Shown here: piece after piece, positions 1 through 64,000 of the stretch
How the letters are laid out: each line of letters opens with the position of its first letter
Position numbering within the stretch: the first letter of the stretch is position 1
Assembly (NCBI GenBank): GCA_963847705.1
Contig: CAWKBC010000014.1
Span: forward strand, 96,001 to 160,000
Direction: 5' to 3'
DNA: 64,000 nt
Source: an uncultured Pseudomonadota bacterium
GTDB lineage: Bacteria; Myxococcota_A; Polyangia; Fen-1088
Notes under the pieces: model-generated
What the model saw: the letters and a program-made list of their open reading frames with translations, nothing else
Databases searched by the model: none
What the model was told of the DNA's origin: nothing
Program-made: the position numbers and the translations under genes

Positions 1-593
1 AGGAGCACGGTGATCCCGGCGGCGGCCAGCTCCTGAAACAGCACCATGATCTCGACGGTGGTGCGGGAGTCGAGGTTGCCGGTCGGCTCGTCGGCCAGGA
101 TGAGGCGCGGGCGGGTGACCAGCGCCCGCGCCACCGCCACGCGCTGCTGCTGGCCGCCCGACATCTCGTTGGAACGGTGGTGGACCCGCGCCGCCAGACC
201 GACGCGGCCGAGCGCCTCCAGCGCCCGCTGGTGCCGCTCGCGCGCGGGGACGCCGCCGTAGATCAGCGGCAGCTCGACGTTCTCGAGCGCGCTGGTGCGC
301 GACAGGAGGTTGAAGCTCTGAAAGACGAAGCCGAGGGTCTTGTTGCGGACGCCGGCCAGCGCCCGCCGGTCGAGCCGCGACACTTCATCACCGTCGAGCC
401 GGTAGGCGCCGCTCGAGGGCCGATCGAGACAGCCGATGATGTTCATCAGGGTCGACTTCCCCGAGCCCGAGGAGCCCATGACCGCCACGAAGTCCCGCTC
501 CTCGACGATGAGCGAGACCTCGCGCATCGCGTGCACCTCGACGTCGCCCATCCGGTAGACCTTCGAGACCTCGTCGAGCTCGATGAGGGCCAT
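1..593 (-). CDS. ABC transporter ATP-binding protein (MacB/LolD-type), runs off window start
   Basis: Manual translation from ATG at 593: [16 protein letters not shown]...GSSGSGKST (Walker A), [36 protein letters not shown]. Missing from the ORF track because no stop lies in the window. Confidence 0.92.
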
Positions 594-595
594 GG

Positions 596-1954
596 TCAGA
601 AGAGCCGCCGCATCCCTGGGGGGCCCGCGGGCGCGGCAGCCTCGGGCTGGCTCTCGGTGGCCGCGGCATCGACGATGAGCGCGTCACCCTCGTGCAGATC
701 GCCTTCGATGAGCTCGGTCAGGTTGCCGTCGGAGAGACCCACGCGCAGCGGGACGGTCTGCGGTTTTCCGTCGCGCAGCAGCCAGACCGCCCGACGATCG
801 TTGGGCGCGTCGCCGCGCCCGCCCGGACGTCCCCGACCGCCGGCTGCGCCCGGCCCCCCAGCACCACCCGGCCGCGCCCCGGCTCCGCCGCGAACGCCGC
901 CCTGACTGGCGCTGGCCTTGCTGCGGTCCGCCGCGTCGCGGACGGCCGAAGGAACGGGCATCCCCAGCGCCGTGAAGATCTCCGGGGTGGGCCGGAAGCG
1001 CATGGCCGCGTTCGGCACCCGCAACACGTTGTCTTTCTCCGCCGCGATGAAGGTGATGTTGGCGGTCATCCCCGGACGCAGCTTGAGGTCGGGGTTGGCG
1101 ACGTCGATGACCGCGTCGTAGGTGACCACGTTCTGCAGCGTCGTCGGCGCGTTGCGGATCTGCCGGACCTTGCCGCGAAAATGCTCCCCGGTGAAGGCGT
1201 CGACCGTGAAGCTGGCCGACATTCCGGTCGACAGCTTGCCCACGTCGGCCTCGGCGACCGAGGTGTCGACCTGCATCTCGCGGAGATCCTGGGCGATCAC
1301 GAACAGCGTGGGCGCGGAGAGCGAGGCCGCCACCGTCTGCCCCACGTCGACGCTGCGCGAGATCACCGTCCCGTCGGTCGGCGAAACGATCCGCGTCATG
1401 TCCAGGTTCACCTTGGCCTGGTAGAGCGCCGCCTTGGCCTGCGCCAGCGAGCCACGCGCCGCCGCCGTCTGCCCCTTCATCACCTCCTGATTGGCCTGCG
1501 AGGTGTCGTAGTCGGCCTGCGCGATGAGCTTCCGTTCCAGCAAGCTCTTCGAACGCTCGAACTGCCGTCCGGCGTCGCGCTCCTGCGCCTCGGCCTTGAC
1601 CAGGTTCCCCTCGGCCGCCTCGTAGTTGGCCTGCGCCTGCTGCAGCGACGCCTCGAACAGCTGCGGGTCGATCTTGGCGATGAGCTGCCCCTTCTTCACG
1701 GGCGAGTTCCAGTCGACGTACAGCTTCTGCACCGTCCCCGAGACCTGCGTGCCGACCTGGACCGTCACCAGCGCCGACAGCGTCCCCGTCGCGGTCACCC
1801 GCGCCACGATCCGCCCGCGGTCGACCGCCGCGGTGTCGAACTCGACCGGCGGCTTCTTGTGGGCCGCGCGCCAGCGCCAGACGCCGAAACCGGCCAGCAA
1901 CAGCACAACCAGCGCCGCGAGGGACGTCGCCAGCAAGCGACGCGTGTTCGTCAT
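596..1954 (-). CDS. Efflux periplasmic adaptor subunit (MacA/HlyD family)
   Basis: N-terminal TM, VQVGTQVSG...VKKGQLIAKID lipoyl half-motif, coiled coil, ISPTDGTVISRSVDVGQTV-like motif, LRPGMTA; directly upstream of the ABC ATPase. Confidence 0.9.
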   Translation of the reverse strand: MTNTRRLLATSLAALVVLLLAGFGVWRWRAAHKKPPVEFDTAAVDRGRIVARVTATGTLSALVTVQVGTQVSGTVQKLYVDWNSPVKKGQLIAKIDPQLFEASLQQAQANYEAAEGNLVKAEAQERDAGRQFERSKSLLERKLIAQADYDTSQANQEVMKGQTAAARGSLAQAKAALYQAKVNLDMTRIVSPTDGTVISRSVDVGQTVAASLSAPTLFVIAQDLREMQVDTSVAEADVGKLSTGMSASFTVDAFTGEHFRGKVRQIRNAPTTLQNVVTYDAVIDVANPDLKLRPGMTANITFIAAEKDNVLRVPNAAMRFRPTPEIFTALGMPVPSAVRDAADRSKASASQGGVRGGAGARPGGAGGPGAAGGRGRPGGRGDAPNDRRAVWLLRDGKPQTVPLRVGLSDGNLTELIEGDLHEGDALIVDAAATESQPEAAAPAGPPGMRRLF

Positions 1955-2103
1955 CGAAGAAAGGAACCCCACTGGGCCCAAAGATTAGATCGTTTCCCCA
2001 TTTTTGCTCCCTGGCGCCTCCTGGCGCCGGTTCTCGGGTTGCCGGTTCTGGGGAACGCGGCTCGATTGTTGCGCATTCCGCGCCGCGCCCAGATCATCTG
2101 AGC

Positions 2104-2721
2104 GTGCCCCAGAGCTCGACGCGACCGTCGTTTCTGTTCGCCCCGGGCGCCGGGGCGCCGGCCTCCTCCGCCTGGATGCGCGCCTGGCGCGAGCGTCTGT
2201 GGTCGGTCGGCGCCGAGGTCCGGACGTTCGACTACCCGTACATGCGCGGCGCTCAGCGGCGCGCGCCCGATCGCCTCCCGGTGCTGATCGAGGCGCATCG
2301 GGCCGAGCTGGCCGCGCTGCGCGCCAGCGCCGGCGGCCCGATCTTTCTGATCGGCAAATCGATGGGTGGCCGGATCGGCTGCCACGTCGCGCTGGAGGAG
2401 CGCGTGGCTGGCCTCATCTGCCTCGGTTATCCGCTCAGGTCGGGGGCGACGGGCGCGCTCCGAGATCAAGTGCTGCGCGCGCTCCGGACGCCCGTCCTCT
2501 TCGTGCAGGGGACGCGCGATCCTCTCTGTCCGCTCGACCTGCTGGCGGAGGTCCGTGCCGGCATGAAGGCCCCCAGCACGCTGCTGGTCGTCGAAGGAGG
2601 CGACCATTCGCTGGCGGTCTCGGCCGCGACGCGCAAGGAGCGGGGAGAGACCCAGGCCGACTCCGATGCCCGCGTCCTGGAGGCGATCCGCAGCTTCTGC
2701 CTTACGGCCAGAGCGCCCTGA
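2104..2721 (+). CDS. Alpha/beta hydrolase (KANL3/Tex30-like)
   Basis: GKSMGG nucleophile elbow, LGYP, QGTRD, GGDH. Confidence 0.85.
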   Translation: MPQSSTRPSFLFAPGAGAPASSAWMRAWRERLWSVGAEVRTFDYPYMRGAQRRAPDRLPVLIEAHRAELAALRASAGGPIFLIGKSMGGRIGCHVALEERVAGLICLGYPLRSGATGALRDQVLRALRTPVLFVQGTRDPLCPLDLLAEVRAGMKAPSTLLVVEGGDHSLAVSAATRKERGETQADSDARVLEAIRSFCLTARAP

Positions 2722-3697
2722 GCGCGCCGAGGTCGAAGTGACTCGCCCACTCCTTGGCCGCGCGCGCCATGATCACCGCCTGATCGCGGCGCCTGATGGA
2801 CGGGCGGTGCGCGAAGACGTCGTAGTCAGCCGCTTCGATCTTGTCGAGGATGGTGGTGCCCACCAGCCAGATGAGCGTCAGCTCCATCCGCAGGTCCTTG
2901 CCCAGCTTCTCGAGCAGTGGGCGGCCCCGCTCGTACAGCCCACGCGTACGTGTCACCTGGAAGCGCAGCAGATCGCGCAGCGCCGGCGTCATCTTGAGCG
3001 CCTTCAGCTCGGCCTCGCTGACGCCGAAGTGGTGCAGGTCCTCGGCGGGGATGTAGATGTGGTCGCGCGCGGCGTCGGCGGCGACGTCCTGCCAGAAGTT
3101 GGTGAGCTGCAGCGCCGTCGACATCTCGTCGGCGAAGCGAACCAGCGCCGGATCGCGGTAACCGAAGAGCGCCAGCAGCAAGCGCCCCACCGGGTCGGCC
3201 GAGCGGACGGTGTAGCCGCGCAGCGCCTGGAAGGTGGCGTAGCGGCGCACCTCCATGTCCATCCGGAAGGCGGTCAGCATGTCGTCGAGGGGCGGGATCG
3301 ACAGATCGCGCTTCTCGATCGTGTCGCAGAGCGCGACGAAAACCGGGTGGTCGGCCTCGCCGTGCGAGCAGCGGTGGAGAGCCTCCTCCCAGCGATCGAG
3401 CGCCTCGGTCCGCCGCCCCTCGTACTCGGGCTCGTCGGCAAAGTCGTCGGCGCTGCGCGCGAAGGCATAAAGCGCGGTCAGGTGCGGCCGCAGCTCCGGC
3501 GGCACGAAGCGCGACGCCACCGGGTAGCTCTCGGTGTGGGCGCGGACGAACTCCTCGCAATAGGCGTAGGAGCGCTCGACGGTCCAGGGACCGGGCGGGG
3601 GATCGAGCCATCGGATCGGCGGCTTCGTCACCGCCGCCAGCGACGGGGTTCCGCCCGCCTCAGTCTCGCGCCCACCCCGCAGGATCTGCCGGATCAT
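2702..3697 (-). CDS. hpnC: Squalene/phytoene synthase family protein, HpnC-like
   Basis: HTESYPVAS, LYAFARSADDFADE, SADPVGRLLL, ALQLTNFWQDV. Confidence 0.8.
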   Translation of the reverse strand: MIRQILRGGRETEAGGTPSLAAVTKPPIRWLDPPPGPWTVERSYAYCEEFVRAHTESYPVASRFVPPELRPHLTALYAFARSADDFADEPEYEGRRTEALDRWEEALHRCSHGEADHPVFVALCDTIEKRDLSIPPLDDMLTAFRMDMEVRRYATFQALRGYTVRSADPVGRLLLALFGYRDPALVRFADEMSTALQLTNFWQDVAADAARDHIYIPAEDLHHFGVSEAELKALKMTPALRDLLRFQVTRTRGLYERGRPLLEKLGKDLRMELTLIWLVGTTILDKIEAADYDVFAHRPSIRRRDQAVIMARAAKEWASHFDLGALRALWP

Positions 3698-4971
3698 GAC
3701 CGATCTCCTACCACGGGGTGGCCGGCGGGGCTGGTGGCCCGGCGGTGAAGCGCCATGTGGCCGCGCTGGATCCCTTCACCGGCGAGCGCCCGCAGCGCGG
3801 CCAGGTTGGAGGCCAGGCCCGCGCAGGCGACGATCATCCCCAGCGTGGAGGCGTCGGCGGCGCCGAGCAGCTTCTGCGCCAGGCGCGCGCCGGCGTGCGC
3901 CTGCAGCGTGCCGCCCACGGTGCCGAGCGCCATCGGCATCTCCAGCGCCCCGACCAGATCGCCCTCCTCCGCGCGCCAGGTGGCGAGCGGCCGGTAACGT
4001 CCGCTGGTGGCTGCGAAGGCGTGGGCCCCCGCCTCGACGCCGCGCCAGTCGTTCCCGGTGGCGATCACCACGGCGTCGACGCCGTTCATGATCCCCTTGT
4101 TGTGGGTGGCGGCGCGGTAGGGATCGTCCTCGGCGAAGAGCGAGGCAGCGACGATGCCGTCGCGCACGGCGGCGCCGTCGAGCTCGGCCGTCCCCAGCGC
4201 GCTCTCCGGGACGCGCGCCTTCACCCGCACACAGCGGCGATCGCAGAGGTTGGTGAGGATGCGCAGCCCGGAGCGCCCGCCGGCCAGCTCGGCCACCCGC
4301 GCGGCCAGCGCCTCGGCGACGGTGTTCACCATGTTGGCGCCCATCGCGTTCCGGCAGTCGACATGGACGTGGACCACCACGCGGCGCGGATGCGCGCGCA
4401 CCTCGATCTCACGCGCGCCGCCGCCGCGATCGACCAGCCGCGGCAGCGTGGCGTGGGCCAGGTCGATGAGCTCGCCGGCCGCCGCCTCGAGCCGCGCCAC
4501 CGAGGCCTCCGGATCGGCGATGTCGACGATCTCGATCTGCGCGGTCATGACCGGATCGTCCGCCTCGGCGACGAACCCGCCCCCTTCGCGCACCATCCGG
4601 GCTGCGTTCGAGGCGGCGGCGATCACCGAGGGCTCTTCCACGGCCATCGGCACCAGCACGTCGCGTCCGTTGACGCGGAAGTTGAGCCCCAGCCCGAGCG
4701 GCAGCGCGTAGACGCCGACCACGTTCTCGACGATCCGGTCCGCGGCCGCGGTGTCGAGCCCGCCGCCGTCGAGCGTCTCCAGGTCCTGCTCGGTCAGGTC
4801 GGCCCGGTGGCGCAACAGGTCCCGCCGCTCCTCGACCGAGAGCTTGTAGAAGCCCGGGAGGCGGGAGCTCGTGTGCGAGCCATTCTGCGAGCCATGGCCC
4901 GGACCGTTGTCCGAGCCCGCTCCGGAGTTACTGTTCGATCCGCTGTTCCCGCTGTTCCCGCTGTTCGGCAT
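3694..4971 (-). CDS. mvaA: Class II HMG-CoA reductase
   Basis: ENVVG, PMAVEEPSVIAA, AMGANMVN, YRAATHNKGIMNG, GIQRGHMALH. Confidence 0.93.
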   Translation of the reverse strand: MPNSGNSGNSGSNSNSGAGSDNGPGHGSQNGSHTSSRLPGFYKLSVEERRDLLRHRADLTEQDLETLDGGGLDTAAADRIVENVVGVYALPLGLGLNFRVNGRDVLVPMAVEEPSVIAAASNAARMVREGGGFVAEADDPVMTAQIEIVDIADPEASVARLEAAAGELIDLAHATLPRLVDRGGGAREIEVRAHPRRVVVHVHVDCRNAMGANMVNTVAEALAARVAELAGGRSGLRILTNLCDRRCVRVKARVPESALGTAELDGAAVRDGIVAASLFAEDDPYRAATHNKGIMNGVDAVVIATGNDWRGVEAGAHAFAATSGRYRPLATWRAEEGDLVGALEMPMALGTVGGTLQAHAGARLAQKLLGAADASTLGMIVACAGLASNLAALRALAGEGIQRGHMALHRRATSPAGHPVVGDRS

Positions 4972-5015
4972 TGGGTCTTTCTGGTCTTTCCAATTCACCT
5001 GCAACTGGCCTGCAA

Positions 5016-6039
5016 CTAATCCTGGCGCCCGAGGCCCCGCGCGCCGGTGATGATACTAAGAATCCGCAGATTGAGCGGCGCCACCCGTGCCCGGAAGGCC
5101 GCCGCCGAGTCTGGATCGGAAAAGAAGGCGACACCGACGTCACCGCCGCCCGCGCCGGAGGGCTTCGCCGCCCCCCCGAGCTCGTGGGCCAGCGCGGCCG
5201 CAGCGTCCACCGCCGGCGTGACAATCGGGAGATCGGCGTCGCGGCCGAGCGCCGCCAGGGCTTCGTGGGCGGCGCCGACCGCCTGAAGCACCACCCGGAC
5301 GTCAGCCGCTTCGTAGCCCAGCAGAAACGCATCGGCGGCCCGCCGGATCTCACGCAGGCGACGCGCGTGCGCCCCGGGATCGCGCGCGGCCAGCCGCTCG
5401 ACGGCGGTGACATGACCGACGGTCGCGCTCGGAATGCCGGTCGACACGACCACCGGCACGAGCTGGGCCGGCGGGACCAGCGCGCGCATGCTGGGGGCGC
5501 CGACCTCCGGCCGGGTGTAGGCGAGGACGCCGCCCATGACCGCAGCGGCGACGTCGGCGCCCGAGCCGCGCCCCCCTTGCGCGGCACGGTGGGCGCGCTC
5601 GGCCAGCAGGAAGGTGAGCGCCTTCTCTGCCGCGACGTCGAAACCGGCGGCCTCGAGCAGGACCCCCACGGCGGCGGCGGCCACGGCCGCGCTCGAGCCC
5701 AGCCCGAGCTTCTGTCCCCCGTCCGACAACGACGCGCTGTCGAATCTCGGGGGCCCCCTCCGGCAGCGAGGCGCCCGTCGAAGCGCAGTGGGCCCGGACG
5801 GCGGCGATCGCCTCGGCCACGACCGGCGTCGACGGCGCGGCGCCCGGAACGAAGCGCGCCACCACCCGGCGATCGACCGCCACCACGACGGCCGTCCCGC
5901 CGTGCAGCACGCCGTACTCGCCGGCGAAGAACAGCTTGCCCGGAGCGGTGAGCAGCGTGTTCGGGGACCCTAGGAGGGTCCCCGAGCCCCCCCGCGATGG
6001 ACTCTCCCGGGCAGAGCCCGGCTCCGTCCGCGCGCTCAC
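5016..6039 (-). CDS. Phosphomevalonate kinase (GHMP family), single-base frameshift near 5744
   Basis: APGKLFFAGEY in one frame; KLGLGSSAA, GSGADVAA and KPSGAGGGD in the next frame. Removing one base at GAATC (5742-5746) restores EIDSASLSDGGQKLGLGSS. Confidence 0.8.
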
Positions 6040-7044
6040 GCGGCCTCCTCGAGGCGCGCGCCCGGCCCCGGCGCCGCGATCAACGTCCGCAACACGCCCG
6101 GCGTCTCCGCCAGCGCGGCCGCGACCGCCTCGGCCTCGCGCGCGTCGCACAGGACCTTGACGTGCGGGCCGGCGTCGATGGTGAAGAAGGCGGACGCCCC
6201 TTCGTCGCGCAGCGCGCGCACGCGCGACATCGCCGCGACGGTCGCAGGGTTCCAGTAGAGAATCGGCGGATCGGCGGCCATGGCGCTGGCGTGCATGCGC
6301 ATCGCGCTCCGCTCGGCGACCGCGCCCAGCGCCGCCAGGTCCCGCCCGGCGATCGCGGCGCGTGCGGCGGCCAGATCGCCGTCGACGCCGCGCACCCACG
6401 CCTCGTAGTAGGGCGAGGTCTCGGCGGTGCGGCGCATGGCGGCGGTCGAGCCGAGCGCCTTCTCGCCCGCCGTCGGTGATCGCCACGACCAGCCGGACAT
6501 TCCAGCCGCCGGCGGCCTCCCACCCCGCGCCGGCCTCCAGCGGATGCGCCGCCGCGTCGGTGCCGTCGGCGCGGGCGCCGCGCGCCATCTCGACGAAGCC
6601 ACCGAAGATGGAACGCGCCGCCGAACCCGAGCCGAGGCGCGCCAGCACCGACAGCTCGGTCGGCGCCAGCGCCAGCCCCGCGGCGCCGGTCGCCGCGACC
6701 GCCAGGGCGGCGAACCCCGAGGCCGACGAGGCCAGCCCCGAGGCGGTCGGCACGCTGTTGTCGGTCACCACGGTCGCGCGCGCGGCGATCCCCGCCCGCG
6801 CGCGCACGCGATCGAGAAACGTCGTCACGCGCGCAGCCACCTTTTCGGAGGCGGTGGCGCCATCGAGCGTGATCCGATCGCGCCTGCCGTCGCCGCCGTC
6901 GAAGGCGACGCGCGTCCGCGTCCCGAGGCGATCGAGCGTCAGCGACAGGCTGCCGGTGGCCGGCAGGTTGAGCGCCTCGTCGCGCTTGCCCCAGTACTTG
7001 ACGAGCGCGATGTTGGTGCCGGCCACGGCGGTGGCGCCCGTCAT
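6036..7044 (-). CDS. mvaD: Diphosphomevalonate decarboxylase, single-base frameshift near 6470-6477
   Basis: NIALVKYWGKRD, SGLASSASGFAAL, ARLGSGSAARS in one frame; KALGSTAAM and FTIDAGPHVKV in the next. Confidence 0.88.
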
Positions 7045-8048
7045 CGCGGCGCTCCCCCGATCGCCGCCGCGGGAGCAGTGGCGGAAGTCGCGACGATGTC
7101 GGCCAGAAATCCCTCGAAGCCGGCGGCGCGCCAGCGGGCCAGGACGTCCCGGGTGTGCCCGGGCGCCAGCGCGATCACCGCGCCGCCGCCCCCTGCGCCC
7201 GTCAGCTTGGCGCCCACCGCACCGGCCGCGCGCGCGCCGTGCACCAGCGTGTCGAGCTCGGGCGACGACAGCCGCAACGCCGCCAGCAGGCCATGCGAGG
7301 CGTCCATGATCCGCCCGAGGCCATCGACGTCGCCCTTGGCCAGCGCGGCACCGGCGTCGTCGGCCAACCGCCCCAGCAGAGCGAGCACCTCGCCCGCCGC
7401 CGGCAGCCGATCGCGCAGCCGCCCCACGGCGGCGACCTGCGCAGCGGTGTCGCGCGGCCGCCCGGAGAGGCCGACGCAGATGGTGATCTTTTGCAACACG
7501 GGCACGGGCTGCCAGCCAGTGGCACGGGTGAACCTCCCGGTGACGCCGCTCTTGGCGGCGGCCGCGTCGATCCCCGAGGGGCTGCCGTGGAAGACCTCCT
7601 CGGCGGCCATGACCGCGGCGTCGACGGCGTCCGTCGCCTCGGCGCGACCGACGGCCGCGGCCGCCGCGCGCGCGATCGCCACCGACAGCGCCGCCGAGCT
7701 CCCCAGCCCGGCGCGCGACGGGATCCGGGCGTCGGCCACGAAGTCGAGCCCTGGCGCTTCGATCCGCCGGACGATCGCTTCGAGCGCGTGCCCGACCGGG
7801 GTGCCATCGCCGGCGGACGCCTCGAGGTTCCAGGCGGGCACGCGCAGCCGAGGCGAACCGGGCGTTCGCCCGATGCGCGCCTCGACGGCGATCCCGGTCG
7901 AGATCCCCGCCGCCAGCGCCGCGTGGCCGTGCACGACCGCGTGCTCACCGACCAGGATCACCTTACCGTGGCCGAAGCCGCGACCGAGCGGCGCATCCGC
8001 CCCAGGCTCGATTGTGGCCCCGGTCGCGCCGTCGGCGTCGGAGCTCAT
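7041..8048 (-). CDS. mvk: Mevalonate kinase
   Basis: [43 protein letters not shown]; ATG at 8048 overlaps the fni stop. Confidence 0.9.
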
Positions 8049-9112
8049 CGCGGCCTCTGCGCCAACCAGGCGGCGAGCTCCCCGGTGATCACGCGCGGGG
8101 CCGACGCGAGGTCGCTCGCCTTCGCCACGCCCGTCAGCAGCACCGCCGCGCGCAGCCCGTCGATCACCTGTTGCAGATAGGCCTCGCCGCCGGCGCGCCC
8201 GCCCTCCTGAACCGCGCGCAGGGCCGGCTGCGCCAGGCCGCCCGCGCGCGCGCCGAGCGCCAGCGCCCGCGCCAGGTCGAGCCCGTTGCGGATTCCCCCC
8301 GAGGCAATGATGTCCACGCCCGCGGCCGGCAAGCCCTCGTCCGCCAGCCAGGCGACGGCCGCCGCCGTCGGAATGCCCCAGTCCCACAGCTCCTGCCCGC
8401 GCGTCTTCTCGGCGCCGACCGCGCGATGAGACTCGACGGCGGTCCACGAGGTCCCGCCCCCGCCCGACACGTCGATGGCGCGCACGCCGGCCGCCACGAG
8501 CCGTCGGGCCACCGCGGGCGAGATCCCGCAGCCGGTCTCCTTCACCATCACCGGCCGCCCCAGCTCCGCGACGACGCGCGCGATGGCGTCGAGCGCGCCG
8601 CGGAAGTCGCGGTCGCCCCCCGGCTGCGCCATCTCCTGCGCCGGGTTCAGGTGAATGCAGAGCGCGTCGGCCTCGACCCGCGCCACCACCTCGCGCACCG
8701 CCGCGGTGGGCAGCGCCGCCAGCTGCACGGCGCCGAAGTTGGCGAACAGATAGACCTCGGGCGCCGCGCGGCGCACCTCGTAGGTCGACGCCAGCTCGGG
8801 ATGGACCAGCATCGCCCGCTGGCTGCCGAGGCCAAACGGGATCCCCAGCGCGGCGGCTGCCGCGGCCAGCGCCCGGTTGATCTCGCCGGCCTCGGGCGTG
8901 CCGCCGGTCATCCCGGTCACCATCAACGGCGCGCGGATCGCCCGTCCCAGCAGCGTCGTCCCGAGATCGATGTCGGCCGTCTCCCGCTCCGGCAGCGCGC
9001 AATGCAAGAGCCGCACGTCCTCGAACAAGGTCGGCCGGTGGAAGTCGGCCGCCCCCGACGCCGCGATGGTCAGATGCTCGGCCTTGCGCTGACTGATACC
9101 GCCGTCCGCCAT
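8045..9112 (-). CDS. fni: Type 2 isopentenyl-diphosphate isomerase
   Basis: RKAEH, TGMTGG, GSQRA, HLNPAQE, VKETGCG, GGTSW, IASGGIR. Confidence 0.93.
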
Positions 9113-9234
9113 GCCAGCCCGGTATAGAGCGTCACCCGTGGGCCCGGCAAGGGCTCGTTAACGCATTTCAAACTATATTGAACGCAGCGCGCGAGGGACC
9201 GGGAACCTCGAGGGCGAAGCGCTGTCCTATCCCC

Positions 9235-9732
9235 ATGCCGCTCACGCCGTCGAGGTTCGCGCTCTGGGGTCGAATGACGTTGCCGCTGCTGGTCGCCGCC
9301 GTTTTCTTTGGGCCGTCGATCGCGGCCTTTGCCACCGCGCGTCCGGTTGTGGCGCTGGGGGTGGCGGCGCCGCCGCCGATCCCCGTGATAGGGGTGCACC
9401 CGTTCCTCAGCCTGGATTACCGCTCCTGCACGGGCGAGTCCCCGCTGCACGTCGGACCGACCCATCGGACGAGCTCGCTCTCCGACGAGGCGTCGCTGCG
9501 CACCCGGATGAACGAGGCGGCCGCGGAATGTGTCAATCCCTCGTCGGGATACCTCGTTCTTTCGGTCACCGTCGACAGGGCCGCCCGGATCACGGACGTG
9601 ACCGCGGACGCCGGCGCCGACCAGCGTCTCGCGCGCTGTGCGACGACGTTCATGCGGCGCAGCCACCGGCTCGAAACCCGCGGCCCCGGGACGCTCGAGA
9701 TCGGCTACTTCATGGGGGGAGAACGCACGTAA
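9235..9732 (+). CDS. Hypothetical exported protein, C-terminus resembles TonB-C/AgmX-like domains
   Basis: Hydrophobic N-terminus; C..x..GYLVLSVTVDRAARITDV...ARC pattern; start uncertain. Confidence 0.5.
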   Translation: MPLTPSRFALWGRMTLPLLVAAVFFGPSIAAFATARPVVALGVAAPPPIPVIGVHPFLSLDYRSCTGESPLHVGPTHRTSSLSDEASLRTRMNEAAAECVNPSSGYLVLSVTVDRAARITDVTADAGADQRLARCATTFMRRSHRLETRGPGTLEIGYFMGGERT

Positions 9733-9831
9733 CCGTCCGTTTTTATGTAGGCTTTGGTGCCGGGCTGGACCCGAGGGCTGCGGCCGCGCGATTTCTTGCC
9801 CTGACCTGAACGGGTGGATAGTATCGGGTCC

Positions 9832-11352
9832 ATGGACCTGTCGCTGACGGCGGTTGCGATCGTCACGCTGATTGGCGGCGGCGCGCTGGCGGGACTGGCC
9901 TGGATGCTGGCCAGCGCGCGGGCTCAGACCCGAGCGGAGCGGGCGCTGCGCGAGGCGGAGACGCGCGCCAGCGCAGCGACGGCACGCGCCGAGACGCTCG
10001 CCGATCAGGCGCGCCAGGCCGAGGGGCGGGCCAACGGGCTCGAGGCGGCGTTGCGAGGGGTGGAGAGCCAGCGCGCGATGGAGGCCGCACGCGCGGAAGC
10101 CCTGGCGCGCAGCCTCGAGGAACAGCGCGCGCTGCTCGACGCGGCCAAGACGCAGCTCGGCGACACGTTTCAGGCGATGGCCGGGGAAGCTCTGCGCGCG
10201 AGCCAGAAGGATTTTCTGGCGCTCGCCAGCGAGAAGTTTGGCGCGGTTCGTAAGGAGACCTCAGCCGAGCTGGAGACGCGCCAGCTCGCCCAGCAGAAGG
10301 CGATCGAGGGAATGGTGGGGCCCGTCCGGGAATCGCTCGAGAAGATGGACGCGCAGGTGCGGGCGATGGAGCTGGAGCGCGGGACGGCCTACGGCGCCAT
10401 CCGCGAGCAGATGCAGACCATCTCGGCGACCCAGGAGAAGCTGCGCGACGCGACCGGGAGCCTGGTGACCGCGCTGCGGGCGCCGGCCGTGCGCGGGCGC
10501 TGGGGGGAGATCCAGCTGCGCCGGGTCGTGGAGCTGGCCGGCATGCTGGAGCACTGCGACTTCGAGGAGCAGGTGACCGCCGTCGGTGAGGAGGGGCGCG
10601 TTCGCCCCGACATGGTCGTGCGGCTCCCCGGCGGTCGCAACATCGTGGTCGACGCCAAGGCGCCACTCGGCGCCTATCTCGAGGCGCTCGAGGCGAAGGA
10701 CGAGGAGACCAAGAGCGCCAAGCTCCGGCAGCACGCCGCGCAGGTGCAGGCGCACATTCGCAAGCTGGCGGCCAAGAGCTACTGGGAAGGGTTCGTCGGC
10801 TCGACGGAGTTCGTGGTGATGTTCCTGCCCGGCGACTCCTTTTACAGCGTCGCGCTGGAGCAGATGCCGGGCCTGATCGAAGAGGGGGTCGCGCAGAAGG
10901 TGCTGCTGGCAACGCCGACCACGCTGCTCGGTCTGCTGCTCACCACGAGCTGCGGATGGCGCGAGGAACGCCTGGCCGAGAATGCGCAGCGGATCAGCGA
11001 CGAGGGGCGCGCGCTGCACCACCGGATCGCCACGGTGCTGGAGTACTTCGCCAACCTGGGCAGCTCCCTCAACCAGTCGGTCAAGCACTTCAACCAGGCA
11101 CTCGTCTCCTTCAACGGCCGGGTGACCGTGTCGGCCCGGCGGCTCGAGGAGCTCGACGCGCGCGGAAGAAAAGAGCTGGTGGAGATCGACGAGATTGACG
11201 TCCGCGCGGCGTCGGCGAAGCCGCTGGACCGAACGGGCGAGCGAACGGGCGAGCGGCCGACCGACCGAACGGGCGAGCGAGCCGAGCGCGCGCACGCGCT
11301 GCCGCAGACGTCCCTGGCGCTGGCGCTGGCGCCGAGCAACGACGGGACGTAG
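9832..11352 (+). CDS. rmuC: DNA recombination protein RmuC
   Basis: N-terminal TM and coiled coil, RGRWGEIQL, RPDMVVRLPGGRNIVVDAKAP, FVVMFLP, ATPTTL. Confidence 0.92.
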   Translation: MDLSLTAVAIVTLIGGGALAGLAWMLASARAQTRAERALREAETRASAATARAETLADQARQAEGRANGLEAALRGVESQRAMEAARAEALARSLEEQRALLDAAKTQLGDTFQAMAGEALRASQKDFLALASEKFGAVRKETSAELETRQLAQQKAIEGMVGPVRESLEKMDAQVRAMELERGTAYGAIREQMQTISATQEKLRDATGSLVTALRAPAVRGRWGEIQLRRVVELAGMLEHCDFEEQVTAVGEEGRVRPDMVVRLPGGRNIVVDAKAPLGAYLEALEAKDEETKSAKLRQHAAQVQAHIRKLAAKSYWEGFVGSTEFVVMFLPGDSFYSVALEQMPGLIEEGVAQKVLLATPTTLLGLLLTTSCGWREERLAENAQRISDEGRALHHRIATVLEYFANLGSSLNQSVKHFNQALVSFNGRVTVSARRLEELDARGRKELVEIDEIDVRAASAKPLDRTGERTGERPTDRTGERAERAHALPQTSLALALAPSNDGT

Positions 11353-11362
11353 CGACCTCGAG

Positions 11363-12004
11363 ATGGACTTCGTCGAGCCAGCGCGCGCGTTCACGCTGGA
11401 GCTGGTCGGTGGGCGCGGTCACTACGAACGGGTCGTCCGCGCGGCGATGGAGGCGAAGCGCAGCGTCTGGATCGCCACCGCCAACCTCAAAGAGCTGATG
11501 GTCGAAGATCACCGCGCCGCCCCGGGCCGCAGGCGCACGCTGCGGACCGGCGGACGCGCCGACCGAGCCGCTTACCGCTCGATCCTGGACGTGTTCGACG
11601 AGCTGGCCGGCCGCGGAATCGAGCTGCGGATTCTGCACGCCGGGCCGCCGTCGCGGGCCTTTCGCGAAGCGCTCGCCCGCAGCCCGCGGCTGGGCCGCAC
11701 GCTGGCGCTGCGTGCCTGCCCGCGCGTCCACTTCAAGACGGTGATCGTCGACGGCGCGTTCGTCTACGTCGGCAGCGCCAACTGGACCGGCGCCGGCCTC
11801 GGCGCCAAGGGGGCGGGCCGCCGCAACTTCGAGCTCGGGTTCGCAGGCTCGGACGACGGCCTCCTCGACCGGGCGCAGGAGATGCTCGACCACATCTGGC
11901 GCGGCGCCGCCTGCCGTGGCTGCAAGCTGCGTGAGGTCTGCCCGGCCCCGCTGGATGGCGCCAAATCGCCGCCCTCCAGACGTTCCCCCCGCGCTTCGCG
12001 GTAA
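11363..12004 (+). CDS. Single-domain phospholipase D/nuclease family protein
   Basis: HFKTVIVD...GSANWT HKD motif, NFE, C-terminal CRGCKLREVCP. Confidence 0.82.
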   Translation: MDFVEPARAFTLELVGGRGHYERVVRAAMEAKRSVWIATANLKELMVEDHRAAPGRRRTLRTGGRADRAAYRSILDVFDELAGRGIELRILHAGPPSRAFREALARSPRLGRTLALRACPRVHFKTVIVDGAFVYVGSANWTGAGLGAKGAGRRNFELGFAGSDDGLLDRAQEMLDHIWRGAACRGCKLREVCPAPLDGAKSPPSRRSPRASR

Positions 12005-12030
12005 ACTCCGGTCTTGCGGCCGAGATCGCC

Positions 12031-12462
12031 ATGCTTAGCTTCCAAGCCGTGGCATTGCAGCGAGCGGACAACGAGGAGCGGGAGGGGATCGTTGGGCTGA
12101 TCCGGGAGACGGTCGACGGCCTCCGCGACCTCATCGCCGATCACATCAAGCTGGCACGGCTCGAGCTGGTGGCTGACGCCAAGACCTACGGGCGCAGCGT
12201 CGCCGTGCTGGTGGTGGCCGGGCTCGTGCTGGCCATCGGCTACGTCTTCGGCTTGATCGCGGCAGCGCTGGGCCTGGCGCGGCTCTGGGGGGCGCCGCTG
12301 GCGTTCGGCGCCGTGGCGGCGCTACACCTGATCATCGGCGGGATCGCCGTCGTCTGGGCGGTGGGGAAGATGAAGCGCACCCGGCCCATGCACGACACGG
12401 TCACGGAGGCCAAGGGCAGCATCAACGCGCTGGCGCGTCCGCTGCAAGGGCGGGTCTCGTGA
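12031..12462 (+). CDS. Phage-holin-like (YqjE-type) membrane protein
   Basis: LRDLIADHIKLARLEL followed by two TM segments. Confidence 0.7.
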   Translation: MLSFQAVALQRADNEEREGIVGLIRETVDGLRDLIADHIKLARLELVADAKTYGRSVAVLVVAGLVLAIGYVFGLIAAALGLARLWGAPLAFGAVAALHLIIGGIAVVWAVGKMKRTRPMHDTVTEAKGSINALARPLQGRVS

Positions 12463-12704
12463 ACGGTCGCGAGCTGGTCGAAAAGGGCGGCGACGGTCGC
12501 ACCTCGAACGGCAGCGACGATGACGCTCTGGCGCGTGCCGAATCCGATGTGGAGCGGGCACGCGAGCGGGTGGCCTCGTCGATGCTGGCCCTGCGCGACG
12601 AGGTGGCTCGCAAGACGGACTGGCGAAGCTGGGTGCGGCGCCAACCGGCCCCGTTTCTAGGCGCTGCCCTCGCGCTGGGGTTCTGGCTGGGATACCGGCG
12701 CTAG
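12459..12704 (+). CDS. Small tail-anchored protein (DUF3618-like)
   Basis: DVERARERVASSMLALR coiled segment, then P..LGAALALGFWLG; overlaps the upstream stop. Confidence 0.65.
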   Translation: MNGRELVEKGGDGRTSNGSDDDALARAESDVERARERVASSMLALRDEVARKTDWRSWVRRQPAPFLGAALALGFWLGYRR

Positions 12705-12742
12705 CGAAGGCGCGCCCAAAAAACTGAACGCGGAGGACAACC

Positions 12743-12940
12743 ATGGAAATCGCTGAGCAGATCGAATCGACCGTGCGCGACGTCGGCGCCCGGGTGCGCC
12801 CACAGCTGGACGACGCCAAGCGGCGCCTCACCTCGCTGAACGGCGACGTCACCGGGTACATCAAGGCAAACCCTGGGCGGTGCCTGATCGGCGCCCTCGC
12901 GATCGGGTTCCTGGTCGGCAAGATCGCCCGCCGGGCCTGA
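12743..12940 (+). CDS. ElaB/YqjD (DUF883)-like tail-anchored protein
   Basis: GGAGG RBS; YIKANPGRCLIGALAIGFLVGK. Confidence 0.72.
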   Translation: MEIAEQIESTVRDVGARVRPQLDDAKRRLTSLNGDVTGYIKANPGRCLIGALAIGFLVGKIARRA

Positions 12941-12971
12941 GTCGAGGATGAACCAAAGAAGGATGGTCGCC

Positions 12972-13355
12972 ATGGAAACCCCAGAACAGACCCAGAGCAA
13001 CGGTCACCGCAACGACGTCAGCTGGGTGAACGAATCGGCCCACAAGGCCTGGGATCGCACCCGCGGCGCGGTCTCCGAGCTGAAGCGCGCGGCAGCCATC
13101 GAGGAGCGCGTGAACCGCAACCCCTACGGGTCGATCGCGGCGGCGCTGGGGATCGGGTACGTGCTGGGGGGCGGGATCTTCACGCCGCTCACCTCTCGAA
13201 TCGTCGCCCTGGGGCTGCGGATCGGCATCCGGCTGGCTGTGCTCCCCATGTTGAAGGACGAAATTTCTGTACTCGCCGACACGCTCGCCGGCGAGGGCGG
13301 CGAAACCAAGGGGCGGCGTGGCGGAAAGGCCGCGAAGCCGAGCGGCGAGCGTTAA
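12972..13355 (+). CDS. Hypothetical membrane protein, DUF883-like motif
   Basis: VNRNPYGSIAAALGIGYVLGG; co-directional in a small-protein cluster. Confidence 0.65.
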   Translation: METPEQTQSNGHRNDVSWVNESAHKAWDRTRGAVSELKRAAAIEERVNRNPYGSIAAALGIGYVLGGGIFTPLTSRIVALGLRIGIRLAVLPMLKDEISVLADTLAGEGGETKGRRGGKAAKPSGER

Positions 13356-13371
13356 CCTCAGGAGGAGACCA

Positions 13372-13653
13372 ATGAATTTCAAAGATCTGCGCAATCTGGA
13401 CAAGGACGACCTGCTGGGGCTGATGGGCCTCGAGACCAAGCACTCCACCGCCGGCTACCTGGCCGGGACGCTGGGAACCTTCGGCGTCGGGCTGCTGGTC
13501 GGCGCGGGGATCGCGCTGCTCCTGGCCCCGAAACCGGGCAACGAGCTGCGCGAGGACATTCGCGAGAAGCTCCGCCGCTCGCCATCGGACGAGTCGATTC
13601 CGTCCGCGCTCGGTCAGAACGAGACCCTGGGCGGCATCGGCAAGACCTACTGA
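13372..13653 (+). CDS. YtxH domain protein
   Basis: AGGAGGAG RBS; GLLVGAGIALLLAPKPGNELREDI. Confidence 0.85.
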   Translation: MNFKDLRNLDKDDLLGLMGLETKHSTAGYLAGTLGTFGVGLLVGAGIALLLAPKPGNELREDIREKLRRSPSDESIPSALGQNETLGGIGKTY

Positions 13654-13774
13654 CCAGAATCCGCCTTCGGCTTTGCCGCATGGGGTGGGCCCGCAGGACG
13701 GGCCCGCCCCTCTTGCGTATGTGAAAATGGACGGGCCCCCTCGGGGGTCTGATACTGGTCCGGCGGGAGCTCCG

Positions 13775-14092
13775 ATGCGCCGGGAGACCAAGACATGGGC
13801 GGGCCGACTGACCGCCGCGGCGGTCGTCTCGTTCGTGCTCGCCTACGTCCCGTACCATCTGTACGCGCGGTCCGGGCTGGCCAAGACCATCGCGCTCGGC
13901 CGCGACCTGGCCTCGATGCGCGCCCGCAACCACGAGCTGGCGGCCGAGAATGACCGGCTCGAACGTGAGGCCCGGGCGCTGCGCGACGATCCGGCGGCGA
14001 TCGAGCGGGTGGCGCGGGCCGATCTCGGCTGGGTGCGCCCGGGGGAGATCGTCGTCGACCTGGGCAAGCCGTCGGCAGAGCGGTCCCCATGA
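13775..14092 (+). CDS. Septum formation initiator (FtsB/DivIC family)
   Basis: TM, coiled coil, DPAAIERVARADLGWVRPGE. Confidence 0.85.
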   Translation: MRRETKTWAGRLTAAAVVSFVLAYVPYHLYARSGLAKTIALGRDLASMRARNHELAAENDRLEREARALRDDPAAIERVARADLGWVRPGEIVVDLGKPSAERSP

Positions 14093-16266
14093 AGCCTCCC
14101 CTTTCTGAACGGATCGGCTACCAGACGGGGCGGTTCGTCCGCGCGGTGCTGGCGTTCGCCGTCTGCGGCGCGTTCCTGGCGCTGTTCTGGCGCGGCTGGT
14201 TCCCCGATCTGCACCTGCCGGGGGCCGATCTGCGCCGGGTGGCCGCGGCGGCGGTGCTGACCGCCCTCCTGGCCTTCAAGATCCTGGCGCGCGTGCGCAC
14301 CTCCGAGCGGCGCCGCACCCCTCGCCGGGAGGCGATCTCCGACGCGGAGCTGGGGCTGCTGCTGCTGACGACCGTCTACCTCCTGCTGGCGTTCTCGGGC
14401 GGCGTCACCTCGGCGATCTATCCGCTCGTCTACGCGGTGGTCAGCTTCCTGGTCACCTTCCACCGGCTGTGGGTCGGGCTGCCCCTGGCCGCGGCGGCGG
14501 TCGGATTCGAGGCGGTGCTCTCGTTCGGTCCCAGCGCCTCGCCCGAGGCGGCGGCGGCCTTCCCGGGGCACGTGGTCTTCATCGCGGTGTTCGCGCTCTT
14601 GAACGTGGTCTTTCTGCACGCCGAGGTGGCGCGCCAGCGGCGCGAGCGCCGGCGGCGCCTCGAGGGGGAGGTGGAGGCGATGCGCGAAGAGGCGCGCGAC
14701 TTCCGCCTCATCACCACGGCGCTGTCGTCGGAGAACCGCGTGCGCAGCCGCGCCGAGGAGCAGGAGAAGCTGTCGCAGGGGTCGATCCAGACGATCCACC
14801 AGCAGCTCTACTACAACCTGGCGCTGCTGCGCTCGGCGTTGCAGCTGCAGACCTGCGCCCTCCTGTGGCTCGACGAATCGGGCGAGCGGCTGAAGGTGAA
14901 GGAGCTGGCCAGCGACTCGCCCCACATCGCCGAGGGGGGCATCGCCGCGGGCGGCGGCGTGCTGGGCGCCATCTTGAAGGAGCTGCACCCCTTCGCGCTG
15001 GAGGCGCCACGTCTCTCGCTGCTCCCCTATTACGGCGGGCCGGCGACCGTGGGCGCGTTCGTCGGCGTGCCGGTGGTCGAGGGGCGCGCCCCGCGCGGGA
15101 TCCTGGTCGGCGATCGGGCCGGCGAGCACAAGTTCGACGACGCGGCCGTGGCGCTCATGGCCAGCGCCGCCGAGCAGGTGGTGCGGGTCGTCCAATCGGA
15201 GCGGGTCTTCCAGGCGGTCGAGCGCTCCAAGCACGAGCACGAGCGCTTCTACCGCGCCTCCGCCGAGCTGAACCGCGCGCTCACCATGGACGAGGTCTAC
15301 GCCGCGGCCATCGCCGGCGCGCGCGGCGTCTGCGAGTTCGACTTCGCGGCGGTCGCCACCTTCGACGCCCGCCGCGGCAGCCACACCATCCGCTGCGTCG
15401 TCGGCGAGGCGGCCGAGCACCTGCTCGGCACCACGCACAAGGACCCCTCGTCGATCGCCTCGATGGCGGCCAAGAACAAGCTGGCGCTGCCGGCGGGGGG
15501 CGAGTGGCGCGAGCGCGACGTGCCGGTCTTCTCGCACCCGATGCGGATCAAGGATTACGAGTCGCTGCTGGTGCTGCCGCTGCTGGTGAAGGACGAGGTG
15601 ATCGGCACCTTCACCGTCGCGGCGCAGCGGCCGGGCGCCTTCCCCACCGACAAGCGCGAGATGCTGGGGGTCATCGCCAACCAGGTCGCCATCTCGATGG
15701 CCAACGCCCGCATGTACGAGGTGGTCGAGGAGCAGGCCACCACCGACGGGCTCACCGGCCTGGTCAACCACCGGACGTTCCAGGAGCGGTTCTCGAACAT
15801 GCTGGGGCGCGCCGAGCGCCGCAGCTTCGCCGTCTCGCTGCTGCTGACCGACATCGATCACTTCAAGAAGGTGAACGACACCTACGGCCATCCGACGGGC
15901 GACGAGGTGCTGCGGCGGGTGGCGGCCATTCTCAAGGCGAGCGCGCGCAAGATCGACATCGTGGCCCGTTACGGCGGCGAGGAGTTCGCCATCGTCCTCG
16001 AAGGAACCGATCGGCAGGGTGCGTTTCAGCTGGCCGAGAGGATTCGCCAGGAGGTCGAGCAGCAGAGCTTCGCCTCGCAGCAGGGGGCCTTCCAGGCGAC
16101 GCTGTCGATCGGCGTGGCCAGCTACCCCGACGACGCCCGCGAGAAGGCCGACATCATCGCCCGCGCCGACCAGTCGCTCTACGCCGCCAAGCACGGCGGC
16201 CGCAACCGCACGGTCTGTTTCGCCGAAATCGAGCGCGCCCGGCCGAAACTGGCGGCGGCGAAGTAA
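14089..16266 (+). CDS. Membrane diguanylate cyclase (TM-GAF-GAF-GGDEF)
   Basis: DGLTGL, DIDHFKKVNDTYGH, RKID I-site, RYGGEEF; two GAF-like segments. Confidence 0.92.
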   Translation: MKPPLSERIGYQTGRFVRAVLAFAVCGAFLALFWRGWFPDLHLPGADLRRVAAAAVLTALLAFKILARVRTSERRRTPRREAISDAELGLLLLTTVYLLLAFSGGVTSAIYPLVYAVVSFLVTFHRLWVGLPLAAAAVGFEAVLSFGPSASPEAAAAFPGHVVFIAVFALLNVVFLHAEVARQRRERRRRLEGEVEAMREEARDFRLITTALSSENRVRSRAEEQEKLSQGSIQTIHQQLYYNLALLRSALQLQTCALLWLDESGERLKVKELASDSPHIAEGGIAAGGGVLGAILKELHPFALEAPRLSLLPYYGGPATVGAFVGVPVVEGRAPRGILVGDRAGEHKFDDAAVALMASAAEQVVRVVQSERVFQAVERSKHEHERFYRASAELNRALTMDEVYAAAIAGARGVCEFDFAAVATFDARRGSHTIRCVVGEAAEHLLGTTHKDPSSIASMAAKNKLALPAGGEWRERDVPVFSHPMRIKDYESLLVLPLLVKDEVIGTFTVAAQRPGAFPTDKREMLGVIANQVAISMANARMYEVVEEQATTDGLTGLVNHRTFQERFSNMLGRAERRSFAVSLLLTDIDHFKKVNDTYGHPTGDEVLRRVAAILKASARKIDIVARYGGEEFAIVLEGTDRQGAFQLAERIRQEVEQQSFASQQGAFQATLSIGVASYPDDAREKADIIARADQSLYAAKHGGRNRTVCFAEIERARPKLAAAK

Positions 16267-16373
16267 CGTCCCGCATCCAAGAACCTAGAATCTTACGTCT
16301 CCCCCTTTGCGTTGGGGTTCCGCGTGCCTACGGTTGCAGGACCACTTTTTCAGTCATTCCCCGAGGCCATACC

Positions 16374-17537
16374 TTGATCACCCGAGGGCGTCCGGCGCGC
16401 CGAGAAAACACACAACCGGTCTCCTCGCTGAAGGAGAGGGATGAGCGCTTTCGCGTTCTGGTCGAGAGCATCCGCGACTACGCGGTGTTCATGCTCGACC
16501 GCGACGGGCGGGTGGCCAGCTGGAACACCGGGGCGGCCCTGATCAAGGGGTATCAACGGGAGGAGATCGTCGGCAAGCCGATCGACCTCTTCTACACGCG
16601 GGAGGACCGGGAGAACGGACGTCCGGCCAGGCTGCTGGCCCAGGCGGCCGACGAGGGGCGCATCGAGGACGAGGGGTGGCGCGTCCGCAAGGACGGAACC
16701 CGATTCTGGGCCGACGTGGTCATCACCGCGCTGCGGAACCCGGCCGGCGCGCTGATCGGATACGCCAAGGTGACGCGCGATCTGACCCAGCGCCAGCTGG
16801 CAGAAGAAGAGCGGCGGCGGCTCGACGCAGACCGGATCCGCGCGGAGGAGGCCCTGCGCATCCGCGACGAGTTTCTCTCCGTCGCCTCGCACGAGCTCAA
16901 GACGCCGCTCACGGCCCTGCAGCTCGAGCTCTTCGGGATGCGGGCACCGATCGAGAAGACCGGGGACGATCGGCTGGGACGAAAGTTGGCGCGCGCCGCG
17001 CGCAGCGCCGACCGACTGTCGCGGCTCATCGAGATGCTGATGGACGTGTCACGGATCGCCAGCGGTCGGCTCACGCTCAACCTCGAGCCGTTCGATCTCC
17101 GGGAGGCGATGCAGCAGGTCGTCGAGACGATGCGGGGGACGGCGGTTCGGGCGGGCTGCGACCTCTCGTTCCATCCCTCACCGGACGGCGGGCCAATCGT
17201 GGGGACCTGGGACCGTCTCCGGGTCGAGCAGGTGGTGATGAACCTGCTGTCGAACGCCTTCAAGTACGGCAGTGGCCGGCCCGTCACGCTCTCCCTCGCC
17301 CGCGACGGGGACCAGGCGACCATGGAGATCCGCGACCACGGTCCGGGAATCCCGGAGGGAGATCTCGAACGGATCTTCGAACGGTTCGAGCGCGCCACGG
17401 CTTTCAGCGACCACGGCGGCCTGGGGCTCGGTCTCTACGTCTCGCGTGAGATCGTTCGCGCTCAGGGGGGCTCGATCGTCGCACGCACGCATCCCGAGGG
17501 CGGCGCCTGTTTCACCGTCCGCCTTCCACTCGCCTGA
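16374..17537 (+). CDS. PAS-domain sensor histidine kinase
   Basis: DYAVFMLD...SWN PAS, SHELKTPL H-box, NLLSNAFKY, DHGPGI, GLGLG; TTG start with GAGG upstream (uncertain). Confidence 0.88.
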   Translation: MITRGRPARRENTQPVSSLKERDERFRVLVESIRDYAVFMLDRDGRVASWNTGAALIKGYQREEIVGKPIDLFYTREDRENGRPARLLAQAADEGRIEDEGWRVRKDGTRFWADVVITALRNPAGALIGYAKVTRDLTQRQLAEEERRRLDADRIRAEEALRIRDEFLSVASHELKTPLTALQLELFGMRAPIEKTGDDRLGRKLARAARSADRLSRLIEMLMDVSRIASGRLTLNLEPFDLREAMQQVVETMRGTAVRAGCDLSFHPSPDGGPIVGTWDRLRVEQVVMNLLSNAFKYGSGRPVTLSLARDGDQATMEIRDHGPGIPEGDLERIFERFERATAFSDHGGLGLGLYVSREIVRAQGGSIVARTHPEGGACFTVRLPLA

Positions 17538-17560
17538 TTCGCGCACACCGGGATTCCTCG

Positions 17561-18424
17561 TCAGCCGACCAGCGACGGAAGGATCTCGTCGATCGGGGTG
17601 GTGACCCGGACGGTGCGGTCGCCCTTCGGTGCGATCAGGCCAGCGGAGAAGCCGGCGTACATCTCGGCGAACGCCTCGGCGACGTCGGGCGGCACGCCCG
17701 CCTGCTGCAGCGCCGCGACGTGGCCCGCGGCCGGGATGTCGACGACCGGCAGCGCCTTGCCGAGAAGCTTGCCCAATTTCTCGGCGATCTGGCGCGACGA
17801 GTAGGCCGGTCCCACCAGATCGACGACCTCGCTGCGCTCGGGCGGCGACTTCAGCACCTCGGCGATGGCGTGGCCGACGTCCTGCGTGGCCACCTGGGGC
17901 GCGGGGATGTCGGCCGTCGGCAGGAAATTGGGAAAAATCCCCGCGTTCTTCGCCGCCGAGACGGCGCCGGCGACGTTCTCCTGGAAGCTGCCGGCGCGGA
18001 CCGCGACCAGCTTCGTGCCGGTCTCACGGAACTTGTTCTCGGCGTAGTGCAGGCTCTTGATCGGGCCGTTCTTGTCGGCCCGGTCGGCGCCGACCGAGGA
18101 GAGCATCACCACCAGCGGCACGCCGCCCTGCTTGATGCCGGCAGCCAGCGCATCGGCGCTCTTGCGCTGAGCGCTGTAGATGTCTCCGGTCGCATAGTGC
18201 GGCGGGATCAACGTGAAGAACCCGTCGGCGCCCTTCACCGTCGAAGCCACGAACCCGGCGTCGTCGAGTGAGCCGACCGCGACCTTGGCGCCGCGCGCCG
18301 ACCACTCGGCCCCTTTTTTCGCCTCCCGCACGATGACGGTGACCGAATCCCCCGCGGCGAGCAGATCGCGCGCGACGACCGAACCGACGTGCCCCGTCAC
18401 CCCAGCAACCACGAACTTCGACAT
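17561..18424 (-). CDS. NmrA-like NAD(P)-binding protein
   Basis: VAGVTGHVGS Rossmann motif, LSSVGAD, VATQDVG; GAGGAGG RBS. Confidence 0.88.
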   Translation of the reverse strand: MSKFVVAGVTGHVGSVVARDLLAAGDSVTVIVREAKKGAEWSARGAKVAVGSLDDAGFVASTVKGADGFFTLIPPHYATGDIYSAQRKSADALAAGIKQGGVPLVVMLSSVGADRADKNGPIKSLHYAENKFRETGTKLVAVRAGSFQENVAGAVSAAKNAGIFPNFLPTADIPAPQVATQDVGHAIAEVLKSPPERSEVVDLVGPAYSSRQIAEKLGKLLGKALPVVDIPAAGHVAALQQAGVPPDVAEAFAEMYAGFSAGLIAPKGDRTVRVTTPIDEILPSLVG

Positions 18425-18613
18425 TGGCGCCTCCTCTTTTGTTAGCAATCTTGAGGTTCAAGATGCAGGGCGCCATGCCCGCGTTTCAACCAGTGTCGGA
18501 AATTCGTCGCCTGGAGCGCAGGCCGGCTTGCGGCCCGGAGAACGATGCCGCCCCGGGAATGGCGAGCGGGGCCACTCATCGCGGGAGGTTCGGGGCCCTT
18601 CCAGGGTTCCGAG

Positions 18614-18979
18614 CTACTTGCCCGGCGACTTCACCTTCACGTCGTTGGTCGTCTCGGGGACCAGCTTGCCGTCGTCGGTGGGGCGAAAGCGGATCTCGGT
18701 CTTGACCTCGATCACCAGCTTGGCGAGCGCCTTGCCCAGCTCCTCGTGAAGGTTGAGGTGCTCCAGCCAGTTGCGCATCTCGCCGGCCGCCACGCGCATG
18801 ATGTCGTCCTTCGACCGGCTGGCCGCGCCGACGCCGGCCGAGACGGCGCGGCGCACGAAGTCGGTGATGCCGGTGCGATCCTCCGCGCGGCCGGTGGGAT
18901 CGTCCTCTCCCAGCGGCTCCGGCGCGCCCTCTTCGTCCCTGGCCCCGCCGTCGCCCTTCTTGTTCCCGTCCTCGCTCAT
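18614..18979 (-). CDS. Hypothetical protein
   Basis: GC-typical ORF, DFVRRAVSAGVG...IEVKTEIRFRP. Confidence 0.6.
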   Translation of the reverse strand: MSEDGNKKGDGGARDEEGAPEPLGEDDPTGRAEDRTGITDFVRRAVSAGVGAASRSKDDIMRVAAGEMRNWLEHLNLHEELGKALAKLVIEVKTEIRFRPTDDGKLVPETTNDVKVKSPGK

Positions 18980-19040
18980 CGCGACGAGGTTACCGCGAAA
19001 GAGGTCGAATCGTGTGACCGGCGGTCGCCGGGGTCTTCGA

Positions 19041-20771
19041 ATGGGGCTGGAAGGGTATGATGCCAACGTGTCGGGCCGCGCACGTCTCTTCACCGCCTAC
19101 TTCGTGACCACCCAGGTCGCCCTCTCCTATCTCGGCCTGGCCGTCTCGCGCCGGTTCCGCCGGCCGGCCGCCATCGAGCGCCTGACCCTGGAGAAACACC
19201 GCAAGAACGCCCGCCGGATCGAGGGCGCGATCATCAAGCTGCGCGGCCTCTTCATCAAGGTGGGCCAGCTCATCAGCATCATGGCCAACGTGCTGCCCGA
19301 CGCCTTCCGGGAGGAGCTGCAACGGCTGCAGGATCAGGTCCCGCCGCGGCCGTACCAGGACATCGAGGCGCGGCTGCGGGAGGAGTTCGGGGGGCGGGCG
19401 CCCACCGAGGTGTTCGCCGAGTTCTCGCCGGTGCCGGTCGCCTCGGCCTCGATCGGACAGGTGCACCGCGCGCGGCTGCCGTCGGGCGAGGAGGTGGCGG
19501 TCAAGGTCCAGTACCCCGACATCGAGGAGATCGTCCGCATCGATCTGCGGGCGCTGCAGCGGATCTTCGGCGTGCTGCGCTGGTTCATGCCCGACTACGG
19601 CTTCGACACCATCTACCGCGAGATCCGCGAGATGGTGCTGGCCGAGCTCGACTACCGGCGCGAGGCCGCCGCCATCCAGAAGATCGCCGCCAACTTCGCC
19701 GCCCGCCAGCCGCCCTCGCCCCAGGTGCGGTTCCCCCGCGTGATGGCCGAGTTCTCGACCTCGCGGGTGCTCACCACCGAATGGATGGAGGGGATCAAGG
19801 TCGCCGACCTCGAACGGCTGGAGAGCCTCAAGATCGACCGCCGCGCCGCCGCGCGCGTCTGCGTCGAGGCCTACTGCCAGCAGATCTTCATCGACGGCCT
19901 CTATCACGCCGACCCGCACCCGGGGAACCTGCTGGTGCTGACGCCCGAGGCGCCCGGCGGGCCGCCCACCATCGTCTTCCTCGACTTCGGCGCGGTCGCC
20001 ACCGTGAGCGAGGCGATGCGGCGCGGGATGATGTCGTTCATCCAGGGCGCCATCACGCGTGACACCGTGAAGATCGTCACCGCCATGAAGGAGATGGGCC
20101 TCATCTCGCGCCGGGCCGACCCGGAGGCGTTCGACCGGATCGTGCAGTACTTCCACGACAAGATGCGCGTGCAGATGTCGGCGGACGGCTTCTCGCTGAA
20201 GGACCTGAAGTTCGAGCCCGAAAAGAGCCTGGGGAGCCTGCTCGACCTGCGCGACCTCAACGTCAGCCTGGCGGACCTGCGCGACGCCTTCCACATCCCG
20301 AAGGAGTGGATCCTGCTCGAGCGGACGCTGCTCCTGCTGCTCGGCGTCTGCACCACCCTCGATCCCGAGATGAACCCGGCCGCCATCATCGAGCCTTACC
20401 TGGAGCGTTTCCTGCTGGGCGAGAAGAAGCAGTGGTCGGAGATCGTGCTCGAGGCGTCGCGCGAGATGGCGCTCTCGGCCCTGTCGCTGCCGGCCGAGCT
20501 GCAGCGCTTCATGGACCGCGCGGCGCGCGGCGAGATCGAGGTCGGCATCCGCAACCTCGAGGAGAACGCGCGCCTCATCTATCACGGCGGGCAGCAGCTC
20601 CTCTGGGGGATGCTGGCGGCCACGGCGGCCGTGCTGGCCACGGTGTTCGACGGTCGAGGTCAGCACCGCGCGACCTGGCTCGCCGCCATCGCCGCCGGCC
20701 TGGCGGGGCTCTTCCTCATCGGCAACTGGTTCGCCGGCCACCCCAAGCGTCCGCGCGGCCGCCGCAACTAG
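19041..20771 (+). CDS. ABC1/UbiB (AarF) family atypical kinase
   Basis: IKVGQ, ASASIGQVH, VAVKVQYP, HADPHPGN, LDFG; C-terminal TMs. Confidence 0.92.
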   Translation: MGLEGYDANVSGRARLFTAYFVTTQVALSYLGLAVSRRFRRPAAIERLTLEKHRKNARRIEGAIIKLRGLFIKVGQLISIMANVLPDAFREELQRLQDQVPPRPYQDIEARLREEFGGRAPTEVFAEFSPVPVASASIGQVHRARLPSGEEVAVKVQYPDIEEIVRIDLRALQRIFGVLRWFMPDYGFDTIYREIREMVLAELDYRREAAAIQKIAANFAARQPPSPQVRFPRVMAEFSTSRVLTTEWMEGIKVADLERLESLKIDRRAAARVCVEAYCQQIFIDGLYHADPHPGNLLVLTPEAPGGPPTIVFLDFGAVATVSEAMRRGMMSFIQGAITRDTVKIVTAMKEMGLISRRADPEAFDRIVQYFHDKMRVQMSADGFSLKDLKFEPEKSLGSLLDLRDLNVSLADLRDAFHIPKEWILLERTLLLLLGVCTTLDPEMNPAAIIEPYLERFLLGEKKQWSEIVLEASREMALSALSLPAELQRFMDRAARGEIEVGIRNLEENARLIYHGGQQLLWGMLAATAAVLATVFDGRGQHRATWLAAIAAGLAGLFLIGNWFAGHPKRPRGRRN

Positions 20772-20774
20772 GAG

Positions 20775-20855
20775 GGGTTGCCGCACGCACGGTGAGCGAA
20801 GCGAACCACGGACATTGGCCCGACGAGTGCCGCCTGAGGGCGGCCTCGGGCGCCT
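20775..20855. repeat. Dispersed REP-like intergenic repeat, copy 1
   Basis: acggtgagcgaagcgaacca (20789-20808) is identical to 24300-24319, with similar flanks. Confidence 0.65.
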
Positions 20856-20925
20856 TCGGGCGCCACCTACATTGACCTTGTCCGGCCCGCGGAATATCTA
20901 GAGACCACACTTCGGTTCCGCCCCC

Positions 20926-22071
20926 ATGCGCCCCATCCTCGTCAACATCCCGTCCAAGCTGCTGTTCGTGGTGGCGTTGGCGGGCGCGCTGGTCATGTTC
21001 GTGCGCGAGCTCATCCAGCGGCGCACCCACAAGGCGGTCCCGTTCTCCTCGACGCCGCTCTATTTCGTGGCCGGCGCGATCGTCCTTTACGCCAAGGTCG
21101 GCGACTGGAGCTTCGGGCACCCCTGGGCGCCGGTGCCGATCTACTCCTACGGCGTGATGCTGGGGACGTCGCTGGTCGTCGGATGGTTCCTGGCCATGCG
21201 GTTCGCCGCCGAGGACCAGATCGATCCGCAAGAGGCCGGCACGATCTACATGTGGACCGCGGTCTGGGCGATCATCGGCTCCCGCGTCCTCTGGTTCATC
21301 AACGTCCTCACTGACCCGACGACGCAATCGAGCGTCTCGATGCTGGATCTGTTCAAGATCTGGCAGGGGGGGCTCGTCGCCTACGGCGGCATGATCGGCG
21401 GATTTCTGGCCAGCTGGTACGGCTGCCACAAGCGCAAGATCCCGCTGCTCAAGTGGGCGGACGTCTCGGCCCCTTCCGTCGTCCTCGGGACAGGCATCAC
21501 CCGCATCGGCTGCTTCCTGTTCGGGTGTGACTACGGCAAGGTGACGACGCTTCCCTGGGCGGTTCGCTTTCCCGGACCGAATCCGCTGGCGCCGCACGGA
21601 AGCCCGGCCTGGCAACACCACCTGGAGATCGACGCCCTGGCGAGGACGGCCACGCAGTCGCTCCCGGTGCATCCGACGCAGCTCTACGAGTCGCTGTCGA
21701 GCCTCCTTCTCTTTGGCCTGCTGATGTACATCCGGCGGCATCGAAAGTTCTCCGGGCAGGTTTTCCTCGGCTGGGTCCTCGGCTACGGGATCCTGCGCCC
21801 CCTCATCGAGGTGTTCCGCGACGACCAGGACCGCGGCATCTATCCGCTGCCGTTCACCAGCCTGTCGTTCTCGACCTCGCAGTACATCGGGGCGGTCTCG
21901 GTCATCCTGGGGCTCGGCCTCCTCGTCGCGCTCGTGCGCCGCTACCGGCGCGATCCGGACAGCCTGCGGCTCTGGCTCACGCCGGCGCTCGCCCCCGCAA
22001 GCGGCGGAGGCGGGGGACCGGGCGCCAGCGCGAGCGATCGCCCCGCCAACAAGCGACGCAAGCGGCGTTGA
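20926..22071 (+). CDS. lgt: Prolipoprotein diacylglyceryl transferase
   Basis: IWQGGLVAYGG, RIGCFLFGCDYG, HPTQLYES, RPLIEVFR. Confidence 0.9.
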   Translation: MRPILVNIPSKLLFVVALAGALVMFVRELIQRRTHKAVPFSSTPLYFVAGAIVLYAKVGDWSFGHPWAPVPIYSYGVMLGTSLVVGWFLAMRFAAEDQIDPQEAGTIYMWTAVWAIIGSRVLWFINVLTDPTTQSSVSMLDLFKIWQGGLVAYGGMIGGFLASWYGCHKRKIPLLKWADVSAPSVVLGTGITRIGCFLFGCDYGKVTTLPWAVRFPGPNPLAPHGSPAWQHHLEIDALARTATQSLPVHPTQLYESLSSLLLFGLLMYIRRHRKFSGQVFLGWVLGYGILRPLIEVFRDDQDRGIYPLPFTSLSFSTSQYIGAVSVILGLGLLVALVRRYRRDPDSLRLWLTPALAPASGGGGGPGASASDRPANKRRKRR

Positions 22072-23603
22072 GCGTGCGGGGGCGGACCGCAGCGATCGCC
22101 CTCCTTCTGACCGGGTTTGGCACGTCGGCGGCACGCGCAGGGGAGGCGCCCGCGCCCGTCAGCCCGACCGCGCCCCTCAACCCGCCCGCGCCCCTCAACC
22201 CGACCGCGCCCGTCAGCCCGACCGCGCCCGTCAGCCCGACCGCGCCCCTCAACCCGCCCGACACGGCGACGGCGCAGGCGCCGGCGCCCGCCGAGGCGCA
22301 GGCCGCGGCGGCCCAACGCGCGGCCCAGCGGGCGGAGGCGCAGGTGATCGAGCTCCGCCGCCAGCTCGAAGCGCTCGAGCGCGAGCGCGCCGGCTACGAC
22401 GACGTGCGCCGCCGCCTCGACCAGGTCGATGCGCGCCAGCGTGAGGCCGACCGCCAGGCCCCCGCCGAGGCCAACCCGCCCGAGACCTCGGTGGTGCGGT
22501 TCCGCGACGACGGCATCGACATCCGCTCGCCCGACAACGGTTTCTATCTGCACCCGATGGTGCGCGTGCAGGCGATCTACACCGGCCTCGTCGCCAGCCA
22601 GGGGGCGCAGGATCCGGCTCCCCCCGACGTCTCGGGATTCTCCCTCGGGCGCGCCGAGATGATCCTGGAGGGGCATGTGGGCGGGCCCTTCTTCCAGTAC
22701 CGCCTGCAGGTCGACGCCGCCCAGTCGCCGTCGCTGAAGGACGCCTACGTCGCCTGGCACCCGATCCGGATGCTGAGCATCTGGGCCGGTCAGTTCAAGG
22801 TCCCCTATGGTCTGCAGCGGCAGTACTGGAAAGCCGAGCTGGAGTTCGTCGACATCTCCGCGCCGATGGCGGCGTTCTCGCTGGAGCGTGATCTCGGCGT
22901 GATGCTCGTCGCGCGGCTGATCCCCGGCCGCCTGACGGTGCAGGCGGGCCTGCTCAACGGCTCGGGCGCCAACGTCCCCAACGACAACATCGATCTGGCC
23001 TATGCCCTGCGGGTGGTGGCCACTCCGTTCGGACCGATGCCGCAGTCCGAAGGGGACATCGAAGGGCACGTGCGCCCGCTGCTCTCCGTCGGCGCAGCCG
23101 GTTACTTCAACCTGGCGCCGACGGATGTCGTCGCCCGCTGTGACATCCCGAACGCCTGCCCCAGCATTCCGATGCCGGTGGCCGACAGCGACGGCGACGG
23201 CCGGGTCGACAACGTCGCGGTCTGGCAGGGAGGGTTCGAGCTGCGCGCGCTCTGGCGAGGCGCGGCGCTCCAGGGCGAGCTGTTCGGCCGGCTCGAGGAT
23301 CCGGGCGCGGCAGGCCCTTCGCGGACCTACTGGGGCGCCTACGTGCAGGGGAGCTACTTCCTCTTGCCCCACAGGCTGCAGGTGGCGGCGCGCGCGGGGC
23401 ACACCGACCTGCCGCTCTACGGCGCGACCGCCGAACAGCGCCTGCTGGCCGGCACCTCCCAGAACGAGCAGAGCGCCGTGGTGTCGAGCTACTTGCGCGG
23501 ACACCGGGTCAAGGCGCAGGTTCAGTACAGCCACCTGACCAGCGACGGGCAGACTGCCCCCACCGCAAACCGCATCCAGGCGGCGGTACAGGTCGGGTTC
23601 TAG
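22068..23603 (+). CDS. Outer-membrane porin (OprO/OprP-like)
   Basis: Signal peptide, DAYV...GQFKVPYG, RDLGV, C-terminal QVGF. Confidence 0.78.
   Translation: MSVRGRTAAIALLLTGFGTSAARAGEAPAPVSPTAPLNPPAPLNPTAPVSPTAPVSPTAPLNPPDTATAQAPAPAEAQAAAAQRAAQRAEAQVIELRRQLEALERERAGYDDVRRRLDQVDARQREADRQAPAEANPPETSVVRFRDDGIDIRSPDNGFYLHPMVRVQAIYTGLVASQGAQDPAPPDVSGFSLGRAEMILEGHVGGPFFQYRLQVDAAQSPSLKDAYVAWHPIRMLSIWAGQFKVPYGLQRQYWKAELEFVDISAPMAAFSLERDLGVMLVARLIPGRLTVQAGLLNGSGANVPNDNIDLAYALRVVATPFGPMPQSEGDIEGHVRPLLSVGAAGYFNLAPTDVVARCDIPNACPSIPMPVADSDGDGRVDNVAVWQGGFELRALWRGAALQGELFGRLEDPGAAGPSRTYWGAYVQGSYFLLPHRLQVAARAGHTDLPLYGATAEQRLLAGTSQNEQSAVVSSYLRGHRVKAQVQYSHLTSDGQTAPTANRIQAAVQVGF
22152..22259 (+). repeat. Six in-frame 18-bp tandem repeats (APVSPT/APLNPP/APLNPT)
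   Basis: Alternating units gcgcccgtcagcccgacc and gcgcccctcaacccgccc. Confidence 0.9.
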
Positions 23604-23641
23604 TGGTATAAGGCGATGGAATTTTTGGGACAGGAGACAGA

Positions 23642-24277
23642 ATGAGCCTCAAGCGGAGCCACACGAGCAGCAAGAGCTCTTTCGGCGGTGACGCCGGGGC
23701 CAAGGTCGATCGCCAGGAGCTCTTCGACGAGCTCAAACGGATGGCCGCATCCAACGAGGCGTTCTCGCCCGTCGACGTCTCGCTGGCGATCGGCGCCGGC
23801 GAGCCGCAGGTCTCGAAGGCGCTGCTCGGCCTCGCCGCCGAGGGCTACCTAGAGAAGGTCGACACCGGCAAGTACCGGGCGGCAGGAATGGCGGATCTCG
23901 GACAGGCCGAGTTCTTGAAGGCGTTCGCGCGGGCGTCGCGCGTCGATTCGACCCGCCAGCGTGACCTCTCGGACATCACCCGCCTCAAGCAGAACAACGA
24001 CATCATGAGGCACCGGCTGCTGACCGCGATCGCCGAGCGCGATCACTATCTGGCGGCGCTCAAGAAGCACGGCATCGATCCCGGCCCGGCGCCCGTTCCA
24101 GCGGCGCCCGCAGTGGAAACCGCGCCCGCCGCGAACCCGCTCGCCAGCGCGCCGTCGGGCAGCGCCCCCGGTCCCGAGGCGATCGCCGTCCCCTCGCCTG
24201 CCTCCGAGGAGGCCCCGTCGGGGCCGGGCGACGCCGGCGGCCATGACCAGGATCGCGACACCGACGGGCAGTCCTAG
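23642..24277 (+). CDS. Hypothetical protein, possible winged-helix plus coiled coil
   Basis: AGGAG RBS; SPVDVSLAIG...VSKALLGLAAEGYLEKVDTGKYR. Confidence 0.6.
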   Translation: MSLKRSHTSSKSSFGGDAGAKVDRQELFDELKRMAASNEAFSPVDVSLAIGAGEPQVSKALLGLAAEGYLEKVDTGKYRAAGMADLGQAEFLKAFARASRVDSTRQRDLSDITRLKQNNDIMRHRLLTAIAERDHYLAALKKHGIDPGPAPVPAAPAVETAPAANPLASAPSGSAPGPEAIAVPSPASEEAPSGPGDAGGHDQDRDTDGQS

Positions 24278-24282
24278 CCGGG

Positions 24283-24356
24283 CGTTGCTCCGCAAGGCAA
24301 CGGTGAGCGAAGCGAACCATGCCCGACCACCTGCCGCCGAAGCGGCCTAGCCGCCC
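24283..24356. repeat. Dispersed REP-like intergenic repeat, copy 2
   Basis: Shares a 20-bp identical core and the downstream gcccgac..tgccgcc..gcggcct with copy 1. Confidence 0.65.
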
Positions 24357-24368
24357 GCGCCTGGCGCC

Positions 24369-24860
24369 ATGCGTGTGACGCTGATCCGGCACGCGGAGGC
24401 CGGCGACGAAGCGCCCCGAGACGAGGTCCGAGCCCTCACCGCGCGCGGCCGCGAAGACGCCCGCCGGCTGGGACAGGCGCTGGCCCGACGCGGTGTCGAA
24501 TTCACCCTGATGGTGACGAGCCCGCTCGTGCGTGCGGTCCAGACGGCCGAGATCGTCGCGGCCCAGATCGGCTACCGCGACCGGATCGCGGTGACCGATC
24601 TGCTGGTCCCCGAGGCCACGGCGTCGCGCGCGGTCGGCTTTCTCCGCTCGACCGGGCGTCAGCTGGAGGGGACGCCCTCGATCGCGCTCGTGGCGCATGA
24701 GCCGATTCTTTCCGTCCTGGCGGCTGCGTTGATCGGCAAGGCGCGCCACCCCCCGCTGCGCAAGACCGAAGCCTTGCGCATCCGGCTCGGCAGCACCCCC
24801 GACGGAAAAGGGGTCCTGCGCTGGCGGGTCGACGCCCGGGGCCGCCGGGAGCAACTATGA
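24369..24860 (+). CDS. Phosphohistidine phosphatase, SixA family
   Basis: LIRHAEA, RALTARG, SPLVRAVQTA, VAHEP. Confidence 0.85.
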   Translation: MRVTLIRHAEAGDEAPRDEVRALTARGREDARRLGQALARRGVEFTLMVTSPLVRAVQTAEIVAAQIGYRDRIAVTDLLVPEATASRAVGFLRSTGRQLEGTPSIALVAHEPILSVLAAALIGKARHPPLRKTEALRIRLGSTPDGKGVLRWRVDARGRREQL

Positions 24861-24894
24861 GAAATGGCCGGCTTGGCCTAAAATAAAGCCGCCG

Positions 24895-25899
24895 ATGGCT
24901 GGCAAGAAAAGCGCAACGTCGAATGGCCCAGCTGGCTCGACGTTCAAGGACACGACGGAGACCAAACCCGCGGTCCCGCCCGAGTCCGATCGCGAGCAGA
25001 AGCGCAACCTGGCCTATCTGGTCGTCCTGGCCGGCGTCAGCGCGGGCGAGATGTTCAAGCTGCAAGAGGACAGGACCGTGGTCGGGCGCGGTCCGACGGT
25101 CGGCGTCCGGTTGAACGACGAAGGGGTCTCACGCGAGCACTGCCAGTTCATGCGCGAGGGGGAGAAGATCATCGTGGTCGACCTCGGCTCGACCAACGGC
25201 ACCTTCGTCAACGGGATCAAGGTCGATCGCAAGGAGCTGTCCGATGGCGACAAGATCATGGTCGGCTCGACGACCATCCTGAAGTTCACCTACCACGACT
25301 ACCTGGACGAGGTGTTCCAGCGCCAGATGTACGAATCGGCGCTGCGCGACGGCCTCACCAAGGTCTTCAACAAGAAGTACTTCACCGACTACCTGGAGAA
25401 GGAGTTTGCCTTCGCCGCCCGCCACAAGGGGCCGCTGGCGCTGATCTTCCTCGACATCGATCACTTCAAGAAGATCAACGACACGCACGGCCACCCGGCA
25501 GGCGACTTCGTGCTGGCCGAGCTGTCCCAGATGATGGTGGAGCTCCTGCGAACCGAGGACGTCCTGGCCCGCTTCGGCGGCGAGGAGTTCACCATCCTCT
25601 GCCGCGGCTCCGACCAGAACGGCGCCAAGATCGTCGCCGAGCGCCTGCGCCGCGCCGTGGAGGAGCGCAAGTTCACCTTCGGCGGCAAGGAGATCCCGGT
25701 GACCATCAGCCTCGGCATCGCCGCCGTGCCCGAGAGCAACGTCAACGATCACGCGGCTTTTCTGGCGGCCGCCGACAAGGCGCTCTACGAGGCGAAGCGC
25801 AGCGGGCGCAACCGCGTCTGCCTGCACGGCACGGAGCAGACGCCCAAGCCCGCCGAGCCGCGCAAGGGCCGCGACCGAAGCGGGCCGACCGGCGGGTAG
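24895..25899 (+). CDS. FHA-GGDEF diguanylate cyclase
   Basis: GR...VSREH...DLGSTNGTFVNG FHA domain; DIDHFKKIND, RFGGEEF. Confidence 0.92.
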   Translation: MAGKKSATSNGPAGSTFKDTTETKPAVPPESDREQKRNLAYLVVLAGVSAGEMFKLQEDRTVVGRGPTVGVRLNDEGVSREHCQFMREGEKIIVVDLGSTNGTFVNGIKVDRKELSDGDKIMVGSTTILKFTYHDYLDEVFQRQMYESALRDGLTKVFNKKYFTDYLEKEFAFAARHKGPLALIFLDIDHFKKINDTHGHPAGDFVLAELSQMMVELLRTEDVLARFGGEEFTILCRGSDQNGAKIVAERLRRAVEERKFTFGGKEIPVTISLGIAAVPESNVNDHAAFLAAADKALYEAKRSGRNRVCLHGTEQTPKPAEPRKGRDRSGPTGG

Positions 25900-25940
25900 C
25901 GCTTCCGCGTGGCAGAGCCACGCTGCGCTCTCCGGGCTAG

Positions 25941-27170
25941 CTAGCGCAACCGTGCGACGGCGAGGACGGCGGCGAGCGCCAGCCCGACCGCGCCCACCAG
26001 ATAGGGGGCGCGGGGATCGATGCCCGCGTAGAGCGCGCCGCCCACGATCGGCCCGAGCGCGCGTGACAGCGCCGAGGCCGACTGCAGCGTCCCCAGCGTC
26101 ACCCCTTGCGTGGTCGCGCTGGCGCGCCGTGAGGCAAACGCGGGCAGCGTCGGGGAGCAGAGCCCGCTGCCGAGCGCGATCAGGCCGGAGGCCACCAGCA
26201 GCGCCACCTTGCCTGACGGACCGAACAGCGGCGACAGGCCAAGCAGCGCGAAGGCCACCGCCTGGATGCCGAGGCCGCCCTGAACCAGCCGCGCCTCCCC
26301 GAACCTCGGGACCATGCGCGACACCAGGCCCCCCTGCACCAGCGCGCTGACGATCCCCACCAGGCCGAACACGCGCCCGGTCCCGGCGTCCGACATGCCG
26401 AACCCGTCGGCGGTGAAGAGGCGGAAGGTCTGCTCCATGCCGGAGAACCAGAGAAAGAGCATGAAGTTGATCGCCACCGCCGCGCCGATGCCGGGGACGG
26501 AGATCGCCGCGCGGAACCCGGCCAGATCGATCGGCGAGGCGCGCCGCACCGACAGCCCGCGCCGCTCGGGCGGCAGCGATTCGGGCAAGGTCCGGAACGC
26601 CATCAACAAGTTGATCGTGGAGAGCCCCGCCGCCACCAGCGGCGGCAGCATCCCCTCGCGCCCAAAAGGATGGAAGCGCGACAGCTCGCCGCCGATGAAG
26701 GGGCCGAAGATGAAGCCGAGGCCGAAGGAGATCCCGACGATCGCCATCCCGCGCGCGCGGCGCTCGGGCGTCGTCACGTCGGCGATGTAGGCCTGGGCGA
26801 CGGCGATGTTGGCGGTGGCGATGCCACTCCAGATGCGGGCGACGAAGAGCCAGATCAAGGTCGGCGCGAAGCCGAGCATCGCCATGCCGATCGCCGAGGC
26901 GGCGATGCTCCAGAGCAGCACCGGGCGCCGCCCGACGCGATCCGAGAGCCGTCCCCAGATCGGGATGAAGAGGAACTGCATGATGGAGAAGACCGCGCCC
27001 GGCATGGTGGCCATGAAGTCGCCGGCCCCCAGACGCCGCGCGATGCCGGGGAGAAACGGGATCACCAGCCCGAAGCCGAGCAGGTCGAGGAAGATCGTGA
27101 GGAACAGGGTGCCGAGCGAAGCGCTGCGGAGACCTTTTGCCTCGACGCCGGTGGGTGCGGCGGCCGTCAT
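25941..27170 (-). CDS. MFS transporter (TetA/DHA1-like)
   Basis: DLLGFGLVIP, GRLSDRVGRRP, AQAYIAD, GPFIGG. Confidence 0.9.
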   Translation of the reverse strand: MTAAAPTGVEAKGLRSASLGTLFLTIFLDLLGFGLVIPFLPGIARRLGAGDFMATMPGAVFSIMQFLFIPIWGRLSDRVGRRPVLLWSIAASAIGMAMLGFAPTLIWLFVARIWSGIATANIAVAQAYIADVTTPERRARGMAIVGISFGLGFIFGPFIGGELSRFHPFGREGMLPPLVAAGLSTINLLMAFRTLPESLPPERRGLSVRRASPIDLAGFRAAISVPGIGAAVAINFMLFLWFSGMEQTFRLFTADGFGMSDAGTGRVFGLVGIVSALVQGGLVSRMVPRFGEARLVQGGLGIQAVAFALLGLSPLFGPSGKVALLVASGLIALGSGLCSPTLPAFASRRASATTQGVTLGTLQSASALSRALGPIVGGALYAGIDPRAPYLVGAVGLALAAVLAVARLR

Positions 27171-28753
27171 CGGCTCAGGCCCGAGCAGGGGACGGCGCGG
27201 CTCATGGCCACGCGCGCGCGCGACCACCAGGCGCCGGTGGTGCGCCGTTCGGCGCGGCTGGCGAAGACGTACCGCCAGTAGACGATGCGCACGGCGGCGG
27301 GGTGAGGCGGGAGCGGTTCGCGAAAGAGCGGCTGCACGGCGGCCGGATCCTCGCACATTCTCTCGACGAGCGTGGAGACGTAGGTCGGCTCACGCCTGCG
27401 AAAGGCCAGACCGTAGAACCAGAGCTGGAAGTCGACCCGGGGCTGGTGCGGCGCCACGAAGTCGGGCGCACGTCGCGGATCGCCCGGCTTGTGCCACAGA
27501 TCGCGCGGCGTCCAGCGGCCGTCGTCGGCCGAATCGGAACGCCCGGCATCGTCGTCGGCCGAGCCGAGCGGCTCGCCCAGGGCGAGCGTCTGCAGCTCGG
27601 GCTCGATCCGCTCGCGCGTGATCGAGGCGAAGAGGTGGTAGCTGTTCACCAGCCGAAACCGCTGATTGAGCTCGAAGAGCGGCGCCACGAGCGTCAGCGC
27701 GCGGCCCGGTTCGGTGAACGCATAGAGCGCGTCGGTGAGCGACACGAGCACGAACAGCGCCGCGCCGGCGCGCCCGAGCCAGCGCACGGTCGACCCGGTC
27801 GCCGCGTCCGGCTTGTCCTCCGTCGACCGCCCAGGAGGCGCCGCGAAAGAGAGCAGCCGCGTGAGGGCGCCGCGAATCCTGGCCGGCAGATACCCCGCCG
27901 CGCGCGCCCCGGCCCGATCGACGTCGGGGTCATCGAGCAGGAAGACGTTCAGCGCCGCGGCGAGGTAGCAAAAGAAGCCGTAGTTGGCGGTGGCGGCGTT
28001 GCAGATCTGGAAGAAGGAGAAGACGAACGCGGCCAGGAGACGCGCCCGCCGCGGGCCGAAGATCAGAAACGGAACGACGAGCTCGAGCACCAGCGTGGCG
28101 CGGCTCTCGAGGTGGTGCCACCAGATCGGCAGGTGGTGCGCGGTGAACGCCAGCCAGGTCGGCAGCGGCGCGGTTTCGTAGTAGTAGGTCATCGCGCTGC
28201 CGTCCTGCCAGTCGCCGAGCTCCGACTGCCACTTGGCGACGCCCGACTCGAAGTAGAGCTTGAACAGGAGCAGACGAAACAGGAAGTGAACGAGCGGCGC
28301 CGGCCGGTCCGTCGGCAGGAAGGCGGCCAGCAGCCCGCACTCGAGCAGCAGGTTGTCCCACTGGAACGACAAGAAGTCGCGCCCCACCGTGGCGTACGAG
28401 AGATAGAGCGCGGTCGACAGGGTGAAACAGAGCCGAGCACGCCACCCGCACAGCGCCGCCACCGCCAGCGCCGCGCCGATCACCGTCCCGCCGACGAGCA
28501 CCGCGTCCGAATGGAACCGCCAGAACAGCGTCGGCAGATCGGACAGGCCGACCCCTCCGTCGGCGCGCACGGCGTCCATCAGCTCGCCGACCGGCAGGAG
28601 GCCGCGGCTGCCGAGAAGGACGCGCACCTGGCTGCCGAGCGACGCCCAGGCCGCGAGGGCGATGAGCGCCAGGAGCCGGCTGGCGAGCGCCCCGACCGAG
28701 GCCCCCGATCCGAAGCTGCCGAAGCCCCACGGCGGCCAGCGAAGACCTTTCAT
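27167..28753 (-). CDS. Lipase maturation factor (LMF) family protein
   Basis: SFQWDNLLLE, YYETAPLP, NYGFF, APHQPRVDFQLWF. Confidence 0.88.
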   Translation of the reverse strand: MKGLRWPPWGFGSFGSGASVGALASRLLALIALAAWASLGSQVRVLLGSRGLLPVGELMDAVRADGGVGLSDLPTLFWRFHSDAVLVGGTVIGAALAVAALCGWRARLCFTLSTALYLSYATVGRDFLSFQWDNLLLECGLLAAFLPTDRPAPLVHFLFRLLLFKLYFESGVAKWQSELGDWQDGSAMTYYYETAPLPTWLAFTAHHLPIWWHHLESRATLVLELVVPFLIFGPRRARLLAAFVFSFFQICNAATANYGFFCYLAAALNVFLLDDPDVDRAGARAAGYLPARIRGALTRLLSFAAPPGRSTEDKPDAATGSTVRWLGRAGAALFVLVSLTDALYAFTEPGRALTLVAPLFELNQRFRLVNSYHLFASITRERIEPELQTLALGEPLGSADDDAGRSDSADDGRWTPRDLWHKPGDPRRAPDFVAPHQPRVDFQLWFYGLAFRRREPTYVSTLVERMCEDPAAVQPLFREPLPPHPAAVRIVYWRYVFASRAERRTTGAWWSRARVAMSRAVPCSGLSR

Positions 28754-28772
28754 CGCCGGAGCAGGTCCCTGG

Positions 28773-29828
28773 TCACGTCTTGGGGACGACCCGCCCGCCG
28801 GCCCGGAGCGCATCGCGCGCCGCCGCGACGGCCAGGGCCTGGTCAGTCCCCGCGCCGAGGGGGAAGGCTTCCCGACGGCCCCTGAGCACCTCCAGCGACG
28901 CGCGCACCGACGCCGCCAGCGCCGCCAGGTCGTAGCCCCCCTCCAGCAACAGGGCCAGCTTTCCACCGCAGGTCCGCTCGGCCAGCTCGGCCAGCGCCGA
29001 GGTCATCGCCGCGAACCCGCGCTCGGTGAGGTTCATCTCGGCCAGCGGATCGCGCGCGTGCGCGTCATAGCCGGCCGAGACGATGATCAGCTCCGGGGCG
29101 AAGGCGCGCCCGACGGGGAGAAACAGATCGTGAAACACGGCGCCGTAGTCGGCGTCGTCCTGCCCGGCCGGCAGCGGGCAGTTGACCGTCGCCCCTTTCC
29201 CGGCCCCGACGCCGATCTCCTCGGCGGCGCCGGTGCCTGGATAGAACGGGAACTGGTGCACCGACATGTAGAGGACGTCGTCGCGCCCGGCGAAGATCTC
29301 CTGCGTCCCGTTGCCGTGGTGGACGTCCCAGTCGACGATCAGGACCCGCGCCGCGCCCGCGCGGCGGGCCGCCTCGGCCGCCACCGCAGCGTTGTTGATG
29401 AGGCAGAACCCCATCGCCGCGGCGGGACGCGCGTGGTGCCCGGGCGGGCGGACCAGCGCGAAGGCGTTGGCCGCGCGCCCCTGCATCACCGCCTCCACGG
29501 CGCCGACCGCCGCGCCGGCCGCCAGCGTGGCCGCCTCCCAGCTTCCGGGCGAGACCGCCGTGTCGGGATCGAGCTCCGCGTATTCGCCGGCCAACCGGGC
29601 CAGCCGGGCGCGATAGGCGGGGCTGTGGACCGCCTCGATCTCGGCGTCGGTCGCGGCGCGCGGCATCTCGATCCGCACGCCGTCGAGGGGCGCGCGCCCG
29701 AGCTCGCCCATGATCGCGTCGAGCCGCGCCGGCGACTCGACGTGGCCCGGCCCCGGGTCGTGATCGAGAAACTTCGGATCGGTGAGGACCAGCGTGTCTG
29801 CCGCACCTGGTGTCGCTGGCTTGCTCAT
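28773..29828 (-). CDS. Histone deacetylase family protein
   Basis: RPPGHHA, GFCLINN, DWDVHHGNGTQ, SAGYDAH, LEGGY. Confidence 0.93.
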   Translation of the reverse strand: MSKPATPGAADTLVLTDPKFLDHDPGPGHVESPARLDAIMGELGRAPLDGVRIEMPRAATDAEIEAVHSPAYRARLARLAGEYAELDPDTAVSPGSWEAATLAAGAAVGAVEAVMQGRAANAFALVRPPGHHARPAAAMGFCLINNAAVAAEAARRAGAARVLIVDWDVHHGNGTQEIFAGRDDVLYMSVHQFPFYPGTGAAEEIGVGAGKGATVNCPLPAGQDDADYGAVFHDLFLPVGRAFAPELIIVSAGYDAHARDPLAEMNLTERGFAAMTSALAELAERTCGGKLALLLEGGYDLAALAASVRASLEVLRGRREAFPLGAGTDQALAVAAARDALRAGGRVVPKT

Positions 29829-31246
29829 GACGTCACCGCCGGCAGGTCGAAGCTGAAGACGCAACCGCCGCCGGGCGCGTCGCGCACCACCACGTCGCCG
29901 CCGTGGTCGCGCACGATCTCGCGGACGAAGGCCAACCCGAGCCCCGTCCCCTTCTCCCGGGTGGTGAAGAACGGCGTGAAGATCTGCTCGCGCAGAGCCG
30001 CCGGCACGCCGGGCCCGTCATCGCGCACCTCGATCCGCAGGCCTGTTTCGACCGGCCACGCGGCGAGCTCCACCCTTCCCTTGCGCGCGGCCGTGGCGGC
30101 GTTGCGCGCCAGGTTCAACAGCGCCCGGCGGAGCTGGCCCACATCGGCGCGCACACGCAGCCCGGGCGGCATGTCGACCACGATGGCCGCGCCGCTGGCC
30201 GCGCGGGTCAGCTCGCGCACCTCGTCGAAGAGCGGTCCCAGCGCCACCGTCTCGAGGTGGGGCGGCGGCCGGCGGGCGAACTCCAGGAACTCGTTGACCA
30301 CCGTCTTCAGGTGACCGACCTCGCGCTCGATCCGGTGAACCTCCTCCAGCCTCTCCGGCTGCGCGCCGAGCGCGTCGCGCAACAGCCCCGCGTAGAGCTC
30401 GAGCCCCCCGAGGGGATTGCGCACCTCGTGCGCGATGCCGGCCAACATCATCTGCATCCTTTCGTCGCGCGCCTTGAGCGCGGCGCGCGTCTCCTCGAAA
30501 GTCTGCGCCAGAAGACCGATCTCGTCGCGGGTTTCGATCGGCACGGGCGCGTCGAGGTCACCGCGTCCCAGACGGGCCGCCGCCTGCGCGAGGCGGGTGA
30601 TCGGCCCCGAGATCCTCCGCGCGATCCAGGCGGTCACCGCCAGCACACCGATCGCGGCCGCGATCCCGGCCAGGATCATCGAGCGGCGAAAAGCCGCCAG
30701 AATGGCCGGGTAGTCGGCGTTCCCCTCGACGGCGACCAGGCCGGCCGGCCCGCCCACCTCGCCGGGCTCGCCGACCGCGGCGTAGGCGCGCTTGTAGGCC
30801 ACGCCGTCGTGACCGACGAAGAGCGGCGAGGCGGCGGGCGTCCCGGCCAGGGCGCGCGCGATCTCGGCCCTGTCGGCCTCGAGATCGTACGCCCGCGCGC
30901 CGAGCTGCAACGCGCCCGCGCTGTCGCCGCGCGCGCCGAGCTCCGGCGTCACCGCCAGCACGCGCCGCACGCCCAGCCGCCCGCGCGCGGCGTCGAGCCG
31001 CCGGCGCACGTTCGCGTAGGTGAGCGACTCCTCGTCGCCTGGACCGATCGCGCGGAGCTGCTCGGGGAGAATCGTCGCCGCCGCGCCCGCCGCCGCCGTC
31101 TCCAGCCGCCGCGACAGCTCCTCCTCGAGCGCGCGCCGCGCCAGCTGCTGCGCGAAGACGCCGAACACCACCAGCGCGCCCACCGTCGGGACGACCGTCC
31201 CCGCCAGCAACCGCACCAGCAGTCTTCGCGACGGCCGAGCGTCCAT
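29825..31246 (-). CDS. HAMP sensor histidine kinase
   Basis: Two TMs, HAMP, AHEVRNPL, DDGPG, PFFTT, GTGLGL. Confidence 0.9.
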   Translation of the reverse strand: MDARPSRRLLVRLLAGTVVPTVGALVVFGVFAQQLARRALEEELSRRLETAAAGAAATILPEQLRAIGPGDEESLTYANVRRRLDAARGRLGVRRVLAVTPELGARGDSAGALQLGARAYDLEADRAEIARALAGTPAASPLFVGHDGVAYKRAYAAVGEPGEVGGPAGLVAVEGNADYPAILAAFRRSMILAGIAAAIGVLAVTAWIARRISGPITRLAQAAARLGRGDLDAPVPIETRDEIGLLAQTFEETRAALKARDERMQMMLAGIAHEVRNPLGGLELYAGLLRDALGAQPERLEEVHRIEREVGHLKTVVNEFLEFARRPPPHLETVALGPLFDEVRELTRAASGAAIVVDMPPGLRVRADVGQLRRALLNLARNAATAARKGRVELAAWPVETGLRIEVRDDGPGVPAALREQIFTPFFTTREKGTGLGLAFVREIVRDHGGDVVVRDAPGGGCVFSFDLPAVTS

Positions 31247-31394
31247 CGCCCCATTGTGCCGCCCACGCCCGGGGCGCGCCAAGGCCGAAACCAGGTCGTT
31301 GGATCCAGGAAAATACCAACGAATTTCCGCACGATCGGCACCTTGCTGGGGATGCCAGCGATGCACACGGTCAGGTCACCGGAGAGGTGACCCA

Positions 31395-31727
31395 ATGGAC
31401 ACGAAATCGATGACCCGTAAGGAATTCGTCGCGCTGACGTTCACGTTGATTGGCAGCGTGGCGGTCGCTTGCTCGTCGTCGTCGAGCTCGAACGACGGCG
31501 GGACGGGCGGAAGCAATGGCAGCGGCGGGACGACCGGCACCGGCGGAATCACCGGCCGGGGCGGAACGGCCGGCGGAGGCGGAATCGGGACGGGCGGGGC
31601 GGGCGGAAACGGCACCGCGGGGACCGCGGGCAGCGCGGGCGCGGCGGGCAGCAAGGGTGCCGCGGGCAGCACGGGCGCCGCGGGCGATACCGGCGCCGCG
31701 GGCAATACCGGCGCCGCCGGGGCCTGA
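31395..31727 (+). CDS. Small Gly-rich putative lipoprotein
   Basis: GAGAGG RBS; TRKEF Tat-like motif, AVAC lipobox, mature part low-complexity G/A/T/S. Confidence 0.55.
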   Translation: MDTKSMTRKEFVALTFTLIGSVAVACSSSSSSNDGGTGGSNGSGGTTGTGGITGRGGTAGGGGIGTGGAGGNGTAGTAGSAGAAGSKGAAGSTGAAGDTGAAGNTGAAGA

Positions 31728-31874
31728 CCGACGGACCGCGTCGTTCCCCGCGGCGTGGTCGTCCATCAGGCAAAAACGGGGGTCGGGCCGGAGCGCAGAA
31801 AAATAGCGCGCCAGCTTGACTTAGAGGCACCTTACGCTAAAAGATGCCCGCCTTCCGGTGCGGCGGATATTCTT

Positions 31875-33713
31875 GTGCCTTTAGTACCCAGGGAGAAGAT
31901 CGACGACGTTCGGGACCGCACCAACATCGTCGATGTCGTCAAGCGCCATGTGGAGCTCAAGCGGGCGGGAACGGGGAGCTGGAAAGGGCTTTGCCCCTTT
32001 CACAGCGAAAAAACACCCTCGTTCACCGTCCACGAGCCCCGGCAGTTCTTCCACTGCTTCGGCTGCGACGAAAAGGGGGACGCCATAAGCTTCCTGGTCA
32101 AGATCGAGCAACGTCCGTTCATGGACGTTCTGACCGACTTGGCCCAGGCGGCGGGCGTCGATCTGGAGGTCCGGCCGCTCACGCCGGCCGAGGTCAAGGC
32201 GCGCAAGGAGGCCGAGTCCGAGCGCGACCGGATGCTGCGCGCGCTCGATCTGGCGGCCGCCTTTTTCGAGGACCAGTACCTCTCGCCCGCCGGCGCGGCC
32301 GCGCGCGCCTACGTCGAGGGGCGCGGCATCGGCACGGCCGTGCGCGAGAGGTTCCGCGTCGGCTACGCCCCGGCGCGCTGGGATGGCCTCTCGTCGCACC
32401 TGGCCAGCAAGAAGATCCCCGTCTCCGACCTGGAGCGGCTGGGCCTCTGCGCGGTCAACGAGCGCGGGCGCTACGACTTCTTCCGCGACCGGGTGATGCT
32501 GCCGGTGATCGATCGCCAGAAGCGCGTGGTCGGTTTCGGCAGCCGCCTCCTCGATCCGGACGCCAAGGATCGCAAGTACGTCAACTCGCCCGAGTCGCCG
32601 CTCTTTCACAAGAAGGAGCAGCTCTATGGCCTGCACGCCGCGCTGGAGGCGATCCGCAAGACCGGCAGCGCCGTGGTCGTCGAGGGGAACTTCGACGTGC
32701 TCGCGCTGCACGAGGCGGGCATCGAAGAGGCAATCGCGCCGATGGGGACCGCTCTCACCGTCGAGCAGGTGTCGGCGCTCGGACGTATCGCCAAGACGGT
32801 CACGGTGGTGTTCGACGGCGACAGCGCCGGGCAGCGCGCGGCGCAGAAGGCGGTGCCGCTGTTCATCGACGGCGAGGTCGACGGCCGGGTGGCGCGTCTG
32901 CCAGCCGGGTTCGATCCCGACGACTTCGTGCGCCGCAGCGACGACGGCGCTGCCACGTTCCGGCGCATGGTCGACGGGGCGCGGCCGATGCTCGATCAGT
33001 TCATCCAGGACAGCGTCGAGGAGAGCAGCATCGAAGGCAAGCTGGCGACGCTGGAGAAGGTCGCTGAGCTCCTGGTCCGGGTCCGGAACCAGACCAAGCG
33101 CGAGCTCTACGCCGGGCAGCTGGCCGGCGTGCTCGGCCTGACCACCCTTCAGGTCAAGCGCGCGCTGCAGGAGGCCGCGACGCGCGCCCACCGCGGCAGC
33201 CACACGGCGCCCGGCGCCGAGGCGGCGGCGCCTGCCGAGACCCCCGTCGCAGCCGCCCCGGTGCGGCTGCCGCCGGAGGAGCTGCACGTGATCGTGCTCC
33301 TGGCCCGCTACCCCGAGCTCTTGCGCGCGCCCGAGGCCGCCCGCGCCGGGGAGCTGCTGCTGCACCCGACGCTTCGCCAGCTGTACCGGACGGCCGCCGC
33401 CATGGTCGCCGAGACCGGCAAGCTCGACGTGCCGGCCTGGCTGGACGCCGCGCCGGTCGATCAGCGCAAGACGGTGACGGCCGGCCTCATGGACGGAAGC
33501 CTGGCCGAGGTCGCCGATCCGACTGGCCTCCTCCGCAAGCTGGCCACCCGGCTTGAGCTTCTGCGGCTGGACGCCGAGATCGAAATGAGCGCGCGGCTGT
33601 CGCGGGAGGCCCACGCGCGGGGGGACGAGGCGGCGCAGCGCGCGCTGTCGATCCGCGGAATCGAGCTTCGTAAAACCAAAGAAGGGCTGCAGGCAGCCCT
33701 GCAGAGGCCTTAG
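31875..33713 (+). CDS. dnaG: DNA primase
   Basis: [40 protein letters not shown]. Confidence 0.95.
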
Positions 33714-33717
33714 GGAC

Positions 33718-35646
<1,929 letters not shown>

Positions 35647-35748
35647 GAGGGGCGGAAGGGGCTTTGCCCCTCCCACCGGCCCACCCCACGGAGTGAAGTG
35701 GGCCCGGATCTGCTCGGCAGGTAAGTCTCCGGCGGGCAAAGCCCGCCT
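35647..35748. other. Intergenic hairpins downstream of rpoD (possible terminator or REP)
   Basis: gaggggc...gcccctc and ggcgggc-aaa-gcccgcc inverted repeats; no U-tract. Confidence 0.4.
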
Positions 35749-35767
35749 CCGATCAACCAGGAGAGAG

Positions 35768-36274
35768 ATGCGATTCGCGGTCAAGATCGATGGTCGGGAG
35801 CGGATCGTCGAGCTGGACGAGGCCGGCAAGCCGCGCGTGGACGGCGTCGTGTGGGACGTCGAGATCGTCGAGGCGGAGCGCGGCGTCTGGCTGTTGCGGC
35901 ACGACGGCCAGCAGACGGTCGCGGTCGTCGACGGGGCGGGCGCGAAGACGGTCGTGGAGATCCGGCGGCCCGGCGCCGACCCGCTGGTGCTGGCCGCCGA
36001 GGTGACCGACGCCCGGCGGGCGAAGATCGCCGTGCCGGCCCGCGCGGGCAACGACGCCGCGCCGGTCACGATGCGCTCGCCGATCCCGGGGCGGGTCGTC
36101 AAGCTGCTGGTGAAGGTGGACGACACGGTGAAGGCCGGTCAGACCGTCATCGTCCTCGAGGCGATGAAGATGGAGAACGAGCTCCGTGCGCCGCGCCACG
36201 GCCGGGTCTCGATCGTCCGGTGCGCGGAGGGGGCAGCGGTGGAAGCGGGCCAGGATCTCGTCACGATCGCGTAG
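35768..36274 (+). CDS. Biotin/lipoyl carrier protein (acyl-CoA carboxylase subunit)
   Basis: [16 protein letters not shown]. Confidence 0.9.
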
Positions 36275-36307
36275 ACGAAGCCCGGCAACGCCCGTAGTCT
36301 CAACCCG

Positions 36308-36955
36308 ATGCTCGCGGTTGCCGTTCTGGCCTCGTGGTTGGCGCAGGCCGAGCCGGCACCGACGGAACCGTCGCCGGCAACGCCGGCCGCCCCGCTGGTG
36401 GTGACCCCGCCGCCACCGCCGTCGCCGTTCGACAAACGGGTCGCCGTGTACGCAGGGCTCAGCCATCGTCTCGGGCCCGAAGGGAAGAGCATCGGTCCGG
36501 CCAACGGCCCCTCGTTCGGGGGCAGCTTCGCGCGCCGTTACTGGGCGTCCCCGGAGGGTTTCGATCTCGACCTGGGGCTCGACTTCTTCTACGACCAGTT
36601 CGAGACCGACCTGCTCGGAACGACCATCTCGCAGACCAGCTTCGCGCTCACGCAGACGGCCGGCTGGCGCTGGCGCCGGTTGCGCCCCTTCGCCCAGGTC
36701 GCCGCCGGCGTCGCCATCGGGTACGTCTCGATCCCCAACGGAAACCTCGACTCCACGCAGCCGCTGGTGCGCGGCGCGGCCGGCCTCGACGTGGCGATCA
36801 CACCAAACATCGGGGTGTCGCTGCGCCTGGCCTACACACTCTTCTTCTCCCGACCAACCGTCACCACCGACGTCACCCCGCCCGCGACCCCGATGACCTA
36901 CTCCCCGCTCGGCAATCTGCTCGACGCCGATCTGGGCGTGGTCATGCTGTTCTGA
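36308..36955 (+). CDS. Outer-membrane beta-barrel protein
   Basis: Signal-like N-terminus, amphipathic strands, terminal F. Confidence 0.65.
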   Translation: MLAVAVLASWLAQAEPAPTEPSPATPAAPLVVTPPPPPSPFDKRVAVYAGLSHRLGPEGKSIGPANGPSFGGSFARRYWASPEGFDLDLGLDFFYDQFETDLLGTTISQTSFALTQTAGWRWRRLRPFAQVAAGVAIGYVSIPNGNLDSTQPLVRGAAGLDVAITPNIGVSLRLAYTLFFSRPTVTTDVTPPATPMTYSPLGNLLDADLGVVMLF

Positions 36956-36959
36956 TCCC

Positions 36960-38045
36960 ATGGGCCGCCGCGCGCTCACCCTCTGTCTTCTTCTCGTGCC
37001 GGCCGTCGGCCTCGGCGCGCTCGGCCTGTTGATGGTCGCGGCGGCGCCCGCGCGCCCGGGCGCCGCAGGCGTCGGCGCGCCCGCCCACTATGCGGTCCGC
37101 CAGTTGGTCGGGCTCGGCTGCGGCGCCGCGCTGGGTGCCCTCCTGGCGCGTCTCGGAACGCGGCGCCTCTTCGCCGCCGCACCGCTCGTTTTTCTGGCGG
37201 CGCTGGCGCTCACGCTGGCGGTGTTCGCCCCGGGCATCGGCGTGCGGGCGGCGGGGGCGCGGCGTTGGGTCCACCTCGGCTTCTTGTCGGGCGGCCCTGC
37301 CCCTTTTCTTCTGGGCGCGGTGGCGTTGCTGGTCGCTGCCGCCCGTGACCCCCGGGCGCGGCGTCTGGCGGTCGCCGGCGCGCTGCTGGCGGTGCTGGCG
37401 CTGGTCATCGAGCCGGACTTCTCGGCCGCGGCGATCGCCCTGGCGGTGGCGTTCGCCGCGCTGGCCGGCGGGGGCGTGGCCGGGCGGCGCCTGCTGCCGG
37501 CGGCGGGCCTGTTGCTCATCGCGCTGGCGATCGGCGCGACGCGCTTCGGATACGTCGACAACCGGATCCGCGGCTTTCTTTCGCCGGAGAGCGATCGCCG
37601 CGGCAAGGGGTTCGAGGTGCTGGCCCTGGCGCACGCCAACGCCGCCGGCGCGGCGCGCGGCGTCGGGCTCGGCCGAGGCAGCTCGCGCCATCGGCTGTCG
37701 TCGCCCGCCAGCGACTACGCCTTCGCGATGGTCGGGGAGGAGCTGGGACCGGCCGGCGCCTTCGGGGTCCTCGCCGCCTGGCTGGCCATCGGCGCGGGCG
37801 TGGTGCTGGCCGCGCGCTCGCCGGCCGCCCGCCACGATCCGTCCGCGCGTGCCGCGGTGGCCGGCCTCGGCACCGCGCTCGGGGCCCCGGTCGCGCTGCA
37901 CATCGCCGTCTGCCGGGGGTGGCTCCCGATCATCGGCGTGACCATGCCGCTCCTCAGCTACGATCCGGCGTTGACCGTCGCCTCGGGCGCCGAGCTGGGG
38001 TTGCTGGCGGCGATCGTGCTAGACGCTCGGGCAGAGCTCGCGTGA
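36960..38045 (+). CDS. FtsW/RodA/SpoVE (SEDS) family protein, divergent
   Basis: GARRW, EPDF, GVGLG, SDYAFAMVGEELG, GVTMPLLSY. Confidence 0.82.
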   Translation: MGRRALTLCLLLVPAVGLGALGLLMVAAAPARPGAAGVGAPAHYAVRQLVGLGCGAALGALLARLGTRRLFAAAPLVFLAALALTLAVFAPGIGVRAAGARRWVHLGFLSGGPAPFLLGAVALLVAAARDPRARRLAVAGALLAVLALVIEPDFSAAAIALAVAFAALAGGGVAGRRLLPAAGLLLIALAIGATRFGYVDNRIRGFLSPESDRRGKGFEVLALAHANAAGAARGVGLGRGSSRHRLSSPASDYAFAMVGEELGPAGAFGVLAAWLAIGAGVVLAARSPAARHDPSARAAVAGLGTALGAPVALHIAVCRGWLPIIGVTMPLLSYDPALTVASGAELGLLAAIVLDARAELA

Positions 38046-38989
38046 ACCCTCTCTTCGCACCTCTCCTCGATCGCACCCTCATCGTCATCTCCGGAAAAGG
38101 AGGCGTCGGTCGGACGACGGTGGCGGCGGCGCTGGCGCGCGCGGCCGCCGACGCCGGCAAGCGGGTGCTGATCGCCGCCTCGGCCCCGACCGATCGGCTG
38201 GGGCACCTCTACGGGCGGGCGCCCCTCGGCCCCACGGTGACCACGGTGGCGCCCGGAATCGACGCGGTCAACATGACGCCCGAGAGCGCGTTGCGCGAGT
38301 ACGGCGTCCTGACCCTCCGCTCGGAGCTGGTCGCCCGCGCGCTGCTGGAGAACCGCGCCGCCCGCTCCTTCTTGAGCGCGGTGCCGGGCCTCGACGCCTA
38401 CGCTGTCCTCGGCAAGGCCTGGTGGCACACCACCGAGCGGTTGAACGGCCGCCTGCGCTACGACCTCACCATCCTCGACGGCCCGGCCAGCGGCCACGCG
38501 GCGCTCATGCTGCGGATCCCGGGCGCGATCCTCGATGCCATGTCCAAGGGACCGCTGGCCCCCGACGCCCGCGCCATCGACGAGCTGCTGCACGACCCGA
38601 GGCGGGCGGCGCTCCTCATCGTGACGCTTCCGGAGGAGTTGCCGGCGCGCGAGGCGGGCGAGCTGGCGGCGGCGCTGCGCGAGCTCCGCCTGCCGCTCGG
38701 TCCGCTGGTGGTGAACGCCGTCCCCTCGGGGGACGCGACCGCCCCCGCGCTCACCCCGATTCTGGAGCGGGCGGCGGCAGCCGCTGACCCGGCGCTGGGG
38801 GCGACGCTGCGGTTGACGATCGCCGCACGCGCGCATCGCCAGATCGCCGAGCAGACCATTGCCGGACTGCGGCGCGACCTGGGGCTGCCCATCCTCGCGC
38901 TCCCCCGTCTCCCCACCGTCGACGTCGGCCCCGCCGAAATCGCCACTCTCGCCAGGCAGCTCGCCGCAGCCCAGGTCGAGACTCCGTAG
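38042..38989 (+). CDS. ArsA/GET3-like ATPase
   Basis: SGKGGVGRTT, DGPASGH, VTLPEELP. Confidence 0.82.
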   Translation: MNPLFAPLLDRTLIVISGKGGVGRTTVAAALARAAADAGKRVLIAASAPTDRLGHLYGRAPLGPTVTTVAPGIDAVNMTPESALREYGVLTLRSELVARALLENRAARSFLSAVPGLDAYAVLGKAWWHTTERLNGRLRYDLTILDGPASGHAALMLRIPGAILDAMSKGPLAPDARAIDELLHDPRRAALLIVTLPEELPAREAGELAAALRELRLPLGPLVVNAVPSGDATAPALTPILERAAAAADPALGATLRLTIAARAHRQIAEQTIAGLRRDLGLPILALPRLPTVDVGPAEIATLARQLAAAQVETP

Positions 38990-39067
38990 CCCGCGTCAGG
39001 TTTCCGACGGCGAAATGCGATTTGCGGGGCCGCGCGGCGACCGGTATCGTGGCTCACAGCGACGACT

Positions 39068-41641
39068 TTGCTTGCTCTTCACCTTCTGTCCGCCCTGCTC
39101 GCTTTAGCGCCGAACGAGGGCACCGAACCGCCCCATCTGGTCGCGGTCAAGACGCCGGCCCCGCCGCTCATCGACGGTCGCCTCGAAGATCCGGTCTGGC
39201 AGCTGGCCCCGGGCACCTCGGCGTTCACGCAATCCTTCCCTTTCGACGGCGGGCTGCCCTCGGAAAAGACCGTGCTGCGCGTGCTCTACGACGAGACGGC
39301 GATCTACATCGGGTTCGAGTGCGAGCAGCTCCACACGCCGATCGTCGAGCGCCTGACCCGCCGCGACCGCGACTCGGAGAGCGAGTGGGTCTACGTCAAC
39401 ATCGATTCGCGCAACGACGGCAAGAGCGCCTACATGTTCGCCGTCAACATCGCCGGCGTGCTCGCCGACGCACAGATCATCGACCAGACCACCTACTCCT
39501 GGGAGTGGGACGAAAACTGGGAAGCGAAGACCACCCGGACCAAGAAGGGCTGGTCGGCGGAGATCCGGATCCCGCTGCGGGTGCTGCGCTTCGACAGCAA
39601 GCTGCCGGTGCAGAGCTGGGGGTTCCAGGCCTCGCGCTTCATCGCCCAGCGGGAAGAGACCGACCTGTGGACCTACGTCCCGCGTGACGTCGCGGCGCCG
39701 ATCGCGTTCTACGGACGCCTCGATGGCCTCAGCGATCTCAGGGGGGCCGGCGCGCTGGAGCTGCAGCCCTTCGTCCTCGCCTCCGGCCAGCGGCGCGACG
39801 CCAGCCAGATGGCCGTCGGAGGCGGCACCTCGGGCAGCGCCTCGGCCGGCCTCGATCTCAAGTGGCACATCGCCCAGGACCTCACCTTCGACGCCGCGCT
39901 CAACCCGGACTTCTCCCAGGTCGAGCTCGACCAGATCATCCTGAACCTCGGCACCTACGAGACGTTCCTGCCGGAGAAGCGCCCGCTTTTCCTGGAGGGG
40001 ATCGACGCCTTCTCGTTCCCGATGCAGGTCTTCTATTCGCGCCGGATCGGCAGCGCGCCGGTGGCGCCCTCGCTGCGGAGCGATGCCTCCAGCAACGAAG
40101 AGCTGGTCAACCTCACGACGCCGGCGACGATCTACGGCGCCGGGAAGCTGGTCGGCCGCCTCAGCCCCAACTGGACGATCGGCGCGCTGAGCGCCCTCAC
40201 GGCCGCCAACAACGTCACCATCTACGACAACATCAACGAAAGAGAGACCCAGCGGCTGGCGGCGCCGATCACCGCATTCAACGTTCTGCGTCTCAAGCGC
40301 GAGCTCGGCAGCGGCGGCCACATCGGCCTCATCGGAACCGGCTCGACGACGTTCGAGAACGACGGCGGCTACCCCAAGCTGACCACCGAGAGCCTTCGCG
40401 AGCTGTGCCCCTCGGGGGCGACCCCGCCCGTCGGGAGCAACTGTTTCCACGACGCCTACGTCGGCGGCCTCGACGGTCTCTGGCGCTCGCCCTCGGGCGC
40501 CTACGTCGTCAACGGCGCGTTCATCGAGTCGTACATCCGCGGCGGGCCGGTGGTCATGCAGCCCGACGGGACGTTGATCGGCTCGGGCGCGGCGGCGCCG
40601 GGCGGGTGGCTGCGGGTGGCGAAAGAGGGGGGCAAGCACCTCACCTGGAGCGCGGAGTACACCGGCGCGGGGCGCCAGCTCGACTACAACGACCTCGGCT
40701 ACATGCAGCGGCAAAACGTGGAGACCGTGCAGGCGACTGTCGGCTGGCGGACGCTGGAGCCGGGCAAGCACACCGTCGACACCACCAGCACCCTGGTCGT
40801 CTCGGACAGCCGCAACATGTCCTGGCTCGATCTCGGGCAGGGCTACGAGCTGAACACGCGCCTCCACCTGCTCGACTTCTCGTCGGTGTTCCTGGCCGCG
40901 GACTACGCCCCCGCGCGCTTCGACGACCGCGAGGTCGGCGACGGCACCGCGCTCGAGCGCGCCGGCTACCTCGGCGGCAAGCTGGAGTACGACAGCGATC
41001 CGCGCCGCGCCGTCTACGCGACGATCGCCAACCAGACGCAAGTGATGGGCGCCGGCATCTACGCGACCAGCGTGCAGGCGAGCGCCCTGTTCCACGCGCT
41101 CCCGCAGCTCGACATCGAGATCATCCCGACGTTCACCTGGGCGGCCGGCGAGTACCGCTACGCCTGGCAGTCGGTCGGCCCGGACGACCCCTATCTGTTC
41201 GGCAAGCTGGCCGCCAAGAACGTCAGCGCCACCCTGCGCGCCAGCTACACCTTCACCCCGCGCCTCACGCTGCAGGCCTACGCGCAGGCCTTTCTCGCCT
41301 CCGGACATTTCTCCGACGTCCGCGCGATCGGCGCCCTGCCGAGCGGGCCCGGCGCGCCCCCGCGCCAGCCAGGCGGCACGGTTCACCTGTCGACGCTCGC
41401 CGGCTCTCCGGGAGTCATCCCCGGCACGAACCCCGACTTCGAAGAGGCGGCCATCAATGCCAGCGTCGTCTTCCGCTGGGAGTACCGCCTCGGTTCGACT
41501 CTCTATCTCGTGTATACCCGCTCACAAATTCCAGAGGTACAGAACCTGATGGGCCCGGCGATGCTGGCTCCGCGCGAGTTCAACCACGGCGCGGCGACCG
41601 ACGTGATTTTGCTGAAACTCTCATATTGGTGGGCCAGCTGA
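39068..41641 (+). CDS. CBM9-like/DUF5916-type large exported protein, probable outer-membrane barrel
   Basis: Signal peptide, PLIDGRLEDPVW, WSAEIRIP, NPDFSQVE, PEKRPLFLEG, FYSRRIG, terminal LKLSYW. Confidence 0.78.
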   Translation: MLALHLLSALLALAPNEGTEPPHLVAVKTPAPPLIDGRLEDPVWQLAPGTSAFTQSFPFDGGLPSEKTVLRVLYDETAIYIGFECEQLHTPIVERLTRRDRDSESEWVYVNIDSRNDGKSAYMFAVNIAGVLADAQIIDQTTYSWEWDENWEAKTTRTKKGWSAEIRIPLRVLRFDSKLPVQSWGFQASRFIAQREETDLWTYVPRDVAAPIAFYGRLDGLSDLRGAGALELQPFVLASGQRRDASQMAVGGGTSGSASAGLDLKWHIAQDLTFDAALNPDFSQVELDQIILNLGTYETFLPEKRPLFLEGIDAFSFPMQVFYSRRIGSAPVAPSLRSDASSNEELVNLTTPATIYGAGKLVGRLSPNWTIGALSALTAANNVTIYDNINERETQRLAAPITAFNVLRLKRELGSGGHIGLIGTGSTTFENDGGYPKLTTESLRELCPSGATPPVGSNCFHDAYVGGLDGLWRSPSGAYVVNGAFIESYIRGGPVVMQPDGTLIGSGAAAPGGWLRVAKEGGKHLTWSAEYTGAGRQLDYNDLGYMQRQNVETVQATVGWRTLEPGKHTVDTTSTLVVSDSRNMSWLDLGQGYELNTRLHLLDFSSVFLAADYAPARFDDREVGDGTALERAGYLGGKLEYDSDPRRAVYATIANQTQVMGAGIYATSVQASALFHALPQLDIEIIPTFTWAAGEYRYAWQSVGPDDPYLFGKLAAKNVSATLRASYTFTPRLTLQAYAQAFLASGHFSDVRAIGALPSGPGAPPRQPGGTVHLSTLAGSPGVIPGTNPDFEEAAINASVVFRWEYRLGSTLYLVYTRSQIPEVQNLMGPAMLAPREFNHGAATDVILLKLSYWWAS

Positions 41642-41752
41642 TTCGAGACTAGCGCCCACTAGTCATAGATCCTGGAACCCGGCTGGTCTTAGTCGCGGCG
41701 CGCCCGGACGCGGAGGTCGTTGAGATGACGGTCTCTGCTGGGTTGGGCGAGG

Positions 41753-41768
41753 TGGCACGATCGCTGCT
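41753..41768 (+). promoter_or_regulatory. Putative sigma54 -24/-12 promoter
   Basis: TGGCACG-ATCG-CTGCT has the GG-N10-GC spacing; about 30 nt upstream of ATG 41797. Confidence 0.65.
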
Positions 41769-41796
41769 TTGTCCGTGGCGTCGTTTTCAGACGACC

Positions 41797-41955
41797 ATGA
41801 CCACGACGAGGAAGAGCACGGACCTGAAAGCGAGGACGACGATCGAGCTCGGCGGTCTCAACGCCACCAACCACACCTGCGCTGGTCTCGAGGTCCGCCA
41901 GCCAGGCAACGCCGCGTCGCCATCGATCACAACTGCGGCGCCGGTCTCGTCTTGA
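41797..41955 (+). CDS. Short degenerate paralog of the repeat precursor (possibly a pseudogene)
   Basis: MTTTRKSTD-LKARTTIELGG-LNATNHTCAG-LEVR aligns with LKVKSTIKAGG-LGTANHNRSA-LKVR; a second unit-like segment (VAIDHNCGAGLVLRS) follows in a shifted frame. Confidence 0.55.
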   Translation: MTTTRKSTDLKARTTIELGGLNATNHTCAGLEVRQPGNAASPSITTAAPVSS

Positions 41956-42033
41956 GATCGAGCCACGCTCTCCACACCCTCGTCAGCAGAACCGCGTCGA
42001 GCGTTTACAGAGTCAGGTTCGCCAAGAAACATT

Positions 42034-42055
42034 GAGAGAGAACTCGGTCTCTCTC
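42034..42055. other. 8-bp inverted repeat (hairpin or operator)
   Basis: gagagaga-actcgg-tctctctc. Confidence 0.4.
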
Positions 42056-42224
42056 GACGGATCACGCAGCATTTTCGGTGAGCGAGAACGCGACGTGAGT
42101 TCGGGTATCGCAGGCTCACGAAAATAGTTCACGCATATCGCGTTTTCTCTGCGGCCTCACGCCGATCTCACCGCCGGTCTTCGTTCGTTCCCACGCGGGC
42201 CACCAGTTCGTCGACAAGAAACAA

Positions 42225-42238
42225 CACGATCGATCGTG
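42225..42238. promoter_or_regulatory. Perfect 14-bp palindrome, candidate activator-binding site
   Basis: CACGATCGATCGTG, about 110 bp upstream of the second -24 element. Confidence 0.35.
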
Positions 42239-42345
42239 ATTAGCGTCCGCTAGTCACAGATCTCGGAAGTCTCTTGGTCAGAGGCTCGCCACGCTCGCGT
42301 CTCCAAATCGTCGGAAAATCTGGCTCGCTTTTATCGCGACCGCTA

Positions 42346-42361
42346 TGGCACGGTCGCTGCA
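42346..42361 (+). promoter_or_regulatory. Putative sigma54 -24/-12 promoter
   Basis: TGGCACG-GTCG-CTGCA, about 60 nt upstream of ATG 42421 (AGGGAG RBS). Confidence 0.72.
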
Positions 42362-42420
42362 ACTCCGTGAGGTGTTCACGGAAAAAAACCTCGAGCAAAA
42401 AAATCAGGGAGACCACGATC

Positions 42421-43119
42421 ATGAAGACCACGACGACGACCACGACCGGCCTGAAGGTGAAGAGCGCGATCAAGGCTGGTGGCGGGCCTGGCTCGCTTGT
42501 CGCCAATCACAATCGCTCCGCACTCAAGGTCAAGTCGACGATCAAGGCCGGTGGACTCGGCACCGCCAATCACAATCGCTCCGCACTCAAGGTCAGGTCA
42601 GCGATCAGGGCCGGCGCCGTCGACGTACTGTCGGCCAACCACAGTCGCTCCGCACTCAAGGTCAAGTCAGCGATCAGGGCCGGCGCCGTCGACGTACTGT
42701 CGGCCAACCACAATCGCTCCGCACTCAAGGTCAGGTCAGCGATCAAGGCCGGCGGACTCGGCACCGCCAACCACAATCGCTCCGCACTCAAGGTCAGGTC
42801 AGCGATCAAGGCCGGCGGACTCGGCACCGCCAATCACAATCGCTCCGCACTCAAGGTCAAGTCAGCGATCAAGGCCGGCGGACTCGGCACCGCCAATCAC
42901 AATCGCTCCGCACTCAAGGTCAAGTCAGCGATCAAGGCCGGCGGACTCGGCACCGCCAATCACAATCGCTCCGCACTCAAGGTCAGGTCAGCGATCAAGG
43001 CCGGCGGACTCGGCACCGCCAATCACAATCGCTCCGCACTCAAGGTCAAGTCGACGATCAAGGCCGGCGGACTCGGCACCGCCAATCACAATCGCTCCGC
43101 ACTCAAGGTCAAGGAGTAG
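42421..43119 (+). CDS. Multi-repeat candidate peptide precursor (10 leader+core units, 232 aa)
   Basis: LKV(K/R)S(A/T)I(K/R)AG followed by GGPGSLVANHNRSA (x1), GLGTANHNRSA (x7) or AVDVLSANH(S/N)RSA (x2); good RBS; all repeats in frame. Confidence 0.85.
   Translation: MKTTTTTTTGLKVKSAIKAGGGPGSLVANHNRSALKVKSTIKAGGLGTANHNRSALKVRSAIRAGAVDVLSANHSRSALKVKSAIRAGAVDVLSANHNRSALKVRSAIKAGGLGTANHNRSALKVRSAIKAGGLGTANHNRSALKVKSAIKAGGLGTANHNRSALKVKSAIKAGGLGTANHNRSALKVRSAIKAGGLGTANHNRSALKVKSTIKAGGLGTANHNRSALKVKE
42451..43113 (+). repeat. Coding tandem repeat with 63/69/72-bp units
   Basis: Recurrent cacaatcgctccgcactcaaggtca; all unit lengths are multiples of 3. Confidence 0.95.
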
Positions 43120-43171
43120 TCAACGTAGGCGGCACGGGAGATGCTGGGGGCCATCCACATCGGATCCCAAC

Positions 43172-45862
43172 TCAGATAGCACGACGTCCAACATCGGCCT
43201 GCGCCGATTCGTGCTTTTGAAGCCACGCTTCCACCTGCGCCAGATTCTTACCGAGGGCCGCCTTCTCGTACACGGCTCGAGCGTCCTCTGCCAGTCGACG
43301 AGCGCGGCTCTGTTCTCGGCCCGATTCCCACAGCGCCTTTGCAAGGGCGAACCAAGTGTCGGCCCGATCGATCGGATCAACACCATCCTGGTCCCCGCGC
43401 ATCTTGACGGCCCGCTCTAGCGGCTCGACTGCAGCAGCGCCTCGCCCTTCCGTCAGATAGCCGATACCGATTCCAGTCAAGGAATAGGCGAGGACCGGTG
43501 CTTCCTTGCCGAGCTCGCGCTGCCAGATGGCGATCGCCTCTTCGAACGATCGCCGCGCCTCGTCCGGTTTGCCAAGGGCGTTGAGAATTTCGCCGCGATT
43601 GTTCAGCTGACTGGCCAAGTCCGGGTGTCCTGGACCGAGCCTTTTGACCTGGATTTCGATCGATCGCTCGACGTGAACCAACGCTTCTTCGTTCCGACCA
43701 GCGCCCTCTAGCACGTAGCCAAGGTTCCCTTCGGACTTCCCGACATCAGGATGATCCGGGCCCAGCAGGGCCTTCTTGAGCGCCAGTCCTTCTGTGAGCG
43801 CCTGTACGCCTGACTCCGTATCGCGGTGGACAGCGTAGGCACATCCGAGGTTGTTGAGCGCCCACGCTCTTAACAACTCGTGTCCGCCGAGCCGCTTGAG
43901 CACCGCGTTCGCGGTCACGAACCATCTCTTGGAGTCCTCAAGCCGTGCTTCTTGATCCCCCACCACGAAGACCAGTGTGGTCGCAACCTCGGCACGGATC
44001 TCGTCGTGCCGTGACGCGTCCGCAAGACTGTAGGCCTCGACCAACGCTTTCTCGGCAGCGTGGGGGTCGTTGGTTCTCTGTTTCATTGTCCCGAAGAGTC
44101 CCAGAGATTCTGCCAGCAGCGGCTCATAGCCGACCGTGCGAGCTTCCAAAACCAGTGCTGGTGCGTTCTGCAGCGTCTCTTTCCACCTTCCGGCATCGAA
44201 TCGCGCTTTCGTTTCCGCCATCCGCTTCCGCAGATCCGCCACCTTAGCCACCTTAGCCGGATCGTCGGGTGGCCGAACGACGGCTCGCAGCGTCGGAACG
44301 TCCGCGCAGCGGTCGAGCGTCGCAAGGGCGTTCGTCGCGGAAACAGCATTCTCGACGACCTCTCCCGTGGCGTCGGCGAATACATCCGTGAGGGCGTGGA
44401 ATCCGTTGAGTCGCTCGTTCAGGCAGGACATACGCAAGTCCAGCACCTCCGGGGACTGCTCATGGCGGAGCTGCGTCGCCTCGCAAGTCTGCTTGTACAT
44501 GTTCGCCCAAGTCTGGGCGTAGCCGGTCATCGCGCGCGTGACCGTTTCGTAGACGTCGGCGGCGTAGCTCTTTCCCGTCCGCATGAATGCGGCATGAATC
44601 TGAGACTGCCGCGGGGTCTCGGGTTGATCGGGCGGGTGAAGCTCCCAAATGCCCGCCAACTTCTCGCCGGCGCCGTCGCAAAGGGCCCGCCTGTCGATCA
44701 AGCTCTGGCGGACCCCGAGGCCGACCAACACCGGCAGCATCGCCACCGTCGCACCAACCGCCCACTTTCGCCGTTCCGCGCGCGGGTCTTTGCCGAGCGC
44801 GGCGAGCAGCTCCGCCATCGACGGATATCGCTCCGCCGGCGCCGAGCGCAAACCGCGCAGCAAGATCCGGCGTACCCAGAATGGCACCTTCGTTCCGGGC
44901 GGCGCGGAGCGGATGGTCCCCTGCACGACGTTCGCGGTCAACTCGGTCAGTTTTTTCCCCGGGAACGGCCGCTCTCCGTAGAGCGACTCGTAGAGCGCCA
45001 CGCAGAAACTGAACTGATCGGTGCGCGCGTCGGTCTCTTTGCCGAAGAACTGCTCGGGCGCCATGTACGCGGGCGTCCCCATCATCGCGCCGGTCCGCGT
45101 GAGGCGCGCGTCGAACAGGCCGGAGACCGACGACTGCATCTCGGCGCCCGAATCGGCCAGGCCGGGATTGAGCACCAACGTCCCTTCGTCGACCGGAAGT
45201 GCACCTCGATCACGTAGCGGCACCCCGTTGTCGAGTGGCAGCGTCCCAGTGCCGACCTCGATGTCTCCGCGCTTCTGCCCTGGGGAGGTGGCACGCGCGC
45301 GGTGCTCCTTGAGGCCGGGCTTGTCGATCTGGCGCGCCAGACCGAAGTCCATGACGCGGACCTGGCCGTCGCGGCCGACCATCACGTTGTCGGGCTTGAA
45401 GTCTCGGTGGACGAGACCCTTCTCGTGCGCCGCGGTCAGACCGCGTCCCGCCGAGATGAAGATGCGCAGGATCTCCTGCCAGGTGCGCGGCTTCTGCTCC
45501 AGCCAGAAGGTCACGGTGTTCCCCTCGACGAACTCCATCGCGATGAAGACCTTGTCTTCGAACGTGCCGACGTCGTAGACGACGACCACGTTGGGATCCG
45601 ACAGGCGCGCGATCGCCTGCGCCTCGCGCAGGGTCCGCTGGCGCCCCTCCGTCATCGAGACGCCGTTGCCGGCCTTGACCCGCAGCAGCTTGACCGCGAC
45701 CTTGCGATCGAGCTCCGGATCGTACGCGGCGTAGACCTCGCCCATCCCACCGCGTCCCACCAGCCCCAGCACGACGTAGCGGCCGATGATCGCGCCGCGC
45801 CCGAGCGGCGTGGCGGCCGAATCGATCGGAATGTGCGAGGGGGTGGGGTTCGTCTTCGACAT
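43172..45862 (-). CDS. Transmembrane Ser/Thr protein kinase with C-terminal TPR repeats
   Basis: GRGGMGEVY, VAVK, HRDFKPDN, DFGLA, GTPAYMAPE, TM, then LGPDHPD-type TPRs. Confidence 0.93.
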   Translation of the reverse strand: MSKTNPTPSHIPIDSAATPLGRGAIIGRYVVLGLVGRGGMGEVYAAYDPELDRKVAVKLLRVKAGNGVSMTEGRQRTLREAQAIARLSDPNVVVVYDVGTFEDKVFIAMEFVEGNTVTFWLEQKPRTWQEILRIFISAGRGLTAAHEKGLVHRDFKPDNVMVGRDGQVRVMDFGLARQIDKPGLKEHRARATSPGQKRGDIEVGTGTLPLDNGVPLRDRGALPVDEGTLVLNPGLADSGAEMQSSVSGLFDARLTRTGAMMGTPAYMAPEQFFGKETDARTDQFSFCVALYESLYGERPFPGKKLTELTANVVQGTIRSAPPGTKVPFWVRRILLRGLRSAPAERYPSMAELLAALGKDPRAERRKWAVGATVAMLPVLVGLGVRQSLIDRRALCDGAGEKLAGIWELHPPDQPETPRQSQIHAAFMRTGKSYAADVYETVTRAMTGYAQTWANMYKQTCEATQLRHEQSPEVLDLRMSCLNERLNGFHALTDVFADATGEVVENAVSATNALATLDRCADVPTLRAVVRPPDDPAKVAKVADLRKRMAETKARFDAGRWKETLQNAPALVLEARTVGYEPLLAESLGLFGTMKQRTNDPHAAEKALVEAYSLADASRHDEIRAEVATTLVFVVGDQEARLEDSKRWFVTANAVLKRLGGHELLRAWALNNLGCAYAVHRDTESGVQALTEGLALKKALLGPDHPDVGKSEGNLGYVLEGAGRNEEALVHVERSIEIQVKRLGPGHPDLASQLNNRGEILNALGKPDEARRSFEEAIAIWQRELGKEAPVLAYSLTGIGIGYLTEGRGAAAVEPLERAVKMRGDQDGVDPIDRADTWFALAKALWESGREQSRARRLAEDARAVYEKAALGKNLAQVEAWLQKHESAQADVGRRAI

Positions 45863-45988
45863 CTAGAGGATGGGCCCCCTATATCGACGAATCCGGAAGC
45901 GAAACTGAGGGCTACCGTCCGACATCAACCCACACCTCGTCGGTCAACAACGGGGCCCACTTTAACGCGATGAGCCCGCGATCACGAA

Positions 45989-48109
45989 CTATGGGTGCGC
46001 GATGACGATCAAAGTCTCAGCCCGACTGAGCACGCAGGCGAGCGCGCGCTCGAGCGTCTCCGGGTCGAGCGCGGCGAAGCTCTCGTCGAGGATGCGGGCG
46101 TCGAGCGGCTGCAAAAGCGAACGCGCAATGTAGAGCCGCCCGCGCTCGCCGTGCGACAGCTGCCAGCCGCTCTCGCCGACCAGCTGCTCGAGCCCCGACG
46201 GCATGCGCCCGAGGAGCGGCCCGAGGTCGAGCTCGCGGCAGATCGCTTCGGCCTCCGCGACGTCCTCGCGGCGCGGGGGCCAGGCGCGTCCGAGCAGCAG
46301 ATTGAAGAGGAGGCTGGCGGAGAAGACGTGGTTCTCGTGGAACTGCGGCGCCGCGCCCACGCGCGCCCGCCAGCGCTCGTCGCCGAGCGCGCTCCGGTCG
46401 ATCCCGTCGAGCTGCAGGCTCCCCGAGGAGGGCGCCCTCAGCCCGCAGAGCAGCGCCGCGAGCGTCGACTTGCCGCCGCCCGAGGGGCCTTCGAGCAGCA
46501 CCCGATCGCCGCGCCGAATCTCGAGCGCGCAGTCGTCGAGCACCGGCTCGCGGCGTCCGGGGTAGCGGAAGCCCAGGGCGCGGGCCGCGATGAGCACGCC
46601 CCCGTCGGTGGCGGGCACCGCCGGTGAGGCGGGCGACGAAGTGGCCAAGGAAGTCGCCGACGAAGTCGCCGAGGAAATTGCGGCGCTCGGGCGCGCGGCC
46701 GTCGCGTCGCCCGCCAGCAGATCGCCGATGTTCCGCCAGGCGATCGCCGCGGCGCCGAGCGCGGGGAAGGCCCGCGCCAACTTGCGGAGCGCGCTGGTGA
46801 CGAAGAGGAGGCCGCCCAGGCTGGCGGCGAACGCGCCCGGGCGCTGCGTCGCCTCGCCGAATCGCGGCGCCAGGATGACGAGGGCGCCGATCAGGAAACC
46901 GCGCGGCACGACCACGGTCAGCGCAGCGACCGCGCGATCGAGCGCGCGGCCTCGCGACGAATAGAGGGCGAGCGCGCGGTCCTCGTCGCGGTGCCACAGC
47001 TCGCTCGGCTGCTGCGCGACCAGCGTCCGTTGCCCGACCATGCGTTCGACGAGATCGTGCGTGAGCGCCAGCCGCTCGGCCGACCAGGCCCGGAGCGACC
47101 GCTGCACGCGCGCCGCGAGCGCCGCGGCCAGGAGTCCCCAGGTTGCCGCGAAGACCAGCTCGCCGACCGGCGCCACGCCGACCGCCAGCACGCAGAGGCC
47201 GGTGGCAAGCTCGAAGAGCCCCACCGCCGCAGTGAGGCCACCGCCGAGCGCCAGCGATTCGACCGCCTCGACGTCGGCGACACGCCCCATGAGCCGGCCG
47301 ATCCCGGCCGCGCGCAGCGGCTCGGTGTCGAGGCGCAAGAGGCCGTGCAGGATCCGATCGCGCAGCACCGCGCCGGCATCGATCGCCAGCCGGCCGGCCG
47401 CGCGCGACGAGGCGAGACGGACGGCGGCCAGGAGTGCGATGAGGGCGATCCACCCCCAGCCACCGCCCCCGAGGCTGCTCGCCCTCACGGCGCGCGCGCC
47501 GATCGTCCCCCAGAGCGCGACCAGCAGCGCGAGCTGCCCGACATAGCCCAGGAGCGCCGCCCCCAACCGGCGCCCGACGCCGGCGGCGCGCAGGGCCGCG
47601 CCGATCGAACGCCGCGCAGGGCGGAGCCGCGCCCCTTCGGCCACCCGCTCACCTCCGAGCGCCGCGGCCAGCAACGCCGCGCGCACGGATTCGGCGCGCG
47701 CCCCGGCGAAGCCCGCCTGCGCCACCGCCGCCTCCACGCCCGTCGGCGACGAGGCTTCGACCGGCGCGCGCAACAGCGCCGACAGCGCCGCGCTCGCGCG
47801 GACGGCGACGGTGCCGCCCGGGACCAGCAGACGCACGTCGGTGCCGGCGTGGCCGACGAGCCCCAGGAGCGCGCCCGCGCCGCCCCCCACGCGCAGAACC
47901 GCGGGCGCTTCGGCGCGCGCCCGCGACGTGAACACCGGCGCGACATCGGCGTAGCTGAGCTCGAAGCGATCGGATGGCCCTGGCTGCGCGATCCCGGCCG
48001 CCAACGCCAGCGCCGCGGTCAGCTCGTCGCGGCGCTCGAGTGGCCACAAGCAGTCGTCCAAGCTGCTGTTCGAGCCGGCGTTCGCCTTGGCTTCCCAGCG
48101 GGCGCTCAC
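45989..48109 (-). CDS. ABC transporter permease/ATPase, partner of the C39 transporter
   Basis: TMD, GPSGGGKST, LSHGERGR, ILDESFAALD; start overlaps the upstream stop; no C39 catalytic motif seen. Confidence 0.87.
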   Translation of the reverse strand: MSARWEAKANAGSNSSLDDCLWPLERRDELTAALALAAGIAQPGPSDRFELSYADVAPVFTSRARAEAPAVLRVGGGAGALLGLVGHAGTDVRLLVPGGTVAVRASAALSALLRAPVEASSPTGVEAAVAQAGFAGARAESVRAALLAAALGGERVAEGARLRPARRSIGAALRAAGVGRRLGAALLGYVGQLALLVALWGTIGARAVRASSLGGGGWGWIALIALLAAVRLASSRAAGRLAIDAGAVLRDRILHGLLRLDTEPLRAAGIGRLMGRVADVEAVESLALGGGLTAAVGLFELATGLCVLAVGVAPVGELVFAATWGLLAAALAARVQRSLRAWSAERLALTHDLVERMVGQRTLVAQQPSELWHRDEDRALALYSSRGRALDRAVAALTVVVPRGFLIGALVILAPRFGEATQRPGAFAASLGGLLFVTSALRKLARAFPALGAAAIAWRNIGDLLAGDATAARPSAAISSATSSATSLATSSPASPAVPATDGGVLIAARALGFRYPGRREPVLDDCALEIRRGDRVLLEGPSGGGKSTLAALLCGLRAPSSGSLQLDGIDRSALGDERWRARVGAAPQFHENHVFSASLLFNLLLGRAWPPRREDVAEAEAICRELDLGPLLGRMPSGLEQLVGESGWQLSHGERGRLYIARSLLQPLDARILDESFAALDPETLERALACVLSRAETLIVIAHP

Positions 48110-50881
48110 CGCGGCCGCTCCACGATCCGGCGCTCTTCGAGCCGCAGCCGGCGCCAGCGCTCACCCGACCAGGCCGCCGCCCGCACCCGCCGCTCGGCGT
48201 CGGCCAGCGCCGCATAACGCGAGCCCGGCTGCGCGAGCAGCGCCGCGGGGGCGCCGTCCTCGGCGACGCGGCCGTCCGCGATCACCAGGACGCGCGGAAA
48301 GGCCGCCGTCTCGTCGATGTCGTGGGTCACGCAAAACAGCGTCGCCGAGGACCAGCGGCGCCGCGCCCGCGCCAGCAGAGCCTGGCGCTGGTCGCGCGAG
48401 AGCCCCCGGAACGGCTCGTCGAGGATCACCAGCCGCGGCCGCTCGCGCAAAAGCCCGCGCCCGAACCGCACCCGCTGTCCTTCGCCGCCCGACACCAGGC
48501 CGCCCGCCTCGCCGAGCGGCGTCGCGAGCCCCTCGGGCAGCCGGCGCACCACCTCGCCGAGCTCCGCCTCGTCGAGCACGGCGCCGAACGCGTCGGGGGT
48601 GGCCGCCAGGCCGAACGCCAGGTTGTCGGCCAGCGACCGGTTCCAGAGATAGACGGCGGGATCGATCCAGACGGTCCGGCGGCGCAGCGCCTCGATCCCG
48701 GCGCCGTCGAGCGGCGCCCCGTCGATGCGGACCGTGCCGGTCGCCGGCCGGTGCCATCCGAGCAGCAGCCCCACCAGGCTCGATTTGCCGGCGCCCGACG
48801 CACCGACGATCGCCACCGCCTCTCCGGGCGCGATCGCCAGCGCGCCGACCTCGAGGATTCTGGTGACCGCCGGCCACCACGCGCACGTCGTCGAGCTGAA
48901 TGCGCACACCCGGCCTGACGTCGTCGGCAGGCGCGCCGGCGTCTTCTGTGGGCGTGGTCTGTGCGGCTCGAGCGGCGCCCGCGGCGTCGTCCTCGGGGGC
49001 GCCGAGCGGCTCGAGCAGCCGCAGGGTGAGGTTGCGCTGGGCCGGGATCTGCTGGACCAACGCGGTCAGCTCCTGGCCGAGCGCCGGCAACGACAGCGCC
49101 CAGTAGACGAGCAGCAGCGCCGTGCCGGGATCTGCCGTCGCGGCCGTCGCCGCTCCACGCCCGAAGAAGCCCACCAGCAGCCGCACCGCCAGCGCGAGCC
49201 CGAGCAGCGTCTGCGCGGCCTCCGCCGTCAGCGCCGCGCCGAGCGCCCGCCGCGCGGCCGCCACCCATTCCCGCAGGCGATCGCGATGCTCCCGCGCCAG
49301 CGCAGGCTCGCCGCCGTGCGTGCGCACCGCCACCAGCCCCAGCAGCCCGTCGAGGTAGAAGCGCCCCAACGCGCCCGCGTGGTTGCGCATCCGCAGATCG
49401 CGCTCCGCCACGGCCGGCTCGGCGACGAACGGGACCAGCAGCGCGACCAGCCCGAGCGCGATCGCCAACCCCGCGCCGCGCGGGTCGAGCCAGGCCAGTC
49501 CACCCGCGACGACCACGATCTCGATCCCGGTGCGGGCAATCTCTCCGCCCAGCGTCGGGAGCGCGCGCAGTCGGTGCAGGAGGTGCGCGCGCTCGGCCAT
49601 GTCCGAGACCGGTCGGCTCTGGAAGTAGCGATCTGGCAGGCGTGGAATCTTGCGCAGGTAGAGCGCGCGCAGCCGCTCCTCGAGCCGGGCCCCCGCGCGG
49701 CGCAAGCTCCCCGCCAGCGGGAGCTCGAGCGCGAGCAGCGCCACCAGCAGCACCACGATCGCCCCCGCGAGCGCCCGGGGACTGCGCGGCGCGCCGCCGA
49801 GGGCGTGGCCGGCGAGGCGCGAGAGGAATCCGGCGCTGCCGGCGCCATCCCCCACCGCGAGATCGATGAGCGCCCGGAACAGCAGGGCTTCGGCGACGGC
49901 GCCCAGCGCCGCCAGCACGACCCCGACGGCGAGCGCGGCCCAGCGCCCGCGCCCGTCGCGGACCAGCAGGCGCCAGAGCTCGGCCGCGGCGCGCGGGCGC
50001 GGCTCCTCGACGGCGGCGCGCAGCTCGGCCGGCAACGCCGCCTTCCGGACGTCGTCGAGCGGCCTGGCCGCCGACGCCCGCAGCAGGACGGCGCCGCGGA
50101 CCGTGACCTGCGCGGTGCCGTCCTCGGCGGCGGGCGCAGCCGAGGCGGTGGCGTAGATGGGCGGCACCAAGGGAGGTCCGTCGTCGCCCGCCCGGGCGAA
50201 CGCCAGCGAGTTGACCAGGCCGCCGGCTTCGGCGCCGGATGAGACCGCACCCGAGGCCACCAGCGCGGCGACCGTTCGTGTCGCGCCGTCGAGCGCGGCG
50301 ATCGCCGACCAGCCCGCATCGTCGAGAGCGCGGGCGATCAGCGCTTCGCCATCCGGCGCTCCCAGCGCGCGCAGCCGGTGAGCGAGCGGGCGGGTGAACG
50401 CGTCGCTGGCGGCGAACTCGCGGAAGGCGTCGGCGGGAACCGACATCCGGTGCACGTAGACGTCACGCAGGAACGTCTCGCGCCGCACCCACCGCCGCCC
50501 CCGCGCCGGGTCCATGACCTGCACGAAGCCGCCGTGCACGCGCCAGACGACCACGAAGTGAACCAGCCCCGACGGCAACCGCGTCACGACGATGGCGGGC
50601 AGCGCCTCCGCCTCGGCGAGCAGCAGGTGGTCGACCGGCATCATCACCTGCTCGGCGTCGAGCCCCAGGCTGGCCCCCAGCGTCTCCAGCGTGTCGATCG
50701 ACGTCCCGTCGACGGAGGTCTGGCAGGCCTCGCGCAGGCGGCCGTAGCTGACGCCGACGCCAAAGCCCTCCAGCAGGCACTTCAGGGCCGCCGGCCCACA
50801 GTCCATCGCCGAGGTCTGAATCACCTCCGGCGCGAAGAATCGCCGTGAAGCTCGCGACGGCGACGACGGCGACGACGACAT
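48106..50881 (-). CDS. Peptidase C39-containing ABC transporter (PCAT), single-base frameshift near 48858
   Basis: QTSAMDCGPAAL (Cys), HFVVVW (His), VMDPARG (Asp), TMD; the NBD (GASGAGKS, VSGGEGQR, ILDEP) is in the next frame, joined by removing one base at GATTC 48856-48860. Confidence 0.88.
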
Positions 50882-50911
50882 TTGGGCCACCCACGCTACA
50901 ATGACGGCCCG

Positions 50912-52042
50912 GTGGCATCCATCCCTCGCGCTCCCGGCGCCGACCGCGCCGAGCGCCATCTGACCGTCGCTGTCGCCGCCCACGAGCGCGCCATCGCGCT
51001 GCGGATCGCCGGCCGCTTCGCTCCGGCCGAGCAGGCCTGCCGCCGGGCGCTGGCGGGCTATACGGCCGCGGAGGGGGCCCGCCACCCCGACGTGGCCAAC
51101 GCGCTCTGCGAGCTGGCCACGACCCTGCAGGCGCGCGATCGCCCCACCGAGGCTGCCCGTGCCCTCCGCCGGGCGCTGGCGATCCTGCGCGCGCCCTCGG
51201 ACGATCCCGATCTGCTGCGCCTCCGGCTGCAAGCGCGGATTGCCCTGGCCGGCCTCGACCGCGCGCGCGGCGCCTACGGCGCCGCCGACCGCGGCTTCCG
51301 GGCCGTGCTGGCGGAGGCGCGGCGCCGGCTGCCGCCGCGCGATCCGCTGACGCTCGGGGTGCTCAACAACCTGGGCGTCCTGCGCAAGGCCGAGGGGCGC
51401 TACGCCGAGGCCGTCGGCTTTTATCGGCAGACGAAGCGCCTGCTCGGCCGCGATCGCCAGGCGCGCGCCACGCTGGAGCACAACCTCGGCGGCATCGCCC
51501 ACGCGCGCGGCCGCTACGCCGAGGCCGAGCCGCACGCCCGGCGCGCGGTCACGCTGCGGGCGGCGGCCGTCGGGGCGTCGCACCCGGCCTGGGCGGCCGA
51601 CGTCGCGGCGCTGGCGGCGGTGGTGGAATCGCGCGGTCGCCTCGACGAGGCGGCGGCCCTCTACCGCCGGTCCCAGGCGGTCTTCCGCCGCAAGCTCGGC
51701 GAGGCCAGCCTGGAGTTCGGCCTGGGGCTGGCCGGGCTGGCGGCCGTCGAGCAGCAGCGGGGGAACGTCGCCCGCGCCCGGTCGCTGTATGCGCGGGCGC
51801 TGCCGACGCTGGGGCGCCGCCTCGGACGCCACCATCCCGACGTCGCCTTGACCGTCAACAACCTCGCCGTGCTGGAGCGAAACGAGCATCGCCTCGGGCG
51901 CGCGGAGGCGCTGTTCCGGCGCGCGGCCGAGAGCCTGCGGCGCGCGCTCGGGGCGCGGCACCCACACACCGTCCTGGCGCGCGACAACCTGCGCGCGGTG
52001 ACTGCGGCACGGCTCAAGCCCACCCGCGTCACCCGCCGATGA
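50912..52042 (+). CDS. Tetratricopeptide repeat protein (kinesin-light-chain-like TPRs)
   Basis: Repeated G.RHPDVA..LNNL...G.Y.EA motifs; start uncertain. Confidence 0.82.
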   Translation: MASIPRAPGADRAERHLTVAVAAHERAIALRIAGRFAPAEQACRRALAGYTAAEGARHPDVANALCELATTLQARDRPTEAARALRRALAILRAPSDDPDLLRLRLQARIALAGLDRARGAYGAADRGFRAVLAEARRRLPPRDPLTLGVLNNLGVLRKAEGRYAEAVGFYRQTKRLLGRDRQARATLEHNLGGIAHARGRYAEAEPHARRAVTLRAAAVGASHPAWAADVAALAAVVESRGRLDEAAALYRRSQAVFRRKLGEASLEFGLGLAGLAAVEQQRGNVARARSLYARALPTLGRRLGRHHPDVALTVNNLAVLERNEHRLGRAEALFRRAAESLRRALGARHPHTVLARDNLRAVTAARLKPTRVTRR

Positions 52043-52052
52043 CCAGTCACTG

Positions 52053-53444
52053 ATGGCGGAGCCCCTCCTCGACCTGGTTGTGCGCGGGGGGACCATCGTG
52101 AACGCCGACGGGCGACAGCGGGTCGACGTGGGGGTCGCCGGCGGGCGCGTCGTTCAGCTCGGCGGCGCGATGACCGGCGCCCGCGAGCTCGACGCCGGTG
52201 GCCGCTTCGTCCTGCCGGGGGGCGTCGATCCGCATGTCCACCTCAACGTCGCCGAGCTCGACTCCAGCGAACCGGACTGGGTCGACGACTACACCAGCGG
52301 CTCGGAGGCCGCGCTGGCCGGGGGCGTCACCACCGTCGGCAACATGTCCTACGTCCTGCCCTGGGAGACCATCGCCGAGCGCGTGGCCGCCGAGTCGGCG
52401 CTGGTGGCGCGGCAGGCGATCGCCGACGTCTTCTTCCACGCCGTCGTGCTGACGCCGGGCCCCGAGCTCGTGGCCGAGGTGGGACCGGCGGTGGCGGCGG
52501 GTCAGTCGAGCATGAAGATCTTCATGTGCATGCCGTCCTTCGACGCCTGCGCCCCGGAGTTCAGCCGGCTGATGAAGGCCACCGGCGACGCGGGTGGAAT
52601 CGTGCTCATCCACTGCGAAGATCTCGCCACCATCGAATGTTGCACCGCCATGCTCTCGGCGCGGGCGCAGACCGCGACCGCGCACTTCGCCGAGAGCCGG
52701 CCGGTCGCCTCGGAGGTCATCGCGGTCGAGCGGGCCATCGCCATGTGCCGCGCCACCGGCGCGCCGACCTACATCGTCCACCTGTCGTCGGCGGGCGCGC
52801 TGGTGGCCGCGCGGGCGGCCCGCGCCGAGGGGCTCCCCCTCTTCGTGGAGACGCGCCCCCTCTACCTCTACCTGACCGAGGAGCGTTACCGCGACCCCGA
52901 CGGCGGCATCTACGTGGCCCAGCCGCCGCTGCGCGCCGACGTCGATTGCGAGGCCCTCTGGCGCGGCATCGCCGACGGCACGGTCGACACGCTCGGCAGC
53001 GATCATGCTCCCTGGACGCGCGCGCTCAAGCTCGACCCCAAGCTGGACGTCGCTCATCCGCGCCCGGGCGTGGCCGAGCTCGACACCATGTTGCCGCTCT
53101 TCTTCACCGAGGCGGTCGGCAAGGAACGGATCACGCTGGAGCGCTTCGTCGCCCTCACCGCCAGCAACGCCGCCCGCCTGTTCGGCCTCTATCCGCGCAA
53201 GGGGACGATCGCGGTCGGCTCCGACGCCGACCTGGTGATCTGGGAGACGCGCGGGCGGCGAACGATTCGCGACGAGCAGCTCTTCTCGCGCGCCGGCCAC
53301 ACCGTCTACGCCGGCCGGGAGATCACCGCCTGGCCAAGGACCACCATCCGCCGGGGCGAGGTGGTGTTCGACGACGGCCGCATCGTGGGTCGCCCCGGCG
53401 GCGGCCAGCCCGTCCCGCGCGGCAAGACGCAGCCGCCGCGCTGA
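52053..53444 (+). CDS. Dihydropyrimidinase/allantoinase-like cyclic amidohydrolase
   Basis: PGGVDPHVH, GGVTT, KIFM, IHCED, IVHLSS, GSDHAP, GSDADLVIW. Confidence 0.88.
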   Translation: MAEPLLDLVVRGGTIVNADGRQRVDVGVAGGRVVQLGGAMTGARELDAGGRFVLPGGVDPHVHLNVAELDSSEPDWVDDYTSGSEAALAGGVTTVGNMSYVLPWETIAERVAAESALVARQAIADVFFHAVVLTPGPELVAEVGPAVAAGQSSMKIFMCMPSFDACAPEFSRLMKATGDAGGIVLIHCEDLATIECCTAMLSARAQTATAHFAESRPVASEVIAVERAIAMCRATGAPTYIVHLSSAGALVAARAARAEGLPLFVETRPLYLYLTEERYRDPDGGIYVAQPPLRADVDCEALWRGIADGTVDTLGSDHAPWTRALKLDPKLDVAHPRPGVAELDTMLPLFFTEAVGKERITLERFVALTASNAARLFGLYPRKGTIAVGSDADLVIWETRGRRTIRDEQLFSRAGHTVYAGREITAWPRTTIRRGEVVFDDGRIVGRPGGGQPVPRGKTQPPR

Positions 53445-53516
53445 CTGTCCCGCGCGGCAAGACGCAGCCGCCGCGCTGACTGTCCCGCGCGGCGAGACGC
53501 AGCCCCCGCGCTGACT
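53412..53516. repeat. Three tandem 35-bp copies of the amidohydrolase 3' end
   Basis: gtcccgcgcggcaagacgcagccgccgcgctgact x3; the third copy has two mismatches. Confidence 0.92.
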
Positions 53517-56064
53517 ACCCCGGCTGGCGTGCGGCCAGCCAGCGGGTCACCTCGTCGGCTCGGCTCGCGAAGGCGGGCTGCCGGAGATAGGCCTTGTGGG
53601 CGCCGGTGGCCAGCCGAAGCGCGCGCTCCCGGTCGCCGCCCGATTCCCACAGCGCGCGGGCCAGCGCGAAGCTCGTCTCGGCCACCAACGCGGCGTCGTT
53701 TTCGTGCAGATCGCGGATGCGCCAGGCCCGTTCGAGCGGCGCGACCGCCACCGCCGGCAGGTGCTCGGCGAGGTAGCTCTGGCCGAGGCCGGCCAGGGTG
53801 TAGGCGACGATCGTGCTGTCCGCCCCGTAGGCCCGCTCCTCGATGGAGAGCGCCTGTCGATAGGCCGCGCGTGCCTCCTCGTGACGGCCCAGCTTGTCGA
53901 GGCTCTCCCCCTTGTTGGAGATGAAGGTGGCGACCAGCGGGTGCCCGGCCCCGACCTCTCGAGCCAGGTCGGCGATCGCCCGATCGAAATAGCCGACCGC
54001 CTCTTGGTTCCGGCCGACATCCGCCAGGACATTGGCCTCGTTGTTCAAGCTACGCGCCACATCGCCGCGGCTCACGCCTGCGTGGACTTTGAGCGCGACG
54101 GCGCGTTCTTCGTGGGCCAGCGCTTCCGGATAGCGCCCCTGGCTCTTCCGGTTGGTCGCGATGTGCGTCTCCAGCCAGGCCCGCAACCGCTCGTGCCCGC
54201 CGATCCGGTCGAGAATCGCATAGGCCTGGCCAGTCCAGTCATCGGCCTCGTCGTAACGTCCGAGCGCGCCCGACGTCCAGACCAAGAACACGATCGCCTC
54301 CGCTTCGGTCTCGTCGGCGTGCGACGCCTCGGCCAGCCAGGCCGCCTCCTTGATCGCTTCATGGCTCGCCGCGCCGTCATTCCCACCCGCCAGAACCTCG
54401 CCGAGCTGCAAGAGCGATTCCGCCAGCACCGGCGAATAGTGAATGCGGCGCGCGTCGACCACCAGCGCCCGCAGGTTGCTGGTGGCCGCCTTTTCGTTGC
54501 CCGCGCCATGCAGCACCTTGGCTTCGGCGATGCCCGCGCGGATCCGAGCCACCTCGTCGCGGGTCGCGGCATCCGCAGGCGGCGACAGGACGTTGCGCAG
54601 CAGCTTGGGATCGGCGCACAGCTCCAGGGTGCCGAGCGCGTCCGCGGCGGCGACGGCGTTGTCGACCACGTCGCCGTCGGCCTGTGAAAGCAGCTGGGTC
54701 AGTGACTTCGCGCCGTTCAACCTCTCGCCCAGGCAGGCCATCCGCAGGTCGAGGACCTCGGCCGATTGCTCGCCACGGACCTGGGTTGCCTCGCAGGCCT
54801 CGGTGTACATCCCGCTCCAGCGCCCGAGATAGTCCGTCAGCAGGCGGTCGACGCTGGAGAAGCTCTCCGCCGCGTAGGAGCGGCCGCTCCGGTCGAACGC
54901 CTGAAGCGCCCGGCGCTTGACGCCGCCGTCCCAGACCCCCGCCAGCCTGTCACCGGCGGCCCGGCAGAGGCGCGGGCGCTCGGCAATCTGAACGGCGCGC
55001 ATGCCCCCCACGCAGGCCGCGACGACCAGCGCCGCCGACGTCAAGCGCCGGTGCCGCGCGACCCCCTTTTTCGCCCGCACCCAGCTGCGCTGGAGCGCGG
55101 ACCGCGGCCGCGCCGCTTCTGCCGCCGCCAGGCGCCCCACCACGGCCATCGCGGTCGGGGGGCGCAACGCCGGGTTGGCGGAGAGGCAGTCGACGCACAG
55201 CCGCGCCAGCTCCTCCTCGACCGGGGTTGCTTCCGGCGGCAGCGGCCATTTCAGGGTGGGCCTGTCGTCGATCTGCTCGAAGGCGGGTCGGCAACCAAAC
55301 AGGGTCTCGTGGAGGATGACGCCGAGCTGCCAGACGTCGGACCGCCGATCACCGCGCTGACCGAGCAGCGTCTCCGGCGGCATGTAGTTGGGCGTCCCGC
55401 CGTTCATGGTCGTGCTGGCCGACAGCTCGATGGCCAGACCGAAGTCCGAAATCACCAGGCGGCCGTCCTCCATGCGCAGCACGTTCTGGGGCGTCACGTC
55501 ACGGTGGACGATCCCGACGGCGTGGATCGCCGCCAGCCCGGCGCAGATCGCCCGGGCGTCCGTCAGGCGCTCCCCGAGCGGCCTGGGCTCCTTGCGGGTC
55601 CCCTGATGCAGCAGGGCGCGCAACGTTCCCCCGGTCCCCAGCTCCATGGTCACGAACCAATGCCCGTCCGCGTGACCCAGCTCGTACACCCGACAGACGT
55701 TCGGATGACGAATGGCGCGAGCGACCTTCACCTCCCGCGCGAGCCGCATGATCCAGCTCCGCTGGCGCGCCCGATCGGGGCGCAGAACCTTGATTGCAAT
55801 CAGCTCGCCCAGCACGCGATCCCAGGCACGGTAGACCGTTCCGCTCCCCCCCTGTCCCAGGATCGCTTCGATCTGATAGCGCCCCGCCAGGACCGCCGCG
55901 ACGCCGAGCTCGGTTTCCGGCGCCACCTCGAACTGGTGCGATTCCGCGGACATCGTCACCGAATGCTCGGGCTCGCTCCCGGAGAAAACAGCCTTCTGGG
56001 AATCGTCCGAATCGTCCGCCAACGCGCCCTCCTCCCTGCACCGGCCGGTGCCGTTGTATATCAT
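53515..56064 (-). CDS. Transmembrane Ser/Thr protein kinase with C-terminal TPR repeats (paralog of 43172-45862)
   Basis: GQGGSGTVY, IAIK, HRDVTPQN, DFGLA; shares the CEATQ..EQS.EVLDLRM.CL.ERL segment; start uncertain. Confidence 0.9.
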   Translation of the reverse strand: MIYNGTGRCREEGALADDSDDSQKAVFSGSEPEHSVTMSAESHQFEVAPETELGVAAVLAGRYQIEAILGQGGSGTVYRAWDRVLGELIAIKVLRPDRARQRSWIMRLAREVKVARAIRHPNVCRVYELGHADGHWFVTMELGTGGTLRALLHQGTRKEPRPLGERLTDARAICAGLAAIHAVGIVHRDVTPQNVLRMEDGRLVISDFGLAIELSASTTMNGGTPNYMPPETLLGQRGDRRSDVWQLGVILHETLFGCRPAFEQIDDRPTLKWPLPPEATPVEEELARLCVDCLSANPALRPPTAMAVVGRLAAAEAARPRSALQRSWVRAKKGVARHRRLTSAALVVAACVGGMRAVQIAERPRLCRAAGDRLAGVWDGGVKRRALQAFDRSGRSYAAESFSSVDRLLTDYLGRWSGMYTEACEATQVRGEQSAEVLDLRMACLGERLNGAKSLTQLLSQADGDVVDNAVAAADALGTLELCADPKLLRNVLSPPADAATRDEVARIRAGIAEAKVLHGAGNEKAATSNLRALVVDARRIHYSPVLAESLLQLGEVLAGGNDGAASHEAIKEAAWLAEASHADETEAEAIVFLVWTSGALGRYDEADDWTGQAYAILDRIGGHERLRAWLETHIATNRKSQGRYPEALAHEERAVALKVHAGVSRGDVARSLNNEANVLADVGRNQEAVGYFDRAIADLAREVGAGHPLVATFISNKGESLDKLGRHEEARAAYRQALSIEERAYGADSTIVAYTLAGLGQSYLAEHLPAVAVAPLERAWRIRDLHENDAALVAETSFALARALWESGGDRERALRLATGAHKAYLRQPAFASRADEVTRWLAARQPG

Positions 56065-56099
56065 GACGTTTTCGCAAACTGCCTTCTGACCGACCAGCC

Positions 56100-57581
<1,482 letters not shown>

Positions 57582-57582
<1 letters not shown>

Positions 57583-58758
57583 TGGGGACTGCGAAGGTCG
57601 TGTTGCGGCAGGGGCGTGCGCGCCCGCTCTGGTTCGGACATCCCTGGGTCTACGCCAACGGCGTGGCGCGCGTCGAGGGGGACCCGGCCCCGGGCGACGT
57701 GGTGGCGCTCTGCGATCACGACGGCCGGTTCATCGGCCAGGGCTTTTACAACCCGCGTTCGCAGATTCCGGTCCGGCTCTGCACGCGGGGCGACGGGCCG
57801 GTCGACGCCGCCTTCTTCCGGGCCCGGATCGCCCGAGCCCGCGTCGCGCGCGCCCGTCTCGGCCTGCCGTCCGAGCGCACGAGTGTCTACCGCCTGGTCA
57901 ACAGCGAGGGGGACGACCTGCCGGGGCTGGTGGTCGACGTCTACGGTGACGCCGCGGTCGTGCAGATCACCACGCTGGGGATCTCGGCCCGGCGCAACGA
58001 GATCTTCGACGCGCTGGAGGCGGAGCTGGGGAGCAAGACGATCTTCGAGATCTCCCCCGCCTCCTACGCGGAGCTGGAGGGGTTCGCCGCCGGCTCGCGC
58101 GTGGCGCGCGGAGAGCCGCGCACCAGCGTCACGGTCGTCGAGGAGGGCATCACGCTGGAGGTCGAGCCGCTCTCCGGACAGAAGACGGGGATGTTCATCG
58201 ACCAGCGCGAGACCCGCGCCCGCGTCGGCGCGCTGGCCAGGGGCGCGCGCGTGCTCGATTCTGTACGCCTACGCCGGCGGCTTCTCGCTGGCCGCCGCCC
58301 GCGGCGGCGCCAAGACGGTCACTGCCGTCGACAGCTCGGCCCGCGCCGTCGCCCGCACGCTGGCGCACGCCGAGAAGAACGGGGTCAAGATCGACGCGGT
58401 CGAGGCCGACGCCTTTCGCTTCCTCGAGACGGCCACGCCGCGCGCCTTCGATCTGCTGGTGGTCGACCCGCCCAAGTTCGCGCGCGCCCGCAAGGATCTG
58501 GAAGCGGCACGCAAAGGCTACGAACGGCTGAACTCGCTGGCCATGCAGGCGGCGGCGCCGGGGGCGATCCTGGTGACCTGCTCCTGCTCGCAGAACGTCG
58601 ACGCGGAGGCGTTCGAACGGATCGTCGCCGCTGGCGCCAAGCAGGCCGGCCGCGAGGTCCGCGTCTTCGAGCGCCGCGGCCCGGCCGCCGACCACCTCCT
58701 TCCGCCCGGCTTCACCGAAGGCCAGTACCTCAAAGTCCTGCTCTGCTACGTGGTCTGA
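57582..58758 (+). CDS. rlmI: RlmI-like SAM-dependent rRNA methyltransferase, single-base frameshift near 58259
   Basis: GHPWVY, SEGDDLPGLVVD, GQKTG.FIDQR; after repair VLDLYAYAGGF, DPPKF, TCSCS. Confidence 0.82.
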
Positions 58759-58854
58759 ACCGCCTCCCCCTCTCCGCTCCGCCCGCAAACCGCCCCCGCC
58801 CGGCCACCAATCCGCCCCCGCCCCTGCGAAGTGGAGCCGAGGTGAAACGCGAGT

Positions 58855-58969
58855 GCGGCGGGGGACGGGGGACTCCTCGGCCGGAGCTGAGTCGGGCGGC
58901 TCTGTCGTTCCGCCCGACGATTCCAACCTTTCAGGTGCGCAGGCCGAGGAGTCCCCCGTCCCCCGCCGC
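58855..58969. repeat. 28-bp perfect inverted repeat with nested hairpin (MITE/REPIN-like or structured RNA)
   Basis: gcggcgggggacgggggactcctcggcc (58855-58882) pairs with 58942-58969; inner stem gtcgggcgg/ccgcccgac. Confidence 0.8.
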
Positions 58970-59010
58970 CGCCAGTGAACCGAGCGGAGCGGCCCCGAAG
59001 GCGAGGGGCG

Positions 59011-59373
59011 TCAGGGCGCGCCGTGGACGCTGCCTGGGCTGCCGTGCAGGACGGCCAGGTAGTAGACGAGCATGGCGATGATGGTGCCGAGCGAGATCCA
59101 CTCGAAGGGGATGCGCCCGAACAGCTTCCAGCGCGGCGCGAAGAACCGCCCGTGCGAGCGCTTGTAGATCTGCTGTTTGACGTCGGTCAGGAGACTGGGC
59201 GGCGCCGTCTGCTTGAGGCGTCCGAGCGAGCCGAGCGTCCGCTTGAACGCCACCAGCTCGGTGCGGCACTGGATGCAGATCGCCAGGTGCTGCTCGACCT
59301 CCACGCGCTTGATCTCGGGGAGCGCCCCGTCGACAAAGTCGGAGAATTCGTTCTGCGCCTCGGCGTGGTCCAT
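59011..59373 (-). CDS. Zinc-finger (zf-HC2) anti-sigma factor
   Basis: HLAICIQC motif, C-terminal TM, downstream of an ECF sigma. Confidence 0.87.
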   Translation of the reverse strand: MDHAEAQNEFSDFVDGALPEIKRVEVEQHLAICIQCRTELVAFKRTLGSLGRLKQTAPPSLLTDVKQQIYKRSHGRFFAPRWKLFGRIPFEWISLGTIIAMLVYYLAVLHGSPGSVHGAP

Positions 59374-59375
59374 GG

Positions 59376-59966
59376 CTACTTGGTGTGCTTGTCCAGCTCT
59401 TCTTTGATCGCCATGCGGGCCCGGTGGAGGCGCGATTTGATCGTCCCTTCGGGCAGGCCGGTGATCTCCCCTATCTCTTGATATGACATCTCTTCGACGT
59501 CGCGCAAAATCACCAGCAGGCGGTGCTCCTCGTCCAGCGCGGCGATGGCCGTCTGCATGAGCCGCTCCATCTCGGCCGCCTCGAGCAGCTTGTCCGGCGC
59601 GTCGATCTGCGCGTGCGCGATCGGCCCGGGCGTCCCCCCCGGCGCACCGACCCCCGCCTGCGCCGCGTCGTCGACCTCGCCGCCGTCGGTCGGCCGCCGC
59701 GCCAGGTACTTGATCCGGTTCTTGCTCTGGTTGGCGGCGATGCGCAGGAGCCAGGTCGAAAACTTCGCCTCCCCCCGGAAGCTGTCCACCGTCTTGAAGA
59801 CGGTGATGAAGACCTCCTGCGCGACGTCCTCCGCCTCGTGGCGGTTCCCCAGCATCCGGTAGATGAGGCTGAAGACCTTGTCGCCGTAGCGGCGAACGAT
59901 CTCGTCGAACGCCGACGGATCGCGTTCCTTCAAACGTGCGATGAGCAGCCGCTCGGCCAGGCTCAT
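59376..59966 (-). CDS. ECF sigma factor (RpoE-like)
   Basis: AEDVAQEVF, FSTWLLRIA, SYQEIGEI..PEGTIKSRLHRAR. Confidence 0.92.
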   Translation of the reverse strand: MSLAERLLIARLKERDPSAFDEIVRRYGDKVFSLIYRMLGNRHEAEDVAQEVFITVFKTVDSFRGEAKFSTWLLRIAANQSKNRIKYLARRPTDGGEVDDAAQAGVGAPGGTPGPIAHAQIDAPDKLLEAAEMERLMQTAIAALDEEHRLLVILRDVEEMSYQEIGEITGLPEGTIKSRLHRARMAIKEELDKHTK

Positions 59967-60063
59967 CGTGTACGGAACCCGGTTTCGCGATCGCGCCCGC
60001 GCAAAACGGAGCGTCGCTTCCACGTCAATACGGACAACGGACGCGTGGAAAGGTTCCCGCGGG

Positions 60064-61029
60064 TCACGGATTGTTCACGGGCGCGCGGGAATCCTGCATG
60101 TCCAGCGAGGGATCCTGCTGCGAGGCTGGAATGAAGAGGCGCAGCGAGACCTGCAACACCGTCTCGCGCACCTCGGCCCCCGAGGCGAGCGCGCTGCGGG
60201 TGAGGTCCTGTCGGATGCCGCCATCGAAGCCGCCGATCTCGGAGAGGCCCGACAGCCCGAAGGTGAGGTAGCCGTTGCCCGTCGAGGCGTCGTAGCCGCC
60301 CCCGGCGCGCACCGCCAGCTTGCCGAAGAAGGTGTAGCCGGCGCCGCCCATCAGCGAGGTCCCCTGGCGCCCCGTCTGGTTGTCGGCGGTGAAGCGGGTC
60401 AGCCCGTCGGCCACCACCAGCATGTTGGTGAGCGGAATCAGCGCCACCCCGTAGCCCACCGCCTGCGTCGCCTGGCTGGTCCCGAGGTCGCGCAGGTTGG
60501 TCCCCACGAGGCCGATGGAGACGATCTCGGTCGGCCGGATGGTGGCGCCGACGTCGAAGGTCAACCCGCCGTCGTGGCCGTTGAAGACGTCGGCGTCCTC
60601 CAGCCTGAAGTACTTGAGCGTCGCGCCAATCGACACGTAGGGCCCGAAGGGGAACGACAGCGCCAGCCCCGCCTCGTGACCGTGCGCGGCGAGGCCGTCG
60701 CTCGGATTGCTGGAGTGGTAGGTGTAGTAAAGGCCGCCCGCCAGATTGAACGGCGAGGTGCTGTCGACGATCGAGGCGTGCAGGAACTGGTCGGAGAGGC
60801 GGCTGCCGTAGCCGTACGTTCCGTCGATGGTGTAGGCCTTGGAGAGCGACATCCCCGACGGGTTGAGCAGCGGGCCCTCGTCGCCCACCGCCCAGGCCCG
60901 CGAAGCTCCCCCTGTCCCCAGGGCCTCCGTGGGCGTGAACTCCTCGAAGGCGCGCGCGGTCGCTCCCACCGCCGAGGTCAGGACGATCGCCAGGAGAACG
61001 ACGCAGGATCTCGAGCGGGCCGGGAGCAC
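60064..61029 (-). CDS. Exported beta-barrel-like protein
   Basis: Signal peptide, ALGTGGA...NPSG motif, amphipathic strands. Confidence 0.6.
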   Translation of the reverse strand: MLPARSRSCVVLLAIVLTSAVGATARAFEEFTPTEALGTGGASRAWAVGDEGPLLNPSGMSLSKAYTIDGTYGYGSRLSDQFLHASIVDSTSPFNLAGGLYYTYHSSNPSDGLAAHGHEAGLALSFPFGPYVSIGATLKYFRLEDADVFNGHDGGLTFDVGATIRPTEIVSIGLVGTNLRDLGTSQATQAVGYGVALIPLTNMLVVADGLTRFTADNQTGRQGTSLMGGAGYTFFGKLAVRAGGGYDASTGNGYLTFGLSGLSEIGGFDGGIRQDLTRSALASGAEVRETVLQVSLRLFIPASQQDPSLDMQDSRAPVNNP

Positions 61030-61054
61030 GGAGGGAGTCTAAGGCCGGCGGGCG

Positions 61055-61732
61055 CTACCTCCAATTGCGCTCCGCGAGGCTGGCGTACCCGTCCCACCCG
61101 ACGACGACGTGATCGAGCACCGGGATGCCGCAGAGATCGCCCACCTCGCGCAGCCGGGCGGTCAGCTCGATGTCGGCCCGCGAGGGGGCCGGATCGCCCG
61201 ACGGATGGTTGTGGCAAAAAATGACGGCAGCGGTCGCCTGCCGGATCAAAGGTCGGAAGACGTCGCGCGGATGGATCTCCACACCCGTGAGCGAGCCGCG
61301 CGCCAGACAGTGCTCGCTCTGCACCCGGTGACGCACGTCGAGGCCGAGCGCCCAGAACTCTTCGACCGACAAGGGGGCCAGTCGGCTGCGCAGATACGTC
61401 CAGACCTCGGACGCGCCGGCCACCCTCTGTCCACGCGAAGGACGGCCGGCGACCGCACGCCTTCCCAGCTCCAGCGCTGCCGCGATCAGGGTGGCGCGCA
61501 CCGGGCCGATCCCGGCGAAGCCGGACAGCTCGACGGGGGAGGCGCGCAAGAGCCCCGCCGGCCCCTCGACGCCGCGCAGAACCGCCGCCGCCACCTCCAG
61601 CGCGCTCGCCCCGCGCCGGCCGGTGCCGAGCACGACGGCCAGCAGCTCGCCGTCGGTGAGCTGCTCTGCGCCACGCGCCGCCAGCCGCTCGCGTGGACGA
61701 GCGTCCGGTTCCATGGCCGCGATCAGCGTCAT
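61055..61732 (-). CDS. radC: RadC/JAB-domain protein
   Basis: RPRERL, GIGPVRA, HPRDVF, HNHPSGDPAPSRAD, LDHVVV. Confidence 0.92.
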   Translation of the reverse strand: MTLIAAMEPDARPRERLAARGAEQLTDGELLAVVLGTGRRGASALEVAAAVLRGVEGPAGLLRASPVELSGFAGIGPVRATLIAAALELGRRAVAGRPSRGQRVAGASEVWTYLRSRLAPLSVEEFWALGLDVRHRVQSEHCLARGSLTGVEIHPRDVFRPLIRQATAAVIFCHNHPSGDPAPSRADIELTARLREVGDLCGIPVLDHVVVGWDGYASLAERNWR

Positions 61733-62021
61733 GCGTCGCAACGTTCGCAACGGTCGTGCCAGAGCAACGGTCCTGCTACGGCAACGGTCTTGCCACAGCC
61801 GCGCAAAGGTTCCGGGTCGCAATCCTCTACCTAACTATTGCTTTGGACTTCGCCAAAAGGCGTGCTAGCTTCCTTGCAACGCTCGTGGTTCGCGGCATTC
61901 TTGGCCGCACCGGCGTTGGAGGGCCGCGGTGGTTTTTGACGGCCCCCGCAGAGGTTTTCCACAGGGTGCATGAGGGCAGTTGGGCTGAACGGCGAGGGTA
62001 AGCGCCCATTTTTCCAGGAGT

Positions 62022-64000
62022 TTGAGACTGAGTTCCGACGATGATGTGCGGGACGCCGCAGGCGCAACGAGCGCCGCGAGCCCCGAGCACGATACAGAAT
62101 CTCCCAAGGCGGCCGAGCTGGATGACGGTGTTCCGACCATCGTGATCCGCACCTCCGACGCCGCGGAGGAGTTTGGCCATCATGGCCGTCAAGATGGTCG
62201 ACCTGACGGCCGGCAGGACGCGCCGCCGTCGATCGTGGCCGCGACGCCGGTCGACGAGCCGCCTCCGCCCCCATCGCCGGGGCTGCTGCGCGCGCTCGAG
62301 AAGATGCGCTCGGTCTTCCACATCCGGGACCTTCGACCCGGGCAGGCGGAGATCATCGAATCGGTGCTGGCCGGTCGCGACACGCTGGCGATCATGCCGA
62401 CCGGCAGCGGCAAGTCGCTGACCTATCAGCTGCCGGCGCTGGTTCTGGAAGGCCCCACACTGGTCGTGTCGCCGCTGCTGGCCCTCATCGAGGATCAGTA
62501 CAGCAAGCTGAAGGCGGCGGGCGTCGCGGTGGTGCGCATCGATTCGACCCGCACCGCCAAGGAGCGCGCCGCCGATCTGGCCGCCGTCCGCGAGGGGACG
62601 GTCCGACTGGTGATGATCACGCCCGAGTCGGTCAACTCGCCGACGGTGCAAGAGGCGCTGGCGGGGGTGAAGTTCTCGCTCTTCTGCGTCGACGAGGCGC
62701 ACTGCGTCTCCCAGTGGGGACACGACTTCCGCCCTGCGTACCTGGGCCTGCGCCGGGCCGCGCAGGTGCTCGGCCGGCCGCCGATCCTCGGTCTGACCGC
62801 GACCGCCACGCCGGAGATCGGCGACGACGTCCTCGTCCAGCTGGGGATGAAGGACTCGAAGGTTTGCCGCGTCTCCTTCCATCGCCCGAACCTGGCGTTC
62901 GACGTGCGCAAGGTGGCCGGCGAGGCCGACAAGCTGCGCCAGCTCGGCAAGCTGATCTCGCGCCTGCGCCGCCCCGGCATCGTCTACTGCGCGACGGTGC
63001 GCGCGGTCGACGAGCTCTACGTGGCGCTGCGCCACGGCAAGATCCCGGTCGAGCGCTACAACGGCAAGATGACCCAGGACGAGCGCGAGAAGTCGCAGGC
63101 GTCGTTCATGCAATCTGGCCGCAAGGTCGTCATGCTGGCGACCAACGCCTTCGGTCTCGGCATCGACAAGCCCGACATTCGCTACATCATCCACTACCAG
63201 ATGCCGGGCTCGCCCGAGGCCTACGTGCAGGAGGCGGGGCGCGCCGGACGGGACGGCAAACCGTCGCGCTGCGTGCTGCTGTTCCAGCCCGACGACATCT
63301 CCATCCAGGAGCACTTCCTCAAGGAGGCGCACCCGACCAAGTCGCAGGCGCGCATGGTCGCCGAGGGGCTCTACGCCTGGAGCGACGAGGGCAAAGAGGT
63401 CTCGGTCCGCGATCTGGCGATGTCGATGGCGCTGCCCGAGCGTCGCGTCCGCGTCATCCTCTCGGTGCTGGAGGCGATGGGCGTGGCCGAAGAGGTCAAG
63501 GCCGCGCGCTGGAAGGGCGTCGAGCCGCGCCCCACCCGCGAGCAGATCGACAAGGCGGCGATGGTGTTCGAGGCGCGGCGCATCTCCGATCGCCGGCGGC
63601 TGGAATCGCTGCTGAAGTACATGAACACGCAGCGCTGCCGCGTGCAGATGCTGCGCGCCTACTTCGGCGAGCCCGAAGGGGAGAAGTGCGGCCTCTGCGA
63701 TTCGGACGCCGGCCTCGACAGCGAGGTGTTCGATACGGCGTCGTCCGACGAGCGGCACGGCCTGCACGCCGCAACCGACTTCCACGCGCGCCCGCGACGG
63801 CGCAGGCGCGGACGGCCCGGGTACGATCTGCCGGCACCCCCGCCACCAGCGGCACCGCAGCTGCCGCAAGCGCCGGTCGTCCCGCGCTACGAGACGGCGA
63901 TCCCCACCGATCTCTTGCCGCCGCTGCCGCCGTTCGAGATCCCGTTGCCGTCCGAACGGGAGAGCGCCTTCGACGAAGCCATCTGGGCCGACGCCGGGGA
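62022..64000 (+). CDS. RecQ-family ATP-dependent DNA helicase, runs off window end
   Basis: Manual translation: MPTGSGKSLTYQLP, VDEAHCVSQWGHDFRPAY, LTATA, ATNAFGLGIDK, QEAGRAGRDG, CR..CGLCD; start uncertain. Confidence 0.92.
   Translation, partial: MRLSSDDDVRDAAGATSAASPEHDTESPKAAELDDGVPTIVIRTSDAAEEFGHHGRQDGRPDGRQDAPPSIVAATPVDEPPPPPSPGLLRALEKMRSVFHIRDLRPGQAEIIESVLAGRDTLAIMPTGSGKSLTYQLPALVLEGPTLVVSPLLALIEDQYSKLKAAGVAVVRIDSTRTAKERAADLAAVREGTVRLVMITPESVNSPTVQEALAGVKFSLFCVDEAHCVSQWGHDFRPAYLGLRRAAQVLGRPPILGLTATATPEIGDDVLVQLGMKDSKVCRVSFHRPNLAFDVRKVAGEADKLRQLGKLISRLRRPGIVYCATVRAVDELYVALRHGKIPVERYNGKMTQDEREKSQASFMQSGRKVVMLATNAFGLGIDKPDIRYIIHYQMPGSPEAYVQEAGRAGRDGKPSRCVLLFQPDDISIQEHFLKEAHPTKSQARMVAEGLYAWSDEGKEVSVRDLAMSMALPERRVRVILSVLEAMGVAEEVKAARWKGVEPRPTREQIDKAAMVFEARRISDRRRLESLLKYMNTQRCRVQMLRAYFGEPEGEKCGLCDSDAGLDSEVFDTASSDERHGLHAATDFHARPRRRRRGRPGYDLPAPPPPAAPQLPQAPVVPRYETAIPTDLLPPLPPFEIPLPSERESAFDEAIWADAG

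Follow-up and report, generated by a model that had tools for sequence, protein, structure and literature searches.

A 232-aa precursor protein made of ten tandem cassettes is encoded at positions 42421..43119 (+ strand) of the window, the 64,000-nucleotide stretch of DNA that was analyzed. We assign a probability of about 0.68 to the reading that this precursor is the signal gene of a multi-phylum module comprising the precursor, a Peptidase C39-containing ABC exporter (PCAT), a receptor-type Hanks kinase, and a transcriptional output, in which an autoinducing peptide would be sensed by the kinase. Judged by sequence comparison, the precursor likely belongs to a cell-to-cell communication family that spans several Gram-negative phyla and of which we found no description. 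A candidate receptor kinase, a predicted sigma-54 promoter, a palindrome, an FHA-domain activator, and a decayed second precursor together point to signaling. None of these, nor a frameshift in the C39 gene, had figured in the original prediction for this locus. The host genome comprises 6.1 Mb in 48 contigs, and since the gene order of the locus is matched in Polyangia and Myxococcales records, the host is taken to be a myxobacterium.

The precursor gene was delineated from the open reading frame list, its translation, a tandem-repeat search, and its homologue family, and a GGAG ribosome-binding site lies 5' of its start. Parsing of the protein yielded exactly 10 cassettes of the form LKV[KR]S[AT]I[KR]AG-core-NH[NS]RSA (42451-43101), followed by a C-terminal leader cut down to LKVKE. 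The core is GGPGSLVA in the 1st cassette, AVDVLSA in the 3rd and 4th, and GLGTA in the 2nd and the 5th to 10th. These results bear out the ten cassettes, three core variants, and truncated end originally described. Tandem Repeats Finder gave the array (period 63, 9.5 copies, 93% matches) a score of 957, versus 196 for the runner-up among the 19 rows for the window. The N-terminus, MKTTTTTTTGLKVK, contains no hydrophobic stretch and hence no Sec signal, as had been claimed; this was read off the sequence rather than taken from a predictor. Because two neighboring units (42850-42975) are identical in DNA and no contig spans the array, the cassette count is possibly off by about one unit; among the contigs of two sequencing runs, none crosses the array or reaches the frameshift in the transporter gene. 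Relatives of the precursor have 1 to 14 cassettes per gene. Upstream lies the decayed second precursor gene (41797..41955, + strand; E 0.0036 against profile A1), in which one degenerate cassette is followed by loss of frame; locus L043 has an intact five-cassette gene in its place. A genome search found no copies of the precursor other than this decayed neighbor.

A direct homology search identified 11 multi-cassette homologues. A two-cassette family profile, built from 16 pieces, matched 1,916 clusters at 50% identity and was found in 31 of 61 related genomes, and a DNA pattern detected 70 stretches among GTDB genomes, from Acidobacteriota, Planctomycetota, Verrucomicrobiota, Myxococcota, and a few others. 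Viral contigs were rejected as carriers of the family, since none of 29 pattern matches was confirmed. The family unit is LKVK[ST]xVKAG, then a variable core, then NH[NS]. Its consensus, L-K-V-K-[ST]-x-V-K-A-G, was derived from 845 distinct cassettes in 317 sequences; positions -8 to -3 were set by the search pattern, and the free positions -2 and -1 are AG in 80% of these cassettes. Cores are 4 to 6 residues long in 673 of the 845, are rich in Gly, Leu, Ala, and Ser, contain 1.0% Cys, and have no modifiable residue in common. The motif after the core is NHN in 73%, NHS in 16%, and QHN in 6%. The original prediction was to be given up if homologues lacked both the division into constant and variable segments and a link to C39 transporters; the homologues keep the division and are linked to C39 transporters across phyla.

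Family genes open with the leader half, of which MKIKTNVKAG is an example of the shortest form. The gene ends after NH-x in 146 of 180 cases, within 4 to 8 residues of it in 114 of those 146, and 34 of the 180 precursors end in a leader and a short core with no NH-x. Single-cassette genes of 28 to 34 residues also exist, seven of them in tandem in locus L164. Since single-cassette genes and last cassettes end 4 to 8 residues past NH[NS], the active part of the family peptides must lie within core-NH[NS] plus a few residues. The cationic spacer to which the original prediction had drawn attention is the leader of the next cassette.

Databases did not describe the family. NCBIfam has no model for the precursor or 25 homologues, the matches it gave being due to chance or, for one fused entry, to its TPR part; no Pfam family was found on more than 2 of 66 family members; and an Atlas search with the family returned "hypothetical protein" clusters alone. 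In the open literature, we found no account of the precursor family, no paper combining two of six family motifs, and no paper on a signaling peptide with a eukaryotic-like kinase, C39, and Myxococcota. A description beyond the open literature, for example in a genome-mining supplement, is possible. Precursors with G[KR][LI]xxNH cores are often solitary in myxobacteria (L074, L088, L094, L095, L097, L099, L101, and L105), and this core type also occurs in Planctomycetota and Acidobacteriota (L106, L114, and L139 too); such cores are possibly a signal common to several phyla. Some acidobacterial precursors (L149:5957-6553, L108:2780-2917, and P0012) carry FNPQPDPPG cores, a motif that occurs in other small hypothetical proteins. 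Some Acidobacteria also have a leader-NHN remnant or precursor just before, or fused to, secreted beta-propeller/RCC1/HAF-repeat proteins (L107:7358-8359, L123:5606-6250, L163:7311-8738, and P0042).

Domain matches and alignment to PCAT1 identified a PCAT gene at 48106..50848 (- strand), interrupted by a one-base frameshift near 48858. The catalytic Gln, Cys, His, and Asp of its C39 domain are intact and align with those of PCAT1, and the Cys, His, and Asp motifs are kept in 49 of 52 distinct C39 orthologue domains. A further ABC exporter subunit (ABC2), with no match to C39, was placed by domain search at 45989..48109 (- strand); its gene adjoins the C39 gene in relatives and in other phyla, and it is likely the partner of the C39 subunit. 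Over the 61 genomes, which include kin and are not independent, transporter and precursor occurred together in 29, the transporter alone in 6, the precursor alone in 2, and neither in 24. Five transporter-only genomes gave no precursor match even with a broader profile. Export genes (HlyD/C39/ABC2) are present in 19 of 45 non-myxobacterial precursor loci, and the recurrent order in other phyla is precursor, TPR-only protein, HlyD-like adaptor, C39-ABC, ABC2. The TPR-only protein (50882..52042, + strand; start uncertain) has no hydrophobic segment, accompanies precursor and exporter across phyla, and is the neighbor tied most tightly to the exporter. A search with one query found no HlyD-like adaptor in this genome, and the adaptor is also missing from the transporter loci of the genus. 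A DUF5916 protein with a CBM9-like N-terminal domain (39068-41641), whose synteny with the precursor extends through the genus, could provide an outer-membrane route for the peptide. It and a dihydropyrimidinase (52053-53444) were rejected as parts of the system, as both are syntenic within the genus and absent from the loci of other phyla.

Double-glycine leaders carry hydrophobic residues at -7 and -12 on an amphipathic helix, as described in the available text of PMC10885120. The precursor had been likened to such leaders on the basis of Ile at -4 from the AG junction; this Ile is present in 10 of 10 cassettes and follows the hydrophobic -4 rule, but a classical double-glycine leader is not what the cassettes contain. 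Positions P2-P1 are Ala-Gly in all 10, not GG, GA, or GS; -7 is Lys or Arg and -12 is Ser or Thr, again in 10 of 10. Shifting the cut by one residue gives GG, GA, or GS in about two thirds of family cassettes but places Lys at -4, and many first leaders in the family are just 10 residues long. We therefore only infer cleavage by C39 after AG, because the leader follows the -4 rule and departs from the GG/GA/GS and -7/-12 rules. The caveat that C39 cleavage alone would release 21- to 24-mers stands: no second protease was found as a recurrent core neighbor among the recurring neighbor clusters of the family loci. No modifying enzyme recurs there as a core neighbor either. A protein of about 440 aa with no Pfam match is encoded next to a precursor or a kinase in five loci, four from myxobacteria and one verrucomicrobial (L039:13144-15081, L073:43-1452, L089:6855-8267, L090:6985-8397, and L112:7125-8573). 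Its Atlas lead was DUF6065 on 14% of one cluster, and it has no match in this genome; it is possibly an accessory modifying or trimming enzyme. In one lineage, a JmjC/cupin gene and a second gene of no assigned function lie between a precursor-ECF-kinase module and the exporter (L034:7400-10380 and L035:7408-10457).

Myxobacteria, Acidobacteria, and Planctomycetes have numerous membrane Ser/Thr kinases whose sensor domains are TPRs. The candidate receptor in the window belongs to this architecture, with a Hanks-type Ser/Thr kinase domain, a transmembrane helix (aa 366-384), and a helical TPR ectodomain (aa 393-890). Its gene (43172..45862, - strand) lies tail-to-tail with the precursor gene, with 52 bp between the stop codons. 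Genes that recur around family members encode the C39 exporter pair, the TPR-only protein, a Ser/Thr kinase anchored in the membrane and bearing a large outer domain, and either an ECF sigma factor or an FHA/sigma-54 activator. Among 40 myxobacterial loci fetched on the precursor match alone, with four weak profile matches left out, a kinase gene lies within 1 kb of the precursor in 25 and a kinase or ECF gene in 27. For comparison, positions no more than 1 kb from any of the 5 kinase-TPR genes of this genome make up 0.16% of its length; for any kinase, a generous zone around 75 kinase-domain matches covers 8.4%. Where both ABC2 and DUF5916 are visible, the interval between them holds kinase and precursor in 8 loci, neither in 4, only the precursor in 1, and only the kinase in 0. 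In 45 loci of other phyla, an ECF gene was found in 21 and a kinase in 20. Five non-myxobacterial genomes (5.8-9.5 Mb) contain 11 to 38 ECF genes each, so that approximately 2 to 6% would be expected per 14 kb, and most ECF-kinase pairs in these genomes have no precursor alongside. Partner genes are absent from 13 of the 40 myxobacterial loci, two of them at contig ends, and from 11 of the 45 others. A histidine kinase/response regulator pair was found in 4 loci, all non-myxobacterial.

The structure predicted for the ectodomain is a TPR superhelix (pLDDT 93.7) whose nearest solved folds are the peptide-binding TPR domains of kinesin light chain (KLC) and LGN. Its A helices carry conserved Asn motifs next to single variable positions, and its conserved Cys residues suit a periplasmic site. 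In the loci of other phyla, all 21 readable kinases have a hydrophobic segment after the kinase domain, and one neighboring kinase has a beta-propeller in place of the TPRs. Domain search also located a second kinase-TM-TPR gene in the window (53515..55956, - strand; start approximate), divergent from the FHA activator gene, which is a possible second receptor. Two orphan receptor-like kinases elsewhere in this genome (G000:C32:66521-69264 and G000:C29:354980-358573) have no precursor beside them; one orphan is 87% identical to the window kinase in the kinase domain and 53 to 63% in the ectodomain, and another is paired with a myxobacterial ECF gene.

The outer end of the kinase diverges far more than its surroundings. 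Compared with four close relatives, the window kinase has a dS of 0.27-0.45 in the kinase domain (aa 19-180), and the ABC2 gene has a dS of 0.24-0.42 against three relatives. Past aa 530 of the kinase, dS ranges from 1.3 to saturated (over 3) and dN is 0.23-0.59 against the four relatives. In L031, L032, and L043, the kinase domain is 94 to 96% identical to that of the window and adjacent genes 82 to 97%, versus 44 to 67% for the distal ectodomain. These values read as old alleles swapped by recombination and still under purifying selection. As the tail-to-tail layout makes them adjacent, the distal end of the kinase and the precursor can move together, as in agr and comQXP. After two truncated kinases were dropped from 28 tail-to-tail pairs, the main cores differed in 26 of 26, and 22 of the 26 precursor genes contained a second, different core besides the repeated one. 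Because this is the common pattern, the strain-specific 7:2:1 ratio of cores, from which the original prediction derived a putative peptide mix, is probably incidental. Against this reading, similar cores did not go with similar ectodomains in 10 of 11 tests (the first 3 gave p values of 0.79, 0.84, and 0.014, and 8 refined tests gave 0.31-0.84); as most ectodomain identities were 45 to 65%, these tests had little power. A GG(R)PGSLVA core occurs both in the window and in L031, but the ectodomains of the two are just 52 to 63% identical. In agr and comQXP cassettes, the signal gene adjoins the sensing end of the receptor, and the flanking sequence diverges much less than either. The present system differs from those cassettes in export, maturation, and receptor chemistry, and no thiolactone or prenylation enzyme is present here.

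Upstream of the precursor gene is a predicted sigma-54-type -24/-12 promoter (42346..42361, + strand), whose TGGCACG-N4-CTGCA fits the sigma-54 consensus. It is preceded, at a distance of 89 bp, by a palindrome, TGA[CT]TAG-N6-CTAGTCA (42237..42256), which is likely the enhancer to which a sigma-54 activator binds. Motif search found the same arrangement (41646..41768, + strand) ahead of the decayed precursor, with a palindrome at 41646-41665 and a sigma-54-type promoter at 41753-41768. With at most 1 mismatch, the palindrome has two sites in the 6.1-Mb genome, both 87 to 89 bp before a precursor promoter, one for the gene at 42421 and one for the decayed gene at 41797. In 52 myxobacterial upstream regions, the precursors preceded by a sigma-54 site numbered 20 among 25 that are kinase-convergent, 1 among 9 that are ECF-linked, and 11 among the remaining 18, against a random genome background of 6%. 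The palindrome precedes 13 of the 25 kinase-convergent precursors, and a different motif is common to the upstream regions of 6 of the 9 ECF-linked precursors (further motif backgrounds, 0.17% and 0.6%); both motifs were counted in the very sequences that had served to define them. Promoter and palindrome fit a loop in which the peptide would induce its own gene.

In Myxococcus, FHA activators connect kinases with sigma-54. The candidate output regulator here is an FHA-domain sigma-54 activator (enhancer-binding protein) at 56100..57582 (+ strand), with a frameshift near 56388, and 20 of 35 transporter-bearing genomes have an orthologue no more than 9 kb from the C39 gene. FHA domains bind phospho-Thr, according to the available text of PMC2875238. 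Many acidobacterial loci have an ECF43-type sigma gene beside the kinase; these neighbors match the TIGR02999 sigma factor and carry Q[PAT]TA at the ECF43 phosphorylated motif, the type of motif described at that site in ECF43 (PMC13147305). As far as the available parts of two papers go, ECF43 factors are activated by direct phosphorylation by kinases like PknS (PMC13147305, PMC7826278). There is no ECF43-type sigma gene at the window locus, and an ECF43-type query found no match in this genome.

These features suggest the following mechanism. The precursor would be cut after each Ala-Gly by the neighboring C39 ABC exporter to give short secreted peptides, each consisting of core-NH[NS] and a C-terminal extension that may be tolerated or trimmed by some further protease. 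Since no HlyD-like adaptor was found in this genome, export here would reach only the periplasm; in lineages with the adaptor it would cross both membranes. The peptide would bind in the TPR groove of the outer domain of the adjacent kinase, and a phospho-Thr relay would pass the signal to the FHA activator here and to an ECF sigma factor in other lineages. By turning on the precursor gene, the FHA/sigma-54 activator would close an autoinduction loop for quorum sensing or kin signaling. Repetition of the core would provide more signal per transcript. As for the second core, it may be directed at a second receptor or may mark an intermediate step in a change of specificity.

Other functions for the precursor were weighed against signaling. 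Unmodified bacteriocin-like peptides, in which C39 cleavage alone would produce cationic 21- to 24-mers that attack other cells and the kinase would sense self, immunity, or competition, are an unlikely explanation. Bacteriocins are among the exports of PCATs, as are toxins in Gram-negative bacteria (PMC10986499, available text), the GLGTA 21-mer has a net charge of +4, and toxin-immunity pairs are also marked by diversifying allele exchange. However, the cationic part is the next leader and is absent from the products of single-cassette genes and last cassettes, the cores are short and rich in Gly, Leu, Ala, and Ser, and the recurrent neighbors are signal-transduction genes, with no small immunity gene among them. 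It is quite unlikely that the peptides form a cell-autonomous or contact-range signal, remaining in the producer's periplasm or acting on the cytoplasmic TPR-only protein and reporting export or envelope state rather than density. The lack of an adaptor match here and in the genus, and the close tie of the exporter to a TPR-only protein without a hydrophobic segment, favor such a signal; against it, the adaptor is found in 19 of the 45 non-myxobacterial loci, and a private signal would need neither a different core nor a swapped receptor domain in each strain.

An amyloid or beta-arch protein, in which LKVKSxVKAG strands and an NHN ladder would stack into fibers or a solenoid, with the cores as loops and C39 acting as in Fap, is very unlikely. 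The 21-residue period, alternating hydrophobic pattern, and invariant Asn-His would suit such a structure, and the C39 domain matches FapD weakly (E 0.001). AlphaFold returned no fold for the precursor (pLDDT 50.6, pTM 0.19), which is weak evidence, as amyloids are often missed, and family searches gave no match to functional amyloids of the Fap, curli, or HET-s type; the genes open with the leader half and mostly end just past NH-x, some encode a single cassette of 28 to 34 residues, and C39 is here fused to an ABC exporter. We regard as similarly improbable a cyanobactin- or dikaritin-like RiPP precursor whose cores would be cyclized or modified by enzymes encoded elsewhere. The variable cores between conserved flanks, the NHLP bacteriocin exporter as top match of the transporter N-terminal region, the protein of about 440 aa flanking precursors in five loci, and the JmjC gene of one lineage all speak for it, but except for the 440-aa protein, itself without a match in this genome, no modifying enzyme is found in at least 3 loci, and the cores share no modifiable residue.

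Of the precursors invoked as analogies in the original prediction, yeast alpha-factor is apt as a multi-copy signal precursor, and the comparison with cyanobactins and dikaritins is not supported, since no modifying enzyme or macrocyclase recurs. Like the fungal alpha-factor/Kex2 repeat proteins and both RiPP classes, the precursor holds several cores between constant recognition sequences, but it is associated with a bacterial PCAT, not Kex2 or PatA/PatG, and no sequence relation was found. Neither the window neighbors nor the recurring neighbor clusters include PatA/PatG/PatD, DUF3328, Kex2-type, or cyclizing or oxidizing enzymes.

The proposed signaling module most resembles ComABCDE/Blp in logic and Phr in its duplicated cores and is a member of neither. 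As in ComABCDE/Blp, a C39 ABC transporter is associated with a short peptide whose leader it cuts in ComA/ComC (PMC10885120, available text), a membrane kinase adjoins the peptide gene, and alleles are strain specific. The differences are the diderm hosts, the polyprotein precursor, the Ala-Gly leader without a -7/-12 hydrophobic helix, the Hanks Ser/Thr kinase with TPRs in place of a histidine kinase, and the FHA/sigma-54 activator or ECF output. Rap-Phr/RRNPP systems likewise have TPRs, here the candidate peptide sensor, and adjacent receptor and propeptide genes, and phr genes have undergone internal duplication, with signal copies that are identical or have diverged (PMC5199041, available text). 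RRNPP receptors are cytoplasmic, however, and their propeptides use Sec and re-import; here the TPR domain follows the membrane helix of a kinase, although a soluble TPR-only protein also accompanies the system, export is by a PCAT, and the precursor N-terminus lacks the hydrophobic stretch of a Sec propeptide. The kinase-TM-TPR architecture is shared with the ECF43/Hanks-kinase pairs PknS-EcfK of Xanthomonas and PknT-EcfP of Vibrio. The window locus has an FHA/sigma-54 activator and no ECF, and the available text of PMC13147305 reports no peptide ligand or precursor gene for PknS.

Whether the module represents a widespread class of peptide communication in Gram-negative soil bacteria is an even bet. 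In such a class, polyproteins processed by dedicated PCATs would yield core-NHN ligands of eukaryote-like kinase-TM-TPR receptors, with a swappable ectodomain-plus-precursor cassette giving each strain its own dialect and a single gene serving two receptors. If true, bacteria would have a counterpart of plant peptide/receptor-kinase signaling, and the TPR receptor kinases that drive ECF43 sigma factors and FHA/sigma-54 activators would gain their first class of ligands. The logic of secreted autoinducing peptides is already known; no known family tested matches the precursors, their leader motif, the class of receptor, or the outputs. RRNPP is described from Bacillota, as is most peptide quorum sensing (PMC10075063), and the available text of a 2024 paper gives PCAT roles beyond toxin export in Gram-negative bacteria as lacking evidence (PMC10986499). 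PknS, a receptor of the kinase-TM-TPR type, phosphorylates an ECF43 sigma factor, and the ligand or activating signal of its periplasmic TPR domain is still open in the part of PMC13147305 available. The family provides short, cheap-to-synthesize candidate ligands matched by adjacency to candidate receptors, which makes the ligand question directly testable, and the 26 distinct kinase-precursor pairs would offer orthogonal channels for immediate use.

The assembly contains one-base frameshifts in the transporter gene, in the activator gene, and, near 58240, in an unrelated gene for a PUA-domain SAM methyltransferase (57582-58800). They were the three frame breaks seen across 53 matched regions (82 kb); one more split gene lies elsewhere. 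The transporter junction is in frame in 5 of the 6 relatives in which it was compared. Assembly error is the simpler reading of the frameshifts; that the system is decaying in this strain has, in our judgment, about one chance in four. Three near-perfect 35-bp repeats (53412-53516) overlap the end of the dihydropyrimidinase-like gene and extend to the stop codon of the second kinase gene.
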